Part shown: positions 1 to 32,000 of the stretch, piece after piece
Layout of the letters: every line of letters starts with the position of its first letter
How positions within the stretch are numbered: the first letter of the stretch is position 1
Source of the DNA: Ruminococcus albus 7 = DSM 20455
Lineage (GTDB): Bacteria; Bacillota; Clostridia; Oscillospirales; Ruminococcaceae
Direction: 5' to 3'
NCBI RefSeq assembly: GCF_000179635.2
Contig: NC_014824.1
Span: forward strand, 150,001-182,000
DNA: 32,000 nucleotides
Position numbers and translations under genes: made by a program
The notes under the pieces: model-generated
What the model was told of the DNA's origin: nothing
Seen by the model: the letters and a program-made list of their open reading frames with translations, nothing else
The model's database searches: none

Positions 1-1043
1 ACCATATTTTCATAAAGAGCGCCTTTGTAAACGCCTAAATTTTTGTTGGCACGAAGGTCGTCCTGTGCTTCATCATCAAGCATTGCTACAAGCAGTCCGC
101 TGTCTGAAAAATACAGCTTGAATTTATCAGGATCAATGTTGCCCTTCAGCGGCAGTTCAGGAAAATTCATACAATTACATACATTAACGATCCCTGCGTC
201 GGTGAGCCATTCAATACAACCTCTGTATGTGTGAAAGCGTGCTCCGGAAGCGACTTTTGAGATTTGGAATTTCTTATTCTCTTTTGCAAGCTGCGGTGCT
301 ATGCTATTGAAGACATTGATGATCCTGGTCTGGTCTACACCGTCTGCATATTTTCTGATATCTTCTTTATAGTCCTCTATCAGCTGTCTTTGCGTATCGA
401 GAGAGCCTTCAAAAATACCGCTCTCGATATACTGCTTCACAACGGCTGGCATACCCCCGAGTACACAATAGTCAAGAAACAATGAACGGTACACTGCCAT
501 TTCCGGCTCGCTGAACGGTCTCAGCTCCAGCATAGCACCGAGCAGATCGTCATGCAGCGAAGCATCATATCCTTTTGCCCACAGGAATTCTTCAAAGTCA
601 AGCGAGTACATGATATAGTCTTTTTTGTAGCCTACACTGTTGCTTTCTATCCTGCGGTAATTGATGCCCAGCATCGAACCGCTGCATATCACATCAAAGC
701 GTCCGTCTTGTTTGAAGAATTTCAGACTTGTGGCAATATCGGGAAAGTGCTGTATCTCATCGAAGAAGAGCAACGTTTTTCCGGGGATAAATTTTTTGGT
801 TGGGTCGATCAGTGAGATGTTTTTGATGATTGCATCGCTTTTATAACCGTCTGCGATTATCATCGTGTATTTCGGTTCTTCTACAAAATTTATCTCTATA
901 ACGCTTTCGTAGTGTTCTGCTGCAAAGTGGCGGATTGATTCGGTCTTACCTATCTGACGTGAACCTTTAATGATAAGCGGCTTTCTGTCGTTGTCAAGTT
1001 TCCAGTCGCTTAGAAACCGGTCTATTTTTCTTCGCATATACAT
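1..1043 (-). CDS. AAA+ ATPase, AAA_14/DUF4143 family. N-terminus is complete; the C-terminus runs off the left edge of the window.
   Basis: Absent from the ORF track because there is no stop in the window. My translation from ATG at 1043-1041 reads MYMRRKIDRFLSDWKLDNDRKPLIIKGSRQIGKTESIRHF...LLFFDEIQHFPD...FKLYFSDSGLL. It has a Walker A-like GSRQIGKT and a Walker B LLFFDE. AGGAGGTG SD (revcomp of 1051-1058) lies 7 nt upstream. Confidence 0.8.
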   Translation of the reverse strand, partial: MYMRRKIDRFLSDWKLDNDRKPLIIKGSRQIGKTESIRHFAAEHYESVIEINFVEEPKYTMIIADGYKSDAIIKNISLIDPTKKFIPGKTLLFFDEIQHFPDIATSLKFFKQDGRFDVICSGSMLGINYRRIESNSVGYKKDYIMYSLDFEEFLWAKGYDASLHDDLLGAMLELRPFSEPEMAVYRSLFLDYCVLGGMPAVVKQYIESGIFEGSLDTQRQLIEDYKEDIRKYADGVDQTRIINVFNSIAPQLAKENKKFQISKVASGARFHTYRGCIEWLTDAGIVNVCNCMNFPELPLKGNIDPDKFKLYFSDSGLLVAMLDDEAQDDLRANKNLGVYKGALYENM

Positions 1044-1506
1044 ATTGCTGCACCTCCTGATACTATCATACAATAATCTGAGCCAAAAGTCAAGAGGTTA
1101 TAACATTTTTAGAGTGAATTTATAAATTAACAATACAAAATTCGAGCGAATTATTATGTCTTCGTTACAAAATATCAGTGAAAAGTGTTTCTCCGCCGAT
1201 CAGATCAAATCCGTCTGTGTCCTTAAAATCAAATCCAACGGTGCAGACAAAGCCTATGTTCCTTTTCCTGACGGCATTCTTCAAGCGTCATCGGTCTGTC
1301 GAGGTATTTGCATTCGTTGAGATCATTCTGCTTCACATATAATCAATAAGAAGAAATCCACAATCATATATAACACATATACATAATTATATAATTAATG
1401 CGTAGTGAGAAGCTGTTTTTTATACAACGATTGGAATCATTCTAACAAAACCATCTTCTTTCTCCCTTGCACTCCCCTTCCCACCCCCAAAATTATTCCC
1501 ACCAAA

Positions 1507-1542
1507 AAGAGCCGTGCTGACTGACAACACGGCTCTTCTGTA
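1507..1542 (-). terminator. Rho-independent terminator-like hairpin
   Basis: 10-bp stem aagagccgtg / cacggctctt (1507-1516 and 1528-1537) with an 11-nt loop. On the minus strand a TTTTT run follows it. It lies downstream of the IS66 remnant. Confidence 0.5.
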
Positions 1543-1581
1543 TATCATATGCTGGAAACAACTATACCTGACTGCACCTTA

Positions 1582-2251
1582 CTACACCTTTGCTTTGCAT
1601 ATACTCATTTCCGATATTGTAACTGACTCTACCTGACTATACTTTTTCTTGCAGAAATCAGGCAGGCTGTCGCTCCACGGCATCAGAGCTTCAAGCTGTT
1701 CCCTTGTCGGAGTATGACCGTACTTCGGCAGCTCTGTCAGCAGATGTAGGAGATACCCTACACATCAAGACCATTTCGCTTAGCTGTCTCGATAATTGTC
1801 ATAACCGCCGCGCTTGCGTGAGCACCCTTCTCGGTACAGCTGAAAAGAAAATTCTTCCTTGATGACCTTGAGCTTACTGCCGCAAACAGCACAGTTACAC
1901 TTGTTTTCGGGCAGCTTCGATACGATCTTCTCTTTGGAAGATCTTCTCTGAGCTTATTTTTGCCGCGGTGTTCACCGGTCTTTTGGGACTTTCTTTTACA
2001 ACGATGGTTTCCTCTGTCGGTTCTTCCGCAGTTTCATCGGAAAGCATTTTGGCTTCGTTGAACACGCCTTCAAAGCTCTCCTGACCGTCACACTGCAAAT
2101 ATTTTGACTTCTCGCTTTTACGCCCGAAAAGCATCTTGTTTCTTTTCAGAAGAAGTTTTTCAAGATGCTCTATGGTCTCATCTTTTTTCTCAATAATTTT
2201 CTCATAGAATACTCCAAAAGCTTTTCTATATATAATTTTTACCAAACTCAA
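1582..2251 (-). pseudogene. IS66-family transposase remnant with an internal deletion and frame breaks
   Basis: ORF 1895-2251 carries the IS66 N-terminal signature (LLKRNKMLFGRKSEKS). A CxxC zinc-finger piece follows in another frame (~1800-1900). A typical IS66 C-terminus (GYLLHLLTELPKYGHTPTREQLEALMPWSDSLPDFCKK) is readable at ~1582-1750. The total is far too short for an intact IS66 transposase. Confidence 0.7.
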
Positions 2252-2312
2252 TATTCTTCTATAATTACTATGAAAACCAAAAATTTTAATCCAGAAAAGG
2301 AATGATAAAAAA

Positions 2313-2852
2313 ATGAGTAACAGAAAACAAATAACAGATTTCCTCAGTCGTCTTCTCGAAAAAGAAAAATTTACTGGTATGGGTAAATACTGGGGAAAAG
2401 AAGTCGTAGTTGATTACGGGACAGAAGATATCAGAAGGATAGATTATATGGAATTTGTTCCGGTTAATCAACTGAGTATAGATGGAATAGAAAAAGGGAT
2501 TTTTAAAGGGTATGAGGTAAAGTCCTGTAAAGCTGATTTTAAATCAGGCTTTGGACAGAATTATTTTTGTGAATACAATTATTTAGTGATGACCATGCAG
2601 ACATACAAAGAACTTTTGCATGAAGAATTAAATGATATTCCTCATGAAGTCGGAGTTTTGGTTTCTATACCAAAAGATGCTACCAAGCCTAATAAAGAAG
2701 CTGTGCTTGATGAATTTGATGATCCCACTCCCCTTCCGAATGATTATAATACAGATAATTGGCGGCTCGTTTCGGTCAGAAACGCTATACAGACATACAG
2801 AAAGAAGCCTATGCTTGAGCTTATGTTCTGTCTTCTTAGGAACAGATGCTGA
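2313..2852 (+). CDS. Hypothetical protein, possibly PD-(D/E)XK nuclease fold (MmcB-like)
   Basis: 179-aa ORF. RRIDYMEF ... GYEVKSCKADF gives a D...E-x-K arrangement reminiscent of restriction-endonuclease-fold proteins. The assignment rests on the motif only. Confidence 0.4.
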   Translation: MSNRKQITDFLSRLLEKEKFTGMGKYWGKEVVVDYGTEDIRRIDYMEFVPVNQLSIDGIEKGIFKGYEVKSCKADFKSGFGQNYFCEYNYLVMTMQTYKELLHEELNDIPHEVGVLVSIPKDATKPNKEAVLDEFDDPTPLPNDYNTDNWRLVSVRNAIQTYRKKPMLELMFCLLRNRC

Positions 2853-3174
2853 AAAAGAAGATGATATAACATCATCACTCCCCTACCCTACAACGAATTT
2901 TCACATATACTTTCAATTAATTATAGAACATATCTGTGACGGATATGATGCTTACAACGCTGTTTGATGCAACGCTTCTGCAATTTAAAAATGTGATCAT
3001 TTCCGATGGCCTTGTATGTGTTATGCCATCATATTCGGTCGAACAGCAAAACTGATTTCAAGGGTATATATATGGACGCAAAGAGAAATCAAAACCAGGA
3101 TATGATGTTGCAGCCGTGTGTTATCAGTCCGGCTATTTAGCTTGATGATGCGGGGGGATAATACGCTTACGAAT

Positions 3175-3209
3175 AAAAGCGAGATGCAGATCAATTGCAT
3201 CTCGCTTTT
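3175..3209. terminator. Bidirectional rho-independent terminator
   Basis: Perfect 14-bp stem aaaagcgagatgca / tgcatctcgctttt with a 7-nt loop. An A-run precedes it and a T-run follows it. Confidence 0.7.
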
Positions 3210-3264
3210 ACCAAGATATCCAGTTATTCCCTTTTTCATACTCTCCCAGCCAGCATATCATAAG

Positions 3265-3351
3265 TCACACCGTACTTTTCTGCAATATACTTTCTGTATT
3301 AATCGATTCGATTTTCAGCAGCTTCTTTACATCCTTGATTCTGTTTGCCAT
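3265..3351 (-). CDS. 28-aa ORF, possibly the frameshifted remnant of a small HTH protein
   Basis: GAGGTG SD lies 7 nt upstream of ATG 3351 (MANRIKDVKKLLKIESINTESILQKSTV). A shifted frame continues RKYIAEKYGVTYDMLAGRV, which looks HTH-like. The terminator at 3175-3209 is downstream. Confidence 0.25.
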   Translation of the reverse strand: MANRIKDVKKLLKIESINTESILQKSTV

Positions 3352-3445
3352 GCGGTTTCACCTCATCAGTGAGGGCATAAAAAAAGCACCTGCCGTAACA
3401 AGTGCTAATAGACTTACTTTAGAGGGTAATAGGTTTCATTTTATA

Positions 3446-4720
3446 TTATTTTCTCGCGATTTCATGCATATATTCGGATAATTCGTCTGCTTGAATCATT
3501 GGGCTGCTGTGACCACCTTCAAATTTAAAAAAACCTTTTTCAGGCGCTTCTATTCTTTCATAATAATCACATGCAAATGAATACATTGTATCAGGATTTC
3601 GATCTTTTTCCCCCTCAAGCAGATAAAAAGGTACCTCGTATTTGCATTCTTCATCAATCGACATATCTTGTTCCATCTCGTCACTCTTTGCTCCCAATCG
3701 TTTTATGTATTCCTCATACTCACATCCATTTATATATGTATAGTCTATATTCTTTTCTGGTTTTTCTATTTGATTTTTTAGATATCTGTCGTGAAGCATT
3801 TTAGATTGTTCTAAAGTGATATAAGGATTTAGAAGTAGCCAATCGTCCATTTTTTCATTTGAATCAGGATATTTACAGCAATCCTCTAAAACTTGAGTAA
3901 GTCTTTCTAATTGACTATCATTATCATCTAATGGATCATCTTTCAAGTCATTTGGATTAAAAGATTCCACTAAAGTTAAATATTCTTCATTATTTTTTAC
4001 TTTATCTAAAGTTAAGAGATAATCTTTAAGATAATGTCTACTTTCTATTTCGTCAACAACTAATGAAGCAACAATTAATTTATCATACTTTTCTGGATGT
4101 TCTAAAACTAAATTAGCAGCAAAAATAGACCCCCACGAATGTCCAAATAAAGTAATTTTCTCCTTATGCAAGCAATCACATAAATAATTAGTCATTGCAA
4201 TTCCATCTTGCATCATGACGTCTTTGGTAAGAGGGCTGACTTCTTGGAATTGTAAATTTTCATGATAACTATGACCACATCCACGTTGATCCCAAATAAC
4301 AACGGTGTATACATCACTTAGTTTTCTAAGAACGCCCCAATCATAATAACTCGTTGCTGAACAGGGACCACCATGAAGATATAATAGAACTGGATTATCG
4401 CGATTCTCTCCATATATGCTGATCCATTGTATCGATTCGTCTATATCCTCTTGTTTCATTTCGCTTATATCAACTTTTTCCTGTTCATCTAAATCAACAA
4501 AATAATTTTCATTAATTCCACCATTGGGAGTTTTTAAATACTGTTCCCGCTTTTTTCTGATTTCATCGATATCGATTGAGTTTAGTTTTTGGATAATGCT
4601 TTTCTCCTCATTATACTTTTGATAACAATAAACAATAGAACATATTATGATACTGATAGCCAGCAGGGTTGCTATTATAAATAAAAATTTATTTATTCTA
4701 TTTATTTTATTTGATGACAT
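3446..4720 (-). CDS. Membrane-anchored alpha/beta hydrolase (prolyl aminopeptidase-like family)
   Basis: 424 aa. N-terminal TM helix (FLFIIATLLAISIIICSIVYCY), oxyanion LYLHGGP, and nucleophile elbow GHSWGS. Confidence 0.85.
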   Translation of the reverse strand: MSSNKINRINKFLFIIATLLAISIIICSIVYCYQKYNEEKSIIQKLNSIDIDEIRKKREQYLKTPNGGINENYFVDLDEQEKVDISEMKQEDIDESIQWISIYGENRDNPVLLYLHGGPCSATSYYDWGVLRKLSDVYTVVIWDQRGCGHSYHENLQFQEVSPLTKDVMMQDGIAMTNYLCDCLHKEKITLFGHSWGSIFAANLVLEHPEKYDKLIVASLVVDEIESRHYLKDYLLTLDKVKNNEEYLTLVESFNPNDLKDDPLDDNDSQLERLTQVLEDCCKYPDSNEKMDDWLLLNPYITLEQSKMLHDRYLKNQIEKPEKNIDYTYINGCEYEEYIKRLGAKSDEMEQDMSIDEECKYEVPFYLLEGEKDRNPDTMYSFACDYYERIEAPEKGFFKFEGGHSSPMIQADELSEYMHEIARK

Positions 4721-4963
4721 ACTATAACCCCTTTGAAATGGTATAAATGTATTATAACAAGTATACTAGAAAATGTCAATCAGAAGGAATCAAAATCAGC
4801 CTGTCAAGCAACCTCATGCTAAGATTCACGTGAGACAAAGTCGAAAACGCTGACAGGTACGATGGGTTAGAGGATGTTCAAATAGAAGTCTATTATAATA
4901 AAATAATAGATACACCTGATAATGATAGAGAAACGGTTTCAGCTGGGAAATTTTTCATTGAAC

Positions 4964-5077
4964 CTAATGAATTTGGCTTTGAATAGCATTTCCGATCTTG
5001 TCGGCAAGAGGTAATTTCTGCGCTTTATCTATGAAGTTAGACAAAGGCTTATAATCAGCATAAAACCAAGTACACAT
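4964..5077 (-). pseudogene. N-terminal remnant of a second SRAP (SOS response-associated peptidase) gene
   Basis: ATG at 5077 sits 5 nt after the yolD-like stop. It reads MCTWFYADYKPLSNFIDKAQKLPLADKIGN, which parallels the N-terminus of the intact SRAP at 8477-9163 (MCTWFYVEKSTLSPIITKAQQLPLTNTIMN). The similarity then ends and a stop follows. Confidence 0.6.
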
Positions 5078-5082
5078 ACTGG

Positions 5083-5496
5083 TCAGCACTCCCCTTTGAA
5101 CTCTATCTTGAATATATCCTGAATGTTTATCCTGAACCTGTCTTTGAAGACAAGCTCCTGAGAATAGCTGTCAAATATCCTCACTACACCGACCTTTTCC
5201 CCATACTTACCGCCTGACTTCTTCTCATCGGGTACGAAGTAGGTAACGCTGATCTCCGGTTGTTCGTCCAAGCTGTCAAGCAGCCGGTTAAGATTATCGT
5301 TTAGCTCAGACATTTCGTCCTCTGTCATTACGGTTCTGCTGTCGGTCAGCCTTGCTGTCTCGGCTACTGCATCATCGTAACCAACGAGAGCCGCAAAAGG
5401 ACTGAACTGTGCCGCTCTGTCGCTCATGGACATAGGGTGCAGATCGTCATACTGCGGACGGGTGAGGTGTTTTATATCGTCGTAATTATTGGGCAT
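5083..5496 (-). CDS. YolD-like protein (accessory protein of Y-family polymerase operons)
   Basis: 137 aa. Has the characteristic MSMSDRAAQFSPFAALVGYDD motif. GAGGTG SD upstream. Lies in an operon with a Y-family polymerase. Confidence 0.8.
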   Translation of the reverse strand: MPNNYDDIKHLTRPQYDDLHPMSMSDRAAQFSPFAALVGYDDAVAETARLTDSRTVMTEDEMSELNDNLNRLLDSLDEQPEISVTYFVPDEKKSGGKYGEKVGVVRIFDSYSQELVFKDRFRINIQDIFKIEFKGEC

Positions 5497-5511
5497 AGCG
5501 TGTTCACCTCA

Positions 5512-6021
5512 TCAAAGTAAATGTAAGAATGAAATAATCAAGATACTCTCAAAAACAGTTCCAAGAATTGATTCAAATATTGCTTCACAGATGTCACTGA
5601 AAACTATAATCATCTGCTCCAGATTATTCCTATTGATTTTGATTTTTAGCTGTGTGCCTATTTCCCACTTTTTTATCGAAAATGACCTGAATACTTTTTC
5701 TTTATGTTTTTTATTTTTGTAATCAACATATTCTGTTATATAAACTGTGTGTAAGCCTCTACCCATTCGTATATATTCTGTATCTGTTATCGTGCAAGTT
5801 GAAGCGTATAGATGCTTTCTGTTTTTTAATATAAAGAATAACAGCTTAATGGTTCTGTTAAAAAACATATAGCCAATAAACAGAATCAAAATTGTCATCC
5901 AAATAAGAATTCTAAGACGTTCGATATTAAAACGTGCAATAGCAGATATTGCGCATATAAACGAGCATAGTATAAAAATTGCTACTGCGATTCTTTCATA
6001 TTTAGTAAAATTGTTGTGCAT
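5512..6021 (-). CDS. Hypothetical membrane protein (2 N-terminal TM helices)
   Basis: 169-aa ORF, visibly more AT-rich than its flanks. TM helices are IAVAIFILCSFICAISAI and ILIWMTILILFIGYMFF. No family recognised. Confidence 0.55.
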   Translation of the reverse strand: MHNNFTKYERIAVAIFILCSFICAISAIARFNIERLRILIWMTILILFIGYMFFNRTIKLLFFILKNRKHLYASTCTITDTEYIRMGRGLHTVYITEYVDYKNKKHKEKVFRSFSIKKWEIGTQLKIKINRNNLEQMIIVFSDICEAIFESILGTVFESILIISFLHLL

Positions 6022-6077
6022 AAAACACCTCTATACTGATAAATCACGATTCATAACGCACAGCAGAGGAATGCATC

Positions 6078-7571
6078 TCAAGCTTTATGTCCACCCACGG
6101 TTTTATTGCGTTCCCGAGCCGTAGCACCTTCCGTAAAATTCGTACCTTTAAGAACGGCATTCTTTCCGAATTTGTGTTTGATCGTGAGCATCGCTTCCTG
6201 CAATGCTCTTTCTTTTTCAAGCGCCTTCTCATCATCCTCGTGATTCTGTATGGTTTCCTCCGTATCGAACAGGGAAAGCTGTTCGTAGCTTTCGCTCTCA
6301 GGCACATCGCTCTCCTTGATGACGTTGCAGGCAACAAGGTTGATCCGCCTTGCAAGTAGCGTTTTATCGAAAATACGGTCAAAAAGTGCCATTGTCGCTT
6401 CGACCATCTTCCTTGTGGACGATGTGTGCTTATCAAGATTCTGTGTACCGTGAGCGTGTTTGGGAACATTTCTGCCGTAACGGTCGGAAACCACTTCGCC
6501 CTGATAGTGACCGTCCGCAAGGCTCTCACGGTCATAGCCGACGGTCAGCACGATCTGATTCGTCACAAGCCCTTTATCCACCAGGTCAAGCGACAGCATA
6601 TCCGCCATTTCCCACACGATCAGCCGAGTACGCTCATAGTCACAAGGCTCTTGCAGGACTTGTCCTGATGTGATACTCTGATTTTCCGGACGGTAAGCTT
6701 TTACATCAGCTATGGTAGTTGGTTCAATGCCCCAGGCATGATCTATCAGCAGCTCTGCATTCTTGCCGAGGAGCTTATACAGCTTTCCGATATGATAGCG
6801 GTCAAGCGACCATCTTGCAATATCCCCCATAGTGTAGATATGGAGTGTTTCAAGGCGTTTTGCTATGCCTGCACCTACTCTCCAGAAGTCTGTTATCGGT
6901 GTGTGCGACCACCATTTATCCTTATAGGTCTGCTCATCAAGCTCTGCAATACGCACTCCGTCCTTATCCGCAGGAATATGCTTCGCCACAATATCCATAG
7001 CTACCTTGCACAGGAACATATTTGAGCCGACTCCTGCCGTAGCCGTAATACCTGTTGTATCGAGAACGTCCTGTATCAGCATACGGGCAAAACCGTGACC
7101 ATCAGTGTTGTAGATGCTGAGATAGCCTGTGGCATCAATGAAAACTTCATCGACCGAGTAAGCAAAAATATCTTCGGGAGCAACGTATTTCAGGTAAATG
7201 CCGTAGATCTGAGCGCTCACTTTCATATAGTGCGCCATTTGCGGGGTTGCTACCACATAATCAACGGCGAGGGAAGGATTCTGCACAAGCTCCGAGTAAA
7301 TGCAGCTCTTGTCAGTGAGCTGTCTGTTGGGAGCTTTCTTCTGCCTCTGTTCATTGACCTCTTTCACACGCTGTACGACCTCAAACAGCCTTGCTCTGCC
7401 CGAAATACCGTAGCTTTTGAGTGACGGCGAAACGGCAAGGCATATTGTCTTTTCGGTACGGCTCTGATCTGCTACCACAAGATTTGTGTTCAGCGGATCA
7501 AGCCCAAGCTCTACGCACTCTACCGAAGCATAGAAGGATTTGAGGTCTATCGCTACATATACCTTGTTCAT
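6078..7571 (-). CDS. Y-family (translesion) DNA polymerase, UvrX/ImpB-like
   Basis: 497 aa. N-terminus VYVAIDLKSFYASVECVELGLDP and SVDEVFID are typical Y-family palm motifs. Confidence 0.9.
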   Translation of the reverse strand: MNKVYVAIDLKSFYASVECVELGLDPLNTNLVVADQSRTEKTICLAVSPSLKSYGISGRARLFEVVQRVKEVNEQRQKKAPNRQLTDKSCIYSELVQNPSLAVDYVVATPQMAHYMKVSAQIYGIYLKYVAPEDIFAYSVDEVFIDATGYLSIYNTDGHGFARMLIQDVLDTTGITATAGVGSNMFLCKVAMDIVAKHIPADKDGVRIAELDEQTYKDKWWSHTPITDFWRVGAGIAKRLETLHIYTMGDIARWSLDRYHIGKLYKLLGKNAELLIDHAWGIEPTTIADVKAYRPENQSITSGQVLQEPCDYERTRLIVWEMADMLSLDLVDKGLVTNQIVLTVGYDRESLADGHYQGEVVSDRYGRNVPKHAHGTQNLDKHTSSTRKMVEATMALFDRIFDKTLLARRINLVACNVIKESDVPESESYEQLSLFDTEETIQNHEDDEKALEKERALQEAMLTIKHKFGKNAVLKGTNFTEGATARERNKTVGGHKA

Positions 7572-7612
7572 TTTTCACCGTCCTTTCGGTCATATACGCT
7601 GTGTCAGGGCAA

Positions 7613-8446
7613 TCAAGCCAATTTTGATAGAAAGGCTTTTATCTTTGAACTGATCTTATCGCTTTCATAATAATGGATATAATGCCCGCAATTCAGGAAA
7701 ACAGTCTCAGCATTTACGGACTTAGCGTACTTTTGTTCATTGCTTATCCAGTTAGGCGATGTTTGTTTTCCGTCAGATACAAACATTAAAGTCGGACATT
7801 CGGCTTTACCTGCCCTTGCAACGATTTTGGCATTTTTCAGAACCTGCATTGCCTCATTGACATAACAGTTATTCATCAGGTTACGCCTTTTAAGGAGGTT
7901 ATGCTGCTGTATTTCATCCTTATTCAGTTCTCTCTTGCTTATCGGATACCAGAACATCAGCCCAAGATTATTCAGCTTCTTTAATCTCCGCATAAGTTCT
8001 AATCGTTTGTGAATCTCTTTATTGCCCCATTCCATATATGTAAGCGGAGTTGCCATGTCAAGACCGATTATAGCCTTTATATCGTCAGGATACATCTGCT
8101 TCCACCGTATAGCTTCTATTCCGCTCATTGAATGCGGTAGAAGTATATATGGGGCTTTTTCACCGATCATTTTCAAAGCCTGTTTCTGATAGGAAACGAC
8201 TGAATCAATATCACACGGACATTCATACAGATCGGAATAGCCGTAACCGAACTTCTCTATCACGATTATCCGATAATCATCGAGCAGCTTTTTGTATAAG
8301 ACCTTGAAATCATATATCGGTGCTACCGTACCGGAGCCTGACATAAATACGAGCTTCGGCTTATTTGCATCACCGCATCTGAAGATATGCAGCTTATGAC
8401 CGTTTATCTTGACAAATTCCAAATCTTTTCTGAACTTGGCTTTCAT
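7613..8446 (-). CDS. Alpha/beta hydrolase
   Basis: 277 aa. Has LVFMSGSGT and the nucleophile elbow PHSMSG. AGAAGGTG SD upstream. Confidence 0.85.
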   Translation of the reverse strand: MKAKFRKDLEFVKINGHKLHIFRCGDANKPKLVFMSGSGTVAPIYDFKVLYKKLLDDYRIIVIEKFGYGYSDLYECPCDIDSVVSYQKQALKMIGEKAPYILLPHSMSGIEAIRWKQMYPDDIKAIIGLDMATPLTYMEWGNKEIHKRLELMRRLKKLNNLGLMFWYPISKRELNKDEIQQHNLLKRRNLMNNCYVNEAMQVLKNAKIVARAGKAECPTLMFVSDGKQTSPNWISNEQKYAKSVNAETVFLNCGHYIHYYESDKISSKIKAFLSKLA

Positions 8447-8476
8447 TTTTCACCTTCTCTTTATTACCATTCAACA

Positions 8477-9163
8477 CTATATCTGCATAAACTCCGGCTT
8501 CGGCTCAGGATAGTCAACCGCTTTTTCCATGACCATATTTGTCAGTGCCTTCTTTGCTATCCTGCTGGGATCACCATCGGGGCGCACCCAATCACGCAAA
8601 CTGTCTTTGCCGAGGATAAGGGGCATTCGGTCATGGATAGTGCTTACAGGTTCGACCGATTCTCTTGTTATGACAGCGAACATCGGTATCTGAACACCTC
8701 TATGCTCCTCAAAGCGGTACAGTCCTGCAAGGTATGTGATCTCAGAACCTTCAGGCTGTATCGCAAACTTTTCTTTTTTGATGTTCCGCTGTTCATTTGC
8801 GTTATGGTAGCCGACCTCAGATGGCGGTATGCCCCATTCGTAGTACCAAGATGCAGGAATCACGCATCTCCGTCTGAACCATGAGTCTTTCCATACAGAC
8901 TTCTGGTCCGCTGTTTCGATACGGCAGTTGATAAGCGGTTTTGGAGATGCATCGACAGTGAAGCCCCATATCATAGGAAACACAGCCATATTGCCTTGCT
9001 TGTTCGGAGCAAACACCGCTGCCATATCGGTAGGACGGATATTGCCCGACATTGCCGCTGATCGCGCCATAGTGTTCATTATGGTATTGGTCAATGGTAA
9101 CTGCTGTGCTTTTGTGATGATCGGTGACAGCGTAGATTTTTCAACATAGAACCAAGTACACAT
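8477..9163 (-). CDS. SOS response-associated peptidase (SRAP/YedK family, abasic-site crosslinking)
   Basis: Start moved to ATG 9163 so that the protein begins MC (Cys2 nucleophile). AGGGAGGAG SD lies 7 nt upstream. Motifs present: NCRIETA, RRCVIPASWYYEW, IHDRMPLIL. Confidence 0.85.
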   Translation of the reverse strand: MCTWFYVEKSTLSPIITKAQQLPLTNTIMNTMARSAAMSGNIRPTDMAAVFAPNKQGNMAVFPMIWGFTVDASPKPLINCRIETADQKSVWKDSWFRRRCVIPASWYYEWGIPPSEVGYHNANEQRNIKKEKFAIQPEGSEITYLAGLYRFEEHRGVQIPMFAVITRESVEPVSTIHDRMPLILGKDSLRDWVRPDGDPSRIAKKALTNMVMEKAVDYPEPKPEFMQI

Positions 9164-9207
9164 GGGGTTCACTCCTCCCTTATTCCTGCGATAAACCAAA
9201 TCAGAAT

Positions 9208-9573
9208 TTAAACTATTCTATATCCTTCAGAAGCTAAGACTTCTAAAGCTCTATTATAGTTTTCTTTCTTCACAAGAATATAATCTGTATTGAATGTTGA
9301 TACTGCAAAGATACCTATTTTATGTTCAGCGAGGATGCCTGACAGCTTTGATAAGATACCTATCAACGAAAAATCAAGTATTCCCTGAATACGAAAGCCT
9401 TTCCAACCGTCATCCCGTTCAATGGTTTCTGCCGGAACATCTTCTGTTTTGCAAACCAAGGATAATTCTTCATCCGTTTTTCCAATAAAATAAAAATTTG
9501 CGGTCATATCTATATCTGATATATCCTTTACTTTGCAAACAGTCAGATCATACTCAATTCTTTTCAGTTCCAT
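9208..9573 (-). CDS. ACT domain-containing protein
   Basis: 121 aa. The pattern FRIQGILDFSLIGILSKLSGILAEHKIGIFAVSTFNTDYILV is typical of the small ACT-domain family. Confidence 0.65.
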   Translation of the reverse strand: MELKRIEYDLTVCKVKDISDIDMTANFYFIGKTDEELSLVCKTEDVPAETIERDDGWKGFRIQGILDFSLIGILSKLSGILAEHKIGIFAVSTFNTDYILVKKENYNRALEVLASEGYRIV

Positions 9574-9642
9574 TTGTCCGTTCCCCCTCCTAAATTCCGA
9601 TTTAATTTATACGAGCTATTCCTCGCATTACTTACATTACAA

Positions 9643-9671
9643 ATTATACCACAATCAGCCCTGATTTTCAA
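9643..9671 (-). promoter_or_regulatory. SigA-type promoter for the ACT-SRAP-hydrolase-polY operon
   Basis: On the minus strand: TTGAAA (9671-9666), a 17-nt spacer, then TATAAT (9648-9643) with an extended TGg upstream. Confidence 0.55.
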
Positions 9672-9683
9672 TCTGGTATAAAA

Positions 9684-9716
9684 AACGGGAGCAACCCTAA
9701 GTCAGTTGTTCCCGTT
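9684..9716 (-). terminator. Rho-independent terminator of the Lys/Ala-rich protein gene
   Basis: 12-bp stem (aacgggagcaac / gttgttcccgtt, one G-U pair). A TTTTT run follows on the minus strand. It lies 7 nt after the stop at 9723. Confidence 0.6.
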
Positions 9717-9722
9717 GTATTA

Positions 9723-10475
9723 TCAAAGATCTACCTTATCAGAGTAATTGCCGTTGATAACGTAATAAACCGCTTTATCTTCCGGCTTGATGTAAAACTC
9801 GACAGAATTAACACTGCCCTTGAATTTATTCTTATAATCAGCTTCAACAGCCTTCTTGATCTCTGCAAGATCAAATTCATCGCCAAAGAACTGAATCTTA
9901 ACTGTCTCTACAGGAGCAACTGCGTTCTTGACTATTTTTTCTGTCTTTGCAGTGTTCTTAGTAGTAGTTTTCTTCGCAGCTGCAGTCTTTGAAGCAGCTT
10001 TTGTTTTAGCTGCCGGCTTTTTAGCAGGAGCTTTCTTTGTCGCAGGCTTCTTTTCTGCCGATTTCTTCTCTTCAGTCTTCTTCTCAGACTTAGGAGCAGA
10101 TACTTCCTTTACAGCTTCATTAATAACTTCGTTTGTAGCTTCTGTCTTAACTTCGGCCACTGCTTCTATCTTTGCTTCAGCTATGGGTGCATTTGTGGTT
10201 TTGGTTGTCTTGGTTTTTGAAGTAGTTTTCTTTTCTTTAGCAGACTTTGCAGAGGCCTTTGCCTTAGCTGCCGTTTTCTTTTCGGGGGATTTTTTGGCAG
10301 CAGTTTTCTTTACAGGCTTTTCAGCTGCAGCTTCCTTTGCAGTTTCCTTGACAGCTTCAATTACAGCTTCTGTCTTAGTTTCATTCACCGCTTCTTTCTT
10401 AACTTCAGTCGCAACTTCTGCTTTTACTTCAGCTGCGGGTGCTTTTATGTTTTCGGTTTTCTTTTCTTCTGCCAT
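9723..10475 (-). CDS. Lys/Ala/Thr/Glu-rich histone-H1-like low-complexity protein with a conserved C-terminal domain (possibly the DUF6465 family)
   Basis: Start set at ATG 10475 (MAEEKK) with GGAGG SD upstream. It has two tandem acidic-then-basic modules. The globular C-terminus reads VKIQFFGDEFDLAEIKKAVEADYKNKF...EFYIKPEDKAVYYVINGNYSDKVDL. The family name is from memory and is not verified. Confidence 0.7.
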   Translation of the reverse strand: MAEEKKTENIKAPAAEVKAEVATEVKKEAVNETKTEAVIEAVKETAKEAAAEKPVKKTAAKKSPEKKTAAKAKASAKSAKEKKTTSKTKTTKTTNAPIAEAKIEAVAEVKTEATNEVINEAVKEVSAPKSEKKTEEKKSAEKKPATKKAPAKKPAAKTKAASKTAAAKKTTTKNTAKTEKIVKNAVAPVETVKIQFFGDEFDLAEIKKAVEADYKNKFKGSVNSVEFYIKPEDKAVYYVINGNYSDKVDL

Positions 10476-10509
10476 TGCTATTACCTCCAATAAAATAATT
10501 TGTGATTAC

Positions 10510-10538
10510 ATTATACAATATTACTTTCTTTCTGTCAA
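10510..10538 (-). promoter_or_regulatory. Consensus SigA promoter
   Basis: On the minus strand: TTGACA (10538-10533), a 17-nt spacer, then TATAAT (10515-10510), preceded by TGt (extended -10). Confidence 0.65.
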
Positions 10539-10860
10539 TCCGTTTATAATAAAAAATTCATTATTTGACAGTATTTTCAAGGAAATTTGGAATGTGGGTG
10601 TGTCACGCGTGACACAGAACTAAAATGACGGTGATTTCAAATGAATGGTGACATAGAGTTTTTCAAAATTCATTATGCATCATAGGGCATTTGTACTTTG
10701 GTATGATGACTGACTCAAGGGAAGTAAAGGCCGAATTTACTGAAACACGTGAATTATTAGATCTTGCAATAAATCACGATACTCTGTATATTGGGAATAA
10801 TACGATACAAGGAGATGCTCCACTTATATGGTAAAGCATCTTCCTTGTATTAAATTCATA

Positions 10861-11817
10861 TTACTCTTTAATTCCGCAAATTGTAGGTTGATTGAATTCG
10901 TAAAGTAGTTCGTTAATTTCATCAACATCATAACAACCTTTACTTATGCAAAAGATGATAATTCTATCAAAGGGTATATACTCTGATAAGCCATACCCAC
11001 AACTTGCAAGTAATCTTTGTGTTTTTTCCATGTCTAACTTTAGAACGATACAAATAGATACGATTTTTTCTTTCTTGAGAGAACGAAGCTTATTATTACG
11101 AATATACGAAAAAACTTGTTTGCTAATCCCAGCGGCTTTGTATACATTTGCATCAGTCATTCCTGACTCATCGATAAACTGTAGTAATAGCGTTTTGAAA
11201 GGTATTGCGTGAGAGAGTTCATATAATTCATTACGGTCAGCTTCAGAAAGATACAGAGGATTAGGTCTAATTAGAAAATCTTTCCGCGATGAATGACTCG
11301 GGCCTTCAATTAACTTGTTATTGATGGCATCATTAATGTAGTATAAATAATCCCGAATTACATCGGCTATATTGGTATAATGATTCGTCAGAATTTCGAT
11401 TAAAATTTTACAGCCATCACCCCAAAAACTTAATAGTGAAATATTCTTGTCAAGGATTTCTTTCCATTCCTTGAATTTTTCCTCAAAGACTGTACGGTTT
11501 TGTTCAATATTTATGTAAATCTCATCTAGAGAAGCAGCATATAGAATCCACCTTGAATAATATAATCCACATACTTTTATGGCATAGGATTCAATTTCAC
11601 AACTTAAGTGATAAAATTTTCTAAATTCTCTAATATCATCACTGTACGTTAGTTGATTATTACTATTCTCAATATCATCTAATATGTCAGAAATATCAGA
11701 AATAGACGAGTAGAAAGTCAAATTTAAATATCTCAGTTTTGATATTATGCCAGATTCAATACTATCAGGATACTTCGGTAATAAAAGTGTTTTCATAAAT
11801 TCTTGTTTTATTGACAT
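10861..11817 (-). CDS. XRE-type helix-turn-helix regulator with a ~200-aa N-terminal domain of unknown function
   Basis: Start moved from the TTG in the ORF track to ATG 11817 (MSIKQEF), which has GGGGGAGG SD upstream. The C-terminal HTH reads MTDANVYKAAGISKQVFSYIRNNKLRSLKKEKIVSICIVLKLDMEKTQRLLASCGYGLS. Confidence 0.75.
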   Translation of the reverse strand: MSIKQEFMKTLLLPKYPDSIESGIISKLRYLNLTFYSSISDISDILDDIENSNNQLTYSDDIREFRKFYHLSCEIESYAIKVCGLYYSRWILYAASLDEIYINIEQNRTVFEEKFKEWKEILDKNISLLSFWGDGCKILIEILTNHYTNIADVIRDYLYYINDAINNKLIEGPSHSSRKDFLIRPNPLYLSEADRNELYELSHAIPFKTLLLQFIDESGMTDANVYKAAGISKQVFSYIRNNKLRSLKKEKIVSICIVLKLDMEKTQRLLASCGYGLSEYIPFDRIIIFCISKGCYDVDEINELLYEFNQPTICGIKE

Positions 11818-12160
11818 ATAAAAAGCCTCCCCCAAAAAAGTCAAGTATTACTTGACGACATAAACCTAATAATGTGGTATAATACAATCAAGCTCAAGAG
11901 AGAAAAAGTCAGATATATCAATATCTAGGAATCTGTAATTATAATTTACAACCCAATATAGTGCGCTGCATATAAATTAAAATGGATGCTACTTTATTGT
12001 GTAAATTATACATTATTGATACTTAATTGTCAAGCGAAGGAGGTAAATCATATGACAACATCAAATAATTAGGGCATTTAATTCCAGGCACAGAATCTCG
12101 CGAATCCATTCATGTCAATATCCGTAAGCGAAAAAAGTAAACAATCAGGAGGCTTTAATT

Positions 12161-12709
12161 ATGATAATTAATAAGAATGTTATAACCACACTAATCCTTT
12201 GCTTTGTTATTCTCTTTGCTGATTTTGCAGCAAGTGTAAGTTCGACTATCGAGGCATCCGCATACTCGGGACAAATCTCCGGTGCTATGGAAGCGTTTAA
12301 TGATTTTGCTGCAAAGAACAAATCGAAGGCAAATAAGAAAACAAAAATTAAGAGTGTAAAAAAAGTATACAAACTTGTTCCAAAACAATCAGGTCAAGTA
12401 TATATTACTGATACAGTAAGCTTTAATTATGACGGTACCAAAGTATTCAATGTCCAAGTCGATCAAGACTGTGATGGTCATTCCTGGGGATTCAGATCAT
12501 GGGGTTGGAAGATATCTAAATATCATGACGATGGTGTTGAGATTAGCTCCACATATTATATAACATCTGGGGTCAGTAAGTTTATAGCTAAAATTTTCGG
12601 CAAAAACAGCCCTTTTGCATTAAAAGCAAAACGCAGTGCAAAATATCGTCTTTACAAAGATGGTACTATAAAGCAGCTCAAATCGAGTAAAACGTCTTTA
12701 TTCTTTTAG
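12161..12709 (+). CDS. Secreted hypothetical protein
   Basis: 182 aa. AGGAGG SD upstream. Signal peptide MIINKNVITTLILCFVILFADFAASVSSTIEA. No family recognised. Confidence 0.65.
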   Translation: MIINKNVITTLILCFVILFADFAASVSSTIEASAYSGQISGAMEAFNDFAAKNKSKANKKTKIKSVKKVYKLVPKQSGQVYITDTVSFNYDGTKVFNVQVDQDCDGHSWGFRSWGWKISKYHDDGVEISSTYYITSGVSKFIAKIFGKNSPFALKAKRSAKYRLYKDGTIKQLKSSKTSLFF

Positions 12710-12756
12710 TAGTTTTTTGTATGTAATAGAGCCGGTTCTGAGTAATAAGCATAGAT

Positions 12757-12790
12757 GAGGGTGTTGCGGTTGCAACACCCTCCGTTTTTA
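12757..12790. terminator. Bidirectional terminator between convergent genes
   Basis: 11-bp GC-rich stem gagggtgttgc / gcaacaccctc with a 4-nt loop. A T-run follows on the plus strand. Confidence 0.7.
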
Positions 12791-13177
12791 TATACAGATA
12801 TATTCCGCTAGAGAATTGCATATCTTTTTAGCTTCCGCATTTGGAGAAGTCTGGAAGATTTCTCCCGAAGGTGATTGCCATATTACTATGCCATCTATGT
12901 GTGCCTCCTCTATCACATAAAGTAAATGTTCTTCTATGAGATTTTTATTCCACTGTTTTTCTGTAACAGCAACCACATCAAGATTTCTATCGCAACTAAT
13001 TCCGGTCAATTCGTGGCCATTAAAAGATATTGTTCCATAATGCGCCACATATTCTTTATAATCATCTGCAAATTGAAGACCAAGCTTATCTTCAGCATTC
13101 TTAATCTTTTCCATTGAAACAGTACCCTCGAAGTAGAAATCCTGTCGTTCTTTCACTTTATCAAATATTATGCTCAT
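12788..13177 (-). CDS. SMI1/KNR4 (SUKH-1) family immunity protein
   Basis: 129 aa. Has the typical IKNAEDKLGLQFADDYKEYVAHYG motif. It starts 13 nt after the stop of the toxin gene. Confidence 0.8.
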   Translation of the reverse strand: MSIIFDKVKERQDFYFEGTVSMEKIKNAEDKLGLQFADDYKEYVAHYGTISFNGHELTGISCDRNLDVVAVTEKQWNKNLIEEHLLYVIEEAHIDGIVIWQSPSGEIFQTSPNAEAKKICNSLAEYICI

Positions 13178-13190
13178 TTAAATACTCCAT

Positions 13191-14498
13191 TCAACCTACC
13201 ATTGACGCAAATGCTTTCCAAAAAGCTTTTCGTTCTTCATCCCAATTATTTCCTGCCGCGTGTGCCTCTGTACGTTCAAGGAAACCATGAATTGCAGGAT
13301 TATCATGCTCTGATCGTGATAGAATAGCCAATGTACCATCTTTCTTTTGTCCTACATGGTGAAGTTCATAAGAAATTCCATTTGAGTCTTGCGGAGCTAA
13401 TCCCTCTTTCATTCGTTGCAAATTCGTTCTTCCCTTTGAGTCAATCCTAGTAAGATCAATATCACTTTTTATCAAAGCAGATTTATTCCCAACCATTGTT
13501 GATTTTAGGTTGGCATCTTTAAACACCTGATATTCTTCCATGTTGTGAAATTCTTTAATAACATCCAAAGGGTATTTTGTTTCTCGCTGTATCTTTGCAT
13601 ATTGGTTCATTGTGAACTCCGTTTGTTTTGCTGAACCATAAAGCGATTTCCCTTCACTGACGCCGCCTAAAACCGCCCCAGTGATTGCTCCCCATTTGAA
13701 GCCTTCAGATGCTTCGAGAGTAGCAGCTTTTGCCATTTCTTTGACATTTCTGGTTTCAATGCCCTTGACAATAGCAGCTGATACACCACCTAAAGCAGCA
13801 GATTTAATAGCAAATGTTGTTGCTTCTTTTGCGGAACCCGCAATTATCATACTCACAGCATGTGCGCCAACACCTGGAGAAACTACAGATACAGTCACAC
13901 AAATCAAAATAACTCCAGTACCAATAGCGACATTACGCATAACTGTATCGTAGGTGTTATCTCTGAATGCAGCCATCTCCTGCACAGTTGTTTGTCCATT
14001 TTCATCAAGGGTAAATATGTACTTTTGACCTTGAAATATCTCATTAAGCTCTGATGCCTTATATCCAAAGTAAATATTTTCCTGGGAGTTGAATTCTATT
14101 TCTTCATAGTATTCTTTAGGCATATACGCCGCCTGTACGTTTTCAACGAAATAATCATCACTGCCTAGTTGTTCAACAAGTTCTGAATAGACCGAATCTT
14201 CAACATACCGCAGTAGTTCCGGATCATTCATTGTCAAAAAACTAATATTTTCAATGTTATCCTGAATATCTGAAATACACTCTGATACGGAACTATCTCT
14301 CTCGTCAACGGCCGAACATGTAATATCATTTTCATCAGCATGGTCTTTAGAAGATATTTCATCATTTGTTTTGGAAATCTCATCATCGATGATTTCTGAT
14401 GACGCAGTATCGCTTACATTTATTTCAATCTCGGTATCTCCTGCACACCCTGTAAGCAGCATTGCGCATGATAGAAATAAAGCAATTACTCGTTTCAT
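13191..14498 (-). CDS. Polymorphic-toxin lipoprotein with a C-terminal HNH/EndoVII-fold nuclease domain (LHH type)
   Basis: Start at ATG 14498, with GAGAGG SD 7 nt upstream. Lipoprotein signal MKRVIALFLSCAMLLTGC. A central Gly/Ala-rich hydrophobic segment resembles a pre-toxin region. The C-terminus reads GLAPQDSNGISYELHHVGQKKDGTLAILSRSEHDNPAIHG. A SUKH immunity gene follows. Confidence 0.8.
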   Translation of the reverse strand: MKRVIALFLSCAMLLTGCAGDTEIEINVSDTASSEIIDDEISKTNDEISSKDHADENDITCSAVDERDSSVSECISDIQDNIENISFLTMNDPELLRYVEDSVYSELVEQLGSDDYFVENVQAAYMPKEYYEEIEFNSQENIYFGYKASELNEIFQGQKYIFTLDENGQTTVQEMAAFRDNTYDTVMRNVAIGTGVILICVTVSVVSPGVGAHAVSMIIAGSAKEATTFAIKSAALGGVSAAIVKGIETRNVKEMAKAATLEASEGFKWGAITGAVLGGVSEGKSLYGSAKQTEFTMNQYAKIQRETKYPLDVIKEFHNMEEYQVFKDANLKSTMVGNKSALIKSDIDLTRIDSKGRTNLQRMKEGLAPQDSNGISYELHHVGQKKDGTLAILSRSEHDNPAIHGFLERTEAHAAGNNWDEERKAFWKAFASMVG

Positions 14499-14521
14499 AC
14501 ACATACCTCTCTTTTATGCAA

Positions 14522-16426
14522 TTATTTGTTTCCTTTATATTTTCGAATAATTACAGCAATAATGCCAACTGCACTAAGAATCCCTATCCAAATAAAATAT
14601 ACATTTGATCTGTCAGTCTGTGCTGTAGTTTGATCTGTTTCCGAAGCTGACATAGAATCAACAGTTTTTTCTGCCACTGATGATGTTTCGGGTTCTATGG
14701 TATCGTCTCGAATCGAATAAGACGTTTCCACAATAGAAGATGTAACCTCAGTTTTAGATGATTCTGGCGGTATTAGTTCACCGCTGTCTGAAATCTCGTA
14801 GCCAGCATTTTCGACCAGATCAGATATTTCATTTATAGTGTAAGCTGAATTCTTAGCATTCATTGATGCGATAATTACACTATCCGAGCCTACGTAGATT
14901 TTCTTTACAGTCGGATTTTGCCCATATGGATCAGTCGTTGGATTAGTTACTTTTATCGTGTATATTCCCGGAGTTATGTATTCATCAGATTCTTTTGCGC
15001 TACGATTAAATTTAGTATCTTCAGTATACCCATTTACTCCTTTCGTCCATTGTGAGAGTTGAACGTTTATATTAAGATAGCGTGATTTTGCCCAATCCAA
15101 GATAAATCCGTTTTCAGTTACAGAGTCATTTGCAAGATAAGTATTTGTTACCTTATCTTTGGGATAAACAATAGCATTACTGTTCCTGACTTGAAAATTA
15201 AATGCTATTTTGTAATCATAAAATCTGTCTTTCCAATTATCATCAAGTATCTCATAATCCAGTGATACTTCGTAATCGCCCTCTTCAAACAACTGTACTT
15301 TAGTATTAGCGCCAGGTAATACAAGTGCTTCAAGAAAGTTGGTATAGATTATCGGATCATGAGTTATTCCTTTGTAATCTGTAAATCTTATAATAAGTGT
15401 TCCACGCTTGAAATTCTGCTGAGGTACATTAAGAATTGAATCATATCCATTTAAATCGGAATTAATTGTCAAGTGTTTGTCACCATTCAGTTTGTTTATA
15501 TTAACATTTTTGTTCATGTCAAACCAGAGGGTGATTTTATCACCAACATTTTTCAGAAAAACAGTATCTCCTGTAACAGTTTTCTTATTAGATGTAAATC
15601 CGCCCACTACAAATCTTCCAAGGTCCCAGCCTAAATGTGGATCATCACTGTCCATGTTGATGCTGTCTGTAAATCCATTATCAACCTTTACAGCCTGGGT
15701 CTTTCCAAGTTCAAATGTTTCGATGTTTTCGGGAATATTTTTATCTGCACCTTTATAGCCTGCATAAAAAGTATATACCTGAGCAATTTTCTTTATATCA
15801 TATTTATCTTTCTTTAGTAATTCCTTTATTTCCCATGAATAATCCTTAGTTCGCTTTTCTATCTCATAAGCTACGATAATACGATAATAGCAACCATTTA
15901 TAAGCTGAATATTATTTATCTGCCCATCATCAAACTCTTTATCACTTTTTATATTTACATAAGATTTACAGTCGATCCAATTATCACCATCAAATGATGT
16001 TTGGAAAATGAGGGCACCGTGATCAATATCATCATCAAGCTTTGAACCATTTACAACATTTTTGCCGTCTTTGATAAGATGCCAGTCATCTTCTCCTGCG
16101 TCTTTTAGAGAACTAATATATTCATACTCAAGACTGAACGTTTCGTCATCTGCTATCTCATACGCAGGTATACCATTTTTACTATAGCTTTTCTGAACAT
16201 CACCTTTCAAAGATAGTATACCTAACCTATAATCCATCAAATAGTTTTCAGACGGATCTGATGAATCAATCTCATATTTGCTATTTTCTCCGAATTCATA
16301 TAGCTCCCCTGTCAAGGTGATAATCTCTTCTTGGGCTTCTGCTGTAAAAGGAAATGCAGATGAAATCACTGTAAGCATCATTACTATCCCTAATGCATAT
16401 AATAGCTTTTTCTGCAAATTTTTCAT
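14522..16426 (-). CDS. Large secreted protein with a C-terminal membrane anchor, function unknown
   Basis: 634 aa. Signal peptide (LLYALGIVMMLTVISSAFPFTAEA), a Ser/Thr-rich stalk, and a C-terminal TM helix plus basic tail (VYFIWIGILSAVGIIAVIIRKYKGNK). Confidence 0.8.
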   Translation of the reverse strand: MKNLQKKLLYALGIVMMLTVISSAFPFTAEAQEEIITLTGELYEFGENSKYEIDSSDPSENYLMDYRLGILSLKGDVQKSYSKNGIPAYEIADDETFSLEYEYISSLKDAGEDDWHLIKDGKNVVNGSKLDDDIDHGALIFQTSFDGDNWIDCKSYVNIKSDKEFDDGQINNIQLINGCYYRIIVAYEIEKRTKDYSWEIKELLKKDKYDIKKIAQVYTFYAGYKGADKNIPENIETFELGKTQAVKVDNGFTDSINMDSDDPHLGWDLGRFVVGGFTSNKKTVTGDTVFLKNVGDKITLWFDMNKNVNINKLNGDKHLTINSDLNGYDSILNVPQQNFKRGTLIIRFTDYKGITHDPIIYTNFLEALVLPGANTKVQLFEEGDYEVSLDYEILDDNWKDRFYDYKIAFNFQVRNSNAIVYPKDKVTNTYLANDSVTENGFILDWAKSRYLNINVQLSQWTKGVNGYTEDTKFNRSAKESDEYITPGIYTIKVTNPTTDPYGQNPTVKKIYVGSDSVIIASMNAKNSAYTINEISDLVENAGYEISDSGELIPPESSKTEVTSSIVETSYSIRDDTIEPETSSVAEKTVDSMSASETDQTTAQTDRSNVYFIWIGILSAVGIIAVIIRKYKGNK

Positions 16427-16608
16427 ATTATCCTCCCTTTTCTATTTGAAGTGATTATAGTACATAAACAAATTGAGTATTAGTTTACTTTCTCAAAATT
16501 ATTATATCACAAAAGCACCAATTGGTCAATATCAAAGAAATTAAAAGTTAATTAGTATATTTCAATTGTGATATTGAACAAATGATTTATCTTTTCTTTG
16601 TTATATTC

Positions 16609-16651
16609 ATTATACCACAGCTTAGCAAATAACTATAAAAATGGATTCCAA
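16609..16651 (-). promoter_or_regulatory. Extended -10 promoter plus a shared 18-nt upstream motif
   Basis: On the minus strand: TGGTATAAT (-10 at 16614-16609). The motif TTGGAATCCATTTTTATA (16651-16634) ends exactly 19 nt upstream of the -10. The same motif and spacing occur at 24441-24483. Confidence 0.45.
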
Positions 16652-16655
16652 GTCA

Positions 16656-16690
16656 AACAGCGCCCGGAATTATTCCGAGCGCTGTTTTTC
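16656..16690. terminator. Terminator-like hairpin after the lipoprotein gene
   Basis: Stem aacagcgc / gcgctgtt with an inner cggaat / attccg extension. A T-run lies on the plus side and an A-run on the other side. It sits 6 nt from the stop at 16696. Confidence 0.5.
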
Positions 16691-16695
16691 CATAT

Positions 16696-17776
16696 TTATG
16701 GTTCAATGATAACTTCGACCCTGTTGAAATCTGTTTCATAAACCGTTATATCAGCAACATCAGTAGCTCCTTTGCCATTAAGATTTTTTGCATAAACATC
16801 GAAATGCCCATCTCTAGTTCCGACGATCTGATCGTCCTTATAGAGAAGCAGCTTGAATTTTGCAAAACCGCCCAACTCGTCTGCCGTCTGTTTGAAAGTA
16901 AGAAAAACTTCTTCGCCGGCAATGTCACATTGTACAAGTTCTACCGCATTACGTGCCCCTGTGAAAAGCCCGTCACTCTTTGCAGTAGCATTAGCACGAA
17001 GCTTCGCGCCGGAAATATCTCCGCTAAAGTGATATTCAAAATAGTTCACCTGCCCCTTTGTCAGCGTGATATCATCACTGCCTTTGCCGACAACGCTTCC
17101 GTCTTCCGAATATGCGATCAGAGAAGCTGAGATCGAAACATCCTGTTTTGCCTGTATCTTGTGAACTATCACCGTGTTCCCGATAGAATTTATCCAGCTT
17201 GCTGCATCGATTATTTCGTAATACTTATTGCTCTCATAAGCATTAGGCGTGTCTTCTTCGGGTTCTTCATTAGTATCGGGAAGATTTTCCGCTGTGATTG
17301 TATATTCGTCCTCAACTGCATTTTCAACCATCTCGTAGCTGATTATCCACGATTGATCGACAAGTTCAACGTTTGTTATCCTGACTGTCAGAACATCACC
17401 GACTTGAACATTCGGGTCATCCGATGAAACAAAATTAAGATGAATACCAGCCCAGATATTGTAACCGTATATTGATTCCGGATGAAGTTCCTGAGCTATA
17501 ATACTTACAGTTTTTCCGTTAAGATCATCGCCCGAATTAAGAGCAGCTTCAAATGCTTCCTCATCACCATAGTCGAGATGAACACTCTCCTTTTCGGTAT
17601 TTTCATCGGATCGAGTTTCATTTTCGGTTTGGATAATGCTCTCTGCTTTTTCAGAAGATTCAGCCGTCTTTGTTAACGCGTTAGTCTGCTTTTCTTCGTT
17701 CTGCTCACCGCTTGTTGTTCCGCAGGCTGATAATGTCAGGCATAATGCTGCTGTAATAGTAATCATTCTTGTGATG
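16696..17776 (-). pseudogene. Lipoprotein gene whose first 5 codons, SD and promoter are separated from it by the IS21 insertion
   Basis: Joining 24211-24197 to 17776 and downstream restores MKNITRMITITAALCLTLSACG, a canonical lipoprotein signal with lipobox LSAC. The GGAGGA SD sits beyond the IS at ~24218-24223. Confidence 0.75.
17770..17776. repeat. Target-site duplication of the IS21-family element (left copy)
   Basis: TGTGATG (8 bp if the following T is counted) is repeated directly at 24197-24203, immediately outside the TG...CA termini. Confidence 0.7.
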
Positions 17777-17793
17777 TGATTATTTCATGACTT

Positions 17794-17893
17794 GGAACGC
17801 ACCAATCCGCAATAAGGAAAACGTTAATCCGCCACAAGGAACGCACCAATCCGAAACGAAGAACGCATCAATCCGCAGAAGGAACGCACTTAC
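17794..17893. repeat. IS21 left-end multi-repeat (putative IstA binding sites)
   Basis: ggaacgcaccaatccgc, ggaaaacgttaatccgcc, ggaacgcaccaatccga, agaacgcatcaatccgc and ggaacgcact occur at roughly 22-25-nt spacing. Confidence 0.7.
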
Positions 17894-17954
17894 CATTCAG
17901 TCAATCTTATAGTGGGTCATTCAATAGAGTAGATAGTATCATACCTGAATAAAT

Positions 17955-18013
17955 GTTTTCACGGTTTCCACCGGAATGGAGCGAAGCGGAATGTAGGCGG
18001 AAACCGTGAAAAC
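17955..18013 (-). other. 15-bp perfect stem hairpin inside the IS21 element, downstream of the last ORF
   Basis: gttttcacggtttcc (17955-17969) pairs with ggaaaccgtgaaaac (17999-18013). The 29-nt loop contains cggaatg twice. Confidence 0.5.
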
Positions 18014-18080
18014 TGTGGTGGCCACACGCACGGGGTTTTCTAATCCGATTAGTATTGAACCAGCCTATTGTTACCGATCA

Positions 18081-18278
18081 TTACATCTTCGGATAATCTA
18101 TGTTGTTTTCCTCCAAAATGGATCTGAGTTCGTCAATGTACACATACAGTCTCTGAATCTCAATCCAGTTTCCGTGGCACAACCTGTCTGCCTCTTCAAG
18201 TTCGTGACGGGTCAACTCATAATCTTCCCATTTCAGGCATTTGTGATCTTTGCTGAAGGCGCAGTAATTTTCCATCAT
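18081..18278 (-). CDS. 65-aa hypothetical ORF coupled to istB
   Basis: Its ATG overlaps the istB stop (ATGA at 18275-18278). The protein is Cys/His-containing (MMENYCAFSKDHKCLKWEDYELTRHELEEADRLCHGNW...). No family recognised. Confidence 0.4.
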   Translation of the reverse strand: MMENYCAFSKDHKCLKWEDYELTRHELEEADRLCHGNWIEIQRLYVYIDELRSILEENNIDYPKM

Positions 18279-19021
18279 GACTCTGCCTCCTTCGCCTGCA
18301 ACTCACGCATATTGATGTCACCTGAATACACCCAAGCAGCAGTATGTACGATCCTGTCCATGATCGCGTCAGCGTGGATACCGCCGCCAAGACGACTGTG
18401 CCAGTCCTCGCGTTTGTACTGTGTACAGAAGATCGTTGAGGTGCAGTCATAACGGCGCTCGATCAGTTCAAAAATGAAGTGCTGTTCGCTTTCTGTCATG
18501 TCGTTCAGAAGCCATTCATCAAGAATCAGCAGACGGTATCCGCTGAACTTCTTCAGGAGTTTGGCTCTGCCATGTATATCCAGTGATGCTTCACTGAGCA
18601 GCTGCATGAGATCCGGAACCCTGATATACCTTGTGCGAAATCCCTGCATACAAGCCTGTCTGCCAATAGCACACGCAAGATAGCTCTTGCCGGAACCAGT
18701 GAATCCGTTGAACACGACCGGCTGGTTCTTTTCGATGAAGCCGCAGGTCCCAAGCGCCAGGATCAGATCCTTGTCCAGTCCGCGCTTTTCATAGTACACG
18801 TTCACAAGCACAGCATCCGCAATACGAAATTTTGCTGCATTGATCAGACGGTGGACCCTGGCATTGTATTTGGCTGAATAAGTATAATCAACAGCGATAT
18901 TCATCCGTTCATCAAATGAAAGCGCCATATATTCCGGCTGCTTTTCCTGAAAATCAAGGGCTTCGACCAATTCGCCAAGATTCATTTCACGCAACTTACG
19001 TCTTGTTTCCTCACTCAGCAT
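18275..19021 (-). CDS. istB: IS21 helper ATPase IstB
   Basis: Start at ATG 19021 with GGAGGTG SD upstream. Walker A GFTGSGKS and Walker B LLILDEW are present. It overlaps the istA stop by 11 nt. Confidence 0.9.
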   Translation of the reverse strand: MLSEETRRKLREMNLGELVEALDFQEKQPEYMALSFDERMNIAVDYTYSAKYNARVHRLINAAKFRIADAVLVNVYYEKRGLDKDLILALGTCGFIEKNQPVVFNGFTGSGKSYLACAIGRQACMQGFRTRYIRVPDLMQLLSEASLDIHGRAKLLKKFSGYRLLILDEWLLNDMTESEQHFIFELIERRYDCTSTIFCTQYKREDWHSRLGGGIHADAIMDRIVHTAAWVYSGDINMRELQAKEAES

Positions 19022-19943
19022 GACCGTCACCTCCGTAATAGGCAGCACCACGCACAAATCCAGCGGATGACGATCCATTTTCTTGCTTCTTGTTTTCCTT
19101 GTATTCCACATCCTGACCGGAGGCAAGGATCGCTTTTAGATGCGAATAGCGCGGCACACTGACATGTTCAATCGCCAGTTCACAAGCCATTTCCAAACGT
19201 TCGGACGAATACTTCTTACTCAGCTTCAGTACTGACATTGCGGGGTTGATGCCCTGTTCAGAGGTGCGGTAACTCTTGAAAATACGGTCAGTGACAGTCA
19301 ATGTCTGCTTGCCGATGGATGCAGCCCACTGCCGGAGCGTAAGCTCATTCCATTCCGTTGCCTGGAATCTTTCAGGGATGTCCTCCAGGTAGGTGTCGTA
19401 CCTATTGCGGACATAGCTTGGAAAGCGCTTGTGAGAAGAAATACGTTCATGACCGCAGTATATCTCGATCATGCTGTCAGTGATCTTCAGATCAACTGTC
19501 TTGCCTACGAAACGATACGGCACGGAGTATTTACAGGTCTGGTAGGTCACATGAAAATCCGAACCTATGACACGTCCGTATTCCCACACAGCGTATTCAT
19601 ACGGAAAGGCAGGCAGCGGATGAAGAGTGATTCTCTCATTCACTTCAAAGATCTCACGGCGACTGCCTTCACGCTTTTGAAAGGGCTTGTTGTTGAAATT
19701 CTCCAGCGCTGCTGCAACATCCGATTTCAAATCGATCATAGAAGTATATTCGCTGTTGCGAAGACGGGCGATGATAGCTGTAGCGATCTTTCCGACAGTG
19801 CCTTCAACAGATGCCTTCTGCTTCGGCTTTTTCACGCCTGCGGGCATGATCGCCGTACAGTAGTGATTGGAAAAATCCTCATAGGATTTGTTCAGAACAA
19901 TATCGCCTTCGCGGGGATGTGTGATAACACCGGTCTTAAGATT
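19011..19943 (-). pseudogene. istA: IS21 transposase IstA, C-terminal portion (gene split by the nested insertion)
   Basis: Reads ...LKTGVITHPREGDIVLNKSYEDFSNHYCTAIMPAGVKKPKQKASVEGTVG... from the junction at 19943 down to the stop at 19011. Confidence 0.85.
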
Positions 19944-19970
19944 TAATGTAAAGAGGATGTTAATGTAAAG
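19939..19970. repeat. Left terminal inverted repeat of the three-recombinase element
   Basis: agatt TAATGTAAAG aggatgt TAATGTAAAG is the perfect 32-bp reverse complement of 23341-23372. A further inverted copy, CTTTACATTA, lies at 20015-20024. Confidence 0.8.
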
Positions 19971-20068
19971 CTGAATAAAAATAGATCTAAAATCTAATGA
20001 TTATAGGTATTCGACTTTACATTAATATGATATAATTGGATCAATCATAGAAAGGAGGAATTATCATC

Positions 20069-21301
20069 ATGATTGATTCCAGTTACTCAATGACACTGTA
20101 TGATGCAATCCAACTGTTTCAAAGACACATCATACAAAACTGCGGATCTGAATCCAAAACAGCACAGGCTTACATTCGGATCTCTAATGATTTACAGCGG
20201 TATGCTAAAGAAACGGATTTGGAGGTTTCTCCGGAAGATGTGATCCAAGAATACTATCGTATTATCGTCGGGGTCCCTGCATTTGAAGCTGTTCCGTCAA
20301 AATCAAAAGAACGTCGAGGAAGAGCTGTTCAGATGATTCTGGATATCCTTAATGGAAAAGAACCTAAGAGAAAGTATACCACCCATAAGCGTGATTGTCC
20401 CATTACGTACCTGAATGTCATCAGAAAATATGAAACTTTCATGAGAAATGACCAAAAGAGCGATGGCACAGTACGCACGAGATCCGGACGAATCACTGTG
20501 TTTTTTGCTTTTCTTGAGGAGTGTAAATGTACATCATTAGAGGGCATCACGCCGGAGCTGTTTGCAAGATTTGTATCGTCCCTCAATGATAGGTATTCAT
20601 CACAGGGAAAAGCGTCCATTTTGTATACGTTAAGGAATTTCTTTTCCTATGATGAGTTCTCAGGAGCGCTATCTTTCGATCCGATTCCCTTTTTGACAGG
20701 GATTCATTCCGGAAAGCATGAAAGACTCCCATCCTTTTACACGGCAGAAGAAGTAAGGCGTATCCTGAATGCTGTCGACAGGAATACCCCATGGGGAAAA
20801 ACAGTCTATCTTATGATGCTTTTGGCAAGTGTGTACGGTTTTCGCTCAAGCGATATCAAAGCAATGGTTCTTGACAATATAAACTGGAAAAATCGCACAA
20901 TAAATATCACGCAGTACAAGACGCACAAAGAGATTTCCCTTCCCATGACAGATGAGATCCTTTTTTGCACTCCTTGACTATATTAAGAATGTGCGTCCTG
21001 AGTCAGACTGTTCGAATGTGTTCATCCGACTTAGAAAACCGTACATTGCATACTCAATGAATGATCACTTTGGCGACAAGATATTACCGTTTTTTGAAAT
21101 TGCCGGTGTTGATACAAAGGTAAACATCATGGTCTGCATTCTTTAAGGCATAGTTTGGCAACAAACCTTTTGGTTTCAGGAACCCCGATAAATGAGATTG
21201 CTGTGATACTTGGACACACATCTGCGGCATCCACAAAAACTTATGTATGGTCAGATATAGAGCATCTCCGAGCAGCAGCATTGGAGGTGCCTAAAAAATG
21301 A
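20069..21301 (+). pseudogene. Tyrosine recombinase 1 (RitA-like) with two frameshifts
   Basis: AGGAGG SD upstream. The frame breaks at the T6 run 20961-20966 (+1) and at GG 21119-21120 (-1). The corrected reading gives ...GKHHGLHSLRHSLATNLL...LGHTSAASTKTYVW, i.e. the R-H-R-Y box. Confidence 0.75.
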
Positions 21302-22277
21302 TCAATGACAAGGAATTTCTTAAATTTGAAGAAGGTTTTTCAAACCATATTTTGAAAAATTCATAGAGTTCAAGCGTGGAAAAGGTGAAAAAGTTGCTCA
21401 TTCAACCATGGTTCGCTTAAGGAAACTGAACAATTCGCTTAATACTTACTATGAACACCATATATCTGACCAGATGGTGGAGGAGTTACTGGCTCCTCGT
21501 GATGGATTAAGCGAATTAGAACGCCAATATCTTACAGCGAATCTCCGCCAGTTTTGTTCTTTCTTGGCGCTTCTCGGAATTGATGCGGTCATCGTCCCAC
21601 GAAAATATATGCGAACGGTAAAGAGTGAATTTCGTCCGTACATTTTCAGCGACGATGAACTGCGCCGTCTGACTATTGCAGCCGACACGCTTCCTGCATC
21701 AAGAAAGTCGAGCTCGCATCAGCAGATATACCCAGTGCTCGTCAGATTACTTATAGGTACCGGAATGCGCATAGGCGAAGTCCTTGCACTGAAGCGGGCG
21801 AATGTTGACACTTCAAACGGTGTGATCAATGTTATCAACGGTAAAAATGGCGTTTCAAGATTTATTCCTGTATCCGACAGCTTGAAAGAAGTCCTATTTG
21901 ACTATGCCAAGACTATAGATATGTCTGATGAGAATAGACCGTTTTTCACTTCCTCCTACACCGGTGGTCATCTTACATATGATGCTATGAAATATATGTT
22001 TCCAAAGATGTTTAAGACGGCAGGCATACACAAGTCAGATGGTAAGACGCCAAATATCCATTCTATCCGGCATACATTCTGCACCAAAAGTCTGGAAAAA
22101 ATGTTGGAAAACGGAATGAATGTCTATACTGCTATTCCAATACTGGCGGCATACGTCGGACATGTGAATTACATAGATACAGAAAAATACATTCATTTCA
22201 CAGAACAGGGACATACGGATTTCTTGCAGAAAGAATCATCCTTGGGGAGTCTATTCCCGGAGGTGGACAATGAGTGA
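21298..22277 (+). pseudogene. Tyrosine recombinase 2 (RitB-like) with one 5'-proximal frameshift
   Basis: ATG 21298 overlaps the stop of recombinase 1 (ATGA). MINDKEFLKFEEGFSNHI then hits a stop. The frame resumes (KFIEFKRGKGEKVAHSTMVRL...) after the T4 run at 21350-21353. Catalytic motifs GMRIGEVLAL, HSIRHTF and GHVNYIDTEKYIH are present. Confidence 0.7.
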
Positions 22278-23274
22278 TAATTTATTCTTCTATATACAAC
22301 GATATTTTATGTCTTACCTAATGAAACAGCATAATTACGGCCCTAATACTGTTTCATCATACCGAGACACCTTTAAGCTTTTGCTTAAATTTATGTCAGA
22401 ATCCGGTAAAAGCATATCAAAGAAAACTGTTGATGAGATTGACTGCGATGTAGTACTCAAGTTTCTCTCTTGGCTTTCGAATGTCAGGAAAAATGGGGTG
22501 CCTACCCAAAATGTAAGATTGGCACATATAAAATCATTTTTTCGATATGTAATGATGATCTCACCTGAATACTCCGGGCAATGCAGCGAAATACTCAGTA
22601 TACCATTTGCAAAGGAAGATAAAAGGCTTCCTGATTGTATGTCTACGGATGCTATAAAGCAAATGCTTTCATCGATCGACTCATCATCTAACGAGGGACT
22701 AAGGCATTTGGCAATCTTATCCCTTATGTACGATTCAGCTTGTAGGGTTCAGGAAATCATTTCACTAGATGTCAAAGACTTTCAGCCGGGTCAATGCTGC
22801 AGGATATATGTGCATGGTAAGGGAAATAAATATCGCACCATTCCGTTACTGGGAAAAACAGAAAAAATCATCTCAAAATATATCAGGCAATTCGGTCTTA
22901 TGCAAGAGTCCCCAATGTTTTGCAACAGGAATGGTGACCGGCTAACAAGGCAAGGCATCCGCTACATAATAAGGAAATACTCTAAGTTGGCAAACGATAC
23001 GGTTCCCGGTATTATAACCGGCTCTGTATACCCACATCGATTACGCCACAGTAAAGCCACACACCTTGTGGACAATGGCGTAAACATTTATAATGTCAGG
23101 GATTTCTTGGGACATGAGTCTGTTGCAACAACTCAGATTTACCTGTCAACGAATCCGGAAGTTATCAGAAAGGCTATCGAGACAGTAGCTGAGAAAACAG
23201 TATCAGAAAGCCTTGATTTCTTTTCAGACAAAGAAAAGGACGATTTGATTTCCTTCTTGGATTCACTAGGATAA
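22270..23274 (+). CDS. Tyrosine recombinase 3 (RitC-like), intact
   Basis: 334 aa. It overlaps the previous gene by 8 nt. Motifs present: ACRVQEIISL, HRLRHSKATHLV and GHESVATTQIYLS. Confidence 0.85.
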   Translation: MSDNLFFYIQRYFMSYLMKQHNYGPNTVSSYRDTFKLLLKFMSESGKSISKKTVDEIDCDVVLKFLSWLSNVRKNGVPTQNVRLAHIKSFFRYVMMISPEYSGQCSEILSIPFAKEDKRLPDCMSTDAIKQMLSSIDSSSNEGLRHLAILSLMYDSACRVQEIISLDVKDFQPGQCCRIYVHGKGNKYRTIPLLGKTEKIISKYIRQFGLMQESPMFCNRNGDRLTRQGIRYIIRKYSKLANDTVPGIITGSVYPHRLRHSKATHLVDNGVNIYNVRDFLGHESVATTQIYLSTNPEVIRKAIETVAEKTVSESLDFFSDKEKDDLISFLDSLG

Positions 23275-23340
23275 CACGCATTTGTTAATGTAAAGTAGGT
23301 CATGATGGAATGCCGATCAGACTTTCATTGAAACGGCCGA

Positions 23341-23372
23341 CTTTACATTAACATCCTCTTTACATTAAATCT
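23341..23372. repeat. Right terminal inverted repeat of the three-recombinase element
   Basis: CTTTACATTA acatcct CTTTACATTA aatct. It is followed by an extra TAATGTGAAG CTTTACATTA pair (23374-23393) and then GAGATT (23394-23399). Confidence 0.8.
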
Positions 23373-23399
23373 CTAATGTGAAGCTTTACATTAGAGATT

Positions 23400-24026
23400 G
23401 TCGCAGACGACACGCAGCGTAACGCCGCCGAAATACTCAAACATATGAATATTGCAGTTGATCCATGTCTGCTCGTTCATATTCAGGCAGGGCTCGACAT
23501 ATGCAAGCTGACTGTACGGGAGTGCTGCGACAAAAAGATACACAGGATACACCTTACCTTCTTCCGGATCATGAAGCCGCATCGTCTTGCCGCTCCAGTC
23601 CACTTCACATACAACACCGGGCTTATGGGCGATGTGGTTGGTGAGATCGTTCTGCTCGACATACTTGGTATAGTCATCGCAGAATTTTGTGTATCCTACT
23701 GTAACGCCATCTTTCACACCGTCCTTGTATTCCTGCCAAAGCAGCTTGAGAGTGACACCGGTCTTCTTCAGCTCAGTGTGGACGTACTCGTAATTGACAG
23801 GTTCATATACCGTTTCCTTCCTGAACTTGTCCGGGAAGAAAAGCAGATACACCTCATCGTCACTCTTGTCTGCAACATCAGCATAACTGACACCGAGGTC
23901 ATCTGCCCTCTTCCATACTGATGCCACAGACTTGGTTGAAATATGCCTGGATGCTGCAATAGCCCTCTGCGACATATTTGCCTTACGAAGCTCCAAAAGA
24001 AGCTTCACATTGATCTTGTCTGCCAT
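23400..24026 (-). pseudogene. istA: IS21 transposase IstA, N-terminal portion (HTH and start of the DDE domain)
   Basis: Start at ATG 24026 (MADKINVKLLLELRKANMSQRAIA) with GAAGGAGG SD upstream. It runs to ...EYFGGVTLRVVCDN at the junction with the nested element. Confidence 0.85.
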
Positions 24027-24082
24027 ATTTATGGCCTCCTTCGTGTAGATTCGAGGCATAGCCTCTACCTACATTATACACG

Positions 24083-24190
24083 AAGTGCGTTCCTTTGGCG
24101 AATTACTGCGTTCTTTGCGCGGATTAGTGTTTTCCTTGCCGCGTATCGATGTTTTCCTTCCGGCGGATTGATGTTTTCCGGAGCGCGGAA
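24083..24190. repeat. IS21 right-end multi-repeat
   Basis: Inverted copies of the left-end motif: gcgttcc..., gcgttct..., gcggattagtgttttcc, ggcggattgatgttttcc. Confidence 0.7.
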
Positions 24191-24196
24191 TAATCA

Positions 24197-24203
24197 TGTG
24201 ATG
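24197..24203. repeat. Target-site duplication of the IS21-family element (right copy)
   Basis: TGTGATG, identical to 17770-17776. Confidence 0.7.
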
Positions 24204-24250
24204 TTTTTCATAGTCATTCCTCCGTTCTTTGTATTGAATTTCCTGTCTTT

Positions 24251-24397
24251 TTATTCTGTCTTGGATTTCTTAGAAGACGCCGTATATAGAAGTATTGCGA
24301 TTATGTCATCAATAGGACACATCGGCATCAGGTCTACAGGCGATGCAATATACAGTATCAGCAGTACCAGCAGCATTCCTTTTCCAATATCATTCAT
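24251..24397 (-). CDS. 48-aa membrane protein, DUF1232/YkvA-like
   Basis: Below the ORF-track size cutoff. AAGGAGG SD lies 7 nt upstream of ATG 24397. The sequence is MNDIGKGMLLVLLILYIASPVDLMPMCPIDDIIAILLYTASSKKSKTE, with an SPxDLxP...DD pattern. Confidence 0.5.
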   Translation of the reverse strand: MNDIGKGMLLVLLILYIASPVDLMPMCPIDDIIAILLYTASSKKSKTE

Positions 24398-24440
24398 AGT
24401 TATACCTCCTTTAAGGTCTCTGTTTTTATCTTCTGACTAT

Positions 24441-24483
24441 ATTATATCACTGCCGCAGACAAGGTTATAAAAATGGATTCCAA
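24441..24483 (-). promoter_or_regulatory. Extended -10 promoter plus the same 18-nt upstream motif as at 16609-16651
   Basis: On the minus strand: TGATATAAT (-10 at 24446-24441). TTGGAATCCATTTTTATA (24483-24466) ends exactly 19 nt upstream. Confidence 0.45.
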
Positions 24484-24500
24484 AATAAAAAGCAGGCTCA

Positions 24501-24701
24501 ATGCAGAAGACATCAAACAAGCTTATCTACATAGGCAAGCAGATTGAAATTGATGAAAAAACATTCGCTTCTGACCTCAGAGAACTTCGTGATGCTGCTA
24601 AAAAGAACAATGAGAAGATTGCTCTTGAAGCGTTACATAAGATGATGCCTACGTTTACAACACCGGAAGCGTTCAATAGCAAAGTGTTAATGAACGTATA
24701 A
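24501..24701 (+). pseudogene. C-terminal fragment of a CapD/WbpM-like polysaccharide biosynthesis (NDP-sugar epimerase/dehydratase) gene
   Basis: TSNKLIYIGKQIEIDEKTFASDLRELRDAAKKNNEKIALEALHKMMPTF resembles the extreme C-terminus of that family. There is no upstream coding sequence. The call is from memory only. Confidence 0.35.
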
Positions 24702-25238
24702 GTGAAAATGGTATCTGAAATTACCCATTATGCTCATATTAATATGATACCTGTGCTTTATATGAAAAAACACAGGTATCAGGAAATCCTAGTTGGCTTC
24801 ATTTGAAGCTAAAGTAAAAGTGGAAGCCTTAACATATAAGTTGGGGCTTCCTCTTAATTTTGATGTAAAGTCTATGAAACAGATATGAAAATAGGTGTTA
24901 TTGCTTGTGGTAATCTGGCAGGATAGATTGCAAACGCACACCTATTCTGTCATCTCGAAGTGAATGTATTTTGTCAACTAAAGATGATAATACTACAGTT
25001 TTCAAAATAAATAAAAATCGACATTTAAAAATATTAATAAACACCTTTAAAGCTATTAATGAAATAACGAATAATTTTGCTTTTGATAAATGTTATAACG
25101 AAGAGATGACAGAAAAGATTAAAGAACTTATGGTGTCAAATATTATTAATCAATCATGACATGCCCCTTGAAATCTGTATTTACTGTTTTGCAGACTCGG
25201 AATTACAGACGATTAATTTATCAAATCCAAAACATTAA

Positions 25239-25271
25239 CAGCGGAGTCGTTCAAAGTGCCTCCGCTGTTTT
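25239..25271. terminator. Terminator hairpin downstream of the TM-protein gene
   Basis: Stem cagcggag / ctccgctg (25239-25246 and 25260-25267), followed by TTTT on the plus strand. It could serve both strands. Confidence 0.5.
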
Positions 25272-25334
25272 GTGTTTTCTGTTTATTTATGGTAGTGACT
25301 CTGCGAACAGTGTAATGTAAGATGATTACTTATT

Positions 25335-26174
25335 TCAGTAAATCTTTCTTCCTTTTGCCTCGAATGCTCTATTTCCAGTTCTTCTTTGCTGAAAAACATA
25401 GAGCCTTTTTATATTTCCTCTATCACCAATGACAAAAACTCGCCTTATAATATTTACTGTATGCATAGGATTTGTAGTAGCGAAAACATTGATAGTTATA
25501 TCTTGTGGTAGTTTTCTTACTTCGTTTATAATATTTTTTATGAAATCTTGATTGAAATATCTACCAAAATCATTTCCGTCATTTCTACTTATTTTAATAG
25601 TAGGTAGATTCTTTTTAGTTGTTGGTATTTGATTATTTGAAATAGGGTATGTATCTTCAAGGATTATATTTACTTCACGAATATTTGCAACAATCCTTTT
25701 TTTGTCAATTTTAATAGTCTTGTTCTCTTCGATCGGATAGTCGCTTTCGATTAAAGGAAATTGATTAAAAACTGAGCGGGAAACTAATTTGAATTGCATG
25801 AAAATCGGAACTAATATCAAGTTGCATTTTTCTATGTTTAAAAACTTAGCACAAAACAGATACCATATAAATGGATAGTTGTGATAGCAATTCGCTCGAT
25901 TTGCCATTTTTTCTTTATCGTGATTGTATTTTCTTATGGCAATTAACGCGGCTATAAACATTGCAATTGAAATGAAAAAACTTCCTTTTTCAATTGTAAG
26001 ATAATATATTGCATTTTCAGGAGTTGGATGGTCTTCTTCACTCAAATATTTTTGAAAGATACTTTTAATATCTATGAAATAAGGGAGGCAACAAACTATA
26101 ATCAATACTATTATTTCTGCAATTTGCAAACAATTATCTTTAATGAAATTAAAAATTTTATTTAGTTTTTTCAC
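25335..26174 (-). CDS. Multi-TM protein with a beta-rich ~150-aa C-terminal domain; candidate effector/sensor of the E2-E1/JAB cassette
   Basis: GTG start at 26174 with AAGGAG SD 8 nt upstream. TM helices are IAEIIVLIIVCCLPYFI and FFISIAMFIAALIAI, plus 1-2 weaker hydrophobic segments. The C-terminal domain is not assigned to any family. Confidence 0.8.
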   Translation of the reverse strand: MKKLNKIFNFIKDNCLQIAEIIVLIIVCCLPYFIDIKSIFQKYLSEEDHPTPENAIYYLTIEKGSFFISIAMFIAALIAIRKYNHDKEKMANRANCYHNYPFIWYLFCAKFLNIEKCNLILVPIFMQFKLVSRSVFNQFPLIESDYPIEENKTIKIDKKRIVANIREVNIILEDTYPISNNQIPTTKKNLPTIKISRNDGNDFGRYFNQDFIKNIINEVRKLPQDITINVFATTNPMHTVNIIRRVFVIGDRGNIKRLYVFQQRRTGNRAFEAKGRKIY

Positions 26175-26184
26175 AATAGACTCC

Positions 26185-26661
26185 TTATAACTGAACCTCT
26201 GTTTTGATTTCGATTATATCTTTTCCATTTGTGTACCAGCATCGAATCTCTTCCATTCCTACAATAATAAAGAATGATATATCGTAGTTCCTCTGTTCCT
26301 TTGCTTTTTTCTTCCAACTGTTTTTATCAATCCATGAAGGAGAAGGACATTTTTCTCTATGTGAATGCCATTCTCCTAAATAGCTTTTAACACTCTCTGA
26401 TTTTTCCCAGAGATCATCCATGATAGACTGATGAGCGGGATCTTTTCTTACGAAGCGGAACTTTGCCTGAATATCGTTTTTTTGAGGCCATGTAATATCA
26501 GTAACAACATAGGTGTTTTCTGTAGCATCATAATATCCGACAATAATACCGCCATATTCGACTGAAAAGCTATTTGTGCATTGGAATGATTTAAGAGATT
26601 TATAAACCTCTGGCGATATCTTTACCTTTATTGTTGATGCTTCATTTTGCACACCGGACAC
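26185..26661 (-). CDS. JAB/JAMM (MPN+) metallopeptidase, Cap3-like
   Basis: Complete JAMM signature: Glu in SVEYGGIIVG, then EWHSHREKCPSPSWID (HxH-x7-S-xx-D). The start is uncertain: GTG 26661, or GTG 26652 which has GAGGTG 8 nt upstream. It overlaps the E2-E1 gene. Confidence 0.85.
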   Translation of the reverse strand: MSGVQNEASTIKVKISPEVYKSLKSFQCTNSFSVEYGGIIVGYYDATENTYVVTDITWPQKNDIQAKFRFVRKDPAHQSIMDDLWEKSESVKSYLGEWHSHREKCPSPSWIDKNSWKKKAKEQRNYDISFFIIVGMEEIRCWYTNGKDIIEIKTEVQL

Positions 26662-28340
26662 ACCTCGATTGGTTCAAATGATTTTTGTACTATACCGTTA
26701 TACTTGGAAGAGGAGATACAGGCTTTATAATAATCTGATACAGCAAATCCATTGTTTTCAAGAGTTATTGAGTTGCCATACCATGATAAGAGAGTGCTTG
26801 TATTAGTTTCTCCTTTTAAAACGGATATACATAGTCTACTCGTTAGCAAGGCGGTTTGCTGGGTATCAAGTGAAGAATACTCAACATATGTTCCTGCACA
26901 ACCAGATATAGTTTTTGAAAAGTTCTGACCCTCTTTAACAAAACTCGTACTGAAAGAAATTAGTTCACCAGAGAGTATATCTGAATATAGACATCGTAAA
27001 CAGCCGCCTTGTGTTACGTTTACAGCTATTGCGTGACCTCCGATACCATAAGGCTCATTAAAGCATACGACAAAAGGAACAGATATTTTTTGCTCTATTA
27101 GCAGTTTATTTATTTCAAGGTTTATAGTCGGTTCGCCAAGTGCAGAAACAATCAAGTCATAATTTTTCAACCGTTCTGGCGTTTTTAATAGTTCCCGAAC
27201 ATCACGATTGACACAATTCATAGGATCAATTTCAGCGAATGGATAATGATCTTCAAGGTAATTAGACATAAGATCTGCTTTATTTTTTTCTTTTAGGGCA
27301 TCGCTGAAACCGAGAATATGTCTGTGAACATTTTCTACATATAGAATATCTTTATCAAGTATATCGATACAGCATAATCCAGACTGACAAAGATTAGCGG
27401 CGACGTATCCACCAACTGAGCCACATCCAAGCAATAAAACACGCTTATCTTTTAAATTTGACGGGGTTCCTGTTTTAAGTGTCATATATTCATAATCAAT
27501 CATTTTAATTGAAAGGGGTTTTACTTTGCTATCATTTACTTTTTCGAGAATTTTATAAGAATTTCCTTTCCGGTTTATACTGAAACCGACAGGAATGTCT
27601 CTTTTCATACCTGGAATCATTAAAATGATAAATATACGGAAAGTCTTATACTTGTTTTTTAGTATTTTTTTGAACTTAGCTTTTTGACTTGATGTAGTGT
27701 TTTGAAGAATAAACAGCCTTAACCATTTCCATGTATATACGTCTTTTATAGGAATGGAAACGAATTTACTTAGTTTTATAAAATACGTTTTGATAATGTA
27801 AGGACTGTCTGTTCTTTCATTAAAGTAGCTGTCAAGAATTGATAATGACAGTTCCTTATTGTCCGATAAAACAATCTTATGATTTATGCATACAGAGTCA
27901 AGCAGCTCAAAAGAATTAAAAGTATACTTTGGAGTAACCATGTGCAATTGCAACAGGCTACGTTCTCCCCAGTAAGCATTGAATTCTTTTAGTATTTCTG
28001 ATGTGTATTGTGTACTACCAGGCTCGATACTTAGTATTTCTACTGCACGATCGAAAGCATCGAGCAGAATAATATACGGATCAACAGAATTTATCAGTAA
28101 AGATGAGTTTTCAAACAAACAAAGCTTATTATCTTTATCAACGTGGGGATAAAACCTCTTACTGTTTTCAAGATAGAAGAAAGGAAATTCCATGGGAAAG
28201 TGATTGTTGAAGCTTATTCTTAGTTCAAGACTCTCGGTTCCAATTGATACTTTCCCGTGAAATTCATCCGTAGTTTCTGGTACGTGAGAAAATCTTACAT
28301 TTCTATCTCGATTAAGCTGTTCAATGTAATTCTCTATCAT
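26628..28340 (-). CDS. E2-like (UBC fold) and E1-like (ThiF/MoeB adenylation domain) fusion protein, Cap2-like
   Basis: 570 aa. The N-terminus has the prokaryotic E2 pattern HFPMEFPFFYL...FYPHVDKDNKLCLF. The centre has RVLLLGCGSVGGYVAANL (Rossmann fold) followed by ENVHRHILG. The C-terminal part has CLRC and CPVC zinc motifs. Confidence 0.85.
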   Translation of the reverse strand: MIENYIEQLNRDRNVRFSHVPETTDEFHGKVSIGTESLELRISFNNHFPMEFPFFYLENSKRFYPHVDKDNKLCLFENSSLLINSVDPYIILLDAFDRAVEILSIEPGSTQYTSEILKEFNAYWGERSLLQLHMVTPKYTFNSFELLDSVCINHKIVLSDNKELSLSILDSYFNERTDSPYIIKTYFIKLSKFVSIPIKDVYTWKWLRLFILQNTTSSQKAKFKKILKNKYKTFRIFIILMIPGMKRDIPVGFSINRKGNSYKILEKVNDSKVKPLSIKMIDYEYMTLKTGTPSNLKDKRVLLLGCGSVGGYVAANLCQSGLCCIDILDKDILYVENVHRHILGFSDALKEKNKADLMSNYLEDHYPFAEIDPMNCVNRDVRELLKTPERLKNYDLIVSALGEPTINLEINKLLIEQKISVPFVVCFNEPYGIGGHAIAVNVTQGGCLRCLYSDILSGELISFSTSFVKEGQNFSKTISGCAGTYVEYSSLDTQQTALLTSRLCISVLKGETNTSTLLSWYGNSITLENNGFAVSDYYKACISSSKYNGIVQKSFEPIEVCPVCKMKHQQ

Positions 28341-28344
28341 AAAA

Positions 28345-28524
28345 TCAAGCGGATTCAGATGTTCCTACATAACTGCGGTCTGCTTTGATTGGAAAGTCGT
28401 TCCCAAAAATTTGAGCCAACACTTTACAAGCTTCAGATTTTTTATCGGTATTCTCAACTTCTGTTAGCTTTGATTTCATAGTGGTTAATTTGCTATGGAA
28501 ATCATCTTGCTGATTCTCAGTCAT
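28345..28524 (-). CDS. 59-aa ORF directly upstream of the E2-E1 gene: either a gene remnant or a small substrate/partner protein
   Basis: Below the ORF-track cutoff. The sequence is MTENQQDDFHSKLTTMKSKLTEVENTDKKSEACKVLAQIFGNDFPIKADRSYVGTSESA. Its stop lies 4 nt before ATG 28340. No SD precedes either in-frame ATG (28524 or 28479). Confidence 0.3.
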   Translation of the reverse strand: MTENQQDDFHSKLTTMKSKLTEVENTDKKSEACKVLAQIFGNDFPIKADRSYVGTSESA

Positions 28525-29880
28525 CTTACTGAAGAGATTGTTTTTTGGTTCAACAGGAAGATTTTGACTAACTCTATTCTGGTTTCCGGCGGACAGACCA
28601 CTGTTGCTAACTTGTTTTACAACATGGGAAGACGACAGGTTGGTCTTGTAGGACTTTGGGATGTAGTTGCTTTTGACGAAGTAGCTGGCATCAATTTCAA
28701 AGATAAAGACGGCGTTCAGATCATGAAGGACTACATGGCTTCCGGTTCATTTGCAAGAGGTAAGGATGCTATTCAGGCTAATGCTTCAATGGTGTTCGTA
28801 GGTAATATCAATCAGAGCGTGGATTATCTTTTGAAGACTTCACATCTGTTTGAACCGTTTCCTGATGCAATGATAGACAGCGCATTCTTTGACAGAATGC
28901 ATTGCTATATTCCGGGATGGGAAATTCCTAAGATGCGTCCGGAGTATTTCACAGATAATTACGGATTCATTTCTGATTATCTTGCAGAGTTTATGCGTGA
29001 AATGAGAAAGGTTCCGGAAACAGATGCCTTTGATAAATTCTTCAAACTCGGCAGATGTCTGAATCAGAGAGATACTATCGCTGTAAGAAAGATGGTATCT
29101 GGTCTGACAAAGCTTATCTACCCTGATGAAAAGTATACCGAAGAAGACATGGAAGAGATTCTGAGATATGCTATCGAAGGACGTAGAAGGGTTAAAGAGC
29201 AGCTGAAGAAAATCGGCGGTATGGAGTTCTATGATGTACAGTTCTCGTTTATCCGTAATTCAAATATGGAAGAGGTAAACGTTCCAGTTCTCGAACAGGG
29301 CGGCGGCAAACTGATTCCTGAAGGAACGGGAAAAGCAGGACATGTATATACCGTTGCTAACGGAACCAACGGCATGATGGGACTGTTCAAGTTTGAGAGC
29401 ACTATGACAAACGGCAGTGGCAAATTCGATGTTACTGGTATGCAGAGTGCCAAGGAAACAAAAGAATCCGTAAAAACAGCTCAAAACTACTTTAAAGCTA
29501 ATGCTAAACATATCAGTGCTTCCATATCTACTGACAGCAGGGATTATCTGATGCACATTCAGGATTGTCAGGGAGTAGGTCTTGACAGCAATATTTCGCT
29601 TCCTGCATTGGTTGCATATTGCAGTGTGGCTATTGACAAGCCTATTCTGCCTCAGTTATGCGTACTCGGCTCTATGAGTATAGGCGGAACTATAAACCCT
29701 GTAGAAGAGCTTGCATCAACACTCCAGGTTGCTTTTGATGCTGGTGCAAAGAGAATTCTAATCCCGATGAGCAGCGCAGCAGATATACCAACCGTACCGG
29801 CAGAGCTGTTTGCAAAGTTCCAGATTTCGTTCTACAGTAGTCCGGAGGATGCGGTTATTAAGGCGTTAGGAATTGAGTAA
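28495..29880 (+). pseudogene. brxL: 5'-truncated BREX Lon-like protease BrxL (Walker A and the whole N-terminal domain are missing)
   Basis: From about nt 28570 the protein matches my memory of BrxL closely: NSILVSGGQTTVANLFYNMGRRQVGLVGLWDVVAFDEVAGINFKDKDGVQIMKDYMASGSFARG...GWEIPKMRPEYF...RRRVKEQLKKIGGMEFYD...Lon-like C-terminus. The first 25 codons are unrelated. An in-frame TAA at 28486 closes the frame upstream. No other BREX genes are in the window. Confidence 0.85.
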
Positions 29881-29908
29881 TGAAATATTAAGAAGGTTAT
29901 ACTGTATA

Positions 29909-31207
29909 ATGAAAATTAAATTTTCGGTAGACGGAATAAAGAACATGGATTTGCTGTATACCTGGCACAAAGAAATGGATGAAACACTAGGATTTGATGT
30001 GTCAACAGAGAATTACCATGGGACAGAATACTGTCAAACTGTAATCAAAGATATTGTTGAAGAGTTACAAGATATTGTAGAAGACACCTATATCGGACAA
30101 CTAGAAAGAATTGCCAACGAAACATTTGAGTTAAAAACTGAGAAATCCACATACCAAGTTTCCTTCGCTATAAACACTTATAACAAAGAAGAGGCGAGGG
30201 TCGAATGTATAATTTTTACTGATGATTGTGAGAATTATGATAAGAATCTTGAAAAACTAAAGATTATACTGAAAAATAGATTGATTTTAGATTGGCGTAA
30301 ATGCACATGGCTTGTAGACGAACAATCGGAATATCTTTGCAGAGAAGCTTTTCAAAAAACGTATCATGTTGAAAATAATCTGCGTGCTTTTGCTAGCAAA
30401 GTACTTATTCATTTCTTAGGAGTAAACTGGATTGAAACGTGGGATGCATTGGATGAAATGTATCGTGAACAAGAAGAGGCAAAAGCTGATGAAGAAGATT
30501 ATTACAGAGATAGACTAGCTTCTGAAACAGGAATGGACATTCTTGATGATGAAAATATTATAGAGTGGTTTGATGAAGTAATTAATGATTTATATGATTC
30601 CATCTATCAGCATTATCATTTAGAGACAGGGTTTGAGATTTCAGATCTTTCATTACCTTCTATGGACAACTTGGCTTTTTCTGTACAATGTATGGTTGTT
30701 GAAGATGGAACAGCCGTTGTAGAAGTTATCACTGATTATTCGATTGATTCTTCTCTTGGAGGAACAAGTATATGTACTCTTATATGTAAAAATAATAATA
30801 AAGAAGTATTTACTGCAGAAATTAGATTCCACAATGGAAATGGTTTTGAAAATGAAGAATGTTTGATGGAAGTTATCGAAAATACAGAGTATGATGATTC
30901 TGAAATAGAAGAATTCAAAGAGAAGTTGATAGATGCAATTAATAAGCTTAACCCATATCCCGCTATCCTAAAACAATTGGAATATGAATCAAAGGGTTGT
31001 GATTCATTTGTTGCAGACTTTCCTTGCGAGCAATGTGATAAACTTGGAGTTTCATTAAACGAAAGATTTCTGACAATTGGGCGCTGTTACTTTTGTGGTT
31101 ATGAGCACGAATTAGATACATGTATTCGTTGTGGCGAGTTATTTAATGCAAATGAACTTGAAGACGGTTTTTGCTCGAATTGTGCTGATTATATTGAGAA
31201 ACAGTAA
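29909..31207 (+). CDS. Hypothetical protein with a C-terminal cluster of CxxC zinc-ribbon motifs
   Basis: ATG 29909 (MKIKFSVDG) is preferred over the TTG at 29873. The middle has an ENNLRAFASKVLIHFLGVNW segment. The C-terminus reads CEQCDK...CYFCGYEHELDTCIRCGELF...FCSNCADY. It is more AT-rich than brxL. Confidence 0.7.
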   Translation: MKIKFSVDGIKNMDLLYTWHKEMDETLGFDVSTENYHGTEYCQTVIKDIVEELQDIVEDTYIGQLERIANETFELKTEKSTYQVSFAINTYNKEEARVECIIFTDDCENYDKNLEKLKIILKNRLILDWRKCTWLVDEQSEYLCREAFQKTYHVENNLRAFASKVLIHFLGVNWIETWDALDEMYREQEEAKADEEDYYRDRLASETGMDILDDENIIEWFDEVINDLYDSIYQHYHLETGFEISDLSLPSMDNLAFSVQCMVVEDGTAVVEVITDYSIDSSLGGTSICTLICKNNNKEVFTAEIRFHNGNGFENEECLMEVIENTEYDDSEIEEFKEKLIDAINKLNPYPAILKQLEYESKGCDSFVADFPCEQCDKLGVSLNERFLTIGRCYFCGYEHELDTCIRCGELFNANELEDGFCSNCADYIEKQ

Positions 31208-31231
31208 GGCCTTTTGAATAACAACTTTTCC

Positions 31232-31260
31232 TTGACGGTTTTTATCTGCTGTAGTATAAT
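31232..31260 (+). promoter_or_regulatory. SigA-type promoter
   Basis: TTGACG (31232-31237), a 17-nt spacer, then TATAAT (31255-31260). It lies 34 nt upstream of the ATG at 31294. Confidence 0.65.
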
Positions 31261-31293
31261 ATTGGAAGTGCACAATTTCAGGAGGTTACTACG

Positions 31294-31467
31294 ATGTTAG
31301 ATGCAATTACAGTCGGTGAAAAGATCAGAATGACTAAGAGCATTACCAGCGCTTATCCGATAGATTCAACGGCAACGATATTTTACATAGACGATTTTGA
31401 TGTAGTTTCTATCGAATGGGCTGACGGAAAGCTGGAGCGTAAATATAACAAATACAAAAGCGGATAG
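31294..31467 (+). CDS. 57-aa DUF4314-like small protein
   Basis: Below the ORF-track cutoff. AGGAGG SD lies 8 nt upstream. The sequence is MLDAITVGEKIRMTKSITSAYPIDSTATIFYIDDFDVVSIEWADGKLERKYNKYKSG. The pattern G..V.....G..G.V..iDD.g.v.V.W resembles DUF4314. Confidence 0.6.
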   Translation: MLDAITVGEKIRMTKSITSAYPIDSTATIFYIDDFDVVSIEWADGKLERKYNKYKSG

Positions 31468-31488
31468 ACTGCCATAAAAGGTAGTGCA

Positions 31489-32000
31489 TTATAGCTGATT
31501 TCGTTTGTCAGGCGATACCTCCCGGCAAACGCCTTGTTCCTTGTATGTTTCGTTGATACGGTCTATTTCGGTGATCAGCTCACGGCATCTTGCTGTATCC
31601 TGAATTTCCATGTAGATGTCAAGCAGAATGTTGAGCAGCTCTGCTTGCTTGTCGATGTACGGTATCATGTCGGGATACTTCTTGCAAATCTCCACAGCTT
31701 CTTCTATCTTATCGGCAGCCGAACGGAAGTCATTGTGATAGAAGAAACAGTTTGCTGTCGGGATATGGATAATGTCTATTATCTCCAATTCTGTCTGGAA
31801 CACCTGTCTTGCGATCTCCTCAGCCTGTTCCGTCAGCTCTCGTGTTTCCTCAAGATCAGGCTTAGCAAGCGTATAGTACCAAGCTGCCACCATATTATAA
31901 TAGCAGTGATTATCGCTTATCTCAGGCTCATTATCCTCAATAAGCTCATATACTTTGTCGAGCAGTTCAGCGGCTTCATCGTAATAGTCGGGAACGCTCC
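31489..32000 (-). CDS. TPR-like helical-repeat protein. C-terminal part only; the N-terminus runs off the right edge.
   Basis: The frame stays open upstream of the track's Met through to nt 32000 (...YYDEAAELLDKVYELIEDNEPEISDNHCYYNMVAAWYYTLAK...). It shows repeated A/Y/L helical-hairpin patterns. Confidence 0.65.
   Translation of the reverse strand, partial: SVPDYYDEAAELLDKVYELIEDNEPEISDNHCYYNMVAAWYYTLAKPDLEETRELTEQAEEIARQVFQTELEIIDIIHIPTANCFFYHNDFRSAADKIEEAVEICKKYPDMIPYIDKQAELLNILLDIYMEIQDTARCRELITEIDRINETYKEQGVCREVSPDKRNQL

Follow-up and report, generated by a model that had tools for sequence, protein, structure and literature searches.

A recombinase-in-trio element at a catalytic codon of an IS21 transposase gene and a proposed model for its attachment site

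What has split the transposase gene istA of an IS21 element in Ruminococcus albus 7, and how might it have arrived there? The window, by which we mean the whole stretch of 32,000 nucleotides analysed (NC_014824.1:150001-182000), holds an insertion of 3456 bp (19944-23399) that breaks istA between ...VVCDN and LKTGV... and contains three genes for tyrosine recombinases, its ends bearing a 32-nt terminal inverted repeat without mismatch and all eight copies of TAATGTAAAG. A first-pass annotation had described a three-recombinase element nested in istA with precisely this split, and both sequence and coordinates confirm it; the proposed limits of the element and its inferred target, aAGATT, also held. 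The insertion point lies exactly at a catalytic codon of the other transposon's transposase gene. The 5′ part of istA (23400-24059, minus strand) ends ...TLRVVCDN, with VVCD (GAC) directly before the insertion, and the 3′ part (19011-19937, minus strand) starts KTGVITHPREGD. Against the NCBIfam profile for the IS21 transposase, one piece covers positions 3-186 and the other 185-294, so that the two adjoin without loss. The istB helper ATPase of the same IS21 (18275-19126, minus strand; NF038214, 8e-54) lies outside the element and is given as context. The empty site predicted from the split, GAC-AATCT(T/C)-AAGAC, was found in close intact relatives with 90-91% IstA identity, which read TGCGAC-AATCTT-AAGAC (L027) and TGCGAC-AATCTC-AAGAC (L028), and DNLK is the reading in all 106 uninterrupted relatives of the window IstA that showed the motif.

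The insertion is a true RIT (recombinase-in-trio) element, because its proteins are reciprocal best matches of known RIT proteins, its genes overlap, its first protein is predicted to have the two N-terminal helical bundles of RitA, and its end architecture is the same as that of the RIT on pHG1. Its three plus-strand genes encode Phage_integrase-domain proteins and resemble ritA (20069-21301, 410 aa if intact), ritB (21298-22277, 326 aa if intact) and ritC (22270-23274, intact, 334 aa, with an identical protein on 12 other contigs); the first two overlap by 4 bp (ATGA) and the last two by 8 bp. Compared by BLASTP with the pHG1 trio, protein A matched RitA (2e-31), protein B matched RitB (3e-31 and 2e-29) and protein C matched RitC (4e-56), against a best cross-family match of 2e-14. 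This one-to-one pairing by reciprocal best matches, made without a phylogeny, bears out the RIT-like assignment of the first-pass annotation. RitA has two sequential core-binding domains before its catalytic domain (PMC8138268). Pfam placed a SAM-like domain in protein A solely at 121-194, and an AF2 model from a 41-sequence alignment (pLDDT 83; a prediction and not a solved structure) has four-helix bundles at 5-94 and 112-191 followed by the catalytic domain at 226-405, so that protein A is predicted to fit the RitA arrangement. RitC has an extra C-terminal helix (PMC8138268); protein C extends about 40 residues past its catalytic Tyr and aligns end to end with pHG1 RitC (9-333 vs 11-332), without a structure model. 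The catalytic Arg...His-x-x-Arg...His...Tyr motif is kept in all three proteins: R259, H357, R360, H383 and Y392 of protein A are invariant across 41 homologues, and the translations read GMRIGE, HSIRHT and GHVNY...KYI in protein B and ACRVQE, HRLRHS and GHES...IYL in protein C. The only differences of the window copy from near-identical intact copies are 3 substitutions and three 1-nt homopolymer indels, the indels breaking genes A (extra T at 20961, missing A at 21115) and B (missing T at 21335). Since these are homopolymer frameshifts in an otherwise near-identical element, the window copy is either inactive or mis-sequenced.

The ends of the element are built from one repeated arm. The terminal inverted repeat (19939-19970 and 23341-23372) is 32 nt long and 100% complementary. 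Its left side (19944-19970, plus strand) consists of two direct TAATGTAAAG arms with 7 bp (AGGATGT) between them, an arm-7-arm layout found in all relatives, and the right side (23341-23367, plus strand), CTTTACATTA-ACATCCT-CTTTACATTA, is its exact reverse complement. Further in from the left end, 44 bp beyond its inner arm, lies a third, inverted arm (20015-20024, minus strand), at a spacing conserved within the window family, and the right end has its counterpart at 23286-23295 (plus strand). The terminal repeat and the at least eight motif copies that had been claimed are thus present, seven of the copies being perfect (19944, 19961 and 23286, and on the minus strand 20015, 23341, 23358 and 23384) and one, at 23374, carrying a single mismatch. 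None of the eight is more than about 115 nt from an end of the element; the remainder of the 32 kb has only three matches, each with one mismatch, and the total of 11, against 4.2 expected, was reached in 0 of 100 shuffles.

The first-pass annotation had also called the ends symmetric, and this held only in part, as the right end is not a plain mirror of the left but adds a 20-bp palindrome and one hexamer. The palindrome (23374-23393) is made of TAATGTGAAG followed by CTTTACATTA, centred on AAGCTT. It is flanked by an inner hexamer, S2 (23368-23373, minus strand; AATCTC on the plus strand, GAGATT in istA sense), and an outer hexamer, S1 (23394-23399, minus strand; GAGATT on the plus strand, AATCTC in istA sense), the whole of 23368-23399 forming a 32-bp palindrome of 16+16 nt with one mismatch. 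The palindrome-free junction carries the hexamer S3 (19938-19943, minus strand; AAGATT on the plus strand, AATCTT, or Asn-Leu, in istA sense). The claim that AGATT stands at both junctions was therefore partly right: the unit is a hexamer, AAGATT at 19938-19943 and GAGATT at 23394-23399, and one base differs. The 10-6-10 core that would arise on joining the ends was supported, and all related copies examined would rebuild arm-6 bp-arm in the same way; we extend it to a pair of cores within one palindrome, with hexamers carried over in a polar manner. The internal core of opposite orientation (23358-23383), formed by S2 as a target-type hexamer in inverted orientation, also held but is not incidental, being part of the near-perfect 86-bp palindrome that the ends would make if joined, with two opposite cores around the 20-bp palindrome. 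The 10-6-10 geometry is present at 23358-23383 and across the joined ends, and its role as a site of strand exchange is inferred from sequence alone.

Sister insertions supplied three points that the first-pass annotation had left out, namely strict Asp-Asn specificity, a constant N-terminal side for the palindrome and polar hexamers. Relatives were fetched from genomes and metagenomes, giving a set of 168 loci; as much of it was retrieved using the palindrome as search pattern, elements with other palindromes or with none are under-sampled. The distinct junctions, 33 on the palindrome side and 20 on the palindrome-free side, all fall on one Asp-Asn codon pair in different IS21 istA genes, and every copy has the layout flankN-S1-20-bp palindrome-S2-IR...ritABC...IR-S3-flankC. 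On the palindrome side a GAY codon is followed by S1 = AAn (33/33), and on the other side AAn is followed by a Lys or Arg codon (20/20); across all families captured, the palindrome-side junctions include 57 different flank sequences. The window family is strictly site-specific for Asp-Asn codons of IS21 transposases. The target flanks of this family are unlike the element arms, leaving target recognition unexplained. Every complete insertion has the palindrome at one of its ends, and in all 33 distinct junctions the palindrome adjoins the N-terminal flank of istA, regardless of gene direction: in one lineage it stands beside the ritA end 9 times and beside the ritC end 10 times, and one IS21 was entered in opposite orientations (L018 and L039). 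Intact copies exist as element-length unitigs, one of which recurs in 17 samples, suggesting several copies per genome.

From copy to copy the arms stay the same and the hexamers change. S1 takes 12 different forms between invariant arms, more than 50 junctions vary in the 6 bp alone, and differences between S1 and S3 are restricted to hexamer positions 3-6. Constant arms with 6-bp variation would be expected if exchange occurs in the spacer, for which there are no cleavage or binding data. Where S1 differs from S3, the foreign hexamer was S1 in every case that could be judged (L039, L023, L154, L021, L153/L156 and L155), and no foreign S3 was found among judgeable cases from the 20 distinct palindrome-free junctions. 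This polarity rule is based on three cases with an independently established native hexamer and about five by subfamily argument. In L039, S1 is AACATG (Met) and S3 is AACCTC (Leu, the residue in the DNLK of all 106 uninterrupted relatives), and L018, in the same IS21, has AACCTC on both sides; in L023, S1 encodes Cys and S3 Met, and the nearest intact IstA reads DNMKSVV; in L154, S1 is AACCTG and S3 is AATCTT, and the likely donor type, L157, has AACCTG on both sides and shares its S2. In the tabulated window-family junctions the reverse complement of S2 is AAYNNN, and in about half of the family's junctions it equals S1, against about 12% expected from hexamer frequencies. From sequence alone, we infer that the hexamers act as polar "coupling" sequences. 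In the window copy, S3 (AATCTT) is probably the native target hexamer and S1 (AATCTC) was probably brought from the previous site: the window flankC is common to L019 and L159-L164, which carry AATCTT, as does the intact relative L027. This assignment is no more than probable because intact relatives have either AATCTT or AATCTC.

We propose, with a modest preference over the alternatives, that the element is moved by its own three recombinases, homing into Asp-Asn codons as a circle with polar hexamer exchange. In this view, the element would exit as a double-stranded circle whose joint, IR-arm / 6 bp / palindrome / 6 bp / IR-arm, would present two opposite 10-6-10 cores sharing the 20-bp palindrome. 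The target GAY-AAYNNN-AAR may pair with either core, and hexamer polarity (the conserved AAY) would set the alignment of the sites, which would explain why the palindrome is always beside GAY with the genes running either way. Exchange would begin at the flankN side of the hexamer and would seem either to go to completion on a single strand or to proceed in a set order, which would place the circle-borne hexamer at S1 and the native one at S3, and the unused core would retain an older target hexamer, inverted, as S2. The circular intermediate is an inference only, and no IR-6-palindrome-6-IR junction, from a circle or a tandem, was found in the 168 loci.

The rival that survives best, and that remains possible, is a hairpin-ended linear intermediate, for which the 20-bp palindrome would be the site of telomere resolution and fusion. 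A covalently closed linear element would join the target at one end by hexamer exchange, leaving a capped chromosome end that would then be fused to the element's other hairpin, creating the palindrome on the N-terminal side. In its favor, the two halves of the palindrome meet without a spacer, with symmetric AAGCTT at the centre, about half of the junctions have an S1-palindrome-S2 stretch that is palindromic over its full 32 bp without mismatch, and some contigs (L035, L061, L102 and L084) are head-to-head, with two N-terminal flanks joined through the palindrome, L084 being a perfectly palindromic 4020-nt contig centred on it. RIT DNA has also been reported as exonuclease-protected yet not circular, in a mobilome study where exonuclease-treated DNA was enriched in RIT, circles could not be reconstructed and hairpin forms were suggested (PMC5737581). 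Protelomerases are relatives of tyrosine recombinases, which also counts for this rival. However, the hairpin is not required, because the circle model predicts an identical integrated structure, and it needs a chromosome break as an intermediate. The palindrome arms were not made by copying, as S2 differs from the reverse complement of S1 by 2-4 bases in many copies. The head-to-head contigs may have formed when copies recombined homologously and ordinary excision at the hexamer followed, or may be assembly errors at the 32-bp palindrome; we tentatively read them as secondary products or artefacts, although exchange at the palindrome centre would fit them too.

A folded single-strand attachment site is unlikely. 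The 86-nt palindromic joint would form a hairpin with the 10-6-10 core as its stem, resembling CTX phage attP or integron attC, and undergo a single exchange with a double-stranded target to be resolved by replication. In support, a long hairpin would result from joining the ends, and the palindrome of the right end has by itself a folding energy of -9.6 kcal/mol (z = -4.0). Where the S hexamers do not match, the hairpin would contain a central bubble like that of CTX attP, and a single strand exchange is consistent with hexamers being deposited with strict polarity. Against this, the element encodes no rolling-circle or conjugative function as a source of single strands, none of the three recombinases has lost any part of its catalytic motif, and a double-stranded circle with ordered exchange accounts for the same data. 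That the element is an inert relic, a decayed fossil in a dead IS21 with repeats uninformative on an active mechanism, is very unlikely: the three frameshifts in ritA and ritB and the inactivated host IS21 speak for it, but the window copy is only the few changes noted above from intact copies, intact element-length unitigs exist (one in 17 samples), and there are dozens of independent insertions in different IS21 elements.

The movement of the RIT class had never been worked out, and about 50 independent sister insertions reveal an attachment site and a target rule for it. In sister RIT families the insertions fall in different conserved motifs of proteins for transposition; the targets seen are, besides IS21 IstA Asp-Asn in the window family, IstA/Mu Lys-Gly-x-Val-Glu, IstB Walker A and Walker B, IS91 His-x-His and IS66 Asn-Asn-Ala. 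A wider reading, for which the case is as yet evenly balanced, is that RITs are homing "parasites of parasites", each family recognising the DNA for an invariant catalytic motif in the machinery of another mobile element and using a palindromic double-core, polar, probably single-strand-initiated exchange with a 6-bp memory of the site it left. If true, this would be the first working model of RIT transposition and would explain the need for a symmetric joint and for several recombinases.

Among known systems, protelomerases (TelN, TelK, ResT), CTX attP and integron attC share tyrosine-recombinase chemistry on palindromic or hairpin DNA, and the RIT joint is likewise a long palindrome; unlike for those systems, there is no evidence here of hairpin ends or single-stranded substrates, and they stand as mechanistic rivals only. 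As in loxP, FRT and dif/XerCD, two inverted arms of about 10 bp surround a 6-bp overlap, but the window RIT has two cores joined back to back by a palindrome, three recombinases where those systems have one or two, further copies of the arm at 17 and about 55 bp in from each end, and target arms that do not resemble its own. A further likeness is to Tn916 and CTnDOT, which tolerate and carry along differing overlap (coupling) sequences.

Tn554 and the SEs are also multi-recombinase tyrosine transposons with target specificity, and elements of this type carry a 6-bp sequence over from the donor site and leave it always on the same side of the copy at its new position (PMC10214605). In the window family the polarity of S1 and S3 resembles this, as a shared behaviour and not as evidence of membership. 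Membership was rejected: the type needs an ordinary and a large tyrosine recombinase (YR) plus a TnpC/Srap-type protein, whereas the window element has three YRs (410, 326 and 334 aa) and no fourth gene. The gene sets differ (TnpA, TnpB and TnpC in Tn554; IntA, Tfp, IntB and Srap in SEs), and RIT proteins belong to other YR subgroups (PMC8138268). The ends of Tn554 are imperfect inverted repeats only (PMC10214605), and a perfect terminal repeat, a 20-bp palindrome and a double core are not described for Tn554 or SEs in the literature searched.

The closest known elements are the RITs of Cupriavidus metallidurans CH34 and C. necator pHG1 (Van Houdt 2009/2012; Ricker 2013), for the class of which target specificity and mode of movement have been given as not tested (PMC10214605, Table 1). 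The window element differs from them in its proteins (27-31% identity only), in its Firmicutes host (Ruminococcus/Lachnospiraceae), in its target, IS21 IstA Asp-Asn as opposed to IS66 NNA(E), radC or Tn6049, and in having IR arms and palindrome arms that are one and the same 10-mer. It shares with them the order ritA-ritB-ritC with short overlaps, proteins of about 410, 320 and 330 aa, a size near 3.5 kb, an inverted terminal repeat some 30 bp long, a palindrome at one end, and a transposase gene as host. RITs have been described as about 3.5 kb long, with terminal inverted repeats some 28-34 bp long and an overlapping palindrome at one end (PMC3414803), and the window element meets this with its 3456 bp, 32-nt perfect repeat and 32-bp palindrome. 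The pHG1 RIT in an IS66 transposase reads, in order, ...WPISNN, CGCGGT, TCATGCCGCT-AGCGGCATGA, ACCGCG and TTATGCCGGC-7-TTATGCCGCG, which is the same S1-palindrome-S2-IR layout as in the window element.

The 3456-bp insertion at 19944-23399 is a RIT (recombinase in trio) element from Firmicutes that targets IS21, the RIT class itself being already known. The interrupted IS21 lies on the minus strand and consists of istB (18275-19126) and two istA pieces (19011-19937 and 23400-24059), which match positions 185-294 and 3-186 of the NCBIfam IS21 transposase model, indicating that no istA sequence was lost between them; rejoined, they read ...TLRVVCDN-LKTGVITHPREGD.... A perfect 32-nt inverted repeat (19939-19970 and 23341-23372) marks the ends of the insert, and a 32-bp palindrome occupies its right-hand end (23368-23399). 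The repeat arm TAATGTAAAG is present in seven perfect copies and one copy with a single mismatch, each no more than about 115 nt from the insert ends, and with one mismatch allowed the whole window holds 11 sites versus 4.2 expected, a number reached in 0 of 100 shuffles. The first-pass annotation had described an element nested in istA with such repeats, and this was confirmed in sequence. When the empty site was sought, the closest uninterrupted IstA relatives (90-91% identity) read TGCGAC-AATCTT-AAGAC (locus L027) or TGCGAC-AATCTC-AAGAC (L028); because both hexamers occur and the window's own IS21 was not matched exactly, its native hexamer can only be assigned as likely. At each end, a third, inverted arm copy (within 19961-20024 and within 23286-23350) lies 44-45 bp further in than the inner arm; all family members have it at both ends, and the spacing is conserved. 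An accessory binding site or a part in ritA autoregulation is conceivable for it. No promoter or terminator was found when the left element end was scanned.

Three plus-strand genes in the insert encode Phage_integrase-domain proteins, of which C is intact and A and B are interrupted. The intact proteins have 410 (A), 326 (B) and 334 (C) amino acids, with an ATGA overlap between A and B and an 8-bp overlap between B and C. Compared with near-identical intact copies (L002, L004), the window copy carries three substitutions and three single-base homopolymer indels (20961, 21115 and 21335), and it is these indels that cause the three frameshifts in ritA and ritB; each is a 1-base length change in a T or A run, and they may be genuine inactivating mutations or sequencing errors. 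Each protein best matches its own counterpart in the reference trio PHG134/135/136 of megaplasmid pHG1 (A to RitA, 2e-31; B to RitB, 3e-31 and 2e-29; C to RitC, 4e-56), versus 2e-14 or weaker for cross-family matches, so the earlier RIT-like placing of the recombinases held. An AlphaFold model of A (41-sequence alignment, pLDDT 83) predicts two consecutive four-helix bundles, at 5-94 and 112-191, before the catalytic domain, an arrangement that has been described for RitA alone (PMC8138268). All 41 A homologues share the catalytic Arg, His-x-x-Arg, His and Tyr without exception, and the same motif is readable in B and C. RITs have been described as ~3.5-kb elements with inverted repeats of roughly 28-34 bp and an "overlapping palindromic sequence", inside radC, an IS66 tnpA and a Tn6049-type transposase; their mobility was never reproduced and their target specificity was "not tested" (PMC3414803, PMC2864759, PMC10214605). 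Gene layout, pHG1 matches, bundles, catalytic motifs and this description together identify the element as a RIT.

Exact look-up of the C protein returned 12 contigs, several of them element-length unitigs of 3430-3431 nt, one of which recurs in 17 samples, suggesting a multi-copy repeat. Thirteen related loci (73-99% identity to C) came from scanning species-representative genomes and lie in Ruminococcus, Butyrivibrio, Mediterraneibacter, Blautia, Hespellia and others. A metagenome scan using the 20-bp palindrome as pattern gave at least 120 loci, and two more protein look-ups added 16. Intact copies are present in samples such as SRR3925597, SRR6829571 and SRR22243190, and isolates such as R. 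albus AR67 and M. glycyrrhizinilyticus An427 have an intact ritABC. Every complete insertion of the window family shows, in istA sense, the layout flankN(...GAY)-S1-TAATGTRAAG-CTTYACATTA-S2-IR...ritABC...IR-S3-flankC(AAR...), where flankN and flankC are the N- and C-terminal sides of istA, S1 is the outer hexamer beside flankN, S2 the inner hexamer beyond the palindrome and S3 the hexamer at the palindrome-free junction. The IRs read TAATGTAAAG-7-TAATGTAAAG before the ritABC block and CTTTACATTA-7-CTTTACATTA after it. In the window, S1 is AATCTC (23399-23394), followed by the palindrome (23393-23374), S2 is GAGATT (23373-23368) and S3 is AATCTT (19943-19938). This architecture is shown by these loci, and the 20-bp palindrome sequence had no match in the literature searched.

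The target follows a strict rule, falling on the second catalytic Asp and the following Asn of IS21 transposases. After deduplication, all 33 distinct palindrome-side junctions of the window family have a GAY codon followed by an S1 beginning AAn, and all 20 distinct palindrome-free junctions have AAn and then a codon for Lys or Arg. The 61 palindrome-side junctions captured in this and other families represent 57 different flank sequences from many IS21 elements, with IstA subtypes including ...VCDN-LKTGV, ...VPDN-LKTGV, ...LTDN-MKSVV and ...VPDN-CKTAV. Conservation in the nucleotide sequence is limited to GA-AA...AA and a few adjacent bases, and the flanks are unlike the element arms. The ends can be told apart in one lineage only, its 7-bp spacer being GAACTAT on the ritA side and TGGCTGT on the ritC side, and there the palindrome adjoins the ritA end nine times and the ritC end ten times; L018 and L039 carry the element at the same position of the same IS21 in opposite orientations. 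Both orientations therefore occur with the palindrome always on the N-terminal side, showing that the genes insert either way while the palindrome side is fixed, and the palindrome-bearing end, previously labelled the right end, is more correctly the Asp side of the target. In L160-L163, an element of the same type has its right junction (about 6800 in L160) inside a KAP NTPase gene beside a QatB gene; this palindrome-free junction lies just before ...VVLIDDLDRC and the other flank is an IS21 C-terminal part, which suggests an insertion at an off-target site and a later rearrangement.

Between the invariant arms and the flanks, the 6 bp are variable, with 12 different S1 hexamers, all AAYNNN. 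S1 usually equals S3, both matching the target's own Asn-x codons, and differences, where present, sit at hexamer positions 3-6. Polarity is shown by the cases in which the native sequence could be judged independently, where S3 is native and S1 foreign. In L039, S1 reads AACATG (Met) and S3 reads AACCTC (Leu); DNLK is found in 106 of 106 uninterrupted relatives of the window IstA in which the motif was found, and L018, in the same IS21, has AACCTC twice. L023 has AACTGC (Cys) as S1 and AACATG (Met) as S3, with GAC AAC ATG AAG in the nearest intact relative. L154 has AACCTG and AATCTT, and L157/L158 look like its donor type because they carry AACCTG at both sides and the same S2, GGTATT. Foreign S1 hexamers were also found in L021, L153/L156 and L155, and no foreign S3 among the junctions where the native hexamer could be judged. 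For the IS21 of L012, tblastn against plasmids returned only DNLK-bearing relatives that were no more than 48% identical, and these were uninformative for its native residue. Read as its reverse complement, S2 is a target-type hexamer (AAYNNN) in the tabulated window-family junctions, and in about half of the family's junctions it equals S1, versus about 12% expected from hexamer frequencies; in some copies S2 matches the target hexamer of another known site, as in L019, which carries the L018 target there in reverse complement. The window hexamers fit this polar pattern: S3 is the hexamer found at this flank in L019, L159-L164 and L027, and S1 with its reverse complement S2 is the pair of the Ruminococcus copies L011, L014 and L015.

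The RIT of pHG1 (L152), in an IS66 transposase, reads ...WPISNN-CGCGGT-TCATGCCGCT-AGCGGCATGA-ACCGCG-TTATGCCGGC-7-TTATGCCGCG, the same S1-palindrome-S2-IR layout, which is thus a hallmark of RITs. The metagenome set holds further families with this layout, other IR arms (TAATGGAAAG, TAATGACAAG, TTATGTGAAG, ATATGCGAAG) and other targets, which were confirmed by rebuilding the interrupted genes and scanning against Pfam: ...EKG-x-VE... (KG-x-VE) of IS21-type IstA transposases (L033, L064, L098, L110, L122), ...GKIER... of a Mu-type transposase (L055, L072), ...H-I-H-C... (HxH) of IS91 Y2 transposases (L075, L120), and Walker A GxGKT (L114, L134, L104, L124, L056) or Walker B LLVIDD (L057, L079, L082) of IstB ATPases. 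The S1/S2/S3 rules look alike in these sister families (e.g., L055, L072, L079, L114, L120, L124). We consider it probable that RITs generally home into invariant motifs of other mobile elements, but this is not established, as the sample was palindrome-selected; prior publication of the idea is not excluded. The idea that the palindrome is better conserved across families than the IR arms was dropped, since the pHG1 palindrome follows its own IR arms and the metagenome set was selected by palindrome. In L134, the palindrome-side flank runs from the IstB N-terminus to Walker A and the other reads on into an FtsK/TraG-like P-loop protein; this chimeric gene probably arose when two RIT copies, sitting in different P-loop genes, recombined. 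In pHG1 (L152, 8345-17678), one RIT trio apparently lies inside ritC of another, and an inverted partial RIT copy abuts the IS66 transposase, whose called ORF runs through the palindrome into the RIT. Two different trios are adjacent in opposite orientation on a 1.1-Mb contig (L155, 1-3300 versus 3441-6890, and L153, 7081-8296), and RITs may cluster or target one another.

The earlier proposal that the ends join into a 10-6-10 core (two inverted 10-bp arms around 6 bp) was supported and extended, and the simplest account is that model made symmetric. The ends would join as IR-arm/S/palindrome/S2/IR-arm, a nearly palindromic stretch of 86 bp that holds two oppositely oriented 10-6-10 cores; the predicted joint, linking the palindrome-side end to the other end, is ...CTTTACATTA-NNNNNN-TAATGTAAAGAGGATGTTAATG, preceded by TAATGTRAAG. 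Either core would recombine with GAY-AAYNNN-AAR, in an alignment fixed because the hexamer is polar (AAY first). With either core, the palindrome and the core left unused would land beside GAY, with the gene block facing one way or the other. In this account, exchange occurs at the flankN border, the circle's hexamer becoming S1 and the native hexamer staying at S3, and S2 would be an older hexamer that the unused core retains in inverted form. That the reverse arrangement is missing argues for strands being exchanged in a set order, or for exchange of just one strand with replication resolving the product. The existence of a circle, the points of cleavage and the binding partner of each protein are inferred. 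An IR-6-palindrome-6-IR joint, in a circle or tandem, was absent from all 168 loci, and a published mobilome study did not find RIT circles either (PMC5737581).

The main rival is a hairpin-fusion reaction at the palindrome. Five contigs (L035, L061, L102, L128, L084) join two N-terminal flanks head-to-head through one 20-bp palindrome with no element between, which is also what hairpin fusion would give, and we retain that model for this reason. They could also be ordinary excision products of the double-palindrome type or mis-assemblies at the 32-bp palindrome; in L084 (4020 nt) the palindrome lies at the contig centre (2001-2020) and the printed flanks are mirror images, so that the entire contig is likely palindromic. 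One isolate genome (L021) and several metagenome contigs (e.g., L046, L048, L103) have the palindrome at both ends and two N-terminal flanks, and L020 and L160-L163 have no palindrome and two C-type flanks, the exact product pair expected from homologous recombination between oppositely facing copies. Exchange at the palindrome centre was considered for the both-end-palindrome and head-to-head contigs, but homologous recombination between oppositely oriented copies plus ordinary hexamer excision gives the same structures, so they are no evidence for such a separate reaction. The idea of a DDE-type transposon flanked by a 5-6 bp target duplication was rejected, as no DDE gene is present and S1 and S3 are unequal in several copies. 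Core-to-target exchange remains our preferred account.

Beside the IS21 lies a defence-like cluster (25335-28340, minus strand) with an E2/E1-like fusion of Prok-E2_B and ThiF, a Prok-JAB protein and a SUa-2TM effector, followed on the opposite strand by a BrxL-type Lon protease (28495-29880); no nucleotide cyclase gene is in view at this cluster in the window. A protein with a C-terminal LHH nuclease toxin domain (13191-14504) and an ImpB/UmuC-type polymerase gene (6078-7571), together with the IS21 and the RIT, suggest that the window represents a genomic island that is mobile or variable.

Since 2009, RITs have been recorded across many bacterial phyla, and in the literature searched their target specificity and movement are still given as untested. 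The window and its relatives provide exact element limits, exchange hexamers, a predicted joint, and rules for target, orientation and polarity, making these long-unresolved questions directly testable. The pattern suggests a general strategy in which RITs home into sequences that other transposons cannot alter without loss of function, which bears on how mobile elements police or exploit one another, and RIT recombinases may also be useful as tools with defined, compact sites. Inteins and homing introns likewise target essential motifs. The pHG1 RIT shares the layout of the window family and differs in the interrupted gene, an IS66 transposase. The polar hexamer deposition seen here resembles Tn554, which shows a 6-bp "footprint", and SEs, for which strand exchange of the kind inferred here has been proposed (PMC10214605).

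Follow-up and report, generated by a model that had tools for sequence, protein, structure and literature searches.

The 32-kb window analysed here, from Ruminococcus albus 7, contains an AT-rich block with a GC content of 0.29-0.36 over 25-28.5 kb, compared with 0.40-0.49 in its flanks. The minus strand of this block carries three intact genes with homology to CBASS components, together with the 3' end of a CD-NTase (cyclase) gene that directly abuts a truncated brxL gene on the plus strand. The AT-rich block and the exact coordinates of the three minus-strand ORFs had already been given correctly in a preliminary description made from the sequence. The features of the locus are as follows:

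25335-26174, minus strand: CBASS effector of the SUa-2TM family, 279 aa, intact (Pfam PF18179, PADLOC)
26185-26661, minus strand: cap3, JAB/JAMM isopeptidase, 158 aa, intact (Pfam Prok-JAB, PADLOC JAB)
26326-26367, minus strand: Cap3 residues 99-112, HSHREKCPSPSWID, accompanying Glu35 in VEYGG
26628-28340, minus strand: cap2, E2-E1 fusion, 570 aa, intact (PADLOC, Pfam and PDB matches)
26898-26900, minus strand: Cap2 Cys481 in SGCAG, candidate E1 catalytic cysteine
27408-27428, minus strand: Cap2 adenylation loop GCGSVGG
28119-28121, minus strand: Cap2 Cys74 of the E2 module, candidate catalytic cysteine
28345-28569, minus strand: remaining 3' part of the CD-NTase gene, comprising codons 262-335 of 335 (74 codons) and the stop
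28569-28570: proposed deletion junction between cyclase stump and brxL (blastn of each side to intact relatives)
28570-29880, plus strand: brxL without its first third, residues ~240-675 of 675 (PADLOC, NCBIfam)

The deduced Cap2 protein matches the PADLOC CBASS 'E1-E2' model end to end (residues 6-568, E 5e-122), the Pfam families Prok-E2_B (E 1.5e-10) and ThiF (E 2.8e-20), and the Cap2 structures 7TO3/7TSQ in the PDB (E 1e-9). Every column invariant across 42 members of the Cap2 family is retained in the window protein, including Cys74, the GxGSxG loop, Cys481 and the CxxC pairs (CLRC and CPVC), the latter having been noted earlier as zinc motifs. The deduced Cap3 protein, whose gene does overlap cap2 as had been reported, matches Pfam Prok-JAB (E 3.5e-10), PADLOC JAB (E 1e-43) and PDB entry 9ILD (E 1e-15), and its JAMM motif (E...HxHx7SxxD) is complete; the NCBIfam Cap3 model gives 96.7 bits, under the equivalog cut-off of 200, and by this sequence score its membership in NCBIfam terms is at family level only. 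Overall, the Pfam and PADLOC profiles bear out the E2, E1 and JAB assignments of the preliminary description, namely a UBC/E2-like module fused to a ThiF-type E1 in the 570-aa protein and a JAB/JAMM peptidase with full signature in the 158-aa protein.

The 279-aa protein had been described as having N-terminal transmembrane helices, of which there are two (residues 18-34 and 66-80), and an unassigned beta-rich C-terminal domain, which can in fact be assigned. It is a full-length member of the Pfam family SUa-2TM (PF18179; profile positions 8-275 of 279, E 3e-55, 187.8 bits against a gathering cut-off of 25) and matches the PADLOC models Effector 2TM (E 3e-101) and SAVED_TM (E 3e-83), while a sequence search of the PDB with this protein returned no match. 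In the AF2 model (pLDDT 90.6), the C-terminal ~190 residues adopt what appears to be a SAVED-like nucleotide-sensor fold. Foldseek matched the model solely to SAVED-domain proteins (Cap5, Cap4, Cap14 and 3TM-SAVED, including the BtCap14 SAVED domain, 9OM7, and 3TM-SAVED, 9WQ2) with probability 1.0, at TM-scores of just 0.35-0.44 to solved SAVED domains. On the strength of this model, SUa-2TM effectors would carry a compact SAVED-like sensor, which is documented here.

The preliminary description found no CD-NTase/SMODS-like ORF in the window. This does not hold for its 59-aa ORF at 28345-28524, which matches the C-terminal part of CBASS cyclase models and is the ATG-initiated, in-frame part of a longer stump, with 15 more codons preceding it. 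The stump aligns to positions 273-322 of 340 in the PADLOC cyclase model PDLC00795 (E 3e-13, ~50 C-terminal residues) and to positions 285-339 of 339 in the NCBIfam cGAS model, and NCBIfam CBASS cyclase models match it as well. At the nucleotide level it is 96% identical to the 3'-terminal part of the full cyclase gene in a close relative (L016), with the homology starting exactly at 28569, and tblastn of the relatives' cyclase on the window aligned from residue 261/262 to the C-terminus only. The stump keeps the conserved tail (...SYVGTSESA) at its C-terminal end. The GS...DxD N-terminal core of the L016 cyclase had no tblastn match anywhere in the 32-kb window, nor was a second cyclase found there by the same search. 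Thus, of the components of type II CBASS, the locus has a Cap2 with E2 and ThiF-type E1 domains, candidate catalytic cysteines and adenylation loop, a JAB/JAMM Cap3 and a nucleotide-sensing effector supported by SUa-2TM, PADLOC and AF2/Foldseek, whereas the CD-NTase, normally endowed with a nucleotidyltransferase catalytic core, is reduced to codons 262-335.

On the other side of the junction, the plus-strand ORF aligns to positions 240-680 of 680 in the PADLOC BrxL model PDLC02506 (E 1.5e-210) and to positions 235-674 of 675 in NCBIfam TIGR02653, and shares 95% amino-acid identity with the full-length 675-aa BrxL P0128. It lacks the first ~239 codons and with them the BrxL_N domain and the Walker A segment; in comparison with relative L012, the GPRGTGKS motif lies just ahead of the breakpoint. 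BrxA, BrxB, BrxC, PglX, PglZ and the BrxL N-terminus of relatives gave no tblastn match in the 32-kb window, and of the complete type I BREX set (brxA, brxB, brxC, pglX, pglZ and brxL) only BrxL residues ~240-675 are left. The brxL ORF is a non-functional BREX fragment. Base-level blastn placed the end of CBASS-side homology at 28569 and the start of brxL homology at 28570, with the two genes head to head, without filler and with microhomology of at most 2-3 nt. A chimeric join of two loci was considered, as mis-assembly can likewise bring two truncated genes head to head at one base, and its probability is practically negligible: an NCBI assembly (GCA_000621285.1) and no fewer than two independent Logan read-set assemblies (SRR4055041 and SRR1168527) show the same junction with flanks of 100% identity, this Cap2 occurs on 23 contigs, and recurrence in independent assemblies indicates that the junction is not an assembly artefact.

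The gene neighbourhoods of relatives are uniform in this respect. A scan of GTDB genomes with a Cap2 family alignment recovered 24 relatives (a single Cap2 protein as query recovered none), and a full cyclase lies immediately upstream of cap2 in 21 of the 21 assessable GTDB loci; in every assessable relative (63-97% nucleotide or protein identity), the gene directly upstream of cap2 is a full CD-NTase of 323-343 aa. Homologs of the 2TM protein always occur in four-gene cdn-cap2-cap3-2TM operons, and a conserved cdn-cap2-cap3-effector operon was found in all relatives examined. The closest of these loci at the DNA level (L016-L018, 97% identity over cap2-cap3) have the full cyclase. The preliminary description had offered two readings, a CBASS operon that lost its cyclase and an undescribed cyclase-less conjugation pair acting on another substrate, and had proposed that a CD-NTase directly upstream of all close E2-E1 homologs would indicate decayed type II CBASS. 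Such is the outcome of the survey: the first reading stands and the second is abandoned. The locus is very probably the remnant of an ordinary four-gene type II CBASS (cdn-cap2-cap3-2TM/SAVED effector) within a decaying defence island, and its Cap2/Cap3/effector cassette is a decayed known system and not a new cyclase-free ubiquitin-like system.

Three relatives (L004, L005/L006 and L019), with Cap2 proteins 84-86% identical to that of the window, suggest how both truncations arose. In these, pglZ-pglX-brxC-brxB-brxA is divergent from, and 283-290 bp away from, an intact 335/336-aa cyclase gene, which is followed by cap2, cap3 and the effector gene. BREX relatives L012-L015, collinear with these loci, have a 675-aa brxL directly after pglZ. 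From this synteny in relatives with 76-92% DNA identity, we infer that the brxL fragment and the CBASS genes once belonged to one contiguous island, in which the CBASS operon and a type I BREX operon (brxA-brxB-brxC-pglX-pglZ-brxL) would have been in head-to-head orientation. The divergent adjacency in three relatives means that one deletion can explain both truncations. A single illegitimate-recombination event of ~12.7-14 kb would have extended from brxL codon ~240 to cyclase codon ~261, taking with it all the remaining BREX genes and the intergenic promoter region that the two operons shared, and fusing the 3' ends of brxL and the cyclase gene at 28569|28570.

It is very unlikely that two or more events took the place of this single deletion, for instance if brxL had decayed first and a CBASS fragment had then entered it by insertion or recombination. 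None of the contigs compared carries brxL, the rest of BREX and CBASS together, and no single contig joins this brxL lineage (95% identical to P0128) with this CBASS lineage; CBASS was not demonstrated on the contigs of the closest BrxL relatives (L012-L015), and among the matches listed there was no BrxL from the L005 and L019 contigs. Against a multi-step origin, the divergent BREX/CBASS adjacency recurs in the right orientation in three relatives, one deletion in such an arrangement yields exactly the head-to-head fusion observed, and the junction shows neither filler nor a mobile-element end at 28569/28570. IS21 and the recombinase element were rejected as causes of the deletion, since their ends, at 17859-24178, are over 4 kb away from it. 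Inversion and translocation were likewise rejected as the source of the head-to-head stumps, given that the window lacks the reciprocal pieces, namely the 5' parts of the cyclase gene and brxL and the remaining genes of BREX. Megablast of positions 24400-31300 against PLSDB plasmids gave no match.

In the intact system, infection would lead the cyclase to make a cyclic nucleotide; Cap2 would prime the cyclase by conjugating its C-terminus, Cap3 would undo this conjugation, and the nucleotide would bind the SAVED-like domain of the 2TM protein, causing membrane damage or permeabilisation. Without the cyclase core no signal can be made, and phage-triggered cyclic nucleotide synthesis and abortive infection are predicted to be absent. 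Probably lost as well are the native promoter and translational coupling with cap2, whose ATG lies 4 nt past the cdn stop and has no Shine-Dalgarno sequence. Ahead of cdn in an intact relative there is a TTGACT-17-TGnTATGAT site, whereas a weak consensus test found nothing promoter-like for the stump in the minus-strand sequence preceding it; the scan backs promoter loss weakly, as it found 15 sites where chance would give 21, and promoter and terminator sites were fewer than in shuffled controls. Read-through transcription antisense to brxL is conceivable. Given the missing cyclase core and the probable loss of promoter and coupling, the cassette is most likely inert. That Cap2, Cap3 and the effector are undamaged points to a recent cyclase loss. 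The dN/dS values against relatives (0.12-0.18) are no higher than those between relatives and reveal no relaxation in cap2 or the effector gene, although they give no date for the deletion and no proof of decay, and the sequence alone is compatible with continued selection on Cap2, Cap3 and the effector, all of which retain each residue that is invariant in their families.

The intactness of all three genes and their catalytic motifs also speaks for a functional cyclase-less Cap2/Cap3 conjugation system, whose substrate would be the 59-aa peptide, the 2TM protein or some protein of the phage or the host. Moreover, the 59-aa ORF retains the conserved tail, and in E. cloacae a 12-residue C-terminal cyclase peptide suffices to bind the Cap2 E1 site (doi 10.1101/2022.03.31.486616). 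We consider such a system extremely improbable, as the configuration stems from a deletion junction seen in this lineage only, every assessable relative has a full cyclase, the modelled SAVED-like sensor of the effector would need a nucleotide ligand, the stump ORF has no apparent promoter or Shine-Dalgarno sequence, and a frameshifted effector variant exists (a 5-bp deletion at ~26060-26064 in one assembly of the same sequence, SRR4055041). The 59-aa ORF, earlier proposed as a possible conjugation substrate, is the 3' stump of the cyclase gene joined to truncated brxL. It is highly unlikely, too, that a CD-NTase elsewhere in R. albus 7 activates the orphan 2TM-SAVED effector in trans, perhaps primed by Cap2. 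The effector and Cap genes are undamaged, and the exchange of effector modules between near-identical cdn-cap2-cap3 backbones in the clade implies modular parts; on the other hand, the native promoter region is deleted, the 32-kb window holds no further cyclase, and ligand and tail specificity normally fit the cognate cyclase. There is but a slim chance that the remnant has been rewired, with the 59-aa peptide as a Cap2/Cap3 mini-modifier or the effector triggered in trans by a cyclase elsewhere; if true, what the deletion left behind would function as a defence module with new wiring.

Cyclase-free operons of the Bil and 6A/6E types combine a Ubl with E1, E2 and JAB proteins and encode a beta-grasp Ubl. 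The presence of E1, E2 and JAB without a cyclase resembled the novel reading of the preliminary description, but no beta-grasp Ubl was found here (Pfam gave no Ubl match in the small neighbouring ORFs), its Cap2 is a full-length match to the CBASS Cap2 model, and the NCBIfam 6A-MBL cap2_3 model gives 53 bits against a cut-off of 320, which places the protein outside that Ubl-conjugation system. Type II CBASS, composed of CD-NTase, Cap2, Cap3 and effector, has been characterised in E. cloacae and V. cholerae (doi 10.1101/2022.03.31.486616, Ledvina et al.; PMC10097602, Jenson et al.). The window resembles it in the E2-E1 fusion with both candidate catalytic cysteines, the JAMM peptidase, the gene order and overlaps, the complete four-gene operon of its relatives and a cyclase tail ending in a small residue (Ala), as does E. 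cloacae CdnD (...TGRFA); it differs in keeping only the last 74 cyclase codons, which precludes a second messenger, and in the deletion of the upstream control region. Cap14 (Saf-2TM + SAVED) is a 2',3'-cGAMP-gated chloride channel (PMC10402079), and for other genomes SUa-2TM has been catalogued among the effectors of type II CBASS (PMC11381338). Like Cap14, the window effector combines N-terminal transmembrane helices with a putative C-terminal SAVED-type sensor, but it belongs to a Pfam family other than Saf-2TM and its SAVED-like domain is shorter (~190 aa). With type I BREX the window shares a BrxL fragment that is 95% identical to the full-length protein over residues 240-675, but it is missing the initial third of brxL and all five remaining genes.

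The apparent cyclase-less E1-E2/JAB system is thus a false lead, a known type II CBASS just after cyclase loss, and the locus, though of modest value, offers a clean, base-resolved example of defence-island erosion in which one deletion would have disabled two adjoining systems, BREX and CBASS, at once. The intact-looking orphan genes that such a deletion leaves behind can be mistaken for a new architecture in automated or by-eye annotation. Finally, among near-identical cdn-cap2-cap3 backbones of rumen and gut Clostridia, effectors swap between 2TM and SAVED-fusion types.

All three minus-strand ORFs of the preliminary description were recovered with identical boundaries, in a block that is indeed AT-rich (GC 0.29-0.36, versus 0.40-0.49 in both flanks). 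Together with two truncated genes detected upstream, the locus consists of:

25335-26174, minus strand: 2TM effector, 279 aa (ORF and profile searches)
26185-26661, minus strand: Cap3, JAB protein, 158 aa (ORF and profile searches)
26628-28340, minus strand: Cap2, E2-E1 fusion, 570 aa (ORF and profile searches)
28345-28569, minus strand: 3' remnant of a CD-NTase (cyclase) gene, containing a 59-aa ORF (28345-28524)
28495-29880, plus strand: BrxL ORF lacking the N-terminal third and overlapping the 59-aa ORF (PADLOC, NCBIfam)

The E2, E1 and JAB assignments were upheld by both Pfam and PADLOC. The 570-aa protein matches Prok-E2_B (E 1.5e-10) and ThiF (E 2.8e-20), and the PADLOC CBASS 'E1-E2' model spans its residues 6-568 (E 5e-122), while the 158-aa protein matches Prok-JAB and PADLOC JAB (E 1e-43 for the latter). 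In sequence searches, the E1 domain matched the solved Cap2 structures 7TSQ and 7TO3 (E ~1e-9) and the JAB protein matched the peptidase 9ILD (E 1e-15). The window Cap2 retains all invariant columns of a 42-member family alignment, including Cys74 in KLCLF, the GxGSxG adenylation loop, Cys447/450, Cys561/564 and Cys481 in SGCAG. Judged only by position, Cys74 and Cys481 are candidate counterparts of the catalytic cysteines of E. cloacae Cap2, C109 in the E2 hairpin and C548 in the E1 crossover loop (doi 10.1101/2022.03.31.486616). The JAMM motif of Cap3 is likewise complete (Glu in VEYGG; HSHREKCPSPSWID).

The 279-aa protein, whose C-terminal domain was initially left unassigned, is in fact a full-length member of Pfam SUa-2TM (PF18179, E 3e-55), the 'SMODS- and Ubiquitin system-associated 2TM effector' family, and also matches the PADLOC CBASS 2TM effector (E 3e-101). 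Its AlphaFold2 model, built with 48 homologs, was confident, with a mean pLDDT of 90.6 and a pTM of 0.86, and a Foldseek comparison of the C-terminal ~190 residues with the PDB returned SAVED-domain proteins only (Cap5 7RWM/8FM1, Cap4 6VM6, the BtCap14 SAVED domain 9OM7 and 3TM-SAVED 9WQ2), with probability 1.0 and modest TM-scores of 0.35-0.44. These family and structural matches make the protein a membrane effector with a predicted compact SAVED-like nucleotide sensor, its architecture being analogous to that of the cGAMP-gated chloride channel Cap14 (PMC10402079). Listings of type II CBASS effectors in other genomes include SUa-2TM (PMC11381338). In the SRR4055041 assembly, five bases (AAGTA; position 12277 of same-organism locus L002, window ~26060-26064) are missing from an otherwise identical locus, just past the first TM helix; the resulting frameshift leaves a called ORF of 236 aa instead of 279 aa, which may represent ongoing decay or a strain variant.

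The window was first thought to be devoid of any CD-NTase; cyclase sequence is nevertheless present, since fifteen PADLOC cyclase models match the 59-aa ORF with their C-terminal ~50 residues (best PDLC00795, positions 273-322 of 340, E 3e-13), as do the NCBIfam cGAS and CBASS cyclase models with their C-terminal end. The adjacent BrxL ORF matches positions 240-680 of 680 of PADLOC BrxL (E 1.5e-210) and 235-674 of 675 of NCBIfam TIGR02653. When window positions 28101-29100 were compared with the loci of relatives by blastn, homology to cap2 and the cyclase 3' part extended from 28101 to 28566-28569 and homology to brxL began at 28570. With L016, the intact relative closest to the window (96% nucleotide identity here), the match begins exactly at 28569, corresponding to codon 262 of its 335-codon cyclase gene; on the other side, brxL is broken at codon ~240 of 675, just past the GPRGTGKS Walker A segment known from the BREX relative L012. 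The junction (28569|28570) shows microhomology of at most 2-3 nt and neither filler DNA nor a transposon end. An assembly artefact was rejected, as the identical junction with 100% identical flanks recurs in NCBI GCA_000621285.1 and in the Logan assemblies of SRR4055041 and SRR1168527; this exact Cap2 (ADU23887.1 / WP_013483437.1, Ruminococcus albus 7) occurs on 23 contigs in all. An inversion carrying the missing pieces elsewhere nearby was also rejected, because in a tblastn search of the entire window, the cyclase, BrxA, BrxB, BrxC, PglX, PglZ and full-length BrxL sequences from relatives hit only the two stumps.

In all examinable relatives, a full-length SMODS cyclase (323-343 aa) lies directly upstream of cap2: L016-L018 (97% nucleotide identity over cap2-cap3), L004, L005/L006 and L019 (Cap2 84-86% identical), L008-L011 (81%), L020-L022 (63%) and L023-L027, operons reached via 2TM protein homologs. 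When GTDB species representatives were scanned with the family alignment, 24 loci emerged. Of these, 21 have a full cyclase directly upstream, two end at a contig edge within cap2, and one (L051), with 27% identity confined to the E1 domain, is too remote for a judgement. A CD-NTase constantly upstream of close E2-E1 homologs is the pattern that the preliminary description had named as speaking against a novel configuration. Effectors are swapped among these operons: L016-L018, whose cap2-cap3 backbone is nearly identical to that of the window, carry a 391-aa SAVED-fusion effector instead of the 2TM gene, and L008-L011, L019 and L020-L022 carry SAVED effectors of 334-369 aa.

In L004, L005/L006 and L019, the cyclase gene is divergent from brxA across a gap of about 283-290 bp, and brxA is followed by brxB, brxC, pglX and pglZ. 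The BREX loci L012-L015 encode a BrxL with 95% identity to the window fragment; their 675-aa brxL comes directly after pglZ, and they align collinearly with L019, L004 and L005 (76-81% nucleotide identity). A single deletion from brxL codon ~240 to cyclase codon ~261 would yield exactly the observed arrangement, with the brxL 3' part on one strand against the cyclase 3' part on the other. This synteny, pieced together from separate loci, suggests that one event removed everything from the brxL 5' part to the cyclase 5' part, ~12.7 kb by summed L019 gene lengths or ~14.2 kb if the extra gene pair of L012-L015 is counted. That pair, a 338-aa gene and a 145-aa Fic-domain gene (5977-7431) between pglX and pglZ, is absent from the L019 BREX. 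Homology of the relatives' BREX loci to the window stops at the brxL stop, which is overlapped by a 444-aa ORF (29873-31207, plus strand) with an acidic middle and several C-terminal CxxC pairs resembling zinc ribbons, and with no Pfam, PADLOC or NCBIfam match.

In the intact system, the cyclase would sense infection and produce a cyclic oligonucleotide. The C-terminus of the cyclase is adenylated by Cap2 and joined to targets, a step that primes the enzyme, and Cap3 cuts the conjugates (doi 10.1101/2022.03.31.486616; PMC10097602; PMC11153139). The cyclase tail ...SYVGTSESA, conserved in the clade of the window, is presumably the Cap2 substrate; the 2TM protein would bind the nucleotide with its SAVED-like domain and then act on the membrane. 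By descent the cassette is a type II CBASS with a SUa-2TM effector, and it fails as a functional one solely because the cyclase is truncated. A cyclase-free Ubl system of the Bil or 6A-MBL type was rejected: unlike these, the cassette has no Ubl gene, and the 6A-MBL cap2_3 model scored 53 bits against a cut-off of 320. Of the two alternatives originally offered, loss of the cyclase stands, given the stump and the full cyclase of relatives, and an undescribed configuration does not; this is a known system shortly after inactivation, not a new kind of system.

Because the nucleotidyltransferase core is lost, no cyclic nucleotide would be made in cis. The intact L016 intergenic region carries a good promoter-like site (TTGACT-17-TGnTATGAT) upstream of the cyclase gene, and this region appears deleted in the window; on the minus strand upstream of the stump no promoter-like site was found, the scan yielding fewer sites than shuffled controls, which is weak evidence. 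The cap2 ATG lies 4 nt past the cyclase stop, neither it nor the ATG of the stump has a Shine-Dalgarno sequence, and cap2 translation probably once depended on coupling to the cyclase gene. The brxL fragment lacks the N-terminal domain and Walker A, and the remaining BREX genes are absent. With the cyclase core, promoter region, BrxL N-terminus/Walker A and other BREX genes gone, CBASS and BREX are most likely both dead here; a residual function of the stump peptide or of the orphan effector, e.g., in trans with a different cyclase, is very improbable. No decay is visible in the remaining genes, whose dN/dS versus relatives (0.12-0.18) equals that among relatives; this fits a recent deletion. 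Slight erosion is hinted at by the effector deletion in SRR4055041 and by two substitutions specific to the window, Y to K and I to N, at stump positions that are otherwise conserved.

Beyond position 32000 of the window, the defence island goes on (same-organism locus L001, 1-8432) with genes for a 904-aa protein kinase / NB-ARC (nSTAND6-like), a PhdYeFM-PIN toxin-antitoxin pair and an AAA_14/DUF4143 ATPase. On the other side, an IS21-family element (17859-24178; imperfect terminal repeats 17859-17891 and 24083-24115) contains istB (18275-19126) and an istA split into 19011-19847 and 23391-24059 by a 3.4-kb insertion (19939-23372). The latter ends in perfect inverted repeats of 32 bp (19939-19970 and 23341-23372). 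Its three tyrosine-recombinase genes lie in tandem, the first apparently frameshifted (20069-20977 plus pieces up to 21301), and the insertion resembles a recombinase-in-trio type element that is nested in the IS. The region 12788-16426 (minus strand) resembles a polymorphic-toxin cassette, comprising in this order a 634-aa ORF without family match, a 437-aa protein with a C-terminal LHH (HNH/EndoVII) nuclease domain (13191-14504) and a SUKH-family immunity gene (12788-13177). Finally, a region unrelated to the CBASS remnant (6078-9199, minus strand) harbours a Y-family (ImpB/MucB) polymerase gene (6078-7571), a nearby gene for an SRAP (SOS-response-associated peptidase; 8477-9199) and, close to this pair, alpha/beta-hydrolase genes.
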